Positions 1-64,000 of a DNA stretch of 64,000 nucleotides are shown here, piece after piece; within the stretch, counting starts at the first letter, position 1; every line of letters starts with the position of its first letter. The stretch covers positions 3,302 to 67,301 of the IMG/VR virus record IMGVR_UViG_3300028585_000003. One strand, written 5' to 3'. Position numbers and translations under genes: made by a program. Origin of the DNA: a virus. The notes beneath the pieces are model-generated. The model saw only the letters and a program-made list of their open reading frames with translations, ran no database searches and had not been told where the DNA came from.

Positions 1-2
1 TG

Positions 3-1976
3 GCGCTGGGCTACACGCCCATCGACGCAGCGCAGATCGGCATTGCTGGCGGCGTCGTGCCGCTGGGCGCGGACGCCAAGATCGCCGCTATTTTCCTGCC
101 GTCCTACGTGGACGACGTGCTGGAATTTGCCACCCTGGCCGCCTTCCCTGCCGTCGGCGAGCCCGGCAAGTTGTACCTTGCCATTAATGCGGGCACCTCG
201 GCCAATCCAACGCGCCAGTATCGTTGGAGCGGCAGCGTGTATGCCGAAATCAACGCCAGCCCCGGCAGTACCGATGCAGTGCCCGAGGGCGCAACGAATC
301 TGTATTTCACGGCCGCGCGCGTGCTGGGCGTGGTGGTGGCTGGGCTCTCGACGGCGACGAACGCCGCGATCACGGCCGCCGACACGATCCTGGCCGCGCT
401 GGGCAAGCTCCAGGCGCAGGTAACAGCCCGCGCCATGAAAGGCGCGAACAGCGATATCACGTCCCTGGCCGGGCTCACCACTGCGCTTACCGTCGCCCAG
501 GGCGGCACCGGAGTGAAGACCCTGACCGGCCTCGCCTACGGCAACGGCGCTGGCGCATTCAGCGCCGCGACGGCCGCGCAGATCGCAACGGCACTGGGCG
601 CGCAGGGCATCGGCGGTAACGCGGCATCGGCCAGTGCCGTGCCGTGGGCTGGTGTCACCGGCAAACCGACGACGACGGCCGGTTATGGCATCACCGATGC
701 GGTCGCAATGGTGCCGGGCACGATCATCCAGAATCAGGACTGGAACACGATCACGACGCCGGGCGTGTATCAGGTTGTTGCTGGCAACGGTGCAAACAAA
801 CCGTTTACCTATGGATGGGGCGCGCTGATCGTCACCAACGTCAACGGCGTCATCACGCAGCAATATTTTGCGCATCAAGGCGAGCAGGCCAGCCGCATCT
901 ACTACGGCAGTTGGTTCGCATGGCGCGGCGTGCTGGACAACCTGAATTACACGGCTTATAAGGCGACGACGATTACTGGGCTGGGCCTCACCGACTTCAG
1001 GCGCGGAATTATTGATAATACTGGCTGGGTCAAGGATTTCTACCAGCCCGGCTTCTATCGCTTGAATGAAAATACCGGCGAAAACAAACCGAACTGGGGC
1101 TACGGAAACATGCTCGTCGTCAACGGCGGCGGCGATACCTACGGCCAAATTTACATTGATTACGCAAGCGGTCAGATGGCGGTGCGCGGCGGCGTCATCG
1201 GGCAGTCGGGCACGCCCTGGCGCGTGATCCCTGATTCGGCTGGCACCAATGCCTATGGTATGTGGGGCATCAACATCACCGGCACTTCCGGCAATACCAG
1301 CTCGGTTTCAGGCGCGCTCAATACCAGCAACCGCTGGGGTGCGGAGCAGGCATTTATATCCAACCGCCGTGGCTATGGTGTTACTTCTGGCGGTGGCGTG
1401 CCTGGCGGCTTGTTCGTCGCCAGTGGTGCCTACCAAAACGGCCCGGCATGTATGACCTTCCTGCTGGACGGCGAATGGGGCGTGAACTTCGGCCTCGATT
1501 CCGACTACTACCTGAGAATCGGTGGCTGGAACTGCGGGAATATGTTCGGCTTCGGCACGCAGAACGGCGACTTTTCCGCAGCCGGGAACATCAGCGCTTT
1601 CTCCGATGAGCGCCTGAAGCAGAACTGGCGCGCGCTGGGCGATGACTTTGTGCAGTTGATGGCCGGGGTCAAGGCTGGCATTTACGACCGAAAGGATACC
1701 GGGCTGAGCCAAGCCGGTGTATCGGCCCAAGACGTGCGCGCCATTTTGCCCTATGCCGTGTCCGAAGAAGACGATGAAATGCGGACGCTCATCCTCGCCT
1801 ACGGCAACTTCGCAGGTGTCGGCGTGGTGAAACTCGCCCAGCGCTCCATGCAGCACGATGGCCGAATCAGGCGGCTGACCAAGCGCGCAGTAGCTCATGG
1901 CGCGCGCATCAAGGCGCTGGAGGGCGAGGTCGCCGAACTCAAGGAGCTGGTGCTCCAGCTCGTCAACAAAGGTTGA
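3..1976 (+). CDS. Tail fibre protein (5'-partial) with two knob-like repeats and C-terminal S74 intramolecular chaperone
   Basis: Frame open from window start (ALGYTPIDAA...); repeats DWNTITTPGVYQ / WVKDFYQPGFYR; SDERLKQN chaperone motif followed by coiled coil. Confidence 0.85.
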   Translation, partial: ALGYTPIDAAQIGIAGGVVPLGADAKIAAIFLPSYVDDVLEFATLAAFPAVGEPGKLYLAINAGTSANPTRQYRWSGSVYAEINASPGSTDAVPEGATNLYFTAARVLGVVVAGLSTATNAAITAADTILAALGKLQAQVTARAMKGANSDITSLAGLTTALTVAQGGTGVKTLTGLAYGNGAGAFSAATAAQIATALGAQGIGGNAASASAVPWAGVTGKPTTTAGYGITDAVAMVPGTIIQNQDWNTITTPGVYQVVAGNGANKPFTYGWGALIVTNVNGVITQQYFAHQGEQASRIYYGSWFAWRGVLDNLNYTAYKATTITGLGLTDFRRGIIDNTGWVKDFYQPGFYRLNENTGENKPNWGYGNMLVVNGGGDTYGQIYIDYASGQMAVRGGVIGQSGTPWRVIPDSAGTNAYGMWGINITGTSGNTSSVSGALNTSNRWGAEQAFISNRRGYGVTSGGGVPGGLFVASGAYQNGPACMTFLLDGEWGVNFGLDSDYYLRIGGWNCGNMFGFGTQNGDFSAAGNISAFSDERLKQNWRALGDDFVQLMAGVKAGIYDRKDTGLSQAGVSAQDVRAILPYAVSEEDDEMRTLILAYGNFAGVGVVKLAQRSMQHDGRIRRLTKRAVAHGARIKALEGEVAELKELVLQLVNKG

Positions 1977-1978
1977 GC

Positions 1979-2644
1979 ATGAGCCAAAACTACATTACGG
2001 ACATCGAGCCGACCATCCACGAAGCTACCGGCCACATTACGGCGATTTCCTACAAGGCTTGGGCCAGCAGGCCGGGCGCGCAAGAGCTGCATCACCAACT
2101 GGCTTTTGTCCTGGACGTGCCCGCCGACGCCGACGGGGTATTCACCGACGATGAGCTGGTCGCCATTTGCATGGAACGGCCCGAATCGAAGAACGCCTTC
2201 GCCGTGCTCAATGATCTTGTGTACCGGCAGACCATGCCGGTGTACCAAGCGCCTGTCATTGCGCCGCCGACGGAGGCCCAGCAGCGCGAGCTTTGGGCCA
2301 AGCAGATCGACGCGACGATACGCCTCATTTCGGACAAGTACACCTGTTTTCAGATGGAGTATGTCGAGCGTGAGGCGGCGGCGCTTGCCTACAAGGAATC
2401 GGGGTTCGAGGGCGTGCCCGACGAATGGATCACGCGGTTTGCCGACAGCGCCCGCATCCCTTACCCGGAAGCTGCGCAGCGCATCCTGACCCAAGCGACC
2501 GAGCTGCGGCCAGCTATCAAGGAACTGGGCGGCCTGCGCATGGAGAAGTACCGCGTGCTCACCGCCGAGACGCAGGAGGAAGCGCAGGCCGAGTTCTCGC
2601 GGATCATCGCGGCCGCTCGCGTCATTGAGGAAAATCTGCCGTGA
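1979..2644 (+). CDS. Tail-fibre-associated/assembly protein
   Basis: Directly downstream of fibre gene; helical C-half typical of fibre accessory proteins; ATG 1979 chosen over TTG 1973. Confidence 0.5.
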   Translation: MSQNYITDIEPTIHEATGHITAISYKAWASRPGAQELHHQLAFVLDVPADADGVFTDDELVAICMERPESKNAFAVLNDLVYRQTMPVYQAPVIAPPTEAQQRELWAKQIDATIRLISDKYTCFQMEYVEREAAALAYKESGFEGVPDEWITRFADSARIPYPEAAQRILTQATELRPAIKELGGLRMEKYRVLTAETQEEAQAEFSRIIAAARVIEENLP

Positions 2645-3126
2645 CGACCCCTACCGGCTTCATTCAAGCTTCCGATATGAATGCTGAAATGGGGCGCGCA
2701 TGGAATCAGGCGTTCAACTTCAATGATCCGGCCGTTCGGGCACTCGCGCAGGTGCCGGGCGACCGGGCACCAATCAGCATGGCGAGCATGCGCGGGCGCA
2801 GCAACACGTTCACGGCAACGGCAAAGGGCGATTGGAGCACCGGTACGTCGAGCGGCACGGCGTCGGCCTTCTGCTACCCCGAGGCGTTCCCGGTAGGTGG
2901 ATCGGGCAATTTCTCCTACCAGTGGACCGTGCTGAGCGGATCGGGAACGATTTCAGACGCGGCGGCAAAGCGGGCAGCGGTGCGGCAGTCAGTCGGCAAG
3001 TTCGGCTTCATCGGCACGACCATGCTGCGCGTGGTTATCCGCGACAACGTGAGCGGCTGGACTGTCACCATCGACAACGTTTCGTGTGATTACGAGTGGT
3101 ACGTAGAGGGGCAAGGCCCACGATAA
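2641..3126 (+). CDS. Putative virion protein (beta-rich, Gly/Ser/Thr-rich)
   Basis: GTG start overlapping upstream stop; composition; position in fibre module. Confidence 0.45.
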   Translation: MTTPTGFIQASDMNAEMGRAWNQAFNFNDPAVRALAQVPGDRAPISMASMRGRSNTFTATAKGDWSTGTSSGTASAFCYPEAFPVGGSGNFSYQWTVLSGSGTISDAAAKRAAVRQSVGKFGFIGTTMLRVVIRDNVSGWTVTIDNVSCDYEWYVEGQGPR

Positions 3127-3143
3127 CTAGGGGAAGAAAGAAG

Positions 3144-3686
3144 ATGCAATACAACGAAATTCGCGACCAGATCGAAACCGGCGACCTGATTTCGGTGCGC
3201 TCGGGAGACAGCATCCTGAATCGCGCAACTAAGTTTTTCACCGGGCCATATATCCATTCCGGGCAGGCTTTCTGGATAGGCGGCCGCCTGTGGGTGACAG
3301 AGCTGAACGGTGGCCGCAATCACGCGATCCCCCTGTCCCAGTTGGATGGTCTGGAGTTCGACGTGCATGCGCGCCCGGACGGCATCACGGCCGAAGCGTG
3401 CGAGCTGGCGATTCTGGACAACCTGGGCCGCAAGGTCGAATACGGCTACCCTGCCCTGCTGGCAATCGGGCTAGTCGAATGGCTCAAGCTGAACGTGGTC
3501 GTGAAGTGGAGCAAAATTCTCGTTTGCTCGGGCTATGCGGTGAAAAATTGGCAGGACGCCGGTTGGAAGGGTGCCGCGAGCCGGGTCATTTCTCCGACCA
3601 AACTCGCGGGGATGGTGCGCTTCAAATTCCCGGTGACGGTGCCGCCACCGGGAAAGATCATTCCGGCTTGTAGTGTGCCTGGATGA
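3144..3686 (+). CDS. Permuted papain-like (YiiX/YebB-like NlpC/P60) amidase/peptidase
   Basis: GDLISVRSG...YIHSG (His first) and late LVCSGYA (Cys) arrangement; purine-rich RBS before ATG 3144. Confidence 0.55.
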   Translation: MQYNEIRDQIETGDLISVRSGDSILNRATKFFTGPYIHSGQAFWIGGRLWVTELNGGRNHAIPLSQLDGLEFDVHARPDGITAEACELAILDNLGRKVEYGYPALLAIGLVEWLKLNVVVKWSKILVCSGYAVKNWQDAGWKGAASRVISPTKLAGMVRFKFPVTVPPPGKIIPACSVPG

Positions 3687-3984
3687 GCTTTTGAATATAG
3701 GGCAGTAGTGCCGCGTCCATGACCTTCTGCAAGGACTTGTGGCCCGGCACGTTTTCCGTGATCCACTCCATTTGCGCGTGGACTTGCTTACTGTGCTTCC
3801 AGTTCAAGAGCGTGAACACGTCGGCCGGTGCGCCCTCCCAAGGCGCGACGATGCGCGGCGGCGTAAGGTCGAGCTGGGCCTGGGTGCCGGGTGCGCCGGT
3901 ACGCAGTTGCAGGCCACCGCCATTGACCGGCACAAGGTCGGACGGGCTGAACGTAAAGCCGGGCCTGAGTGCTAATTTTTCCAT
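3658..3984 (-). CDS. Small protein, possible C-terminal ribbon-helix-helix; last gene of stb-like operon
   Basis: FTLLNWK-SKQVHAQMEWI-KSLQKVMDAALL pattern; same strand as stb genes. Confidence 0.4.
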   Translation of the reverse strand: MEKLALRPGFTFSPSDLVPVNGGGLQLRTGAPGTQAQLDLTPPRIVAPWEGAPADVFTLLNWKHSKQVHAQMEWITENVPGHKSLQKVMDAALLPYIQKLIQAHYKPE

Positions 3985-4002
3985 TTTGAATTCCTCGATC
4001 TG

Positions 4003-4221
4003 TTAATGCGGGCCGAGAAAGAACACGACGATAGCACCGCCCGCCAAGCCGCCCAGGAGGGCCGCCACGGCGACAACGGCTGCAACCCGGTACGTGCGCC
4101 GCATTTCGGCTTTGGCGGCCGCCTCGACGCGCTGGTGCAGCGCCGTGATGGCTTCGTGCAGCGCTCCAACGTCGCCGAGCAGCTCGGCGATCAGTGCATC
4201 CAAGGCGGTTGAGCTTCGCAT
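4003..4221 (-). CDS. StbC/TraM-like small protein with C-terminal transmembrane helix
   Basis: LDALIAELLGDV N-terminus, hydrophobic C-terminus, third position after stbA/stbB-like genes. Confidence 0.45.
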   Translation of the reverse strand: MRSSTALDALIAELLGDVGALHEAITALHQRVEAAAKAEMRRTYRVAAVVAVAALLGGLAGGAIVVFFLGPH

Positions 4222-4229
4222 CGCCCGCC

Positions 4230-4937
4230 TTACTTCGTCAGCGCCTTGAAGGCCGCGTCCAGCTCGTCAACGATCCCGCTGGCGAGGCGCTTGATACTGA
4301 GCAGGCCGTTCAAGCGAATCTTTTCCTCGACGTTATCTTTCGGCGTTGCGTTCGCCAGCGCCTTGTAGTCGGTCTGGTCCTCGATTGCGCCACGAATCGT
4401 AATGTCCTTCCCGGCGATGAGCGGGTACAGCTCGCTTTCGTGCATGACCGCCTTCGGGTTCAGGATGAAACTCTTGTCGGCCTCCTGCATCGCGAACAGG
4501 CCAGCAAAGACCGTTTCCGGGCGCTCGTCCACCGGGACCATGTTCATCAGCACGCGGATTTTCTTCGCCGGGACGCCGATTTCGCGCAGCGCTTCGATGG
4601 TGGAAATCGTATCACGCTGCTGCTTTTTGATGGGCGTGGTCGGGATGATGAACAGGTCGAAATCCTCATGGCTACCCTTGTATTGCTTCATCTGCAAAAT
4701 CAGGGTTTCGACGTTCGACGCGCCAATGTCCACGATGACGTTATCCATCAGCGACATTGCCTCGATAATATGGCCGAATTGCTTGCCTTTTACGTGGCCG
4801 TCGGTCTGGTCGTCCGAATTGATGGTTTCGACCGCAATAATGTCGCAGTCGCCCATGCGCGGTTGAAGCAGATGTTTGGAAACGGTGGACTTGCCGACGT
4901 TGCCCGAAAAGTTAATCACTGCGACTTTCAATGCCAT
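4230..4937 (-). CDS. stbB: StbB/TraL-like ParA-family ATPase
   Basis: KVAVINFSGNVGKST deviant Walker A, VIVDIGASN Walker B; matches remembered plasmid StbB family. Confidence 0.75.
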   Translation of the reverse strand: MALKVAVINFSGNVGKSTVSKHLLQPRMGDCDIIAVETINSDDQTDGHVKGKQFGHIIEAMSLMDNVIVDIGASNVETLILQMKQYKGSHEDFDLFIIPTTPIKKQQRDTISTIEALREIGVPAKKIRVLMNMVPVDERPETVFAGLFAMQEADKSFILNPKAVMHESELYPLIAGKDITIRGAIEDQTDYKALANATPKDNVEEKIRLNGLLSIKRLASGIVDELDAAFKALTK

Positions 4938-4939
4938 GT

Positions 4940-5374
4940 TTATTTCCTATCAGTTTTTTTAATAAGCGGGTTTCTAGCGGCTCCAATAAACCTATCGGCC
5001 TTTTCTTCCCGTCGCCTTCTCGATTCCTCCAAGTCGAAATTCTCGACCTGGACGTTTGCCCTTGGCTCGGGGCTACTCCCCTCCCCTATCGGCCCGTCGG
5101 TAACTGGCTTGGCATTCGGCCTTGCTGGCGCTGGCTTTGCGATCTTGTTCTTTCCATGCCGCACCCGCCAAAGCATTGACGAATACGCGCTCATTTTCAG
5201 ATCAAAACCGCTCCTGTTAAGCGCCTCTAATATGTGCTCATGCCCTACCCCGGCCTCTTGTAGCGCCTCGATTTCGGGCAGAACCATGCGTAGCCGAGCT
5301 GCCTTCTTCGTTACCTTCGAGCTGTCGTTCGCCAGGGCGCGTAGTGCTGCAACCGCATCCTGTATGTCATCCAT
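4940..5374 (-). CDS. stbA: StbA/TraK-like plasmid DNA-binding stability protein
   Basis: KAARLRMVLPEIEALQEAGV-HILEALNRSGF-SMLWRVR pattern; first gene upstream of stbB-like ATPase. Confidence 0.6.
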   Translation of the reverse strand: MDDIQDAVAALRALANDSSKVTKKAARLRMVLPEIEALQEAGVGHEHILEALNRSGFDLKMSAYSSMLWRVRHGKNKIAKPAPARPNAKPVTDGPIGEGSSPEPRANVQVENFDLEESRRRREEKADRFIGAARNPLIKKTDRK

Positions 5375-5407
5375 AGCACGACTGCCCTTTCCTCTACTGG
5401 ATGGTCA

Positions 5408-5436
5408 ATTGTGTAAGTTTCCACAAAAGTAGTCAA
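5408..5436 (-). promoter_or_regulatory. sigma70 promoter of stb operon
   Basis: TTGACT-17-CACAAT on minus strand. Confidence 0.6.
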
Positions 5437-5514
5437 GAAAATATAGTTATATTTTAAGACAAAACGAAAGATTACGAGAAAAACCGAAAGAAAATGTAAG
5501 TTTTTTGTAAGTTT
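5412..5514. repeat. Three TGTAAGTTT direct repeats (5412, 5495, 5506); candidate StbA binding/centromere sites
   Basis: Exact 9-mers, one overlapping the stb promoter -10/spacer. Confidence 0.5.
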
Positions 5515-5658
5515 TTGCGAGTGTTTTGCTAGGTCTTGCTGACGCCTGGGCAGCTTTGCGCCGCGCTAACCTGTCGCCTCCTGACCAGATCAGACCTGTT
5601 GACGCGACCCGCGCCGGGAAGCCCGCGCAACGGTGGCCGGGCGGCGGTAGCCAGTACC

Positions 5659-5782
5659 GAAAACCGAATTCGGCGATCAGAAAACCGAATTTGCGTTTAA
5701 ATCGAAAATCGGTGGTAATCTTGCGGATTAGAGTGGGAAGTTAATAAGAAAATATATTATATTATATAGTTTCATACATTAA
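5659..5782. repeat. Iteron-like repeats GAAAACCGAATT (5659, 5680; degenerate 5704) plus AT-rich tract; ori-like
   Basis: Two exact 12-mers 21 bp apart followed by AATAAGAAAATATATTATATTATATAG. Confidence 0.4.
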
Positions 5783-5852
5783 CTCAGCGGCCGAAGTCGG
5801 CGCGGCGCGCGGCGCGGCGAATATAGCGCCGCGATTGGTATGGTAGGAAATT

Positions 5853-5886
5853 GAGCAAGGCAATTCTGTTTGAAAGTGCCTTGCTC
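5853..5886. repeat. Perfect 10-bp inverted repeat GAGCAAGGCA-N14-TGCCTTGCTC
   Basis: Read directly; just past the end of the leftward recombination operon. Confidence 0.6.
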
Positions 5887-5894
5887 GAATCAGG

Positions 5895-6086
5895 TTAGGC
5901 TGATTTAGGAGGGGAGGGCTGGCATTTATTCGAGCAGTAGCCATTAGCGCGCCAGGACAGCCAATTAACCGCTAGGAATATCGACCGGCACGATTTGCAA
6001 CACACGCAAGGCGTACCGCCAACATAGGGAGCAACCGCCGCAATAACTGGCGCGGCGGCAGGCTCGTCAAATAGGCTGAATTGCAT
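5895..6086 (-). CDS. Small Cys-rich hypothetical protein
   Basis: CVCCKSC and CSNKC motifs; overlaps upstream ORF in operon. Confidence 0.5.
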   Translation of the reverse strand: MQFSLFDEPAAAPVIAAVAPYVGGTPCVCCKSCRSIFLAVNWLSWRANGYCSNKCQPSPPKSA

Positions 6087-6306
6087 TTACGGGCCACTTT
6101 CTATTGCAGCCAGTACAGCCTGGGTCATCCACCGTGCGCTGGCTGTATTGGCACGCTGTTGTCATAACATGCCGCTGAGCCTTGATAATGGGCATGCGTG
6201 TAAGTCCCGTTGCACTGGACGGCTGGTATTCCCAGCCGTCTTGAACTGGATATGACCGCCCTTCTAGCGGTGGGCGGTCGAAGCAACCGTGCTTATTTGC
6301 TTGCAT
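6067..6306 (-). CDS. Small hypothetical protein (C-terminal Cys cluster)
   Basis: CQY...GCTGC; operon continuity. Confidence 0.5.
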   Translation of the reverse strand: MQANKHGCFDRPPLEGRSYPVQDGWEYQPSSATGLTRMPIIKAQRHVMTTACQYSQRTVDDPGCTGCNRKWPVNAIQPI

Positions 6307-7222
6307 CTTGCGCGGCGTCCGTGGCGGCTGGGTCGGTATCGGTGGCGTCCTTGGCGCGCAGCTTTGCCACCTCGTCGCGGATTGCCAGCAGCTCTTTTAG
6401 CATCCCTGCCTCGACCGGCACCGTTTCGTTGTCCGGCATAGCGGCCAGCTTCTCGGGGCTGACCGTAGGGGCGATGACGGCGAACAGGGTGTCGATGGAT
6501 TCGGTGGCCCGCGTCACCAGCTTGCGCGGGATGGCCTTACCCTGGACGCCCTTGCGCGTCACCTTGCCCTTGCCGCTGGCCTGTGCTTTGACCAGCTCGG
6601 AGGCGATAACGGCCCCGGCCTGGGTGCCGTGTTCCTTGACCATATCGACCGCCAGCGAGCTTGCCACTTGTCCGGCGCGCACAGCCCGCTGCACGTCGGT
6701 ATTCGACTCGGCCAGCACCAGGCAATTTTCGATGTGCGTGGTGCTCTTGCCGGTGCGCTGGGCGATCATTTTCACGTCCCATTGTAGGCGAATCAGCTTG
6801 AGGTATTGGATGCCCTGATCGAGCGGGGAAATCGGCAAGCCCTGGGCGCTGGTCAGCAAGTGCGTGATCCGGTCGGCGTCGCTGCCCCGGAATTCAATCG
6901 CCAGCATGAACGGGATTTCCATACCTTCGGCGATCAGCTCGCGCACGGCAATCCAGCGGTGCTCACCATCGACCAGGATGGTATGGTTCGCATCGACGCG
7001 GACGTAAATCGGCGGGATGGTAGCGCCGTTCTTGATCGCGACTTTGAATTGCTCGACGTTCGCCCGGTCAATCGGCCGGTTGAAGCCCGGCTCGACCTCG
7101 ATCTTGAGCGGGTCCACCTTGAAGATTGTGGCCTTGCCGAAGCCTGGGAGCTTCTTCTCGGCGGCTACCTTGAGGGAGGCGTAAGCGTCATCAATGGCTG
7201 CTGCTGGTGGGTTTTTGTCCAT
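6293..7222 (-). CDS. ParB/Srx N-terminal-domain DNA-binding protein (phage early type)
   Basis: PPIYVR...LVDGEHRW ParB box followed by HTH (IAQRTGKSTTHIENCL). Confidence 0.8.
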   Translation of the reverse strand: MDKNPPAAAIDDAYASLKVAAEKKLPGFGKATIFKVDPLKIEVEPGFNRPIDRANVEQFKVAIKNGATIPPIYVRVDANHTILVDGEHRWIAVRELIAEGMEIPFMLAIEFRGSDADRITHLLTSAQGLPISPLDQGIQYLKLIRLQWDVKMIAQRTGKSTTHIENCLVLAESNTDVQRAVRAGQVASSLAVDMVKEHGTQAGAVIASELVKAQASGKGKVTRKGVQGKAIPRKLVTRATESIDTLFAVIAPTVSPEKLAAMPDNETVPVEAGMLKELLAIRDEVAKLRAKDATDTDPAATDAAQDASK

Positions 7223-7239
7223 ATGGTGTTCTCCTTTTG

Positions 7240-8472
7240 TTATTCAGCGGTGGGTTTGAGGATGACGCGCTCGCCACTGGCGGCCATCGGGCTCACAATG
7301 CCTTCGGCTTCCATGCGTTCGATCAGGCGCGCGGCTTGGTTGTAGCCCAGGCGCAAATGGCGCTGGACCAGGGAAATCGAGACGCGCTGTTGCTCGCGGA
7401 TCAGCTCGACGGCGCGGCCGTACTGGTTGTTGTCGTCCAGGCTGACAATCTTGCCGCCAGCGGTGAGCGTGATCGTCGCGCCGTTGTCGGCGGCCAGCTT
7501 TTTCAGGCTGCGCACGGCATCGCTCACGACACTGGCGTCCTCGGCAATCTGGTGCTGGCCGTCGCCGCCTGCCATGCTGTCGGTGGCCGCACCGCCCAGC
7601 GCCTCGACCAGCTCGGCCAGCAGCGCGGCATATTCGAGCGTCATCAACGCCACGTCGTTGTCGAAACGCTCGTCGTCGCTGTAGGTGATGGCGCTGCCTT
7701 CGCGGATCACGTCGAGCGGCTTGATGCCCTTGATGGCGAGCGATTCGTCCAGGGTGAACGACACGCGGCTGTTGTAGGTCATCGCCAGCTTGACGCACTG
7801 TTTGCCGGTGGCGATATGGCGGCGCATATCTTCCGGGTCCAGGGAGTGCAGCTTGTAGGTGACGGTGGCGCGGCTCTCGCCGGTCGCGCGCAGGGTGGCG
7901 CTCTGGTCGATGGTGAAGCCGTGCGGGGCTTCGTCCAATTCCAGCCAGCCCGTCATCACGGCGACCGGCGAACGCTGCACGCGCAGGGATTCCAGCGGCA
8001 TACGGTCCACGGCTTTCAGCAGCAGCTTGATTACTTCGTCAGCCTTGCTGCTGCTCGATGCGTCCACGACCAGCCAGCCGTTCACAGGGTCGATCCATAC
8101 CCAGGTGTCGGCGTCCTTCGGGAAAGCCTTCACCAGCAGCTCGTCGGTGACGATTTCCTTCAATTCCTTGGTGGCCTTCTTCCCAGGCGGGAACCCCTGT
8201 TTTTCTTCCATTTCGGCGGCGCGGCGGCGCACCTCGGCATTGATGACGGAGCCCGGCAGCACCTTCGTTTGCGTGCGCAGGCGCAGGAGCATCTGGCGGT
8301 TGACGACGTGGACCAGCTCGCCGCCTTTGCGCGGGGCGACCCAGCCCAGGCGCTTGGCCTCGGCCTTGGTGCAGTCGGCGAATGCCTGGGGCGTGATGGC
8401 CTCGGCCAGCGCGGCGGCCGTCATTGCCCAGGGGGCGGGGAGGCGGTAGATTTGGGCGTTCTTGAAAAACAT
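7240..8472 (-). CDS. rdgC: RdgC recombination-associated protein fused to C-terminal FtsK gamma domain
   Basis: MFFKNAQIYRL / GWVAPR / KVLPGSVI RdgC motifs; C-terminal SISLVQRHLRLGYNQAARLIERMEAEGIVS closely matches FtsK gamma. Confidence 0.9.
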   Translation of the reverse strand: MFFKNAQIYRLPAPWAMTAAALAEAITPQAFADCTKAEAKRLGWVAPRKGGELVHVVNRQMLLRLRTQTKVLPGSVINAEVRRRAAEMEEKQGFPPGKKATKELKEIVTDELLVKAFPKDADTWVWIDPVNGWLVVDASSSSKADEVIKLLLKAVDRMPLESLRVQRSPVAVMTGWLELDEAPHGFTIDQSATLRATGESRATVTYKLHSLDPEDMRRHIATGKQCVKLAMTYNSRVSFTLDESLAIKGIKPLDVIREGSAITYSDDERFDNDVALMTLEYAALLAELVEALGGAATDSMAGGDGQHQIAEDASVVSDAVRSLKKLAADNGATITLTAGGKIVSLDDNNQYGRAVELIREQQRVSISLVQRHLRLGYNQAARLIERMEAEGIVSPMAASGERVILKPTAE

Positions 8473-8523
8473 GGCGGTATCTGTTCTGTCAAAGTAGGGC
8501 AGGGCGGGCCTGCCCGTTGGTTC

Positions 8524-9375
8524 TTATGCAGCCTTGCGGGCGCTGGTGCGGGCCGCTGCGATGCGGGCTTCTTCGTATGCTTCGACGCCGGGGATGCGCA
8601 GCTCGGTACGCTGGGCCTTCGCCAGCTCGTTCAAGCCCATCATCTTCACGTCGATCCAGTCGTGGTATTCCGGGTGGTCGGCGATGTAGCGGAGCAGGGC
8701 GGGGAGGTCGGTGATGCGCGCCTTCCACACGTCGGCGGTCGTGATGCCCTCGACCGTGGGCACGTTCGTTGCGGCGGTCGCAGCGATAACGACGCCGGTT
8801 GTCTGTTGCAGCGCCAACGACGTGTTGTGCGCTTCCTCGGCGGCCGTCAGCGCAGCGGCGACGCCTTCGGTATCACCCACTGCCATCAGCTCGTTTGCGC
8901 GGGCATGTTCGGCCGCTGCCAGATCGGCCTGTTTCTTTGCCTCGGCCGCGAGCTGGACGCGCTGTTCGTTCGCGATCTTGTCGAGCAGGGCTTGCTGGAC
9001 GGCTGCCTTGCGCTTTTCTTCGCGGTCGTATTCCAGCATCGAGCCCTTGAGCATCTTGATTTGCCCGTCCAGCCGGTCGAGAGGTTTTCTGAACAAGTCC
9101 ATGATGAGCTTCTTCGCCGCGTCCATCGGGCGCGTGATGGCGAGGCGCTGATCTTCGATGCGCTTGTACACCGCCTGCAAATCGACCAGCTCGGCAGCGG
9201 CCAGCGAGTACATCATCGGGTCGTTGATGATGGTGACGAACAGGTTGTTGCAGGTGCTATCGGCCAGCTCCCACAGTTCCTCGGCCTTCGGTGTGCCCGC
9301 AGGCAGCGGCGCGGCGACGACCAGCGCGCCGTCGTTCGCGGCTTGGCCTGCGGCCGCTAGTTTCTTACTTGCCAT
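8524..9375 (-). CDS. Coiled-coil phage protein of recombination module
   Basis: Ala/Glu/Lys coiled coil, C-terminal WKARITD...IPGVEAYEE; typical neighbour of exonuclease/SSAP genes. Confidence 0.6.
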   Translation of the reverse strand: MASKKLAAAGQAANDGALVVAAPLPAGTPKAEELWELADSTCNNLFVTIINDPMMYSLAAAELVDLQAVYKRIEDQRLAITRPMDAAKKLIMDLFRKPLDRLDGQIKMLKGSMLEYDREEKRKAAVQQALLDKIANEQRVQLAAEAKKQADLAAAEHARANELMAVGDTEGVAAALTAAEEAHNTSLALQQTTGVVIAATAATNVPTVEGITTADVWKARITDLPALLRYIADHPEYHDWIDVKMMGLNELAKAQRTELRIPGVEAYEEARIAAARTSARKAA

Positions 9376-9940
9376 GTTTGGCTCTCCATGTTTGAACCGC
9401 CAGCAGACCCATGAAGCAGGGGAGGTCGCCGGGGTCGGTAAATTCTTGCAGGCGGTAGGTGCCGTCCGGGCGCAGGCCCAGCGCGAAGCGCTTTTCGATG
9501 CCCGCGCCTTCGAGGTTGTGCGCTTCTTTGTAGGCGGCGAGCTGCGGGCCGATCACCGGGCCGAGCGTCATCATTTTCTTAATGTCCACCACGGACTTGA
9601 CGCCCCGGATCGCGCCGGTACGGTCGGACGATCCGCAGTAGCCAAGCGGGTGGTATAGGCGCTTCTCGATGGTGTCGGGCACGAACTCGACTTCTTCGCG
9701 AAAGCGCTTCCAGCCGTCGAGGTACGGGACCAGAATCGGGTCCAGGTCGTCCTCGTCCAGCGTGCCCAGGTCGTACAGCTCGGTCGTCTTGTGAACCAGC
9801 GTGCCCAGCGCGGCCGCGCGCGCCAGCACGTCCGGGTTGATGCCCGAGTAGTCCACCAGCGGCTTGAGAATGCCCGTCACAGACGGGACCAGCACGCCGT
9901 TGTAGCGGTATTCGTGCCGGGCTTCGTTAAATACCAGCAT
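9365..9940 (-). CDS. PD-(D/E)XK exonuclease (Cas4/YqaJ-like)
   Basis: PSVT, GTLVH, GSSDR, VVDIKK, QLAAY motifs; start placed at TAATG overlap. Confidence 0.75.
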   Translation of the reverse strand: MLVFNEARHEYRYNGVLVPSVTGILKPLVDYSGINPDVLARAAALGTLVHKTTELYDLGTLDEDDLDPILVPYLDGWKRFREEVEFVPDTIEKRLYHPLGYCGSSDRTGAIRGVKSVVDIKKMMTLGPVIGPQLAAYKEAHNLEGAGIEKRFALGLRPDGTYRLQEFTDPGDLPCFMGLLAVQTWRAKHGK

Positions 9941-11277
9941 TACGCGGCCGCCTTCGCCACTTGGAACCATGCGAGCACCTGGGGGAACACCGGCACGGTC
10001 AGTTCTTTTGGCTCGATCTTGAATTCGGCCTTGAACTGATCGACAGTCAAGCCTCGGCGCGCCAGCTCTTTTTCGACAAAATCAATCTTCGGTGCCGACA
10101 ATGCCGGGCCTAATGGTGCTTTATCCTGCACTTTATTGGATGACTGTCCTGCATCTGGTGCATTTTTCTGCACTGGATCGGCGGCGGCCGGGGCCGGGGT
10201 TGCCTTCGTGCGCGGTTTCTTCTCGCCGACCGGGGCCGGTTCCTTCGCTGGCTGCGGGGCGACCTCCGCAGCGGCAGGCGCGGCCGGGGCGGCGGGCTCG
10301 AACAGGTCGGCCGTGGCCGTGTCCACCTCGGCATTGACGACCGGCAGCACCTCGCCAGTGTCCTTATCGCCCGACGCGGCGGCCGGTGCTGGCGTTGCCG
10401 GTTCCGTTGCCGGTGCGGTAGGTTCCGGGGCAGGCTCGGCGGCCGGTGCCTCGGTGACTTCGGCGGCGACCACGGCGGCCGGTTCGACAACCTTGGCGCG
10501 CGGCGCGCGTGGCTGGGCCGGTTCCGCGCTGCCCGCCTGCATCGCCAGTGAGCCGTCGGCCTGCGGCGTCACGTCGATAATGTCGTGCAGTTCCTCGGCC
10601 GTCGGCAGGCCCATCAACAGCTCGGGGTTGTAGGTCCGGCCGAAGAACGCGGCCGCGCGGTACTGCGCCATCGTTTGCGGCATGGTTTTCCACTTCGAGC
10701 CGTTGCGCGTGTACCAGCCCTCTTGCACCGCCATTTCCAGCGTAACGGGGGCCGACTCGATGCGCGTGCCCGCCTTGTCCGTCGTCCAGGCGACGCAGCG
10801 CGCATTCTTGATGCGGACGGTTTTGACGACTTCGTGCTTTTGATTGTTGACCCACTCGAACGTGATTTGCTTCGCGTCCACCTCGTCCAGCCACTCGAAC
10901 GCGAAGCGCAGATTGTGCGCGTACTGGCCGCTGTTGTTGATGAGCGCGATGATGAACGGCGAGCCCCAGGACGGGCGGCCTTCGATAACGTGCAGGTTTT
11001 GCATCACTTGCAGCGGCGATGCGTTCATGCGCTGGGCCAGATCGAGCGCGACCATGCAATTCGGCAGGGCGGCGTCGTTCTGGACCCACTTTTTATCGCG
11101 GCCGTAGCCCTCGGACACGACGGCCTGATATGCGGCCGGGACCATCGTGGAGGTCGCGAATAGCTTGGCGGCGCGCTGCATGAACTCGAACGAGGCGAGG
11201 TTCTGGAATCCCATCATGGTGCCCGCATCGTGCGCGGCGGCCACGGCGGTGACGGCGGTTTGTTGGTTATCGCTCAT
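9940..11277 (-). CDS. Putative single-strand annealing protein (RecT-like) with Ala/Pro-rich linker
   Basis: VMQNLHVIEGRPSW...SKWKTMPQTMAQYRAAAFFGR; adjacent to exonuclease. Confidence 0.6.
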   Translation of the reverse strand: MSDNQQTAVTAVAAAHDAGTMMGFQNLASFEFMQRAAKLFATSTMVPAAYQAVVSEGYGRDKKWVQNDAALPNCMVALDLAQRMNASPLQVMQNLHVIEGRPSWGSPFIIALINNSGQYAHNLRFAFEWLDEVDAKQITFEWVNNQKHEVVKTVRIKNARCVAWTTDKAGTRIESAPVTLEMAVQEGWYTRNGSKWKTMPQTMAQYRAAAFFGRTYNPELLMGLPTAEELHDIIDVTPQADGSLAMQAGSAEPAQPRAPRAKVVEPAAVVAAEVTEAPAAEPAPEPTAPATEPATPAPAAASGDKDTGEVLPVVNAEVDTATADLFEPAAPAAPAAAEVAPQPAKEPAPVGEKKPRTKATPAPAAADPVQKNAPDAGQSSNKVQDKAPLGPALSAPKIDFVEKELARRGLTVDQFKAEFKIEPKELTVPVFPQVLAWFQVAKAAA

Positions 11278-11290
11278 GGTGTGATCCGGC

Positions 11291-11443
11291 TTAGTGGGCG
11301 GTAGGGGTGATGAGGCGCGGCGGGACCAGCATGTGCGGGTACGGCGTGAGGCCGCGCTGTTGGAGGTAGCGGCGGGCCAGAACCCACTTTGCCGCCAGGG
11401 TGCGGTCGCCGAACAGCTGGCGGGCTTTGGACGTGGTGCTCAT
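11291..11443 (-). CDS. Small hypothetical protein
   Basis: MSTTSKARQLF...; overlapping-stop coupling in PL operon. Confidence 0.45.
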   Translation of the reverse strand: MSTTSKARQLFGDRTLAAKWVLARRYLQQRGLTPYPHMLVPPRLITPTAH

Positions 11444-11583
11444 ACTGGCAGCACCACGACGGAGCAGAGGTAGCCAAAACGGGCGGCGACAGCTTCGTGC
11501 GCCTCGGCGCTGGTGAAGGCGGCTTGGTCGAACACATGGCGCTCGCCGGTTTGGGTCTGAACTTTTACGCTGTATGTACTCAT
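11440..11583 (-). CDS. Small hypothetical protein, first gene of PL operon
   Basis: MSTYSVKVQT...; GAGAG RBS. Confidence 0.5.
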   Translation of the reverse strand: MSTYSVKVQTQTGERHVFDQAAFTSAEAHEAVAARFGYLCSVVVLPV

Positions 11584-11649
11584 GCTGGTTCTCTCTACAA
11601 AGTGGGTTTTCATTAATTTTGCCATAGGCATAGAAATGCCTATGTGAAA

Positions 11650-11678
11650 AGTATAGTGATAGAAATACTTTCACGCAA
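11650..11678 (-). promoter_or_regulatory. PL-like promoter flanked by ATAGnnATGCCTAT operators (11630, 11678)
   Basis: TTGCGT-17-TATACT; palindrome CATAGGCAT-AGAA-ATGCCTATG at 11623-11644. Confidence 0.65.
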
Positions 11679-11776
11679 TAGCTATGCCTATATTTTTTTA
11701 CAGAAATCCCATAGGGCGCCGATATTTCTGTGCAGAAATTGTGGAAAAAAAGTGACTTTGTGAAGGGTAGGGACGT

Positions 11777-11800
11777 AAAAAAGCCCGCTCAAGGCGGGCT
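11777..11800 (-). terminator. Intrinsic terminator after cI
   Basis: AGCCCGC/GCGGGCT stem plus T6 on minus strand. Confidence 0.75.
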
Positions 11801-11832
11801 GTTCAGCGGCGGGAAGGGTTCGATAAAGTGAC

Positions 11833-12519
11833 TTAGCCGCCCATTCGGAGGACAAATCGCCCCTTCACTGTCAGCAATTCGGCTTCCTCGGGGGTGTAGC
11901 TCTCGTCGGGATAGCGGGTCTTGTCCTGGCTGTCGCTACGCAGGATAACGCGGCCGTCAGCGCGTCGATGAACTCGCTTTGCGCGCAGGCCGTCCAGAGT
12001 ATCAATCAGGTAGATGAAGCCGTCTTGAAAGTCAGTTACACCAGTGTCGAACAGCATTATGTCTCCGTGCATGATGTAAGGAGACATTGAATCCCCATCA
12101 GCGTAGAGAGCAACTAACTTTGAAATGAAGGAAAGTAGCTTTACATGGCATCTATCAAGCAATTTCTTGCTGATTGCTATAGGAGTGGTGTCGATATCTC
12201 CGTACATTCGCCCGTTGCCGCAGCTCCCCCGACAATCAAGCAGTGGGACCATATAGCTGTCTTCGGCCGATGCTAGCCTCTCGATAGTCCCTGCCGGGAC
12301 CATCTCGCCCCGGCCACTCTCAAGCCAAAGGGCACTCACGCCCAGGGCGGCTGCGATAGAGGCCAAGCTACCACTTGTGTGGGCTCGGTTCTTCTCCAGG
12401 GCCGAGATAGTCGGCTGAGTCAGGCCCGCACGCTGGCCCAATTTTTCTTGTGAAAGTCCTAATTCCATGCGGCGCATCTTTACGCGCTCGCCGGTCGTCA
12501 TCGTGCGGTTAGTTGTCAT
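11833..12519 (-). CDS. cI: CI-like repressor (XRE HTH plus S24 autopeptidase)
   Basis: LSQEKLGQRAGLTQPTISALE HTH; GDSMSP catalytic Ser and AKR Lys. Confidence 0.9.
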   Translation of the reverse strand: MTTNRTMTTGERVKMRRMELGLSQEKLGQRAGLTQPTISALEKNRAHTSGSLASIAAALGVSALWLESGRGEMVPAGTIERLASAEDSYMVPLLDCRGSCGNGRMYGDIDTTPIAISKKLLDRCHVKLLSFISKLVALYADGDSMSPYIMHGDIMLFDTGVTDFQDGFIYLIDTLDGLRAKRVHRRADGRVILRSDSQDKTRYPDESYTPEEAELLTVKGRFVLRMGG

Positions 12520-12646
12520 GCTTGTTCCGTTGCTATTTTGACTACTGCTTTAATTAAGATGCTTATATTTCGTCGTTATACACTATATCTGTAAAGAAAT
12601 AAAGTCATAAAAAACCCGTTGCTTTATGGAACATAATGTTAAATGA

Positions 12647-12675
12647 TTGTCGGCAAGTATCGGGATGCTTATAAT
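12647..12675 (+). promoter_or_regulatory. PR-like promoter with overlapping operator
   Basis: TTGTCG-17-TATAAT; ATCGGGATGCTTAT 12659-12672. Confidence 0.7.
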
Positions 12676-12754
12676 TGTAGGTGCATTCTTACGAAACGGT
12701 GGGCGGTTTGCTATTTCCTCTGCCGAACATCAAAAAAATATTAAGGTTTCACTA

Positions 12755-12982
12755 ATGAAAGTTGTAGACGTCAAGCAGGCCATCGCTACCTTGTCGAGCA
12801 AGATGACGCAGGCTGAAATCGCTGCGGAGCTGAAATGCACCCAGGCCAACGTTTCGTATCACCTGAACAATACGGCTAAGAATCCTTGCACCTCGGCCAT
12901 CTTGGTCGAGCGCATCAAGGCGGCCTTTGCGAGCCGCAACCTGGTCGTGCCGATGCGCGCCGTGGAAGTGGAGGCGATCTAA
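12755..12982 (+). CDS. cro: Cro-like HTH protein
   Basis: MTQAEIAAELKCTQANVSYHL; divergent from cI. Confidence 0.7.
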   Translation: MKVVDVKQAIATLSSKMTQAEIAAELKCTQANVSYHLNNTAKNPCTSAILVERIKAAFASRNLVVPMRAVEVEAI

Positions 12983-13533
12983 TGGCGAAGCACGGCAGCA
13001 AGGCAAAGCGCTCGAAGGCATACCGCCCGAAGCCCAAGAACCCGAACGCGGCATTTACCGTGATCCGCTCGCACTGGCGTAAGCACTTCAACGGTGCTGT
13101 CGATACGGCCGAGAAAGCCCAGCTACGCGCCCGCTTCAATGAGGCCGTCGGCGCGGACCAGCAAGAGAAGCTGTCCGAGGAATTCCGCACCGCGTTCGTC
13201 GCCATGCTCACTGGCGGCGGCACCATGGAAGATTTCAGCGAAGTGACCGGCGCACTCAACACGGCCCTGGTGCTGTGCGAGCGTGGATTCGGCGAGGAAT
13301 ACCTGGACGCCATGATCGCGGCCCAGGGCCAGATTTTCGCCGTGAAGCTGCACTTCGATGCAACCGGCGAATGGGTCTTCACCGACGCGGCCTGCGACGC
13401 CATCAACGAAGGGTTGGACGTTCACGCGGCCCAGCTCGAACACACCAAACAAGCCGACGTGCTCTCTGCATATGCCGAAGTCGCGCGCCGTCTCGAACAA
13501 AACCAAGTCTACCGGGAAGCCAAAGCAGCATGA
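12982..13533 (+). CDS. Hypothetical phage protein
   Basis: ATG overlapping cro stop; phage-like codon usage. Confidence 0.6.
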   Translation: MAKHGSKAKRSKAYRPKPKNPNAAFTVIRSHWRKHFNGAVDTAEKAQLRARFNEAVGADQQEKLSEEFRTAFVAMLTGGGTMEDFSEVTGALNTALVLCERGFGEEYLDAMIAAQGQIFAVKLHFDATGEWVFTDAACDAINEGLDVHAAQLEHTKQADVLSAYAEVARRLEQNQVYREAKAA

Positions 13534-13793
13534 GCAACATCACCCTTTCGCAATTCGCACACGTCCTGGACCACTCGGAAGCAGAGCTGCTGGAGCGCAT
13601 GAAGCGCGACGGCATTTTGCAGGAGACGGGCATCCCGTATCAGGACTACGTGCGCCGCCGCTACTTCGCCATCGGCGAGCTGGGCGGCTGTGTCCTGGGC
13701 GTTGCTCTGACCGGCAAAGGGCAGGTATGGCTGGCGCGCCGCTACCCGGCTGGCTTCTCGTTCAAAGAGCGCAAGCTGGGAGCCCGCAAGTGA
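13530..13793 (+). CDS. Stand-alone KilA-C/antirepressor C-terminal domain protein
   Basis: PYQDYVRRRYF...LTGKGQVWL pattern. Confidence 0.65.
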   Translation: MSNITLSQFAHVLDHSEAELLERMKRDGILQETGIPYQDYVRRRYFAIGELGGCVLGVALTGKGQVWLARRYPAGFSFKERKLGARK

Positions 13794-13957
13794 ACGGCCG
13801 CCGAAAGAGTCAGGCGTTGACGTGCTCGCTCACGCGCAAGCGTTGCGTATGCGGCAAGCAAGTGACGGCAAAGCAGCTGGTCCTGTACGGCGTGTGCGAC
13901 ACCTGCATCAAGGCGCGCGCTGCCGCATCTACTGGAGCGGCGGCAGCAGCAAAATGA
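13790..13957 (+). CDS. Small Zn-finger-like protein
   Basis: CVCGK...CDTC; GTG overlapping upstream stop. Confidence 0.45.
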   Translation: MNGRRKSQALTCSLTRKRCVCGKQVTAKQLVLYGVCDTCIKARAAASTGAAAAAK

Positions 13958-14769
13958 CGTTGAAGCGCACTGAAATGGCGCGCGGCACCACGCCGATGCG
14001 CAACACAAAACCCATGAGCCAGGGCACCGTGCCGATGAATCGCGGCACGGCAATGATGAGTCGCGGCACCGCTTTGAAGCCGGGCACCGCGACGATGAGC
14101 CGGGGAACCGGCCTCAAGCGTAGCGGGGTGAAACTCGAAAGTGCTGGTAAGATTAAGGCAATTATTGGCATTTCTGTATTGGCAGAGCAGCCCCAGGCAG
14201 CACGCCAGCCGCGCAAGCGTCCTATGAAGACGACGCGGCCGAAGATGACTGCGATAAGGCAAAGTGCCCAAAACAAGGAATGTACGTTAAGATTCCCATG
14301 TTGCAATTACAGAATTGACACTACCGTGCTGTGCCATCGCAATGGCGCGGGCGGTGGGATGAAGGCACCGGACACGGATGCGGCCTATGGCTGCTACCCC
14401 TGTCATCAGGTGCTCGACGGCCAAGCGCCGCGCCCGGAAGGGTTCACGCGCGAGGCCATGCTGGCGAGGTTTGACGTGGCCGTGAGGCTCACGCATATCG
14501 AGCTGGCAGTGCAGGGCTTGATTCGGCTGCTGGAAAACGGCCGGGTTGAGGTGGTAGAAAAACAGGAGCAGAAAAAACAAAAGCCGTTGCCTGCTGGAAC
14601 AGGAAACGGCTTCAACTCGAATCAACTGATTGGGCAGTCAATGAGCAAGAAAATAGTACCACACATTAACAGTGTGGAGTGCGCGCACGCGCCTGAAAAC
14701 AGCGATTTTTCGCTAGAAATTCCCTCTATTTCATCATGTGTTCCCTCACGGCAGGAGAATGCGCGATGA
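13954..14769 (+). CDS. DUF1364-like putative nuclease with N-terminal MxRGT repeats
   Basis: CTLRFPCCN-TTVLCH-YGCYPCHQVLDG. Confidence 0.65.
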   Translation: MTLKRTEMARGTTPMRNTKPMSQGTVPMNRGTAMMSRGTALKPGTATMSRGTGLKRSGVKLESAGKIKAIIGISVLAEQPQAARQPRKRPMKTTRPKMTAIRQSAQNKECTLRFPCCNYRIDTTVLCHRNGAGGGMKAPDTDAAYGCYPCHQVLDGQAPRPEGFTREAMLARFDVAVRLTHIELAVQGLIRLLENGRVEVVEKQEQKKQKPLPAGTGNGFNSNQLIGQSMSKKIVPHINSVECAHAPENSDFSLEIPSISSCVPSRQENAR

Positions 14770-15110
14770 TCGGCTTCGTCTACCTGCTGGCGAACCCAGC
14801 CATGCCTGGAATCTACAAGATTGGTTGTACCGAGCGCAGTCCGGCACGTCGAGCCGCTGAGCTGTCGGCCGCAACTGCCTGCCCGGCCCCGTTCGAGGTC
14901 GTGTGCTTTTGGGAGGGCCATAATTTCCAAGCGTTTGAAATGGAGTTGCATGACGTGCTCTGCACCGCGCGCCTGAACGACTCGCGTGAATTCTTTACCG
15001 GGCACCCGCTGTCGTGGTTTGTGGCGCATGTTGATTCCTGGTGGGAGCACAAGCTGGGCTTCTACATCACGGACGCTGGGCGCGCGCGCCTGGAGCGGGG
15101 TGGCGTATGA
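14766..15110 (+). CDS. GIY-YIG (T5orf172-like) domain protein
   Basis: GFVYLLANPAMPGIYKIGCT...RRAAELS. Confidence 0.8.
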   Translation: MIGFVYLLANPAMPGIYKIGCTERSPARRAAELSAATACPAPFEVVCFWEGHNFQAFEMELHDVLCTARLNDSREFFTGHPLSWFVAHVDSWWEHKLGFYITDAGRARLERGGV

Positions 15111-16000
15111 GCATGGTTCATTCGTTCAACATCGAGCACGCCGCTGCCTACGGTATTCCCGAGGCCATTTTCATCGCGCACTTCCAGTTCTGGATCGTCA
15201 AGAACAGGGCGAACGGCACGCACCAGCATGAGGGTCGCACCTGGACGTACAACAGCGTCAAGGCGTTCCAGACGGTGTTCTCGTACCTGACCCCTGACCA
15301 GATTCGACGGGCTCTCGACAGCCTGGAGAAGAAGCATGGCGTGCTCGTTACCGGCTTCCATCACAAGGACAAGGGCAAGCGCGATAAGTGGTATGCCTTC
15401 GCCGATGAGGATGCGTTTTTACCCCATTTGGCAAAAACCCCAAATGCGGGCAAAGAGGGGGTAGACCCCCATTTGGGAAAAACCCCAAGTGGGTTGGGAA
15501 AAACCCCAAAACCACTTGGGAAAAACCCCAAATGTAGTAATGAAACAGATATAACCACAGGTGTAACCACAGATACACCTTCTGCACCCCTGACTCCCGG
15601 CGAGCTGTTCGAGCTAGCTTGGGCTGCGTACCCGAAAAGACCGGGAGCGAGTAAGAGCGATTCTTTGAAGCAATGGAATGCACGATTGAATGCTGGTGCT
15701 GACCCGCTGGAAATCATCGCAGGCGTCAAGGCTTACGCCGCCTACGTGATTGCCGACGGCACCCTGCCGAAGTACATCAAGCAGCCGGTGACGTTCTTCG
15801 GGCCGGGCAACCACTTCCGTGCCGACTGGTCCGTGCCGCAGGAGGCCGCCGCGCCTGCCGCCGCCACCCGCCCAGTCAAGTTCGATCCTAACGCTTACGT
15901 GAATTCAGGAGCAGCATATGCAAGCCCAGCACCAGCCGCAAACCATGCAGCAGCAGACCCATACACCATCGACGGCGAATTCCTGGAGCGCACCGCGTGA
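15107..16000 (+). CDS. Lambda O-like replication initiator
   Basis: N-terminal wHTH (WTYNSVKAFQTVFSYLT), internal iterons, C-terminal FELAWAAYPKR...YIKQPVTFFG domain. Confidence 0.75.
   Translation: MSMVHSFNIEHAAAYGIPEAIFIAHFQFWIVKNRANGTHQHEGRTWTYNSVKAFQTVFSYLTPDQIRRALDSLEKKHGVLVTGFHHKDKGKRDKWYAFADEDAFLPHLAKTPNAGKEGVDPHLGKTPSGLGKTPKPLGKNPKCSNETDITTGVTTDTPSAPLTPGELFELAWAAYPKRPGASKSDSLKQWNARLNAGADPLEIIAGVKAYAAYVIADGTLPKYIKQPVTFFGPGNHFRADWSVPQEAAAPAAATRPVKFDPNAYVNSGAAYASPAPAANHAAADPYTIDGEFLERTA
15428..15531. repeat. Four iterons TTGG(G/C)AAAAACCCCAA (15428, 15473, 15494, 15516): lytic origin candidate
   Basis: Near-exact quasi-palindromic 16-mers inside the initiator gene, followed by an A/T-richer stretch. 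Confidence 0.75.
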
Positions 16001-16772
16001 GGTGATGGTGATGGAGCCGGACGGCATGGGCGGGGTGCGTGAGGTGCCCCGGATGCTGTCGGCCATCGACCGGCTGTATGGCCGCTTCGCCTCGATGTAC
16101 ATGCACAAGTGGAGTTCGCACTTCACGTCGCCCGCCGTGATCGCGGACTGGAAAAAGGCGTGGTCGAGCGCCCTGATTGCCGAGGGCATCACGCCCAGGC
16201 TCGCGCTGGAGGGGGTGGAACGGTGCCGCACCGAATACCCGACGTGGCCGCCGAGTGAGGGCCAGTTCGTCGCCCTGTGCAAGCCGCCGATGGACTATGA
16301 GCAGGCTTTCCGCGACGCGGTGCGCGAGCTGCGCAAGCGCCTGCTGAACGACCCGGACAAGCAGCCGCATTGGCCGATCCCGGCGCTGTACTGGGCGACG
16401 GTAGATTATGGGCAGGGCGAGCTGGTGGAGGCGAGCTACGGGCAGGCCGCTGCGCGCTGGAAAAAGCTCTTGGATAATCGGCTCAAGGGCGACTGCCCGG
16501 ACGTGCCACAGTACGTTCCGCAGCTCGCCGCCCCGGCGCGCGACGAACAGGGCAAGGCGATCACCAGCGAACAGGCGAAAGCCAACGCCCTGGCCGCCAT
16601 GCGTGCCTTGGCCAGTCGCAAGCCGGACCGGGAAGTGTCTATTGCGAAGGCCCGCGCGACGCTGGCCCGGCATGAGGCGGGCGAGCTGGTATCGGCGCTC
16701 CTGTTGAGCCATGCCCGCGAGGTGCTGGCCCGGCTGGTGACGCCGGACCCGACCGACGACGAATCCACCTGA
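15918..16772 (+). CDS. Replication protein (lambda P-like position)
   Basis: WPPSEGQFVALC and WPIPALYW motifs; follows initiator. Confidence 0.55.
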   Translation: MQAQHQPQTMQQQTHTPSTANSWSAPREVMVMEPDGMGGVREVPRMLSAIDRLYGRFASMYMHKWSSHFTSPAVIADWKKAWSSALIAEGITPRLALEGVERCRTEYPTWPPSEGQFVALCKPPMDYEQAFRDAVRELRKRLLNDPDKQPHWPIPALYWATVDYGQGELVEASYGQAAARWKKLLDNRLKGDCPDVPQYVPQLAAPARDEQGKAITSEQAKANALAAMRALASRKPDREVSIAKARATLARHEAGELVSALLLSHAREVLARLVTPDPTDDEST

Positions 16773-16784
16773 CCGAGTACCGCC

Positions 16785-18410
16785 ATGAAAACCGAAGTCC
16801 TTAGCCTGATCCTTAGCCGCCCGAACGTCCGCACCGTGGAGATTGCCGACCGGCTCGATATGGAGCCCGATGCGGTGCGCCCGCTGATCGCGGACGAAAT
16901 CGCCCGAGGCGTGATCGTGGAAGAATCCATCGTCGCGCCGAACGGCCGCCCGGTTCTGTCGTTCCGGTACGCCAGTGCAGCGCCAGCGGCCGCCGTCGTA
17001 AGCGAGCTGGCCGCCGACCCATTCCCTGCCCGCGTGCTGCGCGCGCTGCCGCCGACTGAGCGGCCAGTGATCGAGCGCGAGCGCCCGCTGTCGTCGCGCC
17101 CAGCGCCACCGCCGCCGCCACCTGCTGCCGACCCGCTGACCCTGGCGCTGTCGCCCGCGCACGTCACGCCGGAGCATTCCGACGAACCGCTGGAAATCGA
17201 CGTGTCGGTGACGCGCAAGGAAGGCGTGCCCTCGGCCGCCGCCATCCCGGCCGTATTCACCGCTGGCCGCGCCAAAACGATGACGCGCGTAGAACTGGCG
17301 CTGGCCTGCCTGCGCGCCGCCGAGGGCAAGCCGGTATTTACGGTCGATCTGGCGTCGGCCATGGGCCTGCCGTCCGGCCACCATCCGACCAGCTACCTCA
17401 AGCAAGCGATGACCAGGGGCCGCGTGGTGCGCAGCGGAACCATGTGGACGCTGGGACCGAATGAGCCGGGCTATGTCGCGCTCGTCACGGCCCAGGAGCC
17501 GAAGCCAGCCGGGCCAGTGTTCCCGCGCGCCGATCCTGCTGCCCTGGCCGCCTATGTGCCGGGCTCGAAACGCTGCACGATGAACTGCGGCCCGCACGCC
17601 GACGATCCGCGCAGCGCCGCCGAGCGCGCCGTGCTGTGCGATGACTGCGAGCTGGTCGAAGTTGCCGCCGCCCCGGTCGCCCAGGTGGCCGCCGAGCTGC
17701 CTGCCCAGGAGCCCGACGTTGCTGGCGCGTGCCTCGCCGGGATCGCGGGCAACTGCGATTGCGACGACTGCAAGACGGTCGCGGCCCTGCAATCGGAGCT
17801 GGCGCTGGCCCCGGTTGCCGCTGCCCCCGTCGAGCCTGCCCTCGACACCCCTGCCGAGCAGCCCGCCGCCCAGGTGGCAGAAGCGCCCACGCTGGAAGTG
17901 CCCCGGTTCCTCGACCTTCCGACCGCCACCCCGAAATGGACGCCCGAGGCCGCCCGCGCCAAGGCCGCCGCACGCAAGGGTGAGCTGCCGACTGGCGGCC
18001 TGCCGAACATCAAGACTTCGTACCTGCCGCGTGTCGCCAGCGGCGCGCCAGACATTACCCGTAATGGCCTGTACGTAAACGGGGATTATCGGACGGGACC
18101 GGAAGAATTTGTGTTCAAGTCGATGGGCGTAAGTCAGTCCGAAACCGCCCGTTTGTGGGTGGGCAATATAGAAATTGGCGGCGGTGGCGCAATGCTGGGG
18201 TTCAATGCCGGGCAGATCAGCCAGATCGCGCCACCGGCCCCAGCGAACGATGCGGCCGCCGAGCGATTCCTGGCGGGCGTAATGTCCGACGGCTCGCTGG
18301 AAATCCGCGTGCCCGGCCAGCCGCAGTGTGACCTGACGCCCGAGCAGGCGCGCGAGCTGTACCAGTTTCTGCGCGCCGTGGGATATGCAGCATGGCCGAC
18401 AGCAGCGTAA
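16785..18410 (+). CDS. Pro/Ala-rich protein with wHTH-like segments
   Basis: RTVEIADRLDMEPDAVR and VFTVDLASAMG segments. Confidence 0.55.
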   Translation: MKTEVLSLILSRPNVRTVEIADRLDMEPDAVRPLIADEIARGVIVEESIVAPNGRPVLSFRYASAAPAAAVVSELAADPFPARVLRALPPTERPVIERERPLSSRPAPPPPPPAADPLTLALSPAHVTPEHSDEPLEIDVSVTRKEGVPSAAAIPAVFTAGRAKTMTRVELALACLRAAEGKPVFTVDLASAMGLPSGHHPTSYLKQAMTRGRVVRSGTMWTLGPNEPGYVALVTAQEPKPAGPVFPRADPAALAAYVPGSKRCTMNCGPHADDPRSAAERAVLCDDCELVEVAAAPVAQVAAELPAQEPDVAGACLAGIAGNCDCDDCKTVAALQSELALAPVAAAPVEPALDTPAEQPAAQVAEAPTLEVPRFLDLPTATPKWTPEAARAKAAARKGELPTGGLPNIKTSYLPRVASGAPDITRNGLYVNGDYRTGPEEFVFKSMGVSQSETARLWVGNIEIGGGGAMLGFNAGQISQIAPPAPANDAAAERFLAGVMSDGSLEIRVPGQPQCDLTPEQARELYQFLRAVGYAAWPTAA

Positions 18411-18679
18411 TTGCACCGGCAGGGCCGTGTGAGTGGTGCCTGACGTTCGCAGGTAGAACGAAGAAAGGCAGGGCGTGTTGCGAGCTGCGCGCGCTGGCGG
18501 CAATGCCAAAAGCACAGCGGGAAATCGTGTACGCGAAAGTAAAGCGAGAGGACGGGCAGACAGCGATGGAACAGCTCAAGCAGGACGTGGTGGCCGAGTA
18601 CAAGCGCCGGGTGGCATTCGATGCAGCCAAGCGCGGGAGTTTCGTTGCAGCAGCAAAAGCGGCCTTAGTGCGCCCTTAA
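18392..18679 (+). CDS. Hypothetical protein (CEWC...CC)
   Basis: ORF in operon. Confidence 0.5.
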   Translation: MADSSVIAPAGPCEWCLTFAGRTKKGRACCELRALAAMPKAQREIVYAKVKREDGQTAMEQLKQDVVAEYKRRVAFDAAKRGSFVAAAKAALVRP

Positions 18680-18696
18680 ATATAGGCATTTCTATA

Positions 18697-18936
18697 ATGG
18701 CAACCGATGAAGAAAACACGACGATCCGGCTGCTGCGCGCCCGCGCGGCGGCGCTGGAATCGTCCCTGCGCGCATATGATGCGTTCCTCAATACCGGGCT
18801 TGCTGACGCTCTACGCAAGAGGAATGCAGAGCTGGAGCGGGTACTTTGGGGCGTGGCGCATGGTGGGCACTTGCCCCAGGCTGAGCGGAAGCAGCTAGAA
18901 ATTATTTTGGGAAATAAAGTTACTCCAAAATATTGA
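18697..18936 (+). CDS. Small coiled-coil hypothetical protein
   Basis: MATDEENTT...; preceded by operator-like ATAGGCATTTCTAT (18682). Confidence 0.45.
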   Translation: MATDEENTTIRLLRARAAALESSLRAYDAFLNTGLADALRKRNAELERVLWGVAHGGHLPQAERKQLEIILGNKVTPKY

Positions 18937-18959
18937 CTTTCAAATATATTGCTGTCAGT

Positions 18960-18998
18960 AATAGGGATGCCGATGTGAAATACATTGGCATCCCTATT
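18960..18998. promoter_or_regulatory. 39-bp near-perfect palindrome (double operator) upstream of HTH gene
   Basis: AATAGGGATGCCGATGT-GAAAT-ACATTGGCATCCCTATT. Confidence 0.6.
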
Positions 18999-19019
18999 TT
19001 TCATTTGAGAGAGTCCGCA

Positions 19020-19325
19020 ATGAGTGCGAAAGCGTCCAAAAGCCAGCAAGTCGTCGTCATCACCGCCCTGACCGAGAACCACCTGGACAACCCGGCCTAT
19101 ACGCCGGAAAAGCTGCTGGACACCCTGCACGCACGCTTCTCGCTCAAGAACGACGCCGCCCTGGCCCGGATGCTGGAGCTGCCGCCCGCTGTCATCAGCA
19201 AGCTGCGCCGCCACCAAGCGAGCATCACGTCGGCGCTGCTGATCCGCATGCACGACATCACCGGCTGGTCGATCAGCGACCTGCGCGCGCACATGGGCCT
19301 GAAATCCCAGTTCCAGACCGTCTAA
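19020..19325 (+). CDS. HTH protein resembling an Oxalobacteraceae chromosomal family
   Basis: LLDTL-LKNDAALARMLELPPAVISKLR-LLIRMHD-SISDLRAHMG. Confidence 0.65.
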   Translation: MSAKASKSQQVVVITALTENHLDNPAYTPEKLLDTLHARFSLKNDAALARMLELPPAVISKLRRHQASITSALLIRMHDITGWSISDLRAHMGLKSQFQTV

Positions 19326-19337
19326 CCGCCGCGCCCG

Positions 19338-19784
19338 ATGAAACGCCGCAGCTCGAAGAACTGGACCGAGGCCGATCTGGCGCTGGCGCAGGCCCGCGCC
19401 GCGCGCGCCACGGCCACTGCCGCCGATCCCGCGCCCGCCAAGCAGGCCAAGTACCGCAGCCGCAAGGTGACGGTGGACGGCGTGACCTGGGACAGCGCCG
19501 GGGAGCAGGGCCGCTACGTCGAACTGTGCCGGATGCAGGCGGCCGGGCTCATTGCCGACCTCAAGCACGGCGTCTACTTCGTCCTGGCACCCGCGTGCGA
19601 CGTGGGCGGCAAGCGGAAGAAGCCAGCCCTGCGCTACAAGGCCGACTTCACCTACATCGAGAACGGCGTGCAGGTGGTCGAGGACTTCAAGAGCGCCCAC
19701 ACGCGCACGCTCGCACCGTACCGCATGAAGAAGCACCTGATGATGACCGTCCACGGCATCCTGATCCGGGAGTCCAGCAAGTGA
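19338..19784 (+). CDS. DUF1064-like PD-(D/E)XK endonuclease
   Basis: KYRSRK-WDSAGEQGRY-YKADFTY-VVEDFKS. Confidence 0.75.
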   Translation: MKRRSSKNWTEADLALAQARAARATATAADPAPAKQAKYRSRKVTVDGVTWDSAGEQGRYVELCRMQAAGLIADLKHGVYFVLAPACDVGGKRKKPALRYKADFTYIENGVQVVEDFKSAHTRTLAPYRMKKHLMMTVHGILIRESSK

Positions 19785-19804
19785 CTAGCCATCAAGGGCT
19801 GCGC

Positions 19805-20155
19805 ATGGATATCAACCCGGCACGCGACCGCCTGGACGGCATCGTGGAGCTGGTCGCCCGCCTGGGCACGGCCACGGCCGCGCAGATCGAGGAAGGGATG
19901 GAACTCAAGCGCCGCTTGACCGGCATCTACATCGCCTACCTGTGCTCGATTGGCCGCCTGGCCCTGCACCAGAAGCACAACAGCGCCGCCAACGTGCGCG
20001 CGACCTACAAGCTGGGCGTTCTCGCTGACGTGCCGGTGCCCCGCGCCGATGAATTCGACGTGCGGCGCAGGGTGGGCGCGAACGACTGGCCGCGCGGCGA
20101 GCACGCGCACCGCTCGGGCCTGCTGGCCGTCTTCTACCCATTCGCGCGGGGGTAA
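19805..20155 (+). CDS. wHTH hypothetical protein
   Basis: ATAAQIEEGMELKRRLTGIYIAYL. Confidence 0.5.
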   Translation: MDINPARDRLDGIVELVARLGTATAAQIEEGMELKRRLTGIYIAYLCSIGRLALHQKHNSAANVRATYKLGVLADVPVPRADEFDVRRRVGANDWPRGEHAHRSGLLAVFYPFARG

Positions 20156-20157
20156 GC

Positions 20158-20619
20158 ATGGAAATCAACCTCATCAAGCTCGCCCAGGGCGCACTGGCCC
20201 CGGCCGACGAACACGAAGCCGAGAAGCTGCGCCGGTTGAAGCTGGGCGCGCTGGTCAAGTGCCAGATCACCGAAACCCGCAACCCGCAGTTCCACCGCAA
20301 GTTCATGGCCCTGGTGCGGCTGGGCTTCGATTCGTTCCACCCGCCCGAGGCGACCTACAAGGGCTTGCCGGTCGAGGTGGACTTCGAGCAGTTCCGCGAG
20401 GACTTGACCATCGCAGCCGGGTTCCGCGTCGTCACCTACCGCATCAACGGCGATTTCCGTGTGCGCGCCAAGTCGATCAGCTTTGCACGCATGACGCAAG
20501 ACGAGTTCGAGCGCGTCTACAGCGCCGTGGCGAACGTGCTGTTGCGCGGGGTTTTAGCCCGTTACCAAAATCGGGCGGTTTTGGACAATGTAGTTAATCA
20601 AATCCTGGGATTCGTATGA
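20158..20619 (+). CDS. DUF1367-like phage protein
   Basis: RNPQFHRKFMAL...KSISFARMTQDEFERVY. Confidence 0.7.
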   Translation: MEINLIKLAQGALAPADEHEAEKLRRLKLGALVKCQITETRNPQFHRKFMALVRLGFDSFHPPEATYKGLPVEVDFEQFREDLTIAAGFRVVTYRINGDFRVRAKSISFARMTQDEFERVYSAVANVLLRGVLARYQNRAVLDNVVNQILGFV

Positions 20620-21317
20620 CCGAAGCAATCATCATCGAGCAAGAGGGCATGGACAAGCCCATGAGCAAGCGATTCGTCCGCAACAAGGACGTGCCGCTCG
20701 AAACTGACCGCGTGCGCGAGCGCATCGTGTCCGCGCGCGTGATGAATGGCCTGACCGCCGTGGAGGCCGCCACCCGCCTGGGCTACAAGAACAGCACGCA
20801 GCTGAGCCAGATCGAGAGCGGCGAGCGCAAGGTGCCGAGCGACTGGCAGTTTCTGTTGGCGATGAGCAAGGCATACAGCGTGTCGGTGGACTACCTGCTG
20901 GGCCTGTCCCCGCATCCAGAGCGCGACGCGGTGGCCGCCGAAAGTTTCGCGATGCTGCGCGGTTTCGAGGGGATGCTCCAGGCCCAGGCGCTTGCGATGA
21001 CGACTGCCTTTGTCCAGTACGGGAAGGAGCGGGAGGCGGCGCGGGTGGACTTGCAGGCCATCGCTGGTGCTGCCCAGGCCGTTTCGCACGCGCTTGCACG
21101 CTTCCGCGAGCTGACGCCCGAGTTTGATGAGGACTGGCGCGGGGCAAACACGCTGCTGACCGCTGTAGAGCGCCTGGAGGCTACCGCCATCCCGATCCAG
21201 GAGGCCATCAACCGCCGCGCGCTGAACGAACAGCACTGCCTCGCCATCGCCAAGGGGAGGGAAGGCCCGTTGTCTTCCTACGTCCCGGACGCCCAACTGT
21301 CGCTGGGGCTCGAATGA
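20616..21317 (+). CDS. XRE-family HTH regulator
   Basis: LTAVEAATRLGYKNSTQLSQIESGERK...YSVSVDYLLG. Confidence 0.75.
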   Translation: MTEAIIIEQEGMDKPMSKRFVRNKDVPLETDRVRERIVSARVMNGLTAVEAATRLGYKNSTQLSQIESGERKVPSDWQFLLAMSKAYSVSVDYLLGLSPHPERDAVAAESFAMLRGFEGMLQAQALAMTTAFVQYGKEREAARVDLQAIAGAAQAVSHALARFRELTPEFDEDWRGANTLLTAVERLEATAIPIQEAINRRALNEQHCLAIAKGREGPLSSYVPDAQLSLGLE

Positions 21318-21499
21318 TGCCGACTCTGTATGCCCTGGTGTGTATCGCCTGCGCGGCCGTTGCCGCCTTCAGCGCGATGATGCTGTGCTGGATGGGGCTG
21401 CTTGGAGAGCCGGGCAGCTGGCGGCGCACGCTCAAGCTGCTCGCCATGGTGGCGGCCTCGCTCGCGTTCGGCTTCATGGTGTACGGAGGGGAGCTGTAA
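21314..21499 (+). CDS. Small two-TM membrane protein
   Basis: Two hydrophobic stretches in 61 aa. Confidence 0.55.
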   Translation: MMPTLYALVCIACAAVAAFSAMMLCWMGLLGEPGSWRRTLKLLAMVAASLAFGFMVYGGEL

Positions 21500-22380
21500 T
21501 GGCGCGCCTGACCCCTGACCAGTGGACCGCCGCCCGTAAGCGCTGGGAAAGCACCGACGCATCCGTAACCTTCCAGACCGTCGCCGACGAGTTTGGGTGC
21601 AGCCGCGTCGCAGTGAGCAAGAAAGCCGAAAAGGATGGCTGGGTGAAGGGTGGGGGAGCGTTCCCGGCCGACCCGAAACCAGCACCGGCCCCGAAAGTTT
21701 CGACCCCTGCGAAAGTTACGCCGAAAGTTTCGGAGAAAGCACCGTCGCAACCAGAGTCAGAAGCCCCTGCAGGAGTCCCGGCACTGTCGCAGCGTGACCG
21801 GGAGCTGATGTTTGGCCGCCGTCCCGTTGGCCGCCCCAGTGAGTACCGCCCTGAGTTCGTGGCCGAGCTGATTGCCTACTTCGACATAGAGGTAACGAAG
21901 GTCGTTGACGTGGACGTGGTGGACAAGGACGGCACGACCCGAACCGAACAGAAGATCGTCCACAACACGTTCCCGACCCTGACGCGCTTCGCTTCCAAGA
22001 TCGGCGTTACCCGGCAGACCCTGCACGATTGGGCAACCGCGACGGACAAGGATGGAGCCCTGTTGCGCCCGGAATTTTCTTACGCATACGCACGCGCGCG
22101 GGACTCCCAGGAAAGTCTGCTGATCGAGGGCGGCATGGCTGGTGTATATGAGGCCCGCTTTGCCACCCTGGCAGTCAAAAATCTGGCCGGATGGCAGGAC
22201 AAGGTGGAAACCGTCGGCGAAGTCACGCACACGATGGCGAAGGTCGAGGAACTGGACGACTTCTACGCGGCCGCTGCTGCGCAGATGGAGGCCGGTCGCC
22301 TTGCCGTCATCGAGCGCAAGCGCCGCGCGGCCGGTGCGCAGACCGTCGAGGTGCGAGAGGCAGGCAATGGCGGCAAGTAA
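21499..22380 (+). CDS. Terminase small subunit (PacA-like position)
   Basis: N-terminal HTH, GRPSEY, PTLTRFA-IGVTRQTLHDW; directly upstream of large subunit. Confidence 0.8.
   Translation: MARLTPDQWTAARKRWESTDASVTFQTVADEFGCSRVAVSKKAEKDGWVKGGGAFPADPKPAPAPKVSTPAKVTPKVSEKAPSQPESEAPAGVPALSQRDRELMFGRRPVGRPSEYRPEFVAELIAYFDIEVTKVVDVDVVDKDGTTRTEQKIVHNTFPTLTRFASKIGVTRQTLHDWATATDKDGALLRPEFSYAYARARDSQESLLIEGGMAGVYEARFATLAVKNLAGWQDKVETVGEVTHTMAKVEELDDFYAAAAAQMEAGRLAVIERKRRAAGAQTVEVREAGNGGK
21692..21732. repeat. Three CGAAAGTTWCG quasi-palindromes inside small terminase gene; pac candidate
   Basis: 11-mers at 21692, 21710, 21722. Confidence 0.4.
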
Positions 22381-23923
22381 GCGCTTTCTGGTGGACGACC
22401 CGCGCTGGCATGAGTTCGTCAAGCGCTATGCGTTCGACCTCCCCAGGTTCGCAATCGAGGTGTGCCGCATCGTCCCGACGCACCAGCAATGGGAAATGTT
22501 CGAGTCGGTGCAAGACCCCGGCTCGCGCACTTCCGTGTCATCCGGCCACGGCACCGGCAAGACGGCGGGCTACGGCATCATCGCCCTGTGGCACCTCCTT
22601 TGCTACAAGAACAGCAACACGATCCTGTCCGCGCCGAAGCTGACCACCGTTTCGGACGGTGTGTGGAAGGAATTCGCCGACCTGAAGGGCAAGATCAAGA
22701 ACGGCCCGCACGGCTGGATTGACGACTACTACGAGGTGGCCGCCCAGCGCGTGTACGTGAAGGGCTTCAAGCTGAATTGGTGGGTGGTCGCCAAGACCGC
22801 GCCGCGCGGCTCGCCTGAGAATCTGGCTGGTGCCCACCGCGACTGGCTCCTGTTCCTGGTCGATGAGGCGTCGGGCGTCCCTGATGACAACTTCGGCGTC
22901 ATTACGGGCGCGCTGACCGACAAGCGCAACCGCATGTGCATTGCGTCGCAGCCTACCCGCTCGTCGGGCTTCTTCTACGACACGCACCATACCCTGTGCA
23001 TCGCCGAGGGCGGCGCATGGAACAACCTGGTATTCAGCTCGGCCGACTCGCCCATCGTGTCCGAGGAATTCATCGCCGAGAAGAAGAAGCAGTACACGAA
23101 AGAGGAATTCGCAATCAAGGTGCTCGGCCAGTTCGCCGAAATGTCCAGCAAGTACCTGCTGTCCGCTCGCGAGGTGCAGGCGTGCGTGGGGCTGGTCGCG
23201 GTGCGCCCGGACGAGGATTACGGCTGGCTCCTGCCGGTGGACGTGGGCGGCGGCGGCTACCGCGACAAATCCGTGGTGCTGGCGCTGCGCGTCATCGGCG
23301 AAGGCGAGTATGGCGACAATGCGCGCCGCGCCCAGCTCGTCAAGGTGCCGGTGTGCTCGAACGATCAGGACGTGTCGGACCTTCCCGGCGTCATCATTAA
23401 GGAATCGGGCGAGCGCAACGGTTCGATGGCCCTGGTGGACGCGGGCGGTATCGGCCTGGGCGTCATCAAGCAGCTCGAAAAGGCCGACTTTCAGAACTTC
23501 CGCAAGGTGCAATGGGGCATCCCCAACTTTCGCAAAGAATACAAGGACCGCTACACGAACCAGCGCGCCCAGGCCATGTGCGGCATTGCCCGCGCGGTGC
23601 AGGAGGGCCGGTTCGGCATCGACCCGGACATTGATCCGGCATTCGTCAAGCAGCTGGTGCGCGAGGCTTCCCGCATCCCCTATCACTACGACGAGAAAGC
23701 CCGCCGCTACATCGCCAAGAAAGAGGATATGAAGAAAGACGGCATCCCGTCGCCGGATATTTGGGATAGCTGTTCGTTCACGTTCCTTGAGGACGCCTAC
23801 TACAACCAAGCAGGCGAGGCAGCAAACGACGACGGCGGCGACGCCAAAGCACACGCCCGCGCACGCCTCATGGCGACGATGGGCCTCAACCCCGACGGTA
23901 CACCTATGGACAAAGCAGCATGA
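22367..23923 (+). CDS. pacB: Terminase large subunit, P1 PacB-like
   Basis: DPRW start, SGHGTGKT Walker A, LAGAH, LVDEASGV Walker B, QPTRSSGFFYD, SPDIWD nuclease end. Confidence 0.85.
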   Translation: MAASKRFLVDDPRWHEFVKRYAFDLPRFAIEVCRIVPTHQQWEMFESVQDPGSRTSVSSGHGTGKTAGYGIIALWHLLCYKNSNTILSAPKLTTVSDGVWKEFADLKGKIKNGPHGWIDDYYEVAAQRVYVKGFKLNWWVVAKTAPRGSPENLAGAHRDWLLFLVDEASGVPDDNFGVITGALTDKRNRMCIASQPTRSSGFFYDTHHTLCIAEGGAWNNLVFSSADSPIVSEEFIAEKKKQYTKEEFAIKVLGQFAEMSSKYLLSAREVQACVGLVAVRPDEDYGWLLPVDVGGGGYRDKSVVLALRVIGEGEYGDNARRAQLVKVPVCSNDQDVSDLPGVIIKESGERNGSMALVDAGGIGLGVIKQLEKADFQNFRKVQWGIPNFRKEYKDRYTNQRAQAMCGIARAVQEGRFGIDPDIDPAFVKQLVREASRIPYHYDEKARRYIAKKEDMKKDGIPSPDIWDSCSFTFLEDAYYNQAGEAANDDGGDAKAHARARLMATMGLNPDGTPMDKAA

Positions 23924-24270
23924 CCGACAACACCATCCCGGCCGACCTGATCCCGTTCGCGCCTTACTTCCGATCCGACTTCCTGCCCTGGCTGGCGTCG
24001 AACGACACGATTTACCGGCAATTCGAGAAGCAGACCCTTGAGCTGATCGAGGCGGGCTGGGAGCACTTCTCGGCCCGCACCATCGTGGAGGAAATTCGCC
24101 ACTACACGCGGCTGCGCGAGGGCGGGCAGTGCTCGTTCAAGGTCAACGGAAACATGGCCCCGGACCTTGCGCGCGTGTTCGTGATCCGGCACCCGGCGCA
24201 CGCGCACCTGTGGGAGTACCGGCGCGCGGATTCTGGCGCGTTCCTGGCGGCCGTCAAGAAGGTGGCATAG
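23920..24270 (+). CDS. Hypothetical phage protein
   Basis: SARTIVEEIR...FKVNGN; overlap coupling. Confidence 0.6.
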   Translation: MTDNTIPADLIPFAPYFRSDFLPWLASNDTIYRQFEKQTLELIEAGWEHFSARTIVEEIRHYTRLREGGQCSFKVNGNMAPDLARVFVIRHPAHAHLWEYRRADSGAFLAAVKKVA

Positions 24271-24271
24271 C

Positions 24272-24553
24272 ATGGCGCAGACACCAGAGCAGCGGCGCGA
24301 ATACCGGCGCGCCTACTACATTGCGAACCGCGAGCGCTTGCGAGCCCAGGCAAAGGCGCGCCGGGAAGCAAATCTGTTGGCGGTGCGTGAGAGCACGCGC
24401 AAGTCGGTTGCCATCCACTACGTCGGCCACCGCGAAGCCATTCTGGCGACGAAGAAGGAGCGATACGCCAACGACCCGGCCATGCGAGAGCGTATGAAGG
24501 CAAACGCCCGCCGTCGCCACGCGAAGTTAAAGGCCCAGCGGGAGGCGGCATGA
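24272..24553 (+). CDS. Basic helical hypothetical protein
   Basis: Arg-rich ORF in operon. Confidence 0.5.
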   Translation: MAQTPEQRREYRRAYYIANRERLRAQAKARREANLLAVRESTRKSVAIHYVGHREAILATKKERYANDPAMRERMKANARRRHAKLKAQREAA

Positions 24554-24834
24554 GGGACGTTCTCATCATCGGCGCAGGCTCGGACCTGTGCCCGGAAATC
24601 CTGGCGCTCCTGGCCGAGTATCGTGGCGGCGTCACGGTGCTGGCCGCCGAGCGCACGGAACCGGCCCCGCTCGATGCGTCGCTGTTCATCCGGCAACTGG
24701 TCGAGGCGACGACGGCCCCGCCGATCCCGTACCCGGCATTCCCCGTCTACCTGGGCAAGCGCTGGCCGCGTCGCGTCGCTTACCGCTGCGGCCAGCGCCA
24801 GCGTGAGCGCCGCAGCAAGGCGGGCAAGCCATGA
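24550..24834 (+). CDS. Hypothetical protein
   Basis: ATGA overlap coupling. Confidence 0.5.
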   Translation: MRDVLIIGAGSDLCPEILALLAEYRGGVTVLAAERTEPAPLDASLFIRQLVEATTAPPIPYPAFPVYLGKRWPRRVAYRCGQRQRERRSKAGKP

Positions 24835-24905
24835 CGCCGCGATGGGTCAACATGCTGGCGCTGTTCCTGGCGCTGGCGATGAATCCGCACTTTCCGCTGA
24901 TGTGA
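24831..24905 (+). CDS. 24-aa hydrophobic peptide MTPRWVNMLALFLALAMNPHFPLM
   Basis: ATGA overlap with upstream stop; below ORF-track size cutoff. Confidence 0.3.
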   Translation: MTPRWVNMLALFLALAMNPHFPLM

Positions 24906-25024
24906 CCGGAATCGAACGCATCCGTACACCCCGCCGAAGCCCCGACCGAAACCAAGCCTAACAGCTTTCGGACAGGGCAATGTTTCCGTACAATGATTGC
25001 GGACAGAAAAACAGGAGAAAGACC

Positions 25025-25291
25025 ATGCAGGACGTGAAAGAGGGCAGCGCCGCCGCCCAGGTGATCGAGGGCGCGCGCCGCAAGCCGGTGCTGATGATGA
25101 ACCAGTGGGACATTGCCTACTTCGAGCGGGCCGGGGTCGATCTGTCCGGCTACGACGTGCGCCAGCCGCAGCGCATACCAGTGCCGCCGCCAGCGCCGCG
25201 CGTGCTAACCGGCCAGCCGCAAGGCCCGGCACGCCAGCGCACCGGCCGCGAGCTGCGCCGTGCTGCGGCAAGGGGTCGCCGGGCGGTATGA
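25025..25291 (+). CDS. Hypothetical protein
   Basis: AGGAGA RBS before ATG 25025. Confidence 0.55.
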   Translation: MQDVKEGSAAAQVIEGARRKPVLMMNQWDIAYFERAGVDLSGYDVRQPQRIPVPPPAPRVLTGQPQGPARQRTGRELRRAAARGRRAV

Positions 25292-25336
25292 TTCGCCTGG
25301 GAGTAGCCCATGAGGTCGCCGGGTGCGGCCGGTACG

Positions 25337-25369
25337 AAGCCTGATTATCGCGAGATAGTCGGGCTTTTT
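25337..25369 (+). terminator. Intrinsic terminator ending rightward operon
   Basis: AAGCCTGATTATC-GCGA-GATAGTCGGGCTT plus T tract. Confidence 0.7.
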
Positions 25370-25438
25370 GCTTTTGAGGCGATTAGAAGCGTTTTGAGGC
25401 GTTCGGCCCGCTGGGTGAGGAAAGTATCGGGAGAGCGT

Positions 25439-25462
25439 AAAAAAGCCCGCTGGGCGCGGGCT
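25439..25462 (-). terminator. Intrinsic terminator ending leftward accessory operon
   Basis: AGCCCGC stem plus T6 on minus strand. Confidence 0.7.
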
Positions 25463-25481
25463 GGTGAGGTTGGCGGGCCGG

Positions 25482-25883
25482 TTATCGCTTGCCCAGGTCG
25501 TTGCGTGGGTAGATCAAAACCTTCGTGTCAATGTCGGCGCACTCATCGTCAAGGCAATGGCGGCTGACCATTCGCATTCCCTTGGTAAGCCAGATCAGCG
25601 CGGCATCCCGAGCGCGCGGCGCAGTACGTGTTCCGTGCCTGCGAAAATACGCCTTGTCCACCCGCGTGTGCTTGTAGCTGTAGAGGCGGCCTACTTCGGC
25701 AAGATCAATCAACAGGTCGAGGTCGTTAGGCGCTTGACTGCCCTTCACAGTCGAGCCGAATACCCAAATGCGTTTGATGCGGACGGCTTCGCGGCCGCAA
25801 AGGGGTGTAGCCAGCAGCCCATTCACGGCGTTGACCCGGCGCGCAACCTCATGGGCGTAGCGCAGGGCGGTTGTCAGTTGCAT
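25482..25883 (-). CDS. Minimal nucleotidyltransferase (Pol-beta superfamily)
   Basis: IWVFGSTVKG...PNDLDLLI (GS-x-DxD) signature. Confidence 0.75.
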   Translation of the reverse strand: MQLTTALRYAHEVARRVNAVNGLLATPLCGREAVRIKRIWVFGSTVKGSQAPNDLDLLIDLAEVGRLYSYKHTRVDKAYFRRHGTRTAPRARDAALIWLTKGMRMVSRHCLDDECADIDTKVLIYPRNDLGKR

Positions 25884-25890
25884 CCGGCCC

Positions 25891-26481
25891 TCATGCCCTG
25901 CCTGCATCGTAGGCAAGGTGCATCACGTTCGATAGATCGACCTCGCGGCAGTCATAGTGCCCGATCAGCGGGTGATGCAGGTTGTACGGGGCGTCCTTGT
26001 CGTTCGCATCGGTGAAGCCCAGCGGCGCGAGCGTCGCCAGCTTGCCGCGTTTCGCTTCCAGGGCGTCGCGCGCTTCGAGGCGAGCGGCTAGGGCTCGCTC
26101 GGCCTCGTCGGTGCGCGTCGTCGCCTGGGGGTCGCGCTTGCTCCATTCGGCGGCCAGCTCAAAGCGGTTCATGCCCAGCAGCGGCCGCACGCGCTCGATC
26201 ATGGCGCGCACGACGCCCCACGTCACCAGCTCGGCCCGGCCGTGGATGCCGAGGCACAGTTTCACGACCAGCCCCAGCAAAAACGCCTCGGGCACGTCTT
26301 TGTCGTGCAGCCGTGCCATCGGGGCGATTATGTCGCGTGCCGGGTTGCTCTCCATGTTTTCGAGAACGGCGGCGACGTGCGCGCCGGGCGGGTGCGGCAC
26401 ATTGCGCATGAAGGCTTCGCGTTCTTCGGCGGTGATGGCGGCCTGAATTGCGAGCAGGGTATGGGTTCGGAGGTCGGTCAT
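25891..26481 (-). CDS. Hypothetical protein
   Basis: 196-aa ORF, operon context. Confidence 0.55.
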   Translation of the reverse strand: MTDLRTHTLLAIQAAITAEEREAFMRNVPHPPGAHVAAVLENMESNPARDIIAPMARLHDKDVPEAFLLGLVVKLCLGIHGRAELVTWGVVRAMIERVRPLLGMNRFELAAEWSKRDPQATTRTDEAERALAARLEARDALEAKRGKLATLAPLGFTDANDKDAPYNLHHPLIGHYDCREVDLSNVMHLAYDAGRA

Positions 26482-26503
26482 GTTGGTTTTTCTTTGGTGG
26501 CGG

Positions 26504-26770
26504 TCAGCCCGCGCAACTGTCGATGTTGAAATTGGTTCGGACGACGCGCAGGACAGACCCGGCGCGCTGGTGCAGCTCCCCGGCGTCCAGTTGCAGGCGC
26601 GGGTTCTTCGCTTCCCAGGCGTCGGCTACCGGCTTGTCGTAGAACGTCAGATCGTTGTCGCCGACGGTGTAGGCGTTCATGCGCGGCGACGGGCAGCGGC
26701 TAATCACGGCTTCCAGCTCGTCCAGCCATGCGGATTCGGCCTTGGTCAGTTTCTTAGCCATGGTGGGCAC
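26504..26770 (-). CDS. Hypothetical protein
   Basis: 88-aa ORF, operon context. Confidence 0.55.
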   Translation of the reverse strand: MPTMAKKLTKAESAWLDELEAVISRCPSPRMNAYTVGDNDLTFYDKPVADAWEAKNPRLQLDAGELHQRAGSVLRVVRTNFNIDSCAG

Positions 26771-27032
26771 CTCGCGCCAGCGCCAGGGTGAAGATGCGCT
26801 TGTTGCGGTTGATGGTGCCGGGGCGGTCGGTGATGAGGCCGGAATCGCGCAGCTTGTTGATGTGGTCGCGCACGGCGTCTTCGCTCAACTGGGTAGTCTT
26901 GAGCAGCGCCGGGACCGTCGGCCAGCACTCGCCGCGCTCGTCGGCGAGGTCGGCCAGGACGATCAGCACCAGCTTGGATGCCGCGCTTGGCGCTTCGGTG
27001 CGCAGCGCCCATTGGAGTGCGTGCAGGCTCAC
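26754..27032 (-). CDS. HTH protein (replication-protein-like wHTH, stand-alone)
   Basis: KLVLIVLADLADERGECWPTVPALLKTTQLSEDAVRDHINKL; GTG start overlapping upstream stop. Confidence 0.65.
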   Translation of the reverse strand: MSLHALQWALRTEAPSAASKLVLIVLADLADERGECWPTVPALLKTTQLSEDAVRDHINKLRDSGLITDRPGTINRNKRIFTLALARGAHHG

Positions 27033-27295
27033 GCTGGATCGCTTTCCGGCACCAACGCCTCGACCTTCCCGGCCGTAGTGATCTTCATGTACATGCCGCC
27101 GCACTCGGGGCACTGCGCCATCGTCGTCCAGCGCCCGCCGCTGGTGTTGTCGCGGCTTTCCAGGGTAGCGCCGCAGCACGGCACTACGTAGGGCAGCAGC
27201 GTGACGCCTTTCGCGCGCAGGCGCTCGTTGTATTCGTCGCTCTGGCGTTTCAGGTCGGCCAGTTGCGCCGGGTCGATCTTGGATGTGGTCATCAT
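27029..27295 (-). CDS. Small Zn-ribbon protein
   Basis: PCCGA...CPECGG. Confidence 0.6.
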   Translation of the reverse strand: MMTTSKIDPAQLADLKRQSDEYNERLRAKGVTLLPYVVPCCGATLESRDNTSGGRWTTMAQCPECGGMYMKITTAGKVEALVPESDPA

Positions 27296-27340
27296 CGTCC
27301 TTGTGTTCGCGCCGCGCCCGATGCGCAGCTAGTGATTCGG

Positions 27341-27370
27341 ATTGTATGCGCTCAAAATGTGGCGGGTCAA
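27341..27370 (-). promoter_or_regulatory. sigma70 promoter with TGAGCGCA spacer motif
   Basis: TTGACC-18-TACAAT. Confidence 0.7.
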
Positions 27371-27391
27371 GCGGAATATGCAGCAGGCAAC

Positions 27392-27415
27392 AAAAAGCCC
27401 GGTCGGTGCCGGGCT
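27392..27415 (-). terminator. Intrinsic terminator
   Basis: AGCCCGG stem plus T5 on minus strand. Confidence 0.65.
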
Positions 27416-27426
27416 GGTGCTGCTGG

Positions 27427-27966
27427 TCAGCGACGCCGTGACTTGGCGCGCAGCTTGTCCAGCTCGTACTGTTCGCGCTCATCGGGGCGAAGCGGCGCTT
27501 CCAGGGCCGCCAGCACTGCCGCGCGCAGCGCTTCCATGCCGCCACGGTCGCGCATGTGTCGGAACCGCTCGAACTGGGCGCGCAGCGGCACCATGGAGCC
27601 CTCGATTTCGCTGTTTTTCTTGTCGTCCGCTTCCATCTTGCGCGCCCGGTCGGCCACCTCGGCTGCGCCGTCGAGCGCTTCCCATGCAATCTGGTCGCCA
27701 CCGTCCGGCCAGCGGCGCACGAACTTGAGGTTCGCGGAGAGCCCGGCCGCCTGCGTTTCGCTGAAACTCGCGCCGGAATAGACGCCGCCGACGCTGCGGT
27801 GCGCCTTGCGGTCGAACATGAACAGGCGCTCGTCCATCAGCGTGCCGTCGTCGGCAATGGCGCGCACGGAAAAGGCGAGCTTTCCGTTGATAAGGTGGCG
27901 GCGGCCGCAGTAAACGAATTCGCGCGGCGTCAGGACTGGTTCGGTGGGTGGTGGTGTCGTGGTCAT
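27427..27966 (-). CDS. Hypothetical protein
   Basis: 179-aa ORF with coiled-coil C-terminus. Confidence 0.55.
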   Translation of the reverse strand: MTTTPPPTEPVLTPREFVYCGRRHLINGKLAFSVRAIADDGTLMDERLFMFDRKAHRSVGGVYSGASFSETQAAGLSANLKFVRRWPDGGDQIAWEALDGAAEVADRARKMEADDKKNSEIEGSMVPLRAQFERFRHMRDRGGMEALRAAVLAALEAPLRPDEREQYELDKLRAKSRRR

Positions 27967-27981
27967 GGTGATGAGGTGAGG

Positions 27982-28575
27982 TTAAACAGGGACCGGCGAG
28001 GGGCGCGCGCCCTTGATGCGCAGGATGGTTTGCCGGGACACGCGCATATCGCGCGCGATTTCGGAGATTCCCACGCCCGCATCCAGCAGGCCGTGGACAA
28101 GCTGCTTGTCGTTGTCGCCCAGCGCTGGCGGGCGGCCGAACTTCTTTCCCTCTTTCTTCGCGCGGGCAAGGCCAGCATTGGTGCGCTCGATGAGTAAGTC
28201 CCGCTCGAACTCGGCCACGGCCGCGATAACGCCCATGGTCATCTTGCCTGCGGCGCTGGTCAGGTCTATGTTGCCCAAGGCGAGGCAGGACACGCGCACG
28301 CCGGATGCTTCCAGGCGCTCGACGGTGGCGCGCAAGTCCATCGCGTTGCGGCCCAGGCGGTCCAGCTTAGTCACCACAAGCACGTCATCGCGCTCCAGGC
28401 GGTCGAGCAGCTTGACGAAGCCGGGGCGCTCGTTCGCGGCGCTGGACCCGCTGATAGTCTCGGTGATGATGCGGCGCTCGTCCAGGGCGAAGCCTGCGGC
28501 CTTGATTTCGCCGATCTGGTTGTCGGTGGTCTGGTCGCCGGTCGATACGCGGCAGTAGGCAAATACTCGGCTCAT
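27982..28575 (-). CDS. Small serine recombinase (PinR/PinQ-like resolvase/invertase)
   Basis: YCRVST catalytic Ser, [25 protein letters not shown]-terminal HTH. Confidence 0.92.
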
Positions 28576-28862
28576 TTTTCAACAATCTCCCATATGTCCA
28601 GCCAAGCGCTATCCCAGGCTTCGACTTTACGAATTAGCCCTTTCTTGCCGAGATAGCGGAAGGCCGCGACGGCTTGATCGAGCGTGTAAATTTTGCGCTC
28701 CGTGCCCGCTGGCACGGCCAGCAGGTTCATCCACGAAAGAGCCATCACTGGCGTAATGCGAGGAATCCCCATGCCATCGGTGCGCGTGATGACGAATGCC
28801 GCGCTGCCGACGGCGGTTTGCCGACGGACGCGCTTGTTGGCGAACTGTTGCAGGGCGCTCAT
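28572..28862 (-). CDS. Hypothetical protein
   Basis: Overlap coupling. Confidence 0.5.
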
Positions 28863-29869
28863 CCCTTGATCGCCTTGGTCACGTTGACCGGGCTCATCCT
28901 GACCTCGGCAGGCCCGAGATACAGCTTGTAGCTGCCTTCGCCCAGCGCCTTGTCCGTCTCAGTGTACGAGCGCGTCAACAGGCTCAAGCCGGTGCTGCTA
29001 ATCGTCAGTTCGGCCACATGCTCGGGCTGGTTGGCGCTTCCCTCGGCAGGCTGGGCGGCGATCAGCGCTTTTGCGCGCAATACGATGCAATCGGGCTTGT
29101 GGTCTTCGTGGTCGTCCAGATCGGCGTCGCAGCCGTAGCAAAACAAGCGCTCTTGATTGTCCGTGCCGGTGTAGTGGTCGGCTACGGCTTGCACGAACTC
29201 ACGCACGTTCTCTGGCAGGGCCGGGGCGGCTTGCCCTGCACGGTAGACTTGCATGGCGTTCTGCTCCTTCGCGCTGTCGAACAGCGGGCAGAAGCTGGCG
29301 TGCGTGATGCTGTTGCCGTGGCACTTGTGGCACTTCGGATGCCCTGCGCTGGCAGGTGCAGGGGTGGCGTTGATGTTCACATTTCCAGATTTGTTGAGCA
29401 CAACGTCGCTTGACGTGCATTCGTTGAACACATCGCCACCAGCAGCACGGCGGGATGCGGCGAGGCCGACTGCGACCGCTTCATCGTACCCAGCGCCGAC
29501 TCGGGATGCTTCGTGGAATGCCTGTTTGAACTTCGCCACATCTGCAATATCCGCTACCTGCGGGGATGGGGTGGCGAGAGCCTTCAATTCGTCGGCGCGT
29601 GCCAGGACCAGATCGGCGGCAGCGTGGCGCGCGTCGCGGTGGCCGGTAGCGTAGCCGGTTGCATAGTCATCGCCCGGTTCTGCCTGATAGACGGGAGGCA
29701 GGTTCATAATCGCAGTCGGGATCGTGAGCACGTCAGCAGCAGGGATGGTAGGCTTCACGCCCTGCATCGCATCTGCCACTTCGATAGCTGCATTGCGCCC
29801 GATAGGCTGGCCGTGGTCGCACAGTACGGCTGCGCCTGCGGTGATCTGGTCGTTCGTGAGGGTGGTCAT
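28859..29869 (-). CDS. Mosaic hypothetical phage protein with Cys/His clusters
   Basis: CHKCHG-HASFC and CYGC-HKPDC. Confidence 0.55.
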   Translation of the reverse strand: MTTLTNDQITAGAAVLCDHGQPIGRNAAIEVADAMQGVKPTIPAADVLTIPTAIMNLPPVYQAEPGDDYATGYATGHRDARHAAADLVLARADELKALATPSPQVADIADVAKFKQAFHEASRVGAGYDEAVAVGLAASRRAAGGDVFNECTSSDVVLNKSGNVNINATPAPASAGHPKCHKCHGNSITHASFCPLFDSAKEQNAMQVYRAGQAAPALPENVREFVQAVADHYTGTDNQERLFCYGCDADLDDHEDHKPDCIVLRAKALIAAQPAEGSANQPEHVAELTISSTGLSLLTRSYTETDKALGEGSYKLYLGPAEVRMSPVNVTKAIKG

Positions 29870-29880
29870 GGGCATTCCGG

Positions 29881-30015
29881 TCAAAAGTAAGTTTCGTCAG
29901 GCTGGGCGGCGTGCTCCCATGGAGCGCCCAGCCCGTCGTGGGTGTCGAACTCGGGGCCGGTGGTGTTCGGCCATTCGAGCGCGCCGCCACTAGCAGGGGT
30001 AGGGGTGGTGCTCAT
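29881..30015 (-). CDS. 44-aa acidic peptide ending PDETYF
   Basis: ATG overlapping upstream TGA; not in ORF track. Confidence 0.4.
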   Translation of the reverse strand: MSTTPTPASGGALEWPNTTGPEFDTHDGLGAPWEHAAQPDETYF

Positions 30016-30239
30016 GCGTCGGCCGCTTTCTCGACAACGGCGCGCTCTTTCCCGGTGATCTGGAAGTACAGCGCCATGGTGTGGTCGCCGAAGCGAATGC
30101 GCCAGCGCAGTTGCTCATCGTCGCGGTGCGTCTCGTACTCCACCGTGCCGCGCTGGCCCGATGCCGTGGTCATGGTGTCGCCTTCGTGGATCGTGGTCCC
30201 GGCGTAGTCCGGCCAGGGTGCGGTGCGTGCAGTTTTCAT
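30012..30239 (-). CDS. Small SH3/YopX-like hypothetical protein
   Basis: DYAGTTIHEGD...GTVEY. Confidence 0.45.
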   Translation of the reverse strand: MKTARTAPWPDYAGTTIHEGDTMTTASGQRGTVEYETHRDDEQLRWRIRFGDHTMALYFQITGKERAVVEKAADA

Positions 30240-30547
30240 GTGGGTTCTCCGGTGGTGGTGAATCCGAAAGCAGCGTCAAGCCCTTCATCCTGGCCGACGG
30301 CGTAGTGTTTGGTGCTGCGGCCGCAGAATGGGCAATAGCTGGCCGAAATGGTCGTCATCTTGCCCTTGGTGAAGCCCTTGGCCGGGCTGGTGACGCGGAA
30401 GGGGATATTTACCGCCATGCGCAGGCCCAGCTCGGGCGTCAACTGGATGGCGGTGGCGGTGCATTCCACCTTGGCACCTTCTCCAGCGCGGTCACGCACG
30501 AACACGGCAAGGCGTTTTTCGGTGTCGGCGATGCAGGTGCAGTTCAT
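30236..30547 (-). CDS. Small Zn-binding phage protein
   Basis: MNCTC...SYCPFCG. Confidence 0.6.
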   Translation of the reverse strand: MNCTCIADTEKRLAVFVRDRAGEGAKVECTATAIQLTPELGLRMAVNIPFRVTSPAKGFTKGKMTTISASYCPFCGRSTKHYAVGQDEGLDAAFGFTTTGEPT

Positions 30548-31299
30548 GCCGCGCTCCCGTCGTCGTCCAGGCCCAGCTCGTCCGCAATGTCGCTCAGGAG
30601 GCAGCGGCCATCGCAATCAGTGCCGTCATAGTGGGCTTCTTCGTAGAGCAGGTTCAGCGCATACCCGGCTTTGGCCTGCTGTTGCAGTAGATCGTATGCG
30701 GCCTTCAACAGAATGGCCTTGCGGTCCTTCTGTTCGCTTGCTTCGGTGACTGGCAGCCCGGCCGCCTTGTCTATGGCAGCATCCCATTCCTCGGCGGTCG
30801 GCTCGCGAGACTGGCCCACGTCGGCGGGCAGCGCCACGGCCATCGCGTCGAGGAATTTCTGATCCGAGATCAGCATGGCGTCGCGCCATGCGATGTAGCG
30901 CGCGGCGTTCTGTTCGGCCGGGTGGACGCGGTGCCAGAGGGCGTCCGCTTCGCGCTTGAAGCGCAGCGCCATTTCCCGGTCGGTTTCGCCGGTCGCGTTC
31001 GCTGGCGCTGGTCGGGCGTCACGGACGGCGCGCAGCACCTTTTCCGCGTCCGGGTTGAGCCAGTCGCGGCGCTCGGGCAGCGCGCCCAGCAGCTCGCCCA
31101 GCGCCCAGTGCAGCAGGTTTTGCACGGCGCTCGCCGGGGCGGGCTTCGAGGCGGCGGCGATCAGTTTCGCCAGCTCGACCAGCTCCCCGGAACTGTAGTT
31201 CTGCGCGTTCGGCACGCCCATGCGGTCCAGCATGGCGCGCGCCGCCTGTTCTGCGCTGTATTTGATGGCATTCACTGCCGTTGCGGTCTGGTTGCTCAT
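30544..31299 (-). CDS. Mosaic hypothetical phage protein
   Basis: 251-aa ORF; overlap coupling. Confidence 0.55.
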   Translation of the reverse strand: MSNQTATAVNAIKYSAEQAARAMLDRMGVPNAQNYSSGELVELAKLIAAASKPAPASAVQNLLHWALGELLGALPERRDWLNPDAEKVLRAVRDARPAPANATGETDREMALRFKREADALWHRVHPAEQNAARYIAWRDAMLISDQKFLDAMAVALPADVGQSREPTAEEWDAAIDKAAGLPVTEASEQKDRKAILLKAAYDLLQQQAKAGYALNLLYEEAHYDGTDCDGRCLLSDIADELGLDDDGSAA

Positions 31300-31808
31300 G
31301 CTTTTTCTCCAGTAGGGGTGATGGCTTCAACGGGAATGAAGATTTCATGCACGCGCGGGTGTTCGAGGAAGGTCGGTTTAACGATGACGCGCATACCCTT
31401 GCCCATGGTGCCGAACAGTCCGTATGCCTTCCAGTTGCATACCTTGCCGTCACGCTCGATGCCGGTGTTGCACGCGCTGTAGTTGGTCGAGTGGCCGCCG
31501 CAGGCCGGGCAAACGTACTTGCCGGAAGGGTAGGCGGCTGCGAACGCTTCGAGCGATTCCAGCACCGTTACGTCATCCAGGCGCGGGAAATTGGCGTCCT
31601 GGTAGTAGTTCGGCGCGGTCACGTTGCGCTTGGCTTCGATGGCGGCCAGCACCTCGTCCGGGGTGAGGCCCAGCACGGCCGAGTATTCCGGCAGCACGCG
31701 GTCGAGCAGGGCTTGCACCTCGCCGATTCGCTGTTCGGCCAGCCGGACGGAATTGTTCTTGTGGATCGACGCGGCGATTTTCTGGATGATTTCTACGGTA
31801 GTGGTCAT
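31296..31808 (-). CDS. Phage protein with Zn-ribbon (CPACG...CNWKAYGLF)
   Basis: YYQDANFP, CPACGG motifs. Confidence 0.6.
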   Translation of the reverse strand: MTTTVEIIQKIAASIHKNNSVRLAEQRIGEVQALLDRVLPEYSAVLGLTPDEVLAAIEAKRNVTAPNYYQDANFPRLDDVTVLESLEAFAAAYPSGKYVCPACGGHSTNYSACNTGIERDGKVCNWKAYGLFGTMGKGMRVIVKPTFLEHPRVHEIFIPVEAITPTGEKA

Positions 31809-31861
31809 TTTGTGTCCGAAATGGGTATCCGAATAATACAGGGTGTCCGAAATAAAGCAAG

Positions 31862-32032
31862 CTAGGTTTTGAGCAGCCTTGCAGCGCGTGTCCGCAAGCG
31901 GTCGTTTTTGGTTTGCATGTCGAGGCGCACTTGTCGCATGCGTGCGCGGAGTCGCTTCAAGGCTGCCAGCCTTTCCGGCTGGACTTTGCCCCAGCCTTCG
32001 CGGCTCTTGGTTCGGCGTTGTCGTGCATTCAT
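31862..32032 (-). CDS. Small basic helical protein
   Basis: GGAGA RBS; first gene after promoter 32104. Confidence 0.5.
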   Translation of the reverse strand: MNARQRRTKSREGWGKVQPERLAALKRLRARMRQVRLDMQTKNDRLRTRAARLLKT

Positions 32033-32074
32033 GGCGTTCTCCGTTGCCGCGCACAGTGCGCTGCATTGATACGA

Positions 32075-32104
32075 ATTATATGCGCTCATAAAGTGATTCG
32101 TCAA
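32075..32104 (-). promoter_or_regulatory. sigma70 promoter with TGAGCGCA spacer motif
   Basis: TTGACG-18-TATAAT. Confidence 0.75.
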
Positions 32105-32110
32105 TAGGTG

Positions 32111-32135
32111 AAAAAAAGCCCGCGCATGGCGGGCT
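32111..32135 (-). terminator. Intrinsic terminator
   Basis: AGCCCGC stem plus T7 on minus strand. Confidence 0.7.
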
Positions 32136-32152
32136 GGTAGCGGGGCGCTGGC

Positions 32153-32491
32153 TTATTTCTTGGCGCTGTCCTGGAGGATTTTTCTCGCGTCCGGCAGCTG
32201 ACGGGACAGCGCGCGCCATGCGCTGTGCTCGCCGAGCAGCTTGTGCTTGTTCTCCGGGGCGGCCTGCGCCAGTTCGGCGTCGAGCTTGCCCATGCGCCCG
32301 AGGGCGATACCGGCCATGAGGACCGCGTTATCGTGCTCGACCTCGACCATTACGGCCCCGGTCTTGTCGGCGCGCCCAGCCGCCTGTTCGGCGTCGATCC
32401 GCTTCATGGTTTCGCCGCCCGGTATTTCGACGCGCAGCAGCTCGGCCATCTTCTTGCTGATTTTCAGGTTCGATGGGGTGGTTGTGCTCAT
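32153..32491 (-). CDS. Hypothetical protein
   Basis: AAGGAA RBS; 112 aa. Confidence 0.6.
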   Translation of the reverse strand: MSTTTPSNLKISKKMAELLRVEIPGGETMKRIDAEQAAGRADKTGAVMVEVEHDNAVLMAGIALGRMGKLDAELAQAAPENKHKLLGEHSAWRALSRQLPDARKILQDSAKK

Positions 32492-32507
32492 TGGTTCCTT
32501 GTAGTGG

Positions 32508-32744
32508 TTATTGCGGGGTGGTGGTAATAGGTGCCTTCGCGTAAAGAGCCTTCGCTTCGGCGATGGTATCGGTCAGTGCAACATGGCGGCCCAGCTCGTC
32601 GGTTGGGCGTTCGATAAGGCTGATGATGCGCGCCAGCGTGCCGCTCACGTCGCCGTAGGCGGGGAGGCCGACAGAGGTAAGGATCAGGTCGGCGCGCTCG
32701 ATGGCGTGGTCTTGAGGGTCCGTGGTGCCCGAGTCTTGTTTCAT
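32508..32744 (-). CDS. Hypothetical protein
   Basis: GGAGA RBS; 78 aa. Confidence 0.55.
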   Translation of the reverse strand: MKQDSGTTDPQDHAIERADLILTSVGLPAYGDVSGTLARIISLIERPTDELGRHVALTDTIAEAKALYAKAPITTTPQ

Positions 32745-32784
32745 GCGGTTCTCCAGGTGTGCCCGGCGCGCGCCGGGCGGTTGG

Positions 32785-33015
32785 TTACGCGGCGGGTTCG
32801 TCGCTGGTGATCCAGATGGTTTTGCCCTTGTAGCGCGCCAGCTCGGGCAGGTTCGCGCGGTAGCACAGGTCTTGATATGCGCTCTTGGTCAGGAAGATGA
32901 TGACAGAGCCCTTTGCGTTGGCCTCGGCCACGGCCTGGTTGGCGATGGCGGTCCCGTTCAGGTCGGTGGCGGCAGTGAGGGCGGCGGCGATCATGGCAGC
33001 GATATTAGTTTTCAT
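32785..33015 (-). CDS. Hypothetical protein
   Basis: MKTNIAAM... Confidence 0.5.
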   Translation of the reverse strand: MKTNIAAMIAAALTAATDLNGTAIANQAVAEANAKGSVIIFLTKSAYQDLCYRANLPELARYKGKTIWITSDEPAA

Positions 33016-33142
33016 AGTCACCTGCGATCAAGCGCGCCGCCGTGAAGAACAGCGAATTGATGATGGCGGCCGGGCCGTGCTTGGCGGCCAGCTCGTTACG
33101 GTCAGCGACAGTTTTGGTCAGGATCAGGGCGGTGATGCTCAT
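33005..33142 (-). CDS. 45-aa hypothetical protein
   Basis: GGAG RBS; first gene after promoter 33206; not in ORF track. Confidence 0.45.
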   Translation of the reverse strand: MSITALILTKTVADRNELAAKHGPAAIINSLFFTAARLIAGDYEN

Positions 33143-33176
33143 GCGGCAGGGCTCCGTGCTGGGTTATAGTGATTCG

Positions 33177-33206
33177 ATTGTATGCGCTCAAAAATATATT
33201 CGTCAA
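33177..33206 (-). promoter_or_regulatory. sigma70 promoter with TGAGCGCA spacer motif
   Basis: TTGACG-18-TACAAT. Confidence 0.75.
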
Positions 33207-33244
33207 CCTATAAATATATCTTTGTGCCTATATTTTTCGACAGC

Positions 33245-33287
33245 TAGGAAAACTCGGCCAGGGCGTCCAGGCGGCACCTTTTACAGT
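33245..33287 (+). promoter_or_regulatory. Candidate late promoter TAGGAAAA-N29-TACAGT
   Basis: Same geometry as four other sites ahead of virion operons. Confidence 0.6.
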
Positions 33288-33390
33288 GGCTTCACCAACG
33301 GCGGAACTCCGTGGGCACCGAGCGCAAAGCCGTGCAGAACATCGCACGGTAGGAAGGCGGATTTGCGCACCCTTCATGGTTATGGAGAAC

Positions 33391-33439
33391 TCGACAATAT
33401 TTTTTCTATTGTCGATTTCCCTTTAAAATCAACGGGTTA
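33391..33439. promoter_or_regulatory. Inverted repeat TCGACAATA-N7-TATTGTCGA and IHF consensus AATCAACGGGTTA next to dif-like site
   Basis: IR 33391-33415; WATCAANNNNTTR match 33427-33439. Confidence 0.5.
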
Positions 33440-33465
33440 GGTGCATAATCTATCTTATGTTAAAT
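33438..33465 (+). other. dif-like XerC/XerD recombination site
   Basis: TAGGTGCATAA-TCTATC-TTATGTTAAAT: XerD arm identical to canonical dif, XerC arm keeps GCATAA, 6-bp centre. Confidence 0.85.
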
Positions 33466-33486
33466 CACACATCGAAAGAATTCACA

Positions 33487-33723
33487 ATGTTGCAGCATCG
33501 CCCGACGTTTAGCAATGTCCTCGTTTTCTCCCTGGTATTCGCGGCACTACTCGCGGGCATGGGCGGCATCCTCCGTATGGAAGCCCTCGCCCTTCCGCAG
33601 TTCGCAGCAGGCATGTTTACCGGCGTATGGTCCCTGTGGGGCGCATCCCTGGCACTGGATATGTTCGCGTGCTGGCGCAAGCGCCGCGCCGAGTGCCGTG
33701 ACAACGCCTCATCCCTCGATTAA
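33487..33723 (+). CDS. Two-TM membrane protein (holin-like size)
   Basis: Two hydrophobic helices, basic C-terminus; ATG 33457 lies inside the XerD arm so 33487 preferred. Confidence 0.5.
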   Translation: MLQHRPTFSNVLVFSLVFAALLAGMGGILRMEALALPQFAAGMFTGVWSLWGASLALDMFACWRKRRAECRDNASSLD

Positions 33724-33738
33724 GAAAGAATCGACAAC

Positions 33739-34098
33739 ATGACTTACCGCATCGTCCACGCCATCGCATTCACCCTTATGTACCTCGCCATCATGGCGCT
33801 GTGCTCGTTCAAAGGCTGGACCTCGTTCGCTTCCGGCGCGACGGCGGCCATGCTCGCTTTCACCCTGGCCGATATTGCGGCCGCTGCCGTGCGCGAATGG
33901 CGCAATGGCCGTGCGGCGCGTCCCACCCGAGCGCAGGACGTGTGCATGCCTATGGATGAAGTCGAGCGCCGCCAGCGTGAAACGAATGGCTGGTGGTATT
34001 TCGTGATCCTGGTGTGCCTGTCCGGCTGGCTGTCCGTCGAGCTGCTGCGCATGGCCGTGCCCGCATTCGTTGACGCCATGGCGTCGCTGTTCTCGTAG
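33739..34098 (+). CDS. Three-TM membrane protein
   Basis: Three hydrophobic segments. Confidence 0.6.
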   Translation: MTYRIVHAIAFTLMYLAIMALCSFKGWTSFASGATAAMLAFTLADIAAAAVREWRNGRAARPTRAQDVCMPMDEVERRQRETNGWWYFVILVCLSGWLSVELLRMAVPAFVDAMASLFS

Positions 34099-34125
34099 TC
34101 CTACCTCAACCGAAAAGGAGTGTTT

Positions 34126-34419
34126 ATGGTCCGTCACCGTAGCCGAACGATGTTCCTCGCCGCCGCGCTGGCCTGCGCCGCCCTGAGCGCCAGCGTGGCC
34201 GCCAGCGCCACCGAATACCGGCCTGCCGCGAGCTGGAAAGCCCCCGCCGCCCAGGCCGCCCCGGTAATGCCTGCCCTGGTCGCGGAAGTGCCCGCCGTCG
34301 CCCTGGTGGCGGTCGTCGCGAGCATGGCCGTGGTGCCGGTGCCCGTCGGCCCGGTGGTCGCAGGTTCGAGCAATCCGATCCCCACCCAGCCGCGCGAGAA
34401 GCCGCGATTGTGGGCCTGA
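34126..34419 (+). CDS. Small exported/membrane Ala-Val-Pro-rich protein
   Basis: AAGGAG RBS; signal-peptide-like N-terminus. Confidence 0.55.
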   Translation: MVRHRSRTMFLAAALACAALSASVAASATEYRPAASWKAPAAQAAPVMPALVAEVPAVALVAVVASMAVVPVPVGPVVAGSSNPIPTQPREKPRLWA

Positions 34420-34449
34420 CCATGCGAAAGTAGAGAGAGCCCGAAAAGT

Positions 34450-34478
34450 AAAAAGCCCCGATGCGTTCGGGGCTTTTT
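34450..34478. terminator. Bidirectional intrinsic terminator
   Basis: A5-GCCCCG-loop-CGGGGC-T5 between convergent genes. Confidence 0.8.
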
Positions 34479-34480
34479 CG

Positions 34481-34849
34481 TTAGAACAGGGACATTTGCG
34501 GCGGTGATGCCGCTGGGGCTTGCGGAGCGGCCGCAGGCGGCGATTTCTCGGGCTTCGCGCCGGATTGGTAGCGCTCATGCAGTCGAAGCACCGTAGCGGC
34601 CATCCCGGCAATCCATGGGTCTTTCGGCAGGTGCATCCCGGTCGAGCCGTCCCAGTCGAAAAACTCCCGGTCGTAGAACGGCACGCGCTCCGGGTGCTGC
34701 TGCTGTAGTGTCACCAGCTCGTCGGCCCAGCGCTGCCAAGTGGCGTCGCTGACAATCGGGTTATCGAGCTGGTAGTACAGGTAGGAGTGGACGGCGAGCT
34801 GCTGGCGGCGCTGCCTGATACGCGCGGCGATACTCTGCGCGGCCGCCAT
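34481..34849 (-). CDS. Stand-alone NAD-dependent ligase domain Ia-like protein
   Basis: HSYLYYQLDNPIVSDATWQRW...QQHPE aligns with LigA [21 protein letters not shown]...TKHPE; no adenylation domain. Confidence 0.75.
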   Translation of the reverse strand: MAAAQSIAARIRQRRQQLAVHSYLYYQLDNPIVSDATWQRWADELVTLQQQHPERVPFYDREFFDWDGSTGMHLPKDPWIAGMAATVLRLHERYQSGAKPEKSPPAAAPQAPAASPPQMSLF

Positions 34850-35037
34850 CAGCCCACCCTTCCAGTGAAAACAACAGGGTTCGTCTCGCGCTCGGCCGCG
34901 TGCATCCAGAACAACTCATGTTCGAGGGCGTGGACGCGGTTCTTGAGCGTCGCGTTTTCCTTGGCGCTGGCGGCCAGCTCGCGCGCCAGCTCGACGGGCG
35001 TGCGGTACTTGAGCAGGTATTCGGCGAGCGTCATCAT
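34849..35037 (-). CDS. Small coiled-coil protein
   Basis: Overlap coupling. Confidence 0.5.
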   Translation of the reverse strand: MMTLAEYLLKYRTPVELARELAASAKENATLKNRVHALEHELFWMHAAERETNPVVFTGRVG

Positions 35038-35336
35038 TTCTGTGCCTCCGCCGCTTCCAGCTCGGCCAGCAGCTCGCGGCCCTTGCGTGTGATGTAGCGG
35101 CCGTCCAAATCTTGCGCGGCCAGCTCGCGCTTTTCCAGCGCGCGGGTGAACCGGCCAGCGGCAAGGGCGATGCCCTGCGGCGATGGGTGGCGCTTGCGCC
35201 CCTCTTTCTCTCCCGCGAACAAGGCATAGCCCAGGCCGGACAGGTAGGGGTAAGGGCCGTTGTCGCGCAGCAGCTCCAACGCCTTGCGTTCGTACTCGGA
35301 CAGGCTCTTGTCGGCCTGGAGTGATGCGTTACTCAT
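35034..35336 (-). CDS. Small wHTH-like protein
   Basis: FTRALEKRELA...YITRKGRELL. Confidence 0.5.
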   Translation of the reverse strand: MSNASLQADKSLSEYERKALELLRDNGPYPYLSGLGYALFAGEKEGRKRHPSPQGIALAAGRFTRALEKRELAAQDLDGRYITRKGRELLAELEAAEAQK

Positions 35337-35386
35337 GTGTCAGTTATCCGTCAATTTTTGTCAGTAAAATGTAAGTTTTCCGCAAG

Positions 35387-35860
35387 TTACCGGCAACGCG
35401 CGAGCGCTGGGTGGTCCGGGTCTACGCCGTTCGCCTCGGCCATCGCACGGTAACTGTCGTGCAGCTCATGCCCGCCGTCGGTGATCGAGTCGAAGTCCCG
35501 TTCGCCCTTGATGTAAAACGCCCGGCTCGCCCAGTTGTGATCTGCGCCTCGCATCAGGAACCCGGCGCACGTCGCGGGCTTCTCTTGGCCGGATTCGTGG
35601 CAGGCAAATTCGTGCTCGGACCCATCGTAGGCGGTGCGCGCCGACGCGACGAAAGCACCAGCAGGAAATGCGCCGGTCTGATCTACGCGCCAGGGGCACC
35701 CGCCGCACGGCTCGCGGCGATGCAGACTGCCGCCGCCCTCGACAGAAACAACTTGGTGGTTCGCGTCCACCGTTCGCACATTGGTGATGACCGCGCGCTT
35801 ACGCGGCTTCTTCGCTGTCTCGCACAGGACAGCCTTGCCTTGCTCATCCGATCTGCACAT
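35387..35860 (-). CDS. Cys/His-rich DUF6283-like protein
   Basis: PCGGCPWRVD...FACHES...CAGFL. Confidence 0.6.
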   Translation of the reverse strand: MCRSDEQGKAVLCETAKKPRKRAVITNVRTVDANHQVVSVEGGGSLHRREPCGGCPWRVDQTGAFPAGAFVASARTAYDGSEHEFACHESGQEKPATCAGFLMRGADHNWASRAFYIKGERDFDSITDGGHELHDSYRAMAEANGVDPDHPALARCR

Positions 35861-36336
35861 TATTCGCCTCGCGTGTCGAAGAACTCGACGTTCTTGTGGT
35901 TGCTGATCCCGTCCAGAACGCAGCGTGTGATGAAGTAGAAATTGCGGCCCCGGTCGTAAATGACTTCCTCGGTGTCCGTGCCGGAATTCAGGATCGTCTT
36001 GGCGCGCTGGGAGTACGGCTTGTCGCCGATGGTGAAGCGGAGCTTGTCGCCCGGCCATACCTGTCCTGCCTTGGTGACGGGTCGCCACTGGCCCACGTCG
36101 AGGAACTGCACCATAGTAGCGTGCGGCACGATCACGCTGCCGTCGGGCAGCTCGACCACGGCGCACAGGCCATGCACTACTTCGGTCGGCCCTTCGGTGC
36201 TGTCGGTGCCGAGCGCCAGCAGCATCCCGCGCGCGTGCAGCACCTCGCGCTCGTAAGTGTGAAGGCCGCCGCCCTCTTTCGGCGTGGCGACGATGTGAAA
36301 GACGCGCACCGGGCGCGGAAGCTGGCGCGGGGTCAT
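35860..36336 (-). CDS. Hypothetical protein
   Basis: TAATG overlap coupling. Confidence 0.55.
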   Translation of the reverse strand: MTPRQLPRPVRVFHIVATPKEGGGLHTYEREVLHARGMLLALGTDSTEGPTEVVHGLCAVVELPDGSVIVPHATMVQFLDVGQWRPVTKAGQVWPGDKLRFTIGDKPYSQRAKTILNSGTDTEEVIYDRGRNFYFITRCVLDGISNHKNVEFFDTRGE

Positions 36337-36650
36337 TGCGAATCCTGGCTGCGGCGAGCCCACCAGACGGCCGGGCCGCCCTCGGTGTCGTCAATGGCGA
36401 GCATGAACCAGCCTTCGCCATCTGGTGGCGCTGGGTTCCAGGTAGCAAAGCGGCCCGTTTCCTCGTATTCGGCGTGCGCCGGGCAGTCCTCATCCTCGGT
36501 GTCCAGAAAGCTGTAGAGCATTTTCAGCCCTTGTTGCTTGGCCCATTCGTGGTACTTGTGCGCCTCTCCCTCATCGAACTGGGGCATATCGGGGTGGTTC
36601 CATACGCCGTTGGCGTCGCGCTGCACAGTGGCGGCTTGAATCAGTTTCAT
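36333..36650 (-). CDS. Acidic hypothetical phage protein
   Basis: WNPAPPDGEGWFMLAIDDTEGGP. Confidence 0.6.
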   Translation of the reverse strand: MKLIQAATVQRDANGVWNHPDMPQFDEGEAHKYHEWAKQQGLKMLYSFLDTEDEDCPAHAEYEETGRFATWNPAPPDGEGWFMLAIDDTEGGPAVWWARRSQDSQ

Positions 36651-36659
36651 GCTGTGTCC

Positions 36660-37250
36660 TTATACGGGGATTTTCGGAGATTCTATGCGCAGCCAGTGGC
36701 CGCCGTACACGTCGCACATGATGGCTTGGCCGGTGTACGACTGGTTCATGGGCACGAAGCATTTTTTCGCCGTGCCGCTGTACAGCAGATCAAGTACGGT
36801 CGGGGCGCTGTCGGCGTCGCCGCTCCAATGCCAGTATTCGCCCTGTTCGGTCGGTGGCGTCGTCGTCCAGGCGTGCGCTGCGCGCGGCGCGCGAGGCGTG
36901 TACGGGCCGTAGGGGCGTCCGTGCTGGCGCGCCACCTCGGAAACCTTGGCGCGGTCGCGCTCCCAATAGATGACGTTGCCGCTGGCCGCCAGCACCGCCC
37001 AGGCTTCGCCCTCGAACGGCTCGGGCGGGATCGGCGTCACGCACTCCAGGTCGTAGCAGCCGCTCACGCCGTCGATCCAGACCACAGCGGTGTGGCCGCC
37101 CATGACTTGCGCCAGGCTGCGCGTGGTGGTGATGAAGGGCTTGTCTTTGCCGTCCAGCTTGACGGCAACGCGAGCGCCCGGCTCATAGTCGAAGTTGAAG
37201 GCATCGCACGCCGCTTGCAGCGCAGCCACGGATGGCGCTTTGTGGTTCAT
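36660..37250 (-). CDS. Mosaic hypothetical phage protein
   Basis: TTRSLAQVMGGHTAVVWIDGVSGCY domain plus PPTEQGEYW domain. Confidence 0.55.
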   Translation of the reverse strand: MNHKAPSVAALQAACDAFNFDYEPGARVAVKLDGKDKPFITTTRSLAQVMGGHTAVVWIDGVSGCYDLECVTPIPPEPFEGEAWAVLAASGNVIYWERDRAKVSEVARQHGRPYGPYTPRAPRAAHAWTTTPPTEQGEYWHWSGDADSAPTVLDLLYSGTAKKCFVPMNQSYTGQAIMCDVYGGHWLRIESPKIPV

Positions 37251-37810
37251 GGTGCTGGTTCCTCTTGTGGCCCTTTGGCCTCTTGGTGGTGGTCGAAATA
37301 TGCTTGCAGCCGGGTCAGGTCGGCGCGCATGCGCAGCAGGTCCGCGCGCCATACCAGCGCCATCTGGTCAGGGACCGGCGCGGGCTGTTGCAGGGCGCAC
37401 GCGGCGCGGATTCGTTCGTAGGATGCGGCCTTGGCCTCGGGGCCAGGGTTTGCGAACGGGGCCAGCCCTTCCGGCTTGGTGAACAGCGCGACGTGCTGCT
37501 TTCCCCGAGCGATCCACCCGTATTTGATGAGGTAGCTGCGGGTGTCGCAGTAAGCGCCGTTTGGGTGCCGGGCCAGTGGGATTTTGTCGGCGCGTACCGG
37601 GTCGCGCGCCCAGCGCTCGAACAGGTACGTTTCATCGCGCGGCACCTGGGCGGCCAGCGGCAGCTCGAACGTCATGGCCTGTTCGATCAGCAGCGCGCCG
37701 CTGTCAATGGTGCCGGTGATGGCGAACGGGTGGCCGGTGCCGAGGTCGGCGCGCACCTCGAAGCCTGCGCCCCGGAATGCGTCAATCACGTCTTGAACGA
37801 TGGTGGTCAT
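37247..37810 (-). CDS. Hypothetical protein
   Basis: 187-aa ORF, overlap coupling. Confidence 0.55.
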   Translation of the reverse strand: MTTIVQDVIDAFRGAGFEVRADLGTGHPFAITGTIDSGALLIEQAMTFELPLAAQVPRDETYLFERWARDPVRADKIPLARHPNGAYCDTRSYLIKYGWIARGKQHVALFTKPEGLAPFANPGPEAKAASYERIRAACALQQPAPVPDQMALVWRADLLRMRADLTRLQAYFDHHQEAKGPQEEPAP

Positions 37811-37854
37811 GGTGGTGCTTTGGTGGATGCGCCCGCCGTGGCGGGCATGGGTGA

Positions 37855-38082
37855 TTACTTATCGCGACGGAAGCGGCGGTGGGTGAACTGCGCAGCAATG
37901 CGGACCATCGTGCGCGCCAGATCAGGCGGCATGTGCTCGCCCAGGACGACGCGCTGCCATTTGATCGCGACATAGAGGCCGTGGCGATGCTGGCGAACGT
38001 CATACTTCTGGTCATGCTTTTGGCTCAGGCGCTTCATGGTTGCAAGGCGTTTCGCCTGGACCTTCTCTTGAGTCGCTTTCAT
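37855..38082 (-). CDS. Small basic protein
   Basis: GGAGA RBS; first gene after promoter 38161. Confidence 0.55.
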   Translation of the reverse strand: MKATQEKVQAKRLATMKRLSQKHDQKYDVRQHRHGLYVAIKWQRVVLGEHMPPDLARTMVRIAAQFTHRRFRRDK

Positions 38083-38131
38083 CGGATTCTCCGTTGTTCG
38101 CCGCGCCCACTGCGCCGCGCTAATGAATCGT

Positions 38132-38161
38132 ATTGTATGCGCTCATAAAGTGATCCGTCAA
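38132..38161 (-). promoter_or_regulatory. sigma70 promoter with TGAGCGCA spacer motif
   Basis: TTGACG-18-TACAAT. Confidence 0.75.
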
Positions 38162-38194
38162 TAGGTGCCGCGCACGCGGCGCGGCACCCTGTCC

Positions 38195-38773
38195 TTACGC
38201 CTTGGCGAAGTCGGGCGCAGGCAGCGCCGACGTTGCCGCGTACTTGCGGATCAGCACATAGGTCAGCACGATCCCGCCCACCAGCGCCAGCACGACCAGC
38301 ATCACCGCCAGCAGGATCAGGCTTGCCTTCGGGTCGTCGCTGTCGAACAGCTCGCTTACGCCCTTCCAGGCGTCACCGATGCCGTCGATTGCGCTGTACA
38401 TATTGTGGAGCTGGGCGAACGTGTTGTAACCGGCTACGCCCATGTTCAACAGGCTGCGCTCGCGGAATGCGACGATCCAGGAATGGACCGTGATGACAAG
38501 GCCGGTGCCCAGGGCGGGCACGATGATGAGCAGATACCAGAGCGACACGGCCGCCTTGGCGACGTGCGGCGGCAGGTAGCCGAACGTGTGTGCGATGAAG
38601 CCGACAGCGAAGCCCACGACGCTGGAGAAGCCGATTGCAGCCTGGATCGCGCCGGACCACGCCAGCAGCCGTGGGAAGCCGCCCAGTGCGCGCGCCTCGC
38701 GCCAGATACGGCCTACAGCCCAGCAGTTCGCCCAGCTAATCGCGAAGTTCAACAGGAGAATGAGGTAGAGCAT
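38195..38773 (-). CDS. Polytopic inner-membrane protein (about 4-5 TM)
   Basis: Multiple long hydrophobic helices. Confidence 0.7.
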   Translation of the reverse strand: MLYLILLLNFAISWANCWAVGRIWREARALGGFPRLLAWSGAIQAAIGFSSVVGFAVGFIAHTFGYLPPHVAKAAVSLWYLLIIVPALGTGLVITVHSWIVAFRERSLLNMGVAGYNTFAQLHNMYSAIDGIGDAWKGVSELFDSDDPKASLILLAVMLVVLALVGGIVLTYVLIRKYAATSALPAPDFAKA

Positions 38774-38820
38774 TTATTGCCTTTATATAAATGCCGCGCG
38801 GATCGGGGCGCGGCTACCCG

Positions 38821-39210
38821 TTAAATCTTTCGGTAAAGCAGCTTCATCAGCGGGTCGGCCTTGAGGCGGTGGCCCTGCCCTTTCCGGCGTCTGTACTTCG
38901 CGCCGGACTTGCGCATATCGGCCAGATAGTCCTCATACAGCCCGGCGTCCTTCAAGCCCTGCCGGTATCTCGCTGCTAGTTGGGCTTGTGTCCAGGGTTT
39001 CGGGCGGCGCGCATCCCGGCCAGGGCCGCGCACGTACACGGCCACATAGTCCCTGCCGTTGCGATTCCATTGGCCCACGCGCAGCTCTCCCGCCTTGCGC
39101 AGCCGGGTGATCCACTTGTGAAGCGTTGAGGTCGAGCGAATGTCGAGCTGGGCCAGCAGCTCGCGCGACGTGGCGGGCACCAGCTCCAGGATGCGCTCGC
39201 CGGTTGTCAC
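38821..39210 (-). CDS. wHTH DNA-binding-like protein
   Basis: TSRELLAQLDIRSTSTLHKWITRLRKAGELRV; GTG start at overlap. Confidence 0.5.
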   Translation of the reverse strand: MTTGERILELVPATSRELLAQLDIRSTSTLHKWITRLRKAGELRVGQWNRNGRDYVAVYVRGPGRDARRPKPWTQAQLAARYRQGLKDAGLYEDYLADMRKSGAKYRRRKGQGHRLKADPLMKLLYRKI

Positions 39211-39599
39211 GGCAGGCAGTACGGCGAGCCGCCGCAGTTCATGTGGTCGTAGCGGTCGAATTCTTCGGCCAACCCGTACCATTGCCGCTCGCTTTCGCAG
39301 TGGCGACAGGTGTACGTCAGGGTTCCGTCGGGGTCGCGATACAGGCCGTCGGGCAGCTCGTCGTCTTCATCGTCCTGGTCGCGCATCCATTCCGCGTGTT
39401 CGGCCGGATTGCAGTGCTCGCATGGCTGGCGCGCGGTGGTCGGGTCGTGGCCGTCGGCGTCCATATCGCTCATGTAGCCGTCGGTACACATCAGGTCGGG
39501 ATAGCTGGTGGTGCCGCTGTAGCCCTGCCGGAAGCAGCCATCAGGGATTGGCACCGAGCGGACGTGTCGGCGGTACTGGCGGCGCTGGTAGGCGTTCAA
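39207..39599 (-). CDS. Acidic Cys-rich small protein
   Basis: CEHC, CRHC, CGGSPYCLP; DQDDEDDE tract. Confidence 0.6.
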   Translation of the reverse strand: MNAYQRRQYRRHVRSVPIPDGCFRQGYSGTTSYPDLMCTDGYMSDMDADGHDPTTARQPCEHCNPAEHAEWMRDQDDEDDELPDGLYRDPDGTLTYTCRHCESERQWYGLAEEFDRYDHMNCGGSPYCLP

Positions 39600-40003
39600 T
39601 CCGGCTCTCCTGCATCGTCAGCACGTTCGCAGGCAAAGCCGATGGCGCTTTCCACCTTGCCGCCCATCGTGTCGCCGCTGAATTCGTCGTGCCGGGTGCC
39701 GTCCTCGTCGTACAGGGCCACGTCACCGCAGCCGCGCTCGACCTCGACGCGCAGTTCCCAGCCTTCGGGCAGCTCGCCAGCAGCGCGTTCGAGGGCCGCG
39801 CCCAGCGCCATATCGCGCTTGACGGTAGGCGTGGCAACGATCAGGCCGTCACGGCGTACTTGCGCGATCAGGTCCGCGAGGCGCGCCTGTTTGGCCGCGC
39901 CAGCTTCGCCGTTCAGCAGCACGTCCAGCTCGCGCACCATCGCGCGATGGCTCGCCAGAATTTCTTCGTACACCGCAGGAGTCGTAGACAAGTCCATGCT
40001 CAT
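39596..40003 (-). CDS. Hypothetical phage protein
   Basis: SHRAMVRELDVLLNGE and AAGELPEGWEL modules. Confidence 0.6.
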   Translation of the reverse strand: MSMDLSTTPAVYEEILASHRAMVRELDVLLNGEAGAAKQARLADLIAQVRRDGLIVATPTVKRDMALGAALERAAGELPEGWELRVEVERGCGDVALYDEDGTRHDEFSGDTMGGKVESAIGFACERADDAGEPD

Positions 40004-40098
40004 TTGCGCTTATTGGCCCAGCAGATGCCGAGGGTGATGATGACGATTGCGGCGATGTAGGCGAGGTCAATGACCTCTTTTCCGGTCAGTTGCGGCAT
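40000..40098 (-). CDS. 32-aa single-TM peptide
   Basis: LAYIAAIVIITLGICW plus basic tail; AGGAGA RBS; not in ORF track. Confidence 0.45.
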   Translation of the reverse strand: MPQLTGKEVIDLAYIAAIVIITLGICWANKRK

Positions 40099-40217
40099 GG
40101 TTCTTCTCCTGCGGCCGGTGCGGCCTGCTGTGGTGCGTTGGCGGCGTGCCAGTCGGCGACGCTCGGGGATTCTTCGTATGGCAGCGGGATCGGCCGCGCT
40201 TTAATGTCTTCGTCCAT
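40086..40217 (-). CDS. Small acidic peptide
   Basis: AAGGAA RBS before MDEDIK. Confidence 0.4.
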   Translation of the reverse strand: MDEDIKARPIPLPYEESPSVADWHAANAPQQAAPAAGEEPCRN

Positions 40218-40230
40218 GGGTTCCTTGAGG

Positions 40231-40479
40231 TTAGAAGTAGCCGCCTCGGGTGTCGTGGGCCGTGTCGGCGCGCTGGCGGCATTCGATATTGCAAAAGTGA
40301 AGCGTGACGGGCTCACTGGGGGCGCGGCCGCTGTAGCGGCCGTAGCGGCTCGATGAGGCGGTTCCGTAAATCGGGCGCTTGACCGACGTTTCCGGGTCCA
40401 CCGGCTTGAAACAGCCGCCACAAGTCGGCGCTTTTGCTGGTGCTGGCGCTGTCGCCTGCACGCTGGTGCTGCTAGTCAT
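40231..40479 (-). CDS. Small Zn-finger protein
   Basis: CGGC...FCNIEC; AGGAA RBS. Confidence 0.55.
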   Translation of the reverse strand: MTSSTSVQATAPAPAKAPTCGGCFKPVDPETSVKRPIYGTASSSRYGRYSGRAPSEPVTLHFCNIECRQRADTAHDTRGGYF

Positions 40480-40513
40480 TGCAGTTCCTATATTTCTACT
40501 GGTAAATATAGGT

Positions 40514-40542
40514 ATGCTAATTGAAATATGGGTTAGCGGCAA
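40514..40542 (-). promoter_or_regulatory. sigma70 promoter overlapped by CI-type operator (ATAGGTATGCTAAT, 40508-40521)
   Basis: TTGCCG-17-TAGCAT. Confidence 0.55.
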
Positions 40543-40564
40543 TAGTGAAGCCTATAAATGGGCG

Positions 40565-40607
40565 TAGGAAAAGCCCGAAAAATGGCTTTGTGACCGGCCA
40601 GTAACAT
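40565..40607 (+). promoter_or_regulatory. Candidate late promoter TAGGAAAA-N29-TAACAT
   Basis: Immediately upstream of baseplate operon. Confidence 0.65.
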
Positions 40608-40613
40608 CGCGGA

Positions 40614-40907
40614 ATGGACAAAATTAACGCTACCGACTTGCAGGGCATGGTGACGCACTGGGTTTCGACGCCGCCGAATGGCTACCTCGGCAGCGGCTAC
40701 GGTGCGGATACGCTCGCGATGCTGCAAAACCCGATGAAAACCGGCATTGCCGATGGCTACCTGAAAAAACTGCGCGCCGACGTGCCCTTGGTGGGCGCGT
40801 TGCCGCCTGCGGCCGTCAATATCTACGCGCAGGACACTTCCCCGGACAAGCGGGAAATCTTCATCGACGTATCCGGCCAGATGGTCGCCCTTGGGAGTAA
40901 CACGTAA
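40614..40907 (+). CDS. Baseplate wedge protein (gp25/gpW-like, P1 gp26-like)
   Basis: HWVSTPPNGYLGSGYG; precedes baseplate J-like gene. Confidence 0.6.
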   Translation: MDKINATDLQGMVTHWVSTPPNGYLGSGYGADTLAMLQNPMKTGIADGYLKKLRADVPLVGALPPAAVNIYAQDTSPDKREIFIDVSGQMVALGSNT

Positions 40908-42340
40908 TGGCATATAGCCGCGAAGATTTCATGGCCGCGATGGTGGCTGAAATTTCAAACTACCCGCTGGCGGCCCAGTTCTACCAGGCAGGCGACCCGC
41001 GCATGCTCGCGCAGCTCGGCGCGAATGCCGCCATGCTCGCGCTGGTATCGGTTCAGGTGGACAACGCCAGCATGGAGCCGTTCATCAAGGCGCGCGACAC
41101 GACCGTGCTGGCCGACGCGACATTGAAGGGCATTTTGCCGTTCGCGCGCCCTGCCCGCGTCACCTTGGCGGTCGAAAACGTCGATCCGGTCAACCGCTTG
41201 ACCATTTCCATTGGCCGCCGCCTGATCGGCGAGCAGGGCCGCGTGTACGTCGCGGAAACCGGCGTCGTGGTCGAGCCGGGCAAGTCCGGCACGGTCGCGG
41301 CGCGCCAGATGACGACGCGCACCTTCCGGCATACGGTGGCCGGGTCCGTTCCCTTCTATGCTGTCCAGATTCCGCAGCCCATGGACGACGAGCTGGAAAT
41401 CAGCGGCGTGCTGGTGTCCATCGGCGGCGTGTCCTACCCGTACACGCCCGAGTTCTCGAACCTCGCCGCAAATGAACCCGGCTTCGTGCTGGAAACCGAC
41501 GAGCAGCGCCGTCTGTTCGCCAAATTCGGGTGGAAAGACACGTTCGGCGTGCAGCCCGCCAACGGTACGGCCATCGACTTCATCATTGAAGAAACCTACG
41601 GCGTGTCCCGGCTCACGGCCGCGCAGCCGTTCACGTTCGAGAGCGCCACCCTGCCCGCTGACCAGAGCGCGAAAATCACGCTGGCATCCGTCGTATTCGT
41701 CGGCGCGGACCCGGTGGACATTCAAACCATGCGCGAATGGGCGCAGTATCCGAGCACCTACGATGCGTCGGCCGTCTACCTGGGCAACTTCGATTTTCTG
41801 GTGCGCCGCAACCTGCCGAATATCCGCTTCCTGTCGATCTGGAATGAGCAGATCGAGGAATCAGTGCGCGGGGCCAGCGTCAGGAACATCAACAGCCTGT
41901 TCGTGGCCGCCGCCATCGACGGCGCAACGCCGCAGTGGATCAAATCGACCATCGCCAACATCATCACCAGCGCGGACGACTCCTACCGCATCCAGTTTGT
42001 GCCGCTGGTCGAAGTGCCAGTGGCGATCACGGTCAGCGCCCAGGTGTCTATCGTCCACGACCCGGACGACGTAAAGGCCAAGATCAAGTCGAAGCTGCTG
42101 GAGCTGTACGGCCGCGATGCTGCCGCAGTCAAGCAGGGCATGATGAAGCCGAACCACAAGCGCATCTACGACGGCCTGCGCGACGCCATCCCGGCGCTCC
42201 AGGACGCGGCCAGCGATATGCAAATCTCGATCCCGGCACCGGGCGCGATCCTGCCCGAGCACTACCGCTACATGACCGAGGCATCCATGGATATCACGGT
42301 CACGCAGTCCACCTACAACGCCGGTTTGTTCAGCCACTAA
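40907..42340 (+). CDS. bplA: Baseplate J-like protein (P1 BplA-like)
   Basis: EPFIKARDTTVLADA, FGVQPANG, YDASAVYLGNFDFLVR. Confidence 0.65.
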   Translation: MAYSREDFMAAMVAEISNYPLAAQFYQAGDPRMLAQLGANAAMLALVSVQVDNASMEPFIKARDTTVLADATLKGILPFARPARVTLAVENVDPVNRLTISIGRRLIGEQGRVYVAETGVVVEPGKSGTVAARQMTTRTFRHTVAGSVPFYAVQIPQPMDDELEISGVLVSIGGVSYPYTPEFSNLAANEPGFVLETDEQRRLFAKFGWKDTFGVQPANGTAIDFIIEETYGVSRLTAAQPFTFESATLPADQSAKITLASVVFVGADPVDIQTMREWAQYPSTYDASAVYLGNFDFLVRRNLPNIRFLSIWNEQIEESVRGASVRNINSLFVAAAIDGATPQWIKSTIANIITSADDSYRIQFVPLVEVPVAITVSAQVSIVHDPDDVKAKIKSKLLELYGRDAAAVKQGMMKPNHKRIYDGLRDAIPALQDAASDMQISIPAPGAILPEHYRYMTEASMDITVTQSTYNAGLFSH

Positions 42341-42343
42341 GCT

Positions 42344-43780
42344 ATGTCCAACCTGATTCCAGTCCCAGCGCCAGCGCTTCAACCGCTGGCGCACAGCCAC
42401 GAAGCGACCCAGCTCGAAGCCGAAATGAAGGCGGCCTTCATGGCCGTGTTCGAGAAGATGATTCGCCCGCGTGAGCGCAACCTGAACCTGTACGGCATGG
42501 CGCACCTGGGCGGCGACGACCTGATGGCGAGCGCCCTGAAATCCGACGGCATCGCCATGGTCAAGCGCAGCTCGACCCGGATGCAGTTCTTGATGAAGGC
42601 CAGCCGCTCGCGCAATCCACGGCGCGGCCTGCTGTTCATCAAAAAGTACCTGCAAGCGATCTGGCCCAACATCTGGCAAGCCGAGCCGCTTTGGCTGCGC
42701 ATCGACAACACGGCGAACTACCCGGCCCAGGCGATCCCGCTCAATTCCGCTGTGCCTATCTTCGGCAGCGTTACCGGCGACTATACGGACGGTAGCGGCC
42801 TGCCGGTCCTGAATCTGACCGATGAGGCCGGGCGCTTCCCGCTCAGCCCGATTGAGCGCGTCAACTACGTCTCCAACAACTCGTCCATGCAGTTTGCAGC
42901 GGTGGGCCTGCCCGGTGACGATCAGGCGATGGGCAACTGGGGCTACTGGCCGGGCGGCTGGTGGTATCGCCAGGGCGACGCCGGGACGCGGTTTCAGATC
43001 GTCGCCAAGGGCGAGGCCGACGGCATGCCCTACATCGACGTGCGGTTCACCGGCAGGCCATGGCAGGGCGGGCGCACGGCGGGCTCGATCTACTTCGCCG
43101 GGCCTTCCGAAGTGACGATGGCGCGCGGCCAGCAGTGGACCGGCAGCGCGTATGTCTCGCTCATCGCCGGATCACTGGCAAACGTCGCCAGCATCGGCAT
43201 TGGCTACGACGAAAACAGCGCTTCGACCAACCTGGCGCGTGGGCTGGGGCAGGCGTTCACACCGACGGCCACGATGCAGCGCTACAGCATGACGCGCGAG
43301 AACTTCGATGCCGCTGGAGCGCACTTCGCTAACCACACGTTGCAATGGGCGTGCCTGGAAGCGGATAAGCCGGTCGATTTCACGCTGCGCATCGCCCTGC
43401 CGCAGATGGAGAACGGCAAGCTGGCGACGGCCCCGATCCGCACGGCGGGCACGTTCGGGCAGATCGTCACGCGCCCTGCCGATTACGCATTGAACGAGCA
43501 GACCGGCATTGCCACCTTCCGCGCCGCGCTGGGCGTGCCGCCGACGTGCGTTCGCTATTTCCTGACCGGCCGCATTCGCATCACCCTGCCGGTTTCTTCC
43601 GATAACGGCCTGGGCCTGGACGAGATAGCAAAAGCGTTCCGATCCACCCTGCCCGCACGCCTTATGCTGGAGTTCAAGCTGGGCATGGAGTTCGATACCA
43701 GCGGCCCGGATGGCCTGAAAATCGCCAACGGCGCGGCCGTCGTCATGCCCATCATGGCAACCGGCACCCTGCAACTTTAA
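42344..43780 (+). CDS. Baseplate wedge (gpI-like) protein with large central inserted beta domain
   Basis: RRGLLFIKKYLQAIWP N-part and YFLTGRIRI...LPARL C-part flank a fibre-like insert. Confidence 0.55.
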   Translation: MSNLIPVPAPALQPLAHSHEATQLEAEMKAAFMAVFEKMIRPRERNLNLYGMAHLGGDDLMASALKSDGIAMVKRSSTRMQFLMKASRSRNPRRGLLFIKKYLQAIWPNIWQAEPLWLRIDNTANYPAQAIPLNSAVPIFGSVTGDYTDGSGLPVLNLTDEAGRFPLSPIERVNYVSNNSSMQFAAVGLPGDDQAMGNWGYWPGGWWYRQGDAGTRFQIVAKGEADGMPYIDVRFTGRPWQGGRTAGSIYFAGPSEVTMARGQQWTGSAYVSLIAGSLANVASIGIGYDENSASTNLARGLGQAFTPTATMQRYSMTRENFDAAGAHFANHTLQWACLEADKPVDFTLRIALPQMENGKLATAPIRTAGTFGQIVTRPADYALNEQTGIATFRAALGVPPTCVRYFLTGRIRITLPVSSDNGLGLDEIAKAFRSTLPARLMLEFKLGMEFDTSGPDGLKIANGAAVVMPIMATGTLQL

Positions 43781-43789
43781 GAGAAGAAA

Positions 43790-44641
43790 ATGCCCGACCA
43801 GAACGACAACATCATCCGTTACAACGTCCATGAGCGCGGCCGCCACCATCGCGGCCAGGACCGGCATTTCAACCTGCCTGCGCTGGTGGCGATGGTCAAT
43901 TCTCCTGCCGTGCAGGAGCGCGTGAAGAACCGCGATATGCTGGGCTACTACGGCCACTGGCAGCGCATGCGCTTCGGCATGCTGCCGCCTGAAAACGTCA
44001 TCGTGGGCGGCAAGGTCATCCACATCGAACCGGCCACCGTCACGACCTATTTGCGCGCCGAGCCGGACGGCACCATCGAGCACCGCACCGAATTCCTCGA
44101 AACGCAATCGGGCAAGGTGGCGCGCCGCCTGGAAAAGAGCAAGGCGGGCGGGTTCTCCAGCGCCATCGACGCCACCTCGCGAAACGGCCTGTATGTGCCC
44201 AGTTCGTTCAACGGCTTCGACTACGTGCTGGAGCCGAACTACACGACCAACCGCGCATACGTGTTCGACAGCGCCCAGCCGGTCGAAGAAGGCTCGATCT
44301 TCGATTGCGTGATGGCCGACCACTACCAGAGCGCGGAGCGCATGGCGGCCCTGTACGACAGCCTGCAAGGCGATCACATGATGGCGATGCAGACCATTGC
44401 CCGCCTCATGGAAGAAAACGAGGCGCTGATGTCGGCGGCCGTCACCGGCCGAGCGCTGTTCGATTCCGTCGGCGCGCCTGCGATTGCGCCCCGGATGGTG
44501 TCGAAGAAGCCGACGGAGCACTTCGCGCGCATGAAAGCCATGTTCAAGAGCGCCGACCTGGCCCCGCTGGACAGGCTGCCGGACGAGCGCACCGATATGG
44601 TGCTCGACCATGTGCGCAGCCATTACGGAGCGCCACGATGA
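43790..44641 (+). CDS. Prohead (head-processing) protease, P1 Pro-like
   Basis: GYYGHWQR, GGFSSA, GFDYVLEPNY. Confidence 0.65.
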   Translation: MPDQNDNIIRYNVHERGRHHRGQDRHFNLPALVAMVNSPAVQERVKNRDMLGYYGHWQRMRFGMLPPENVIVGGKVIHIEPATVTTYLRAEPDGTIEHRTEFLETQSGKVARRLEKSKAGGFSSAIDATSRNGLYVPSSFNGFDYVLEPNYTTNRAYVFDSAQPVEEGSIFDCVMADHYQSAERMAALYDSLQGDHMMAMQTIARLMEENEALMSAAVTGRALFDSVGAPAIAPRMVSKKPTEHFARMKAMFKSADLAPLDRLPDERTDMVLDHVRSHYGAPR

Positions 44642-45411
44642 GCATGCGAAAGCCAATTCAGACGGGCTTCGGCGCGTACATGGCCCAGTTCTACGGCCAG
44701 CTGGTCGCCGACACGCCCGCGATGGCCGAATTCATCAAGCGCGGCCTTGCAAAGTCAGTGGTATGGGCACCCGGCCGCATGATCGACAGCGTGGAGGAAA
44801 TGCTGGCCGAGTGGCGCAAGAACGACAACTCGGGCGGGCCGAGCGATTCGTCCTACCTGCCCGTCATGCTGTGCGCCATGAGCAAGGACTTCATGCCCAC
44901 CATGGCCGACTGGAACGTGGCCGTGGGCACGTCGGTGGACGTGATGCACCCGGACGACCCGCACAAGCGCGCCTACAAGCTGCGCACGTCGGCGGGCGAA
45001 TACCGGGTCCAGGTCGCCATCGTCGCGCCCGAGGTGGAAACCGCGCATAGCATCGCCCTGCAATTTAGCTTGTGGGCGAATGGCGACGGCGGCCGCCGCT
45101 TCCAGTGCCGCCATATGTTCGGCGGCCTCGCGCACGATTTCTCGGCCGTCCTGGAGGAAATCGACCTGGGCGCGATTGACGCGCGCACCGACCAGAAGAA
45201 CCTCACGATCCTGACCGTGAACATGAACCTGCGCACGGTCATCCCGATCTTCCGCGCGCCCGGCCAGGACGAGGCGAACGACGGCAAGCCAGCGCCAGCG
45301 GGCTACCCTGTGGCGCTGGAGGTGAATATGTTTGACACGGTAAGCCTTAACCGCGCCCGCAATTCCCTGTCCCTGACGGATGATCGAGCCATGACGGAGT
45401 GGAACCCATGA
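44638..45411 (+). CDS. P1-like morphogenetic (tail completion-like) protein
   Basis: Conserved position; MLAEWRKND, LPVMLCAM. Confidence 0.5.
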   Translation: MSMRKPIQTGFGAYMAQFYGQLVADTPAMAEFIKRGLAKSVVWAPGRMIDSVEEMLAEWRKNDNSGGPSDSSYLPVMLCAMSKDFMPTMADWNVAVGTSVDVMHPDDPHKRAYKLRTSAGEYRVQVAIVAPEVETAHSIALQFSLWANGDGGRRFQCRHMFGGLAHDFSAVLEEIDLGAIDARTDQKNLTILTVNMNLRTVIPIFRAPGQDEANDGKPAPAGYPVALEVNMFDTVSLNRARNSLSLTDDRAMTEWNP

Positions 45412-45866
45412 CGGTGCGACTACAGGCCGAGGTAACGGGCTACGGCGGCCCGGCCGCCAACCTTTTGGGCGCGCTGGACGCCGATAGCGGGCTGCTGATC
45501 GTGGCAAAGGAGCTGAAATTCGGCGAGCGCCTGGACGGCACCATGGTTACGTCCAACGACCCGCGTTCGGAGCGGCGCGACCGGCTGTTCACCGAGGACG
45601 ATTTGCAGGACGCGATCAGGCTATTCTTCCGCGCCCAGTCCACCGCAATGATTGAGCTGCTGTCGCCCGTTACCAAGCATGAGGTGGCGCACAAGATCGA
45701 GAAGAACGGCGTGGACGAAAACGGCACCAAGTACCGCCTGAGCCCGGATATCACAAACGGTAACGTCGCCGTCCTGGCGCTGGTGGCGATGGCTGACCGC
45801 GCCTACAAGGCGCAGAGCGCGACAGATTTTTCGCAAGAGCTGGCCGACTTGTTTATGTCGATCTAG
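45408..45866 (+). CDS. P1-like morphogenetic hypothetical protein
   Basis: Operon context; YRLSPDITNGNVAVLA. Confidence 0.5.
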   Translation: MTVRLQAEVTGYGGPAANLLGALDADSGLLIVAKELKFGERLDGTMVTSNDPRSERRDRLFTEDDLQDAIRLFFRAQSTAMIELLSPVTKHEVAHKIEKNGVDENGTKYRLSPDITNGNVAVLALVAMADRAYKAQSATDFSQELADLFMSI

Positions 45867-45869
45867 CGG

Positions 45870-45912
45870 TAGGAAAACGACGGGATAGCCTGCCCAGGGC
45901 GCGCCTCAAAAT
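45870..45912 (+). promoter_or_regulatory. Candidate late promoter TAGGAAAA-N29-CAAAAT
   Basis: Upstream of second tail fibre gene. Confidence 0.6.
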
Positions 45913-45936
45913 AGGGCCACCTATTTTGAGGCCCAT

Positions 45937-47238
45937 ATGGCGACTCCCGTAAATCTCAATCCGAAAATCACGCAAGGCGGCCTTGCGATCACGCCGTCGG
46001 TACAAAATCCAGGGCTGCACGTCGAGCTGACGCACGTTGCCCTGGGCACCGCTCGCTATGTGCCGACCGGAACCGAAAACGCCCTGCGCGCCGAGGTGGC
46101 GCGGTTCCCCATCACCAGCGGCACCAGCCCACGCCCGCGCGTCATTCAGGTGGGCTTGACCGTCGGCGACGTGGACCCGCAAGGCAAGAGCGCCAACGGC
46201 AAGGGCATCGGCGAAATCGGCTTCTATGCCGGTAACACGCTTTGGGCCGTGTGGAGCCAGGACGCCGAGCCGCTGTTCTACAAGTCGCAGGCGTTCGATA
46301 TCCCGATGGCCTACACGATGGACGTGTCGGTGCTGCCGGATGGATCGGTGACGGTTACGGTCGATATGAGCAAGGCGGGCCTGGAGGCACTGATTCTGGC
46401 GCACGAAGCCAAGGCCGACCCGCACCCGCAATACTTCAACCAGCAGCGCGCCGCCGCCGCGTTCGCGCCGAAGTCGCACACGACCGACCCGGACCCTCAC
46501 CCGCAATACGTGACGCCGGATGAGGGCGCGGCATCCTATGCGCCGAGGTCGCACCTCAACGAGCCAGACCCGCACCCCCAATACCTGACGCCATCGGAAG
46601 GCAATGCGTCGTATGAAGGGCGCTTCGCGCGAGGCACGCGCCTGCTGTTCCAGCAGACCAGCGCCCCGCTCGGCTGGACGAAGATCACCGACTTCAACAA
46701 TGCCGCCCTGCGCGTGGTGAGCGGGGCCGTCAGCTCGGGCGGTGAGGTGGACTTTACCGCAGCTTTCGCGTGGCGCACGCCGTCCGGCTCGGTGAGCACT
46801 ACCGGCTCGGTCAGTACGACGGGTTCCGTTGCCACGGCCGGTTCCGTTTGGACGAGCGGCGAGGTGAGCACCTGGGGCGCGGTGGGTGGAACGACCTTGA
46901 GCGTCGGCCAGATGCCAGCCCACAACCACGCCAACGGCATTTTCTCGTATCTGCTGCGCCCGCCCTACTACGGCTCGATGACTGGTGCCGATACCGTCAA
47001 CAGCGGCACGGAGCAGGCCGTCGGCGTCGGCGATGGTGCCTATATGGCGACGGTGGGCGGCAACGAATCCCACACGCACAGCCTGAGCTTGGCGTCGAGC
47101 ATGACAGCCAATTCCAGCTTCTCGGGTTCGTCCACCTTCAACGGCCAATCCACTTTTAGCGGCCAATCCACTTTCACCGGCACCGGCATGAACTTCGCCG
47201 TGAAATACACCGACGTAATTATTGCGAGCAAAGACTAA
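45937..47238 (+). CDS. Second tail fibre protein (baseplate-attachment N-domain, 3x DPHPQY, collar/needle)
   Basis: LTHVALG...EIGFYAG; FQQTSAPLGWTK; TLSVGQMPAHNH; GSVSTT repeats. Confidence 0.8.
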   Translation: MATPVNLNPKITQGGLAITPSVQNPGLHVELTHVALGTARYVPTGTENALRAEVARFPITSGTSPRPRVIQVGLTVGDVDPQGKSANGKGIGEIGFYAGNTLWAVWSQDAEPLFYKSQAFDIPMAYTMDVSVLPDGSVTVTVDMSKAGLEALILAHEAKADPHPQYFNQQRAAAAFAPKSHTTDPDPHPQYVTPDEGAASYAPRSHLNEPDPHPQYLTPSEGNASYEGRFARGTRLLFQQTSAPLGWTKITDFNNAALRVVSGAVSSGGEVDFTAAFAWRTPSGSVSTTGSVSTTGSVATAGSVWTSGEVSTWGAVGGTTLSVGQMPAHNHANGIFSYLLRPPYYGSMTGADTVNSGTEQAVGVGDGAYMATVGGNESHTHSLSLASSMTANSSFSGSSTFNGQSTFSGQSTFTGTGMNFAVKYTDVIIASKD

Positions 47239-47567
47239 TGGAACTCAAAAACGCCCCATTTTGCCCACTCATCAAAAAGGACTGCAAGCAGCTCGGCTGT
47301 AGCTGGTTCACGCAGGTGCGCGGCCGCGATCCGCAAAGCGGCCGTGACATTGACGAATGGGGCTGCGCGATCACCTGGCTTCCGGTCCTGCTGATCGCGA
47401 ACGCCAACGAGGCCCGCCAGGGCGCGGCGGCCACCGAATCATTCCGCAACGCCGTCATGGGCGCGCACCAAGCGGCGCAGCCCCCGAGCGCCCCGCCGAC
47501 CGTCGGCGCGTCCATGGCCCAGGTGATCGAAACCGTTGCAACTCCACCCCAAATCAAACAGGAATAA
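47238..47567 (+). CDS. Cys-rich fibre-associated phage protein
   Basis: CPLIKKDC-CSWF-WGCAITWLP-ESFRN. Confidence 0.6.
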   Translation: MELKNAPFCPLIKKDCKQLGCSWFTQVRGRDPQSGRDIDEWGCAITWLPVLLIANANEARQGAAATESFRNAVMGAHQAAQPPSAPPTVGASMAQVIETVATPPQIKQE

Positions 47568-47570
47568 ACC

Positions 47571-48215
47571 ATGAAACTGACCATCATTCCAGACGATAAG
47601 ACTGTCCTCATCAATGGCGAGCGCTTCGAGGTCGATTGCGCGGCCCTGGTCGCGCAAGGCATCCATGCGGTGCAGTGGTACGGCTCGCGCGGGCACATCG
47701 AATTCAAGGACGCGGACGACGGCAGCAAGCCCGAAAACGAGCAGATCGAGAGCATCGAGCGCTTCGAGCCGGTCATCCAGGCGTGGCGCGATGCCAAGGC
47801 CGCAACGGCGCAGGAAGACGTGCCCGAGCCGGACACGCTGGAGCAGGCCCAGCACAAGGCGCTGCGCGCTGTAAATGCCCGCTTCGCCCTGGAGCTGGCC
47901 GCCGTGCGCGCCAACTGCCCGGCCGACGAAGTGCAGTCGTGGGCGCGGCAGGAGGCCGAGGCGCGCGCCTATGCTGCCGACAGCGCCACCTCGACGCCGC
48001 TGCTGTCGGCCATGAGTGCCGCGCGTGGCGTGGAGCTGGGCGAGCTGGCCGCGAAGGTCATCGCGAAGTCCGATCAATACGTCCAGGCGAGCGGCCGCAT
48101 CATCGGCATCCGGCAGGCGTGCGAAGCGGCCATTGCAGCGGCGCAGACGCCAGAGGCGGCAAGCGCCGTCGTGTGGCCTGAGCCGGTGCTGCCTGCTGCC
48201 CAGGCGGGCGGCTGA
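47571..48215 (+). CDS. Tail fibre assembly/chaperone protein
   Basis: HAVQWYG N-domain; EVQSWARQEAEARAY C-domain. Confidence 0.65.
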   Translation: MKLTIIPDDKTVLINGERFEVDCAALVAQGIHAVQWYGSRGHIEFKDADDGSKPENEQIESIERFEPVIQAWRDAKAATAQEDVPEPDTLEQAQHKALRAVNARFALELAAVRANCPADEVQSWARQEAEARAYAADSATSTPLLSAMSAARGVELGELAAKVIAKSDQYVQASGRIIGIRQACEAAIAAAQTPEAASAVVWPEPVLPAAQAGG

Positions 48216-48216
48216 C

Positions 48217-48531
48217 GTGTCGCCCATCGCTGCCGCGAAGTTCATTGCGGCCGTGCGCAAGTTCGCCGTGCAGACCCCGAGCTGGGGCGCGGCGATCCGC
48301 TACCACACCAGCCCGGACGAGCGTTTCGACCTGACGCTGATCGCGTTTCGCGTCTACGGCAACCGCTCGGAATTCCTGGCGATCTTCGCGGCGGCCGGGC
48401 TCGACACGCTGGAGCAGGAGCTGGACGAGCGCCTGCTGGTGCTGCCCACGGCTGCACAGTTGCAGCTCATCAAACTGGAAACCGGATACCTGACCGATGC
48501 AGAAAAACGCGCGTATAACGCACTCAATTAG
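48217..48531 (+). CDS. Tail X/LysM-like baseplate protein
   Basis: DLTLIAFRVYG...LVLPT; GTG start. Confidence 0.5.
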   Translation: MSPIAAAKFIAAVRKFAVQTPSWGAAIRYHTSPDERFDLTLIAFRVYGNRSEFLAIFAAAGLDTLEQELDERLLVLPTAAQLQLIKLETGYLTDAEKRAYNALN

Positions 48532-49531
48532 CGCCGCAACCGCCCGGCTTAGCTCGGCGCGGCGCGAGGCGCAGGAAGCCGCGGAATTCGATCTGGCGCG
48601 GCGGCAGGGTGCCACCACGATCCTGCGCCCGGAAGAAATCTCCGGCGACTATGATGCTGGCCGCGCACTGAAAACGACTCTGGGCGGCGTGGTGCGCAAC
48701 CTGACCCTGGACGATATGCGCGCCTTCCAGGCGAACGTCCAGATACTCAAAAAGAAATTCACAGGCGGCATCAAGGCCCAGGACGTGATCGACCTCGCGC
48801 TGGAGTCCGACAAGACCCGCGCGAACAAGCAGATCAACATGGCCGTGCCCGCCTCGATCCTGGGCGGCAAGGTGCATTTCATCACCAACGCCGGGCCGGA
48901 TTCGGACGTGACGCGGCACCACGTACACGTCGAGTTCCTGGACTTCAACGCCGTGGTGGGCGCATCGCCGAACGAGCCGAAGAAGCTGGGCAAGTTGCTG
49001 GCGGCCGGGCGGCTGCTGTTCGACTGCGATTGCGGCCGTCACACGTTCTGGTATCGCTACATGGCGACCGTCGGCCGGTACAACTACGGCCGCGCGGAAA
49101 CCGGCTACCCGAAGATCAGGAACCCGAAGCTGGCGGGCGTGGCGTGCAAGCACGTCCTGCGCACCATGCACGTCGTCCTGAAAGATTCCAACGTCCACCT
49201 CAAGCTGGCCCAGTCGGTGCTCAAGGCGCGCGACGTGCTCGACGGCCGCAAGGTGAAAGCCGAGCGCGTCAAGGTGGCCGAGCTGCGCGAAATGGCGGCC
49301 GCCCAGGGGAATAAGCGCGCCAGCAGCACCAACCTGCAAACCAGTGCGGAGAAGAAGCGCAAGGCAGCCGTCGCCAAGGCCCGGCGCGATATGAAGAAGG
49401 CAGCTGTCGAGCGGGCCGACCCTGCGGCGAACCTGCGGCGCGTCGAGCAGCACGCAGGCGAGCTGCTGCGCATGGGTGCGATCACCCAGGCGATCTATGA
49501 GCAAATCATCAAAGGAGCGCAACCGCAATGA
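48497..49531 (+). CDS. P1-like protein with SWIM-type Zn finger
   Basis: FDCDCGRH...GVACKHV. Confidence 0.6.
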   Translation: MQKNARITHSISAATARLSSARREAQEAAEFDLARRQGATTILRPEEISGDYDAGRALKTTLGGVVRNLTLDDMRAFQANVQILKKKFTGGIKAQDVIDLALESDKTRANKQINMAVPASILGGKVHFITNAGPDSDVTRHHVHVEFLDFNAVVGASPNEPKKLGKLLAAGRLLFDCDCGRHTFWYRYMATVGRYNYGRAETGYPKIRNPKLAGVACKHVLRTMHVVLKDSNVHLKLAQSVLKARDVLDGRKVKAERVKVAELREMAAAQGNKRASSTNLQTSAEKKRKAAVAKARRDMKKAAVERADPAANLRRVEQHAGELLRMGAITQAIYEQIIKGAQPQ

Positions 49532-50025
49532 TTAACAACGTGCCAGTGGCGATCACCAAGGCGGCCAGCGCCGTCACGCGCAAGCACCCGAATTCGATGG
49601 ATTGCGTGGTGTATCGCAAGGTGCTGACCGACCCGGACGACGGGCAGAATATGGGCGGCCTGTCCACCTTGGGCGGCATGGGCGTGCTCAAGGGCGAGGA
49701 CGAAGCCGATTTCGAGTACCAGAAGGTAGGGATGGGCCGGATTTTGATAACGGCCCGTTTCGAGGGCGGGGAAATCTCAGACCGGGGAGACAGCATCGTG
49801 CCGGATCAGCCAATGCAGGAGGCGCAGATCGTCAGCGCCGCCAACGTGCCGGACTTCCAGGTGCAAAAGGGCGATCTGGTGGGGGTGATGCCGGGCGGCG
49901 GGGTGCTGATCGGGTTCGAGATTATCGGGCAGACCGGCAACATCGCGATCTACCCGTATGCGTCAAAGTGGGTTATCGCGCCGCGTGATGAGCTGCACGA
50001 CCTTGCGCCTTGGAAGGAAGGCTAG
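49528..50025 (+). CDS. Head-tail connector-like protein (P1-type)
   Basis: DCVVYRK...GGMGVL; position. Confidence 0.5.
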   Translation: MINNVPVAITKAASAVTRKHPNSMDCVVYRKVLTDPDDGQNMGGLSTLGGMGVLKGEDEADFEYQKVGMGRILITARFEGGEISDRGDSIVPDQPMQEAQIVSAANVPDFQVQKGDLVGVMPGGGVLIGFEIIGQTGNIAIYPYASKWVIAPRDELHDLAPWKEG

Positions 50026-50408
50026 AACAGCGAGAATCGCGGGTTGCGCGTGAAGTACATCGCGCCCGCTTCGAGCGAAGGGTGGGGGCAAACCTGCGCC
50101 TTGTAGCGCTCGGGCACGACCAGCACCACGTCCGGACCATGGTACAGAATGTCGCCGTTCTCCAGGTCATAGCCGTGGTCGGCGAACAGCTTGCGCAGCG
50201 GCGCGGCTTCCCGCGACATTTGTTCCATCAGCTTGTCGAACGACGCCCGCACCCCCGCGAAATCGGGCGCTTGCGCTTGCGGTGGGGCGGCGCTGACGGT
50301 ACTCGCGAACAATGCGCTTGCAATCGGCGCTGAGACTTCGAGCGGCGGCATAGCGATGTTGTCGAGCGGGGTGAGTTCGAGTACGTCAAGCAGCTTGAGG
50401 GGCGTCAT
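50022..50408 (-). CDS. Hypothetical protein
   Basis: Last gene of leftward accessory operon. Confidence 0.5.
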   Translation of the reverse strand: MTPLKLLDVLELTPLDNIAMPPLEVSAPIASALFASTVSAAPPQAQAPDFAGVRASFDKLMEQMSREAAPLRKLFADHGYDLENGDILYHGPDVVLVVPERYKAQVCPHPSLEAGAMYFTRNPRFSLF

Positions 50409-50410
50409 GG

Positions 50411-50950
50411 CTAGGCCGCTTTCCGCTTGGCCTGGGGCTTTTGCTGGTTCGCGTAGGCGACCAGCGCCAGCGTCAGCGCATCGCGCACTGCGCCGCGTTC
50501 GGCGCTGCCATTCGTCATCTTGTCGAGCGCTTCGGCCGCCTCCTTTGGAATCCAGCAGGTCAGGCGGCGCTCTCCACGCTCACGCTTCGCAGTGTCCGAC
50601 TCGCCGCGCTTCTCCCGGTCGTATGTTCTGCGGCCGTCACGGTCTTTTGGAACCTTTGGCTCCCCCAGTTGGCGCGGCGCAGGTATGCGCTGCGGCAAAG
50701 GCGCGTAATCGTCGGAATCGAGCGAGGTGGCCGCGAACGCCAGTCCTGGCTGGGCCAGCGCAACCTCGCATGCTTTGCGGTTGCCGGTAACAGTCCAGTA
50801 CGTTATCAGGTGCCGCACGCTGATGACGATGCCGAAGTTTTCCAGGGCGGCCACGGCCGTGCGCTGCGAAGTCGCCGCCACGATAACGGCAACCTGCTTG
50901 CCGTTGACCATGCTCGCGCCGCTGTAGACCTTCATTTCACCTATTCTCAT
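50411..50950 (-). CDS. Hypothetical protein with C-terminal RHH-like segment
   Basis: RLTCWIPKEAAEALDKM...RDALTLAL. Confidence 0.55.
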   Translation of the reverse strand: MRIGEMKVYSGASMVNGKQVAVIVAATSQRTAVAALENFGIVISVRHLITYWTVTGNRKACEVALAQPGLAFAATSLDSDDYAPLPQRIPAPRQLGEPKVPKDRDGRRTYDREKRGESDTAKRERGERRLTCWIPKEAAEALDKMTNGSAERGAVRDALTLALVAYANQQKPQAKRKAA

Positions 50951-50974
50951 GCTCTGCTATTCCTTGTTTTCTTG

Positions 50975-51364
50975 TTACGTTCTCATCGCGTCGAGAACGG
51001 CCGGGCCAGGAATCGGCGTCAGATCGTCCTCGCTGTATTCTGCTGCTTCCCATACGACGTTCACAATCGCCCGCTTATCCTCTTGGTGCCCAGCGATGTA
51101 CCCGAGGTAGCCCTCTTTGGTATAAACCTGCTGGAAGCGCTCAAACCGGGCTTCCTGGGGCGTTTCCTCGGTGGGCTGGCCTGCCGGTTTGAATTGCGTG
51201 CCGAATTTTGCCAGGAGCGCGGCGCGCTGGCGCTCGCGGATTTCCGCTGCTGCGCGCCCGAGCAGGGCAAGCAATTCGTCCGGGTCGCTATCCGGTCGAT
51301 AAGTGGCCGTGTCGAGAATCGCCTTGATGGCGTCGAAGTCGGCCGCCGTCTGGTGTAGGGACAT
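50975..51364 (-). CDS. Hypothetical protein
   Basis: GGAG RBS. Confidence 0.55.
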   Translation of the reverse strand: MSLHQTAADFDAIKAILDTATYRPDSDPDELLALLGRAAAEIRERQRAALLAKFGTQFKPAGQPTEETPQEARFERFQQVYTKEGYLGYIAGHQEDKRAIVNVVWEAAEYSEDDLTPIPGPAVLDAMRT

Positions 51365-51373
51365 TCAGCGCTC

Positions 51374-51661
51374 CTAATCCGGGTCGCGGCCAACGAGCTG
51401 CGCCAGTTCGGGCGGCATGCCGCGCGCCTGCATCCGGTCAGCAATTTCGCTGCGCTGATTGCGCCAGAGCATGAACGACTCGGTTTCGACCAGCTGCGGC
51501 GCGGGCACATACCCGGCCGGTTCGTACAGGTTTTCCCAGTCCTCGCCCGCCTTGAATTTCTCGATGGCCTCGGCCTCGGTGACGTTCAGGTACACGTAGT
51601 CGGTGTTTTTGTCCGGCGAAAAAATTACGGCCGGGTAGCGCTTCGGCTCTTGCGTGCTCAT
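51374..51661 (-). CDS. Hypothetical protein
   Basis: GGAGA RBS. Confidence 0.55.
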   Translation of the reverse strand: MSTQEPKRYPAVIFSPDKNTDYVYLNVTEAEAIEKFKAGEDWENLYEPAGYVPAPQLVETESFMLWRNQRSEIADRMQARGMPPELAQLVGRDPD

Positions 51662-51679
51662 GGTGTTCTCCGTGGTGGG

Positions 51680-52234
51680 TTAGAAGCCGTATTTCTCGGC
51701 GCAGATAGGGCCGATGCCGCGTTCGATGCTTTCCGGGTCCGTCAGCTCGCGGCCGCAGCACGCGCATTGGCCGGTTTCGCGGCCGTAGGCGACGGCGGCC
51801 GCCAGTGGATCGGCGCACAGGGCGACAATCTCGGCCTGCTTTCCCGCGTCGCAGTCGCGCGCCGGGGTGAAAGTGCCGTCGGCGATCTTGCCCAGGTATT
51901 CGTCGCTGCTGGTGACGTAGATCGCGCCCTTGTTGCGGCCAGTGGCCGGTGCCAGCTTGAGCACGAAACCGGCGAGGCGCATTTTCGGACGCTTCAAGCC
52001 GCTTTCGATGGCGCTGGCGAACGCCTCTTGCATCTTGGCGACGCTGCCAACCTCGATAGCTTCGATGGGTGCGGCAGCCGGGCGGTTGAGCTGGCGCGTA
52101 ACGGCGGCAACTTGCTTTTCGGTCAGGTTGCCGGTGCGGAGAAGCTGCTGGTCGAGCGAGTGCGCGAAGTCATTGGTGCCCGCGTTTGCGATGATCCACT
52201 TGATTTCCGGCGCGTTCGATTTGATTTGCAGCAT
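51680..52234 (-). CDS. DUF6011-like Zn-finger protein
   Basis: CACCGRELTDPESIERGIGPICA. Confidence 0.7.
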   Translation of the reverse strand: MLQIKSNAPEIKWIIANAGTNDFAHSLDQQLLRTGNLTEKQVAAVTRQLNRPAAAPIEAIEVGSVAKMQEAFASAIESGLKRPKMRLAGFVLKLAPATGRNKGAIYVTSSDEYLGKIADGTFTPARDCDAGKQAEIVALCADPLAAAVAYGRETGQCACCGRELTDPESIERGIGPICAEKYGF

Positions 52235-52259
52235 AGCAGCTCCCCTTGTTAATGAACCG

Positions 52260-52288
52260 ATTTTATGCGCTCATAACTTGTGAGTCAA
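52260..52288 (-). promoter_or_regulatory. sigma70 promoter with TGAGCGCA spacer motif
   Basis: TTGACT-17-TAAAAT. Confidence 0.75.
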
Positions 52289-52303
52289 GCGGTTTTAGTC
52301 GCA

Positions 52304-52346
52304 TAGGAAAACTCGACGGAAAGCCCTCTTTCGCGCACCCGAGAAT
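52304..52346 (+). promoter_or_regulatory. Candidate late promoter TAGGAAAA-N29-GAGAAT
   Basis: Upstream of operon leading to Dar-like cluster. Confidence 0.6.
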
Positions 52347-52379
52347 GGTGGGATTCACCTCATCAATAAGGAGCGCAAC

Positions 52380-52757
52380 ATGCCATGGGTACATTCTGAC
52401 GTTCAAGACGGCATCTTGAAATTCATTCGCGATAACGCGGCCAAAATCGTGCTGGTCAAGGCATATACGCCCGGCGACTCGTTCGCTACCGTCATGGGCA
52501 ATTCGCTCGGCGAGGCGGCCGTGGGCGCTGCTGACTTCGCCCTGTCCACCCCGGCTGCGGGCGTGCGCCGCCTGACGTTCAACGGCAAGACCGGCCAAGC
52601 CAGCAAGACCGTCGCCGCTGGCAACGATCTGGTATTCGTGTTCGTCAGCGCCAACGCCGTGCTGTGGCAGACCGACGAAACGACCAACATGGCCGTGACC
52701 GAGAACAACCCGATTACGTTCCCGCAGCTGGTCTACAACGTCGGCCAGCCGACCTAA
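52380..52757 (+). CDS. Putative virion structural protein
   Basis: AAGGAG RBS; beta-rich. Confidence 0.55.
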   Translation: MPWVHSDVQDGILKFIRDNAAKIVLVKAYTPGDSFATVMGNSLGEAAVGAADFALSTPAAGVRRLTFNGKTGQASKTVAAGNDLVFVFVSANAVLWQTDETTNMAVTENNPITFPQLVYNVGQPT

Positions 52758-52762
52758 GCACC

Positions 52763-53182
52763 ATGGATATCCGCGAACGAATCCGTGCGCGCCGCGACCT
52801 GGACGCCATGCGCGCCGCGCGCGATCTGGATGGCCTCGCCGCTGCGCTCAATGCCGAGGGACTTACTGCGGTCGCCGAGCGCTGGGTAACAGGTCGCACC
52901 ATCCTGGAGCATTGCCCGGACGGCGAGGCCATCATTGCTGCGCTCGAAGCAGCGGCGAGCGGCAGCGTGGCAACCCGCTGGACGGTGGCATTCCTGCAAT
53001 CTGATCCAGGCGTCGATATGGGTCGCAAGGCGACCATCGACAAGACTGACAAGCTGGTGGAACTGGGTGCGCTGTCGCAAGCGCAGGCCGACCAGCTCAA
53101 GGCGCTCGCCATGCTGCCCGTCGCCGTCACCCGACTTGAAGTGGAAGCCGCCATGTACAACCGCGATACGACGGAGAAATAA
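52763..53182 (+). CDS. Hypothetical phage protein
   Basis: Operon context. Confidence 0.55.
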   Translation: MDIRERIRARRDLDAMRAARDLDGLAAALNAEGLTAVAERWVTGRTILEHCPDGEAIIAALEAAASGSVATRWTVAFLQSDPGVDMGRKATIDKTDKLVELGALSQAQADQLKALAMLPVAVTRLEVEAAMYNRDTTEK

Positions 53183-53187
53183 TAATT

Positions 53188-53586
53188 ATGGCACGCACCA
53201 GTGCATCAATCGTCCTGCTGGACGCGGCCGTTGTGGCGGCATCCAGTGGAACCAAGGGCGCGCCCGGCGCGATGACGCCGGGCGGTTTCTATGACAACCG
53301 GCTCAACTACGATAGCCCGCTGGGCATCACCATCAAGAACCGGGCCATCGCGCCCGGCGCGCCGTGCATCGTCGTGATTCAAGTTGCTGATGACCCTGCC
53401 GGGCCTTGGACGGACTTCGATTCGGTATCGGGCGACACCATGCCATATTCGGCAGCCTCGCTTGCGGGCTTGACCACCAAAACCATCGTCATGCCGAAAG
53501 CGCGTTATATCAATGTCATCGCTTATGGCAACACGTCGCAGGACGTTGACGTGAAAGTGCGCCTGCACGCGGTAACGGGGCTGTAA
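53188..53586 (+). CDS. Putative beta-sandwich virion protein
   Basis: Operon context; TAATG coupling to next gene. Confidence 0.55.
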   Translation: MARTSASIVLLDAAVVAASSGTKGAPGAMTPGGFYDNRLNYDSPLGITIKNRAIAPGAPCIVVIQVADDPAGPWTDFDSVSGDTMPYSAASLAGLTTKTIVMPKARYINVIAYGNTSQDVDVKVRLHAVTGL

Positions 53587-56500
53587 TGGCAGTGATGCGC
53601 AGTCAGCCGCAAGGGCTGGCGCTACTCAATCGCAGCTACCTCGGGCGCTGTGTTGGCGCGATCTTTACCGCCACCAGTAAGGAAATCGGCGGCAGCGGTG
53701 CCGAAGTGGCGCTATACGGAAACCCAGCGGCAACGGTCGTGCCGGGGCATGGGCTCGCCCGCAAACTTATTGCTGCGAGTAGTCAATACGCGACCATCGC
53801 GCCGCCCGCCGATTTAATCGACTTCTCGCTGGAAACGCCCTTTGCCATTGTTTTCGCTTTCACCGCTGCATCGCTAGGGACGACGGCCCGCCTCTACAGC
53901 TATCGTCATGCGGCGAACAATACAGGGGTTCAGCTGGTGCTCGGCGGCGCTAGTTCGCGCCTTGGTTTCTGCCTTGGGAACTCGTCAGGGCAGGCACCGC
54001 AGGTCAACAGCAGGGAAGCGATTGAAGCGGGAAAGCCGTATGTGGTCGTTTGCGGGTGGGATGGCTCTGCCTACTTTCTATATGTCAACGGGAGTAAGCA
54101 GGCGGGATCGAGCATCGGCACGATTGTTACGACCAATCCAAGTATCGGCACCGAAATTTATATTGGCCGCCGCAACACTGGCACCAGCTACCTCGACGGT
54201 TCGGTATCGCTTTTCGCGCACATCAAGGGTCAGGTGGATGCGCTGTCGCTGTCGCTGAATCCGTGGCAAATATTCGATGAGCAGGGCAGCGAAGACGAGA
54301 TGTATGCCGCGCTGGCTGCCGTTGAAACGCCGCCGATGGCCCTGGTTGGCGCGCCCAGTACGCAAGGCAGCACCAGCGGCTCGGGCGCAATCATCCAGCG
54401 CCACGCGCTTGCGGGAGCGTCCAGCATGCAAGGCGCGAGCAGCCCCGGAGCAGCAGTGGTCCAGGCGCACGCCCTCATGGGCGCGGCTACTACCCAGGGC
54501 AGCACCAGCCCCGGCGCAGCCATCATCCAGGGGCACGCACTCGCGGGCGCGCCGTCGTGGCAAGGCAGCAGTTCGGGCACCGGAACCATCAGCGAGGAGC
54601 ACGTCGCCGCTGGCGCGCCGTCGTTCCAGTCCAGCACCAGCCCAGGTGGCGCGATCACCCAGGCGCACCAGCTCGCGGGCGCGCCCACCACCCAGGCCAG
54701 CACCAGCCCAGGCGGCGCACTGGAGACGCTTCGTCCGGCCGATGAGTCGGTGGGCGTGGGCGCGCCCACCGATCAGCCGAGCTGGTCGAGCGGCGGCGGG
54801 ATCGTGCAGGCGCATGTGCTCGCGGGTGCAGCTACCACGCAAGGCAGCACCAGCCCAGGCGCGGCCGCGCGGCAAACACACGTTCTGGCCGGTGCGCCGT
54901 CGTGGCAGTCCAGCAGCTCGGGCGCTGGCGCAATGGTCGAGCAACACGTCGCCATGGGTGCGCCGTCCTTCCAGTCCAGCACCAGCGGCAAGGGCGCGAT
55001 CCTTCAATGGCACCGCCTGCAAGGCGCAGGCACCACCCAGGGCAGCACCAGTCCAGGCGGTGCCATGAGCCAAACGATTGGCGGCGTGCCCCAGGCGGTT
55101 ATCGGTATTCGCATTACGCCGTCGGCCGTGGACCTGGACGGGCTCAATACCGTGATGTTCGAGGCCGACGTGGAAGTTACGGGCGGCGTGTCGCAGGCCG
55201 TGGTGTGGTCTGCCCTGTACGGAAAAATCCAGCCCGACGGCTTTTACACCGCCCCGCGCGCCATTGGCCGCGATCAGTTCGACGTTATTACGGCTCGCAG
55301 CGCCGCAGATAAATCGAAATCGGTTTCTGTGACCGTGCGAATCAAGGCCGGTCTGTTTAATTCGTGGGGCGTGCGCGAGCGGACGAAGCAAGAGCTGGAA
55401 ACGATGATCTGGCCCGAATTGAGTGACCCGACCGAAGCGCAGGCCGCATCGGGCAATTATCGCAAAGACCGTTTCTCGCTTTATGGGCTGCGAATTGCCA
55501 TCGAAAACCCGGCAAATTCGGTACGTTATTGGCGCGATAAGAATGGCACCAAGGGAAGTCAGACCATGACTTTCGCCTACGGATATTTGGTAGGAACACT
55601 GGGCAATGACGGCGACGAATTGGATTGTACGATAGGTCCAGCGCCATTAACTTCCGAGGTCGCTTACGTCGTAAATCAGTTTATTGATGGCAAATTCGAT
55701 GAGCACAAAATCATGCTCGGGTTTGCAAGCCAGTCGGAAGCCGAGGCGGGTTATTTGAGCAATTACGAGCGCGGCTGGAAGGGATTGCATAGCTGCCAGC
55801 CTTGCTCAATTACGCAACTTAAATGGTGGATTGCAAATAGCAATAAGTCGCGGCCACTGACAAACGATCTACTACCGTATGAAGGAAATGCAATGAATAA
55901 AGTCCTTTGGGACAGCGCCGATAAGCCGCGCAATTTGACGCTGGATCAGGTACTTTACGCCATCCGGGGAAGCGACGCGGCCGACGGCCTGTTGTTCGAC
56001 GCCGTAAGCATGGCTGACGTGCTGGGCGATGCCGACGCCGTGCTTACGCTCGACGCCCTGGTCGTCCCGTTCTCGCGCATCGAGCAGCGCATGGGCATCA
56101 TGCGCAAGGTGCTGGACCGCACCGGCAAGGCCGTGAAGGTGGCCGCCATGCAGGTATCGGACCCATTCACGCAGCGCGGCACCACCAACGTGGCCGTGAT
56201 CTACGAATTGACCGACGGCCAAACCGTGTCGGTGTTCTTCCACAACCCGGACGTGACGCCGAAGAAGATTCTCCCCGGCGACGATCTGGTTTCCTGGAAG
56301 TGGATGCTCAACAAAAAGGACATCACGATTGCCGTTGCGCCGGAAAAGGGTCGCGACCTGGAGCCGCGCATCGTCGCCGCCCGGATCATGCTGCTGGCCG
56401 AAAAAAACAGCGAGCGTTTCGCCAAAGCGAACACCAAGCGCGCCGAGCGCATGGACACCATCGCCAGCCTGCAAACTGAGCTGGACACGAAAAAAGCGAC

Positions 56501-57437
56501 TTTGGCCGACCTGGAGCAGCAGGTTGCCGCCGCCGAAGCTGCTGCTGGCACGCGCGACCCCGAGCCGCAGCCGAGCCCACAGCCAGACCCGCAGCCGGAC
56601 CCGGACCCACAGCCTGAGCCGCAACCGGACCCGCAGCCAGCGCCAGCGGCCGACCCTGAGTCGGAAACCTATCGCGAATACCTGATCTACCCTACCCGCG
56701 TGGGCGGCAATATTATGTTCGCGGTGCAGTCGGACGAGAATAAAGCCCTCGCCGCAGCCGGTGAGCGCACCATTGGCGGCGACACGCTGCACGCCACCAT
56801 TGAGCAGGCCCGCGCCGAGGTGGACCGCCTCATCATCAAGGCCGAGGCCGATGCGAAGTCAAACGCCGAATGGGAAGCGCGCCGCGCCGAAGAAGAAGCG
56901 AAGGCCGCCGCTATCCGCGCCGAGTTCGAGGACGTGGACGGCTTCGCCGACGGCTTGAGCCCGATGCAGAAGGAAAAAGTGCTGCAAGCGCTGAATACCG
57001 TCGTCCGCTACAAGGGGGAAGTTGTCACCCGAAAAGCGATTGTCCGCGCCAAGGTCGCCGAGGGCTGGAGCATGGGTGCCGACAAAGAAATGGGCCGCGT
57101 CTTGGAGCAAGCCGACGCAGTGCTGGGCACGAAGCAGCTCACGAAAACTGGCCTGGATTACGCCGCCTACCTCATTTCCAAGCGCCCGGCACCAGAGCCG
57201 CTCGATCTGGACGAGGCGACGACCACCACGGACGACGAGGAAGCCGCCGACGGCGATTTCCTGGCGCTGGCCGCAGAGGGCAAGGTGGACTTCTATGACA
57301 AGGCCGTGACCGACCGTCTCGCCGCCCTGGCGCGCAAGTACACCGACCCGGAAGGCGCTTACCTCGATATGATCGAGCGCGCCAAGACCGCCGCGAAGAA
57401 CTGGTTCATCGCTGAATTCAAAAAGCGGGTGGGCTGA
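53586..57437 (+). CDS. darA: Polyvalent fusion: LamG-like domain, 20-aa repeats, Ig-like, PPase-like domain, DarA N-terminal domain, PQPD linker, helical C-domain
   Basis: VCGWDGSAYFLYVNG (LamG); IENPANSVR-YGYLVGTLGNDGDELD (polyvalent PPase-like); ELTDGQTVSVFFHNPD-SWKWMLNKKDIT (DarA_N); internal RBS+ATG at 55893. Confidence 0.65.
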   Translation: MAVMRSQPQGLALLNRSYLGRCVGAIFTATSKEIGGSGAEVALYGNPAATVVPGHGLARKLIAASSQYATIAPPADLIDFSLETPFAIVFAFTAASLGTTARLYSYRHAANNTGVQLVLGGASSRLGFCLGNSSGQAPQVNSREAIEAGKPYVVVCGWDGSAYFLYVNGSKQAGSSIGTIVTTNPSIGTEIYIGRRNTGTSYLDGSVSLFAHIKGQVDALSLSLNPWQIFDEQGSEDEMYAALAAVETPPMALVGAPSTQGSTSGSGAIIQRHALAGASSMQGASSPGAAVVQAHALMGAATTQGSTSPGAAIIQGHALAGAPSWQGSSSGTGTISEEHVAAGAPSFQSSTSPGGAITQAHQLAGAPTTQASTSPGGALETLRPADESVGVGAPTDQPSWSSGGGIVQAHVLAGAATTQGSTSPGAAARQTHVLAGAPSWQSSSSGAGAMVEQHVAMGAPSFQSSTSGKGAILQWHRLQGAGTTQGSTSPGGAMSQTIGGVPQAVIGIRITPSAVDLDGLNTVMFEADVEVTGGVSQAVVWSALYGKIQPDGFYTAPRAIGRDQFDVITARSAADKSKSVSVTVRIKAGLFNSWGVRERTKQELETMIWPELSDPTEAQAASGNYRKDRFSLYGLRIAIENPANSVRYWRDKNGTKGSQTMTFAYGYLVGTLGNDGDELDCTIGPAPLTSEVAYVVNQFIDGKFDEHKIMLGFASQSEAEAGYLSNYERGWKGLHSCQPCSITQLKWWIANSNKSRPLTNDLLPYEGNAMNKVLWDSADKPRNLTLDQVLYAIRGSDAADGLLFDAVSMADVLGDADAVLTLDALVVPFSRIEQRMGIMRKVLDRTGKAVKVAAMQVSDPFTQRGTTNVAVIYELTDGQTVSVFFHNPDVTPKKILPGDDLVSWKWMLNKKDITIAVAPEKGRDLEPRIVAARIMLLAEKNSERFAKANTKRAERMDTIASLQTELDTKKATLADLEQQVAAAEAAAGTRDPEPQPSPQPDPQPDPDPQPEPQPDPQPAPAADPESETYREYLIYPTRVGGNIMFAVQSDENKALAAAGERTIGGDTLHATIEQARAEVDRLIIKAEADAKSNAEWEARRAEEEAKAAAIRAEFEDVDGFADGLSPMQKEKVLQALNTVVRYKGEVVTRKAIVRAKVAEGWSMGADKEMGRVLEQADAVLGTKQLTKTGLDYAAYLISKRPAPEPLDLDEATTTTDDEEAADGDFLALAAEGKVDFYDKAVTDRLAALARKYTDPEGAYLDMIERAKTAAKNWFIAEFKKRVG
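54340..55070 (+). repeat. About 11 tandem 20-aa repeats HxLxGAxxxQxSTSPGxAIxQ
   Basis: Seen in translation and as recurring AGCACCAGCCC at DNA level. Confidence 0.8.
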
Positions 57438-59326
57438 TGGATCAAGGGCAGCAAGAATACTTCGCCATCATCGGCGAAGGCGCGGCCCTGATGGGAAGCC
57501 TGGACGAGCAGTCGTCCGGGTTTTTCGATGGTCTGAACCGCCTGCGCGAAATCCTGGCGATGCTGGGCTATGCGTCCGCTGTCGGCCCGCTGAAATTCTC
57601 GCTCGCCGACAAGGCGGGCTCGCTGGAGGCGCTGTCGGGATACCTGAACAATGGCATCAATGTGCTGCCTGACGAGCTGGCGCTGTATGAGCTGATGACG
57701 GTGAGCGAGCTGACCCAGCTTGCTGGCGGCAGCACCAGCACGCTTGCCGAAGTAATTTGGGAGCGCCACAACGCGCTGAGCCAAAAAACGTCCAGTGATG
57801 GCGCGAAGGTGGCCGCATTCAACGCGCTGGCCGGGCGTGGGATCAAGCATGGCGTCGAGCAGTCCGACCTGGAGCAAATGATGGCCGACGCTGCCGCGCA
57901 TCTGGCAAAGAAGCCCGAGGACAGCGCGGAGTATGTCGAGGCGCGCGAAGCCTACCAGCGCATTTCTCGCGAACGGACGCAGGCGCTTGATGCGCTGGCA
58001 ACGTTGATCCGCGAGAACAGCGCCGAGGGGCTGGACGTAACCGAGCTGCTGGCAAAGCGTCTGGACCTGATGACCCGTACCGGCGACGAGCAGACCGCCG
58101 CGTGGCAGCGTTACAGCGACCTGCACGACGAATACAACCGCGACCGAGTGGATGGGCACAAGGCCATCTTCGAGGCGCGCGGGACTGCGATCCTCGCCAA
58201 GCTGGCCGAGGCGTCGCCGATCACGACCGAACAGGCGAATGCCTGGGCAAATGAGCAAGTCATCGACGCCAACGCCAAGGCCAAGCTGCGCAAGCTCGGC
58301 TACAAGCCGGAAGACGTGGTGCGCGATATGGCCGAGTTCTACCGCCTGACAGGCGGCAAGGCGTCGGCAATTCGCATCGGCATTGACGGCGGCAAGCGGG
58401 CGAACGCCGTGGGCATTACGGAGCGCCTGGGCGAAAAGGTCATCAACCTGGGCTCGCGCTTTACCAAGGTGACGCTGTTCCATGAGCTGGCGCACCACCT
58501 GGAGAACGATCCGATTGCCAAGGCGGCCGCGAACGGCTTCCTGTTAAAGCGCCGCGAGGACGACAGCGTGTACCGCCTGCGCGACCTGACCGGCAACAAG
58601 GGCTATGACGCCAGCGAGGTGGCCTACAAGGATCACTTCATGGATGCCTACGTCGGCAAGATTTACCCGAACGGCATTACTGAGGTCTGGTCCATGGGCG
58701 TGCAGTACCTCGCAAACCCGAAAGACGCGGCCATTCTGGCGGCGAAAGACCCGGAAATGCTCAACCTCATCACCGGCTACCTGAGCATGACCACCCCCCC
58801 TGCGATGCACGCCAAGCTCAACATGCACAAGAGCGCCATTGGTGAAATGCAGGAAAAGCGCCAGAGCGAAGAAACCCAGTACGAACGCGCCGTTGCATAT
58901 CTGGCGGCCCAGGCAGTGCTCACTAAAGACAACTGGTTTGCAGAGCTGGATCGGGGCAGCGAGATTTACAGGGTGCTCGACAGGCGGGCGCTTTCAAAAG
59001 CAAAAAAGGGGAATCCGGTTTATGTCGGGTCGCACGGAAAATTCCGTGTTTTCTCCGGGACGTATCGCAACCGCACTACGAGCCGGAACGCAAAAGGCTA
59101 CATGATTGTCGATGGTATTGACGATGCAGCGTGGAGCTTTAACAGCGACGACATATCGGCCGAGATTGTCCACGGCGACATCGAAAAGGTGCAGGCCGTA
59201 ATGGCGCTTGCGAAGCGCGATGGCACCGGACTATTCCTTGCAATCTGGAACTATTTCAGCAGCAGTACGGTGCGCGATCCGAAGAAAAACCTGATCGAAA
59301 CCGTCGGCGCGGAGAACCTACAATGA
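57437..59326 (+). CDS. Polyvalent protein with zincin-like metallopeptidase domain
   Basis: TLFHELAHHLE and downstream TEVWSMG. Confidence 0.7.
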   Translation: MDQGQQEYFAIIGEGAALMGSLDEQSSGFFDGLNRLREILAMLGYASAVGPLKFSLADKAGSLEALSGYLNNGINVLPDELALYELMTVSELTQLAGGSTSTLAEVIWERHNALSQKTSSDGAKVAAFNALAGRGIKHGVEQSDLEQMMADAAAHLAKKPEDSAEYVEAREAYQRISRERTQALDALATLIRENSAEGLDVTELLAKRLDLMTRTGDEQTAAWQRYSDLHDEYNRDRVDGHKAIFEARGTAILAKLAEASPITTEQANAWANEQVIDANAKAKLRKLGYKPEDVVRDMAEFYRLTGGKASAIRIGIDGGKRANAVGITERLGEKVINLGSRFTKVTLFHELAHHLENDPIAKAAANGFLLKRREDDSVYRLRDLTGNKGYDASEVAYKDHFMDAYVGKIYPNGITEVWSMGVQYLANPKDAAILAAKDPEMLNLITGYLSMTTPPAMHAKLNMHKSAIGEMQEKRQSEETQYERAVAYLAAQAVLTKDNWFAELDRGSEIYRVLDRRALSKAKKGNPVYVGSHGKFRVFSGTYRNRTTSRNAKGYMIVDGIDDAAWSFNSDDISAEIVHGDIEKVQAVMALAKRDGTGLFLAIWNYFSSSTVRDPKKNLIETVGAENLQ

Positions 59327-59964
59327 CCACGATTTATAAAGCCATGACGCCCTACGGGGCGTTTCAAGCCGAATGGGGCGAGGACGAAGATAGCCGCGTC
59401 GAATACACCGGCAGCGCCGATGCGATTGCATTTTTCCGGGACTTCCTGGAGCTGACGCCCATTTCGGGCATTGGCGGCGCGCGCATCCAGTTCGACACCC
59501 TGGAGCCAGCTGAGCTGTACGGCTTTTGCCAGTCCGAACAGTATGGAATTTCCGTTCTCCCCAGCGAGGACGACTTGATGGACGAAATGGAACGAAACGA
59601 AATGGAAATGACCCTGCTGGATGCCGTAGGCTCGGCCGAATCGTTTGAGCTGATCGGCGAGAGCGCGCAGATTTTCGGACGGCTGAGCGAGAGTGCCGAT
59701 ACCTTCTTCTCTGACCTGGACCGCCTGCGCGTCATCATGCAGGAGCTGGGCGGCGACGTGGCCGACCCAAGCGCCGAGGCGCGCGCCTACCTGCAAGCCG
59801 TGATCGACGGCCCTGGCCTGACCGCACCGATGCTGGCCGACGAGCTGGGGAAAATCCACGCGGCGCACGGTTCCGACGCCGGTATGCTCGCCCTGTTCAA
59901 ATCGGCCGTCACCGCGTATGCGCAGCACGCCATCGCGCAGGCGAACGAAGCACTCAAGGGATAA
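59323..59964 (+). CDS. Dar-cluster protein with shared helical modules
   Basis: Shares ELIGE-FFSDLDRLRVIMQELG with 57437 ORF and C-domain with 53586/59966 ORFs. Confidence 0.6.
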   Translation: MTTIYKAMTPYGAFQAEWGEDEDSRVEYTGSADAIAFFRDFLELTPISGIGGARIQFDTLEPAELYGFCQSEQYGISVLPSEDDLMDEMERNEMEMTLLDAVGSAESFELIGESAQIFGRLSESADTFFSDLDRLRVIMQELGGDVADPSAEARAYLQAVIDGPGLTAPMLADELGKIHAAHGSDAGMLALFKSAVTAYAQHAIAQANEALKG

Positions 59965-59965
59965 C

Positions 59966-62395
59966 ATGGAAGACACCAACACCGCGCCCGGCTCCTGGCT
60001 GGGCCACAGGCTCATCAACAAGGCCGCCGCCGAGGAACTGGGCGCATCCGTCCTGCCGTCCGATAAAGCCCTGGCGGGCCGCGTATGGCTCGCCCTGAGC
60101 GATGCCGACGGCGATCCGCTGTTCGTCGCCGGTATCGTCGTGGGCGTCAAATTCACCGCCGCCGCCGTCCTCTACTCGCTGGCCTTCCCGGTCGCGCCGC
60201 AGCCGCGCGAGGGCGAAACCATGTATGCGGTCGTGGATGATATCGCGTCCGGCCTGGTGCTGGCCGAGCTGCCCGACAGCGAAACCGTGTTCGATGCTGT
60301 GATGACCGAGGATGCGGCCGTGCTGATCCCGCGCGAGCCGCTGGTGGCGACCCCGGAACCGGCCGTGGTGCTGGATTCGGTGCTGGACCTGGGCCGCCTA
60401 CAGGGCGAGCTGACCGAGCGCGTCAGCACCCTGGAAAGCGCCCTGGCGACGGATGCCGACCCGATGTACACCCTGGGCGTGATCGGCGAAGTGGTAAGCC
60501 TGACCGCGCAGGTGCGGGCCGGTGTGCCTGCGCCAGTGGTCGAGGTGGACCCGACGGAGTGGCCGGGCTATGCCGAGGTGCTGCGCGACGAAGCCAAGGC
60601 GATCAAGTGGCAAGACCGTCTCGATTCGTTCTTCGGTGAGCGTGTCGTCGCCCTGCGCAAAGCCCTGCGCGCGCTGGGCTGGGAAGGCGAGCAATGGGGC
60701 GCGCTGACCAAGGCGGGCATCATCGCGCGCTTCGATTTCTGGCAAGTCGGCGCGGGGAAGAACGTCGTCGGCATGACCGTCAACGGCATTCAGGACGATC
60801 TGACCAAGAACGTGGACGAGCTGGCCGCCGCCATCGACGCCACCGCCGCCCTGCCCGTCGCGCCGGAAGCCCCGCACGCGAATGTCGCGCTGACCGGCGA
60901 CGAGCTGGGCCAGTTCGAGGACACGCCGGAAGGCGCGAAGGCGCTGCGCGAAGCGGCAAAGGCACACTTTACGGCCATGCTGGGCCAGTGGGTGCCCTGC
61001 CCTGCCCTGGGCAGCGACGTGGAGCTGCGCAAGAGCGGCATGAAGAAGGTATTGAGCCTGAGCGGCGACAAGCGCAAGCTCAAGCTGATCCCGGCCATCA
61101 AGCAGATGATCGGCGCGGCCGTGAAAGTGTCGCAGCAACAGACCTACGCGCCCGAGCGCGAGCAGAACATCGTGGCGTACCACCTCCTGCGCGCTACTGC
61201 CTCCCTGGCCGGGGAATCGCTGGCCGTGCGCTTCATCGTCAAGCAGGACGACAAGGGCGCGTTTCACTGGGATCACACGGTCCATGCGGCCGATGCCGTA
61301 TTCGATTCGGTGGCCGAAAAAGGAAAAGGGCCGGACGAATCCGACCCTTCCCCTACAGCTTCTTCCGACGGCAGGGCTGTACAGACTTCGCAGTCTATCG
61401 GAGCTACCCGCTTAGTGAGCTGCCTACTTGATTCGATTGTAGGCGAATCGGGCGAAGTGTTCAACCTGTTCATCGAAGGCGAAGCGCCTGAAGTCATCGC
61501 CGACGAGCCCGCCGCCCCATCCGAGCAGTTCAATACCTACCGCGCCTGGATCGAAAAAGAGCTGGCCGAAGGCAAGACCATCCCGACTGGAACGATGGAA
61601 GTCATTCGCATGGATACCCGCCTGGAAGATGGCGAAGCAGAGCAGCTCGCCGCTCTCGCTACCCAGGCACCCGCACCGCAGGAGAAGCAAAGCATGGAGC
61701 AACTCATCAAGATCGCAGCCGACTCGCTGGCGCAGCTGCGCCGGATCGACGTGTGGCGCGTCCTCAATTCCGCAGGCGAGCAGCGCGCCGAGCTGGCAAC
61801 CTTCATCGCCACCGGCCGCGCCGACCTGGTGCGCGAAGTCACCGACGTGATGGCCGAGGAATGGCCGGGCCTGGGCTGGTCGTTCGGTGCATCGGTCGAG
61901 CCTACCCCCGTCCCGAGCGGCAATGCCGAGCTGGAAGCGGCCGGGTTCAAGAATGTCAGCGGCAACGAATGGGCCAAAGGCGTGCAGCGCGAGAGCGGCA
62001 AGCTGAACCTCAACATTCGCGTGTTTGGCACCCCGGAGCAGTTCAAGCTGAAAAAGTCAGCATCGTTCACTGGCGGCATTAGCGGTTCGCCATCGCAGGA
62101 AGTCGGCACGTACACCTCTGCTGCGGACGCCGTTGCTGCCGCCCAGGCCGAGGCCGACGCGTTCCTGTCGCAAGCCGAGCCCGGCGAAACGAGCGAGCAG
62201 GAGCGCAATCCGGCGCGCGTGGGCGATATGGCGTTCCTGAACGGCGTCATTACGCACGGCGTCGATATGTGGGACGGCGGGCTGGCCGACAAGATCGAGG
62301 GCATGGCCGCCACCTACGAAAGCGACGCGGAAGTGATGGAGCTGGTGGGTCGCGCGATCAACTCCTACACCGATTTCATGCTGGCCGCAGCGTAA
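59966..62395 (+). CDS. Polyvalent protein with DarA_C-like and LPD3-like domains
   Basis: WQDRLDSFFGERVVALRKALRALGW; VELRKSGMKK-YHLL-VRFIVKQDDKG; AAGGGA RBS before ATG 59966. Confidence 0.55.
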   Translation: MEDTNTAPGSWLGHRLINKAAAEELGASVLPSDKALAGRVWLALSDADGDPLFVAGIVVGVKFTAAAVLYSLAFPVAPQPREGETMYAVVDDIASGLVLAELPDSETVFDAVMTEDAAVLIPREPLVATPEPAVVLDSVLDLGRLQGELTERVSTLESALATDADPMYTLGVIGEVVSLTAQVRAGVPAPVVEVDPTEWPGYAEVLRDEAKAIKWQDRLDSFFGERVVALRKALRALGWEGEQWGALTKAGIIARFDFWQVGAGKNVVGMTVNGIQDDLTKNVDELAAAIDATAALPVAPEAPHANVALTGDELGQFEDTPEGAKALREAAKAHFTAMLGQWVPCPALGSDVELRKSGMKKVLSLSGDKRKLKLIPAIKQMIGAAVKVSQQQTYAPEREQNIVAYHLLRATASLAGESLAVRFIVKQDDKGAFHWDHTVHAADAVFDSVAEKGKGPDESDPSPTASSDGRAVQTSQSIGATRLVSCLLDSIVGESGEVFNLFIEGEAPEVIADEPAAPSEQFNTYRAWIEKELAEGKTIPTGTMEVIRMDTRLEDGEAEQLAALATQAPAPQEKQSMEQLIKIAADSLAQLRRIDVWRVLNSAGEQRAELATFIATGRADLVREVTDVMAEEWPGLGWSFGASVEPTPVPSGNAELEAAGFKNVSGNEWAKGVQRESGKLNLNIRVFGTPEQFKLKKSASFTGGISGSPSQEVGTYTSAADAVAAAQAEADAFLSQAEPGETSEQERNPARVGDMAFLNGVITHGVDMWDGGLADKIEGMAATYESDAEVMELVGRAINSYTDFMLAAA

Positions 62396-62403
62396 GCGAC
62401 AGC

Positions 62404-62446
62404 TAGGAAAAGCCCCGGTTTTCGGGGAGTGGACGGGCAGCAAACT
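62404..62446 (+). promoter_or_regulatory. Candidate late promoter TAGGAAAA-N29-CAAACT
   Basis: Upstream of darB-like gene. Confidence 0.55.
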
Positions 62447-62490
62447 TTAGGGTGCGCTGCCCGTTTTTCCATTCCCGAACCGGACCCTTA

Positions 62491-64000
62491 ATGAAGATTT
62501 TTGACGACGTATCACCCGGCAATCCCCTTGCCACCCTCAAGCTCGCGCGCGAGCTGGCGCAGCTCAAGAAGGAGCGCGCCACCATCCCGGCCGACGCCGA
62601 CACGAAAGCGAAGATGCGCCTGCTGAAAATCGGCGTGCGCGTGCGCGAGATCGTGCAGGCACTTGGCCGCCGCCCTGCCCCGGCACCAGCACCAGCACCA
62701 GCACCCGCCATCGTGCCGCCTGTCGGCACCCCGGCGACCGTTACCGACCACTTCTACCCGGATGAAGGAAGCCGCACCAAGGGCCAGCGCCAGCGCGACA
62801 ACAACGCGGCGATTGCCCTGCTGGCGAAGATCAAAGCCGGTGAGGTGGCCGTGACGGACGCCGAGCGCGCCATCCTGGCGAAGTACAGCGGCAACGGCGG
62901 CGGTCTGGTGGACGCCAACGGCATGACCGGCTCGCCCTACGAGTATTACACCCCGAAGCCGATTGCAAAGGCCATGTGGACCCTGCTGGAAGAACTGGGC
63001 TTCGCTGGCGGCACCGTGCTCGACCCGTCGGCCGGCTCCGGCGTGTTCACGGCCACGCGCCCGGCCAGCGCCGTAATGTCCCAGGTCGAGCTGGACGAAA
63101 CCAGCGGCGGCATCAACGGCGCGATTAACGACGGCCCGACCGTCAGCACCACCATTTCCCCATTCGAGGCAGTGGCCGCCGCGACGCCGGACGAAATCTA
63201 TGATGCCGTCGTCACCAACGTGCCATTTGGCGATCTGGCGATGCGCGGCGACAACCCGCTGAAAGACAAGCGCTTCCAGAAGGCGAATTTGCAGGAATAC
63301 TTCATCCTGCGCTCGCTGCAAAAGCTCAAGCCGAACGGGCTGGCCGCCTTCATCGTGCCGAAGTCGATTGTCTCGGGCCTGTCGTCCAAGGAATCGAAGC
63401 TGCGCACCAGCGCCTCGCTCATGGCCGAGTTCCTGGGCGCGTACCGCCTGCCGAACAGCATTTTCACGACGGCGGCCGCCGACGTGACCACCGACCTGAT
63501 CGTGTTCCGCAAGTTCTCGCGCGAGGCGGCCACGAAAATCGCCGAGGTGCAGGAGCAGAATCCGGGCCTGCTGGGCGAGGCGCGCGTGCTGTGGGATGAA
63601 TTCGTGTCCGGTAAATACTTCCTCGGCGAAGGCCGCAAGTACATCCTGGGCGAAGAAGGAACCACCACCGGCCGCTATGGCGAGGTGGCCGCGATCATCA
63701 ACAACGACAGCATCAGCAACATCGCCAAGCTCATCAAGCGCTTCCCGGCGTCGCACATCGACTGGGAGCTGCTGAACGCCGCCGAAACGACCCCGATCAC
63801 CTACGACGACGGCGACGTGATCCACTCGAACGGCCAAACGCTCGAATACAAGGATGGCGCGTGGGTGGCGCTGGAATCGGGCGCGGCCGAGGACGCGGAA
63901 ATGAAGGCTATCGGCCAGAAGGTGCAGACCCCGCTGGAATGCGTCAACAATGGCATCACCTGGGATCAGGCCGCGCGCTGGATCGGGCACGAAAACATCA
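62491..64000 (+). CDS. darB: DarB-like antirestriction protein, N-terminal N6-adenine methyltransferase domain (3'-truncated; absent from ORF track)
   Basis: Own translation: RDNNAAIALL, KYSGNGG, EYYTPKPIA, VLDPSAGSG (motif I), VVTNVPFG (motif IV), GAYRLPNSIF, TDLIVFRK; frame open to window end. Confidence 0.8.
   Translation, partial: MKIFDDVSPGNPLATLKLARELAQLKKERATIPADADTKAKMRLLKIGVRVREIVQALGRRPAPAPAPAPAPAIVPPVGTPATVTDHFYPDEGSRTKGQRQRDNNAAIALLAKIKAGEVAVTDAERAILAKYSGNGGGLVDANGMTGSPYEYYTPKPIAKAMWTLLEELGFAGGTVLDPSAGSGVFTATRPASAVMSQVELDETSGGINGAINDGPTVSTTISPFEAVAAATPDEIYDAVVTNVPFGDLAMRGDNPLKDKRFQKANLQEYFILRSLQKLKPNGLAAFIVPKSIVSGLSSKESKLRTSASLMAEFLGAYRLPNSIFTTAAADVTTDLIVFRKFSREAATKIAEVQEQNPGLLGEARVLWDEFVSGKYFLGEGRKYILGEEGTTTGRYGEVAAIINNDSISNIAKLIKRFPASHIDWELLNAAETTPITYDDGDVIHSNGQTLEYKDGAWVALESGAAEDAEMKAIGQKVQTPLECVNNGITWDQAARWIGHENI

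What the first reader, a model, noticed from the sequence alone, without database searches (positions are those of the whole stretch)
33438..33465. Intact dif-like XerC/D site in the middle of a tailed phage-plasmid
Seen: 28-bp TAGGTGCATAA-TCTATC-TTATGTTAAAT, XerD arm identical to canonical dif, 6-bp centre, with phage genes on both sides, so it is not an attL/attR junction. Known: P1 resolves dimers with its own Cre/loxP; host-Xer exploitation is documented for plasmid cer/psi/pdif sites and for IMEX elements such as CTX and TLC. Inference: this large myovirus-type element uses host XerCD for dimer resolution and/or for integration at chromosomal dif; no Cre or integrase is present in this window.
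Basis: partly seen in the sequence, partly recalled or inferred. Interest (0 to 1): 0.8.

Follow-up and report, generated by a model that had tools for sequence, protein, structure and literature searches.

The report
Xer/dif site in P1-like phage-plasmid
A 91-kb P1-like tailed phage that probably lives as a plasmid has no Cre-type recombinase; it carries a conserved copy of the bacterial chromosome's dif site, with FtsK-guiding (KOPS) motifs pointing at it, so it most likely uses the host XerCD/FtsK machinery to keep its plasmid copies single.

Summary
The 28-bp site is real, unique in the 91-kb circular genome, and not a chance match (about 0.003 XerD arms expected). Every relative found has one dif-like site in the same intergenic gap. 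Conservation follows the Xer pattern: XerD arm nearly invariant, inner XerC arm invariant, outer XerC arm and centre free.

No family member has a tyrosine recombinase. All complete ones carry a partition ATPase (StbB or ParA). Two more distant relatives lacking a tyrosine recombinase are plasmids in isolates: pBVIE05 of Burkholderia vietnamiensis G4 and pPRS08-11306 of Pseudomonas psychrotolerans. Both also have dif-like sites. P1 and four relatives that do have a tyrosine recombinase have none.

New here: the KOPS word GGGNAGGG converges on the site in five genomes (91 towards, 8 away). It does so regardless of gene strand and in intergenic DNA. The pattern recurs in pPRS08-11306.

The RdgC-FtsK-gamma fusion keeps the XerD-activating and KOPS-reading residues, but one complete relative lacks the gamma domain.

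No integrated copy or split site was found.

Verdict: FtsK-guided XerCD multimer resolution site of a plasmid prophage, a functional replacement of Cre/loxP. Earlier notes of this scan reported RdgC-gamma fusions and a KOPS-to-dif plasmid on other DNA.

The parts
33438..33465 (+). dif-like XerC/XerD site: XerC arm 33438-33448, 6-bp centre TCTATC 33449-33454, XerD arm 33455-33465
   Evidence: One syntenic site in each relative. Intact in contigs of four runs.
33245..33437 (+). Conserved non-coding stretch on the XerC side. It holds the TAGGAAAA box, a ~60-nt conserved block, the palindrome CTCGACAAT-N-ATTGTCGAG (33391-33415) and an AAAGCCTTTA-AATCAA block. Candidate accessory or regulatory DNA; role unknown.
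   Evidence: Alignment of six genomes; promoter/terminator scan; fold z-score only -1.7; no Rfam family.
33422..33449 (+). Sigma-70-like promoter match TTTAAA-16-CATAAT; its -10 hexamer overlaps the XerC arm/centre junction. It may drive the small membrane-protein genes that start at 33487.
   Evidence: The spacing between the two hexamers varies from 16 to 19 among relatives.
7240..8472 (-). RdgC fused to an FtsK gamma domain (gamma = residues 347-405, nt 7258-7434). Motif RHLRLGYNQ at residues 371-379.
   Evidence: Pfam RdgC 339 bits and FtsK_gamma 75.8 bits; NCBIfam; PDB alignment to FtsK gamma 2VE8, 2J5P and 5DCF. Residues compared with Keller 2016 (PMC5052618) and Val 2008 (PMC2533119).
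5911..29997 (+). Left arc of GGGNAGGG motifs, + strand copies at 5911, 8497, 11765, 11811, 16410, 21254 and 29997, all pointing right towards the site. One opposite copy at 17024.
38873..64000 (-). Right arc of GGGNAGGG motifs, - strand copies at 38873, 41149, 41649, 43647, 56690, 60849, 60995, 61000, 61345 and 62673. It continues beyond the window round to window 5243. All point left towards the site; there are no + strand copies.
4230..4937 (-). StbB-family plasmid stability ATPase. The divergence point of the KOPS arcs (window 5243-5911) lies just upstream of this operon.
   Evidence: NCBIfam NF041292, 279.9 bits against a cut-off of 200. G002 and G004 have a ParA (AAA_31) at the same locus.
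6293..7222 (-). ParB-like protein
   Evidence: phrog_1033 at 3e-59; HTH_ParB.
11833..12519 (-). CI/LexA-type repressor (HTH plus S24 peptidase); marks the phage as temperate
15041..16772 (+). Replication initiator (15041-16000) and lambda P-like helicase loader (15918-16772)
27982..28575 (-). Small serine recombinase (resolvase/invertase type, 197 aa), conserved at 72-97% in all relatives; target unknown
   Evidence: No res or gix-like repeats found.

Best explanation
The site is a working XerC/XerD recombination site that serves as the multimer resolution site of a P1-like plasmid prophage. After homologous recombination fuses two plasmid copies, host FtsK at the closing septum would load on the DNA. 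GGGNAGGG motifs on both arcs of the circle would steer it to the site. There its gamma domain would switch on XerD, and XerC would complete the exchange, giving back monomers that the StbB/ParA partition system can segregate. In this lineage the host system stands where P1 has Cre/loxP. The phage's own RdgC-FtsK-gamma protein may add to or replace the FtsK signal. The non-canonical centre would limit fusion with the host chromosome's dif. Shown here: site anatomy, its conservation, the absence of tyrosine recombinases, the plasmid genes, the motif polarity and the gamma-domain residues. Inferred: binding, catalysis, FtsK dependence and host identity (Burkholderiales-like).
For: (1) The site is not a chance match.
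(2) There is one site per genome, in the same intergenic gap, in G001, G002, G003 and G004/G005. The XerD arm is 10-11 of 11 conserved and the inner XerC arm GCATAA is invariant, while the outer XerC arm and the centre vary. G001 and G002 have textbook XerC arms ending TTCGCATAA.
(3) No PF00589 recombinase occurs in any of the six records.
(4) A partition ATPase is present in every complete genome: StbB in G000 and G001, ParA in G002 and G004. There is also a ParB-like protein, a CI-like repressor and an initiator plus lambda-P-like replicon.
(5) The terminase is PacB-like. DarB, PmgG, sheath and portal are of P1 type.
(6) The nearest isolate relatives are circular plasmids, pBVIE05 and pPRS08-11306. 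Both lack a tyrosine recombinase and both have a dif-like site and an RdgC-gamma fusion. P1 and four relatives with a tyrosine recombinase have no dif-like site.
(7) GGGNAGGG points at the site in 91 of 99 occurrences in five genomes. The site's gap is the best or near-best convergence point: 1 of 25, 3 of 17, 1 of 24, 3 of 20 and 1 of 13 rotations do as well. It is the most frequent and the most skewed of 42 words of equal composition.
(8) Its polarity holds in genes transcribed towards the site (11 of 12) and in intergenic DNA (31 of 33). Codon-driven skewed words flip there, with 0.2-0.4 pointing towards.
(9) In pPRS08-11306, five correctly oriented copies lie within 2.7 kb on one side of its site, and nearly all others have the opposite orientation.
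(10) The gamma domain keeps R1289 within the minimal activating peptide. It also keeps the KOPS-reading N1296, R1300 and E1303 equivalents.
(11) Contigs of four runs from three studies bridge the intact site.
Against: There is no experiment: XerC/XerD binding, cleavage and FtsK dependence are not shown, and the host is unknown. G000's own XerC arm departs from the consensus at a usually conserved C, and pBVIE05's arm is degenerate. A conserved serine recombinase could be the real resolvase. The gamma fusion is absent from the complete G002, and it is present in one relative that has a tyrosine recombinase and no dif-like site, so it is not tightly coupled to the site. The exclusivity between tyrosine recombinase and dif-like site is not significant once the family is counted as one lineage (p = 0.17). 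The five genomes used for KOPS are related, so the counts are not independent, and the far switch point was fitted to the data. The arcs are unequal (about 63 and 28 kb) and do not diverge at the initiator/P-like replicon. The site also overlaps a promoter-like match.
Confidence: 0.7

Rival explanations
1. IMEX-type attachment site: the phage integrates reversibly by host XerCD into a host dif-like site with a matching centre, as CTX, TLC and GGI do.
For: The phage is temperate (CI-like repressor) and has no integrase. The exact 23-mer, including the centre TCTATC, occurs in 54 species-representative bacterial genomes, among them Cupriavidus and Ralstonia replicons, so matching partner sites exist in soil beta-proteobacteria.
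Against: No phage genes lie within 8 kb of any of the 54 sites. The terminase found no prophage in 185,579 species genomes. Contigs bridge the intact site, with no joints or loose ends at it, in four runs. Partition and replication genes and plasmid relatives point to an episome. Only 5 of 301 Burkholderiaceae genomes sampled hold the TCTATC site. The centre differs among family members.
Confidence: 0.12
2. The site is bound by XerCD, but the phage's RdgC-FtsK-gamma, not host FtsK, is the activator. Resolution (or cointegrate formation and exchange with other Xer-site replicons) would then be independent of the septum, as with XafT of TLC.
For: The gamma domain keeps the activating and KOPS-reading residues. 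Fusions co-occur with dif-like sites in G000, G001, G004, pBVIE05 and pPRS08-11306. A gamma domain tethered to XerC or XerD suffices for recombination (PMC5052618).
Against: G002 keeps the site without a gamma domain. One relative has the fusion without a dif-like site. KOPS polarity makes most sense for a translocating motor, which RdgC-gamma lacks.
Confidence: 0.1
3. The sequence is only a promoter or operator of the rightward small-membrane-protein operon, its likeness to dif has no function, and dimers are resolved by the serine recombinase.
For: A sigma-70-like match overlaps the XerC arm. The site lies 22 bp before a start codon in a divergent regulatory gap. The serine recombinase is conserved in all relatives.
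Against: Conservation is asymmetric in the Xer manner and extends 11 bp beyond the -10 hexamer, while the spacing to the -35 varies from 16 to 19. The identical 23-mer occurs in unrelated bacterial replicons. KOPS motifs converge on it. No res site was found.
Confidence: 0.05

Closest known systems
Chromosomal and chromid dif with FtsK/KOPS (E. coli dif; Vibrio cholerae dif1 and dif2; Val et al. 2008, PMC2533119)
   Same: 28-bp layout with a 6-bp centre; near-canonical XerD arm; GGGNAGGG polarity converging on the site; a divergent centre as on secondary replicons, which is thought to prevent replicon fusion.
   Different: It sits on a 91-kb tailed-phage genome, not a chromosome. The arcs are unequal. 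An extra gamma domain is encoded by the element itself.
P1 Cre/loxP
   Same: Same kind of element: PacB-type terminase, DarB, PmgG, RdgC, myovirus tail, plasmid prophage. Same presumed task: keeping the plasmid monomeric.
   Different: No Cre or any tyrosine recombinase and no lox. A host-enzyme site is used instead.
Plasmid Xer sites cer, psi and mwr
   Same: Host XerCD resolves plasmid multimers. There is conserved DNA on the XerC side of the core.
   Different: Those sites act without FtsK and need PepA with ArgR or ArcA on about 180 bp of accessory DNA; cer has an 8-bp centre. Here the centre is 6 bp, KOPS are present, and no accessory-protein boxes were tested.
IMEX elements and XafT of TLC (PMC6744903, PMC9226527)
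   Same: A phage-related element without an integrase that exploits XerCD. It may bring its own XerD activator.
   Different: IMEX elements are small filamentous phages or islands integrated at dif. Here there is no integrated form, the virion is tailed, and the candidate activator is a true FtsK gamma domain, not XafT.
Burkholderia vietnamiensis G4 plasmid pBVIE05 (CP000621.1)
   Same: Collinear virion genes (35-71% aa), terminase 65% identical, RdgC-gamma fusion, resolvase, repressor, no tyrosine recombinase, 88 kb.
   Different: Rep3-type initiator, and only a degenerate dif-like site (CTGTTCGATAA-TTGTAT-TTATGTCAAAT). Its genes are annotated mostly as hypothetical proteins.

Membership tests
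XerC/XerD recombination site (dif / xrs) | Two 11-bp imperfect inverted arms around a 6-8 bp centre, matching the XerC and XerD arm consensus | tested here: met
   17 of 19 consensus positions and XerD arm 11 of 11. The XerC arm matches in its inner six bases only.
XerC/XerD recombination site (dif / xrs) | Conservation in relatives with the Xer pattern: XerD arm more conserved than XerC arm, centre free | tested here: met
   Seven sites in G000-G004, pBVIE05 and pPRS08-11306.
XerC/XerD recombination site (dif / xrs) | Bound and recombined by XerC and XerD | not testable with these tools
   Needs EMSA and recombination assays; the host is unknown.
FtsK-dependent dif (chromosome type) | Lies at the junction of KOPS polarity | tested here: met
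   91 of 99 GGGNAGGG copies point to the site, independent of gene strand. The pattern recurs in pPRS08-11306.
FtsK-dependent dif (chromosome type) | Recombination needs the FtsK gamma-XerD contact | not testable with these tools
   Only the presence of a gamma domain with R1289, N1296, R1300 and E1303 equivalents is shown.
cer/psi-type plasmid site | About 180 bp of accessory DNA binding PepA with ArgR or ArcA; FtsK-independent | tested here: inconclusive
   Conserved DNA exists on the XerC side, but no binding boxes were tested. The 6-bp centre and the KOPS argue for the dif type.
IMEX | Found integrated at a host dif, flanked by dif-like junctions | tested here: not met
   No integrated relative; the intact site is bridged in four runs. 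Sampling is limited.
IMEX | No recombinase of the tyrosine family of its own | tested here: met
P1-like phage-plasmid | PacB-type terminase, Dar proteins, contractile tail, partition and replication genes, episomal relatives | tested here: met
P1-like phage-plasmid | Cre/loxP dimer resolution | tested here: not met
   No PF00589 match in any family member; P1 as control gives 115 bits.

The most novel reading that the evidence does not exclude
The phage genome is laid out like a small chromosome, with KOPS arcs converging on a dif-like site. Its RdgC-FtsK-gamma protein would read those same motifs and act as a private XerD activator. That would let the element resolve dimers, or fuse with and leave host replicons carrying the same TCTATC-centred site, without waiting for the septal FtsK. 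It would be a tailed-phage counterpart of TLC's XafT.
Probability: 0.2. Interest if true: 0.8.

Novelty: new variant of a known kind. Interest (0 to 1): 0.62.

Why it matters
Phage-plasmids are now seen as common carriers of genes between phages and plasmids, yet how those outside the P1/Cre and N15/TelN models stay monomeric is little studied. This family suggests that Cre/loxP can be replaced by the host's chromosome dimer-resolution system, with FtsK-guiding motifs written across a packaged phage genome. That makes several questions directly testable with existing strains such as B. vietnamiensis G4 with pBVIE05. Does FtsK act on phage-plasmids? Do phage-borne FtsK gamma domains, which are widespread and unexplained, activate XerD? 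Does the centre of the site control fusion with host replicons? I found no paper describing Xer/dif use by a tailed phage or phage-plasmid, though the library searched is not complete.

Tried and rejected
- Megablast of the 5 kb around the site against the phage and plasmid collections found nothing.
- The exact site pattern was absent from other viral contigs. A first pattern search in relatives failed because the outer XerC arm varies.
- Rfam and tRNA scans of the window found nothing. The upstream RNA fold was not convincing, z = -1.7.
- A terminase scan of 185,579 species genomes found no relative. The metagenome scan gave only one distant relative (terminase 54%), with no dif-like site in the 21 kb held; the rest of that contig could not be searched.
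- A search for res, gix or other inverted repeats around the serine recombinase was not convincing.
- A KOPS split at the antipode of the site was weak and was first suspected to reflect gene strand. This was settled by the stratified test.
- In an unbiased ranking of 40,374 words, GGGNAGGG ranks 12th. The words above it are driven by codon usage.
- The P. fluorescens DR133 plasmid shows two-arc polarity but has no dif-like site at the convergence region, so polarity alone does not predict a site.
- TCTATC as a general chromid dif of Burkholderiaceae was rejected: 5 of 301 genomes.
- The exclusivity statistic is not significant after collapsing lineages.
- No complex prediction was run, because the host XerD is unknown.

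Full report
**What is there**

Window 33438-33465 (+) reads TAGGTGCATAA-TCTATC-TTATGTTAAAT. The window is bases 3302-67301 of a 91,370-bp IMG/VR virus record. Its ends overlap by 127 bp, so it is a circle of about 91.2 kb at 63% GC.

The site is unique in the genome. It scores 17 of 19 against the dif consensus, against 14 for the next best place. At this base composition 0.0026 XerD arms are expected. The XerD arm equals that of a canonical beta-proteobacterial dif, as seen on Ralstonia pickettii chromosome 1. The XerC arm matches in its inner GCATAA only.

The site lies in a roughly 350-460 bp gap (depending on which small leftward ORFs are real) between leftward small genes and rightward small membrane-protein genes.

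**The element**

It is a temperate, P1-like myovirus.
- Virion and anti-restriction genes: PacB-type large terminase (34% to P1 PacB), portal, sheath, baseplate, PmgG-like protein and a 2285-aa DarB-like protein.
- Immunity and replication: a CI/LexA-type repressor, a replication initiator and a lambda-P-like loader.
- Plasmid maintenance: a ParB-like protein and a StbB-family stability ATPase.

It has no tyrosine recombinase anywhere.

**Relatives**

Five IMG/VR records share collinear genomes with terminase identity of 78-94%. Each has exactly one dif-like site in the same intergenic gap:

| Record | XerC arm | Centre | XerD arm |
|---|---|---|---|
| G001 | CGTTCGCATAA | TCTATC | TTATGTTAAAT |
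| G002 | ACTTCGCATAA | TCTTTC | TTATGTCAAAT |
| G003 | CGGTTGCATAA | TCTATC | TTATGTAAAAT |
| G004 and G005 (near-identical to each other here) | ACCGCGCATAA | TTAGCA | TTATGTAAAAT |

The XerD arm and the inner XerC arm are kept while the outer XerC arm and the centre vary. That is the Xer pattern. It is not what a symmetric operator or a promoter would give.

None of these records has a tyrosine recombinase. All complete ones have a partition ATPase at the same locus: StbB in G000 and G001, ParA in G002 and G004.

**Isolate relatives and the Cre comparison**

The nearest record from a cultured strain is plasmid pBVIE05 of Burkholderia vietnamiensis G4. It is 88,096 bp and circular, with a terminase 65% identical, collinear virion genes and a Rep3-type initiator. 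A further relative is pPRS08-11306 of Pseudomonas psychrotolerans.

Both lack a tyrosine recombinase. Both have a dif-like site: degenerate in pBVIE05, and ACTTCGCATAA-TACCGA-TTATGTTAAAG in pPRS08-11306. Both have an RdgC-gamma fusion.

P1, three Pseudomonas plasmids and an Aeromonas plasmid have a tyrosine recombinase and no dif-like site. A Xanthomonas phage and an Acinetobacter plasmid have neither. The exclusivity is perfect in 14 elements (Fisher p = 0.02). It is not significant when the family counts as one lineage (p = 0.17).

**KOPS polarity (new here)**

GGGNAGGG is the word that orients FtsK towards dif (PMC2533119). In five genomes it points at the site in 91 of 99 occurrences. The site's gap is the best or nearly best convergence point on each circle.

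Among 42 words of the same composition it is both the most frequent and the most skewed. Gene strand is a real confounder: in an unbiased ranking of 40,374 words it is only 12th, behind codon-driven words. Stratification separates them:
- In genes transcribed towards the site, GGGNAGGG still points at the site in 11 of 12 cases.
- In intergenic DNA it does so in 31 of 33 cases.
- The codon-driven words flip in such genes (0.2-0.4 towards) and are near even in intergenic DNA.

In pPRS08-11306, a more distant relative, five correctly oriented copies lie within 2.7 kb on one side of its site. Nearly all the others have the opposite orientation.

There are caveats. The five genomes are related. 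The far switch point was fitted to the data. The arcs are unequal, about 63 and 28 kb. In G000 the motifs diverge at window 5243-5911, upstream of the stb operon, not at the initiator/P-like replicon.

**The gamma domain**

Window 7240-8472 (-) encodes RdgC plus a full FtsK gamma domain. Its RHLRLGYNQ aligns with E. coli RQFRIGYNR (residues 1289-1297), the minimal peptide that activates XerD. The critical R1289 is kept (PMC5052618). The KOPS-reading N1296, R1300 and E1303 are kept too.

The fusion is present in G000, G001, G004, pBVIE05 and pPRS08-11306. It is absent from the complete G002. It also occurs in one relative that has a tyrosine recombinase and no dif-like site. It is therefore a plausible helper, not a required part.

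**Integration**

I found no support for it.
- No prophage relative turned up in species genomes.
- Contigs from four runs of three studies bridge the intact site, with no joint or loose end at it.
- The centres differ from the canonical TGTATA, and divergent centres are thought to prevent replicon fusion (PMC2533119).

However, the exact 23-mer with centre TCTATC occurs in 54 bacterial species genomes, including Cupriavidus, Ralstonia, Pantoea, vibrios and roseobacters, some on plasmids or second chromosomes. None has phage genes nearby. Possible partner sites therefore exist, and a minority role in fusion cannot be excluded.

**Verdict**

This is a real, conserved Xer site. It is most likely the FtsK-guided multimer resolution site of a plasmid prophage, and so a functional replacement of Cre/loxP. 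The mechanism is known from chromosomes and plasmids. Its use by a tailed phage-plasmid, with KOPS across a packaged genome and a phage-borne gamma domain, was not found in the literature searched.

Earlier notes of this scan had reported RdgC-gamma fusions and a KOPS-to-dif conjugative plasmid on other DNA.

Noticed in passing
L031-L084 (bacterial genome loci): The exact 23-mer GCATAA-TCTATC-TTATGTNAAAT occurs in 54 species-representative genomes of many proteobacterial genera, where about 0.1 is expected by chance. All but three (L052, L077, L083) have the canonical CGCATAA in the XerC arm. Why this centre recurs across such distant taxa is unexplained.
   Followed up: partly
L032, L035, L044, L052, L061, L062 and 13 more loci, 5-6 bp from the XerC arm: Nineteen of those sites are abutted by a conserved tandem motif (GGACATT...CTTAGC twice, ending CTACA). 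A divergent HTH-protein gene lies behind it, like a transposon end. This resembles the dif-targeting behaviour described for IS1202-family elements (PMC10132070). There is no Rfam match.
   Followed up: partly
window 33422-33449: A promoter-like match has its -10 hexamer inside the Xer site, just before small membrane-protein genes. This recalls the Rcd promoter inside cer, so dimer-dependent expression is conceivable.
   Followed up: no
window 4230-4937 and the same locus in G002 and G004: The partition module is swapped within one phage family: StbB type in G000 and G001, ParA (AAA_31) type in G002 and G004.
   Followed up: partly
CP018759.1 (pPRS08-11306), 94,243-114,250: KOPS positions repeat with an offset of 94,242 bp. 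The 114-kb record therefore seems to hold a 94.2-kb unit plus a 20-kb repeat of its start, as from a terminally redundant phage genome.
   Followed up: no
CP048608.1 (P. fluorescens DR133 plasmid), 52,501-56,116: An RdgC-gamma fusion lies 2 kb from a tyrosine recombinase in an element without a detectable dif-like site. The gamma domain may serve that recombinase.
   Followed up: no
window 34481-34849 (-): A stand-alone NAD-ligase domain Ia protein (Pfam Nlig-Ia, 108 bits) is conserved in all relatives, 1 kb from the site.
   Followed up: partly
window 33245-33390: A TAGGAAAA box is followed by a ~60-nt block conserved in all relatives (CAACGGCGGAACTC...AAGCCG). Its function is unknown and no Rfam family matches.
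   Followed up: partly
five genomes: GGNAGGGC is as polar as GGGNAGGG (discordant genes 18 of 20, intergenic 23 of 23). This hints at an extended motif GGGNAGGGC in this host group. A third of all copies lie in intergenic DNA.
   Followed up: partly
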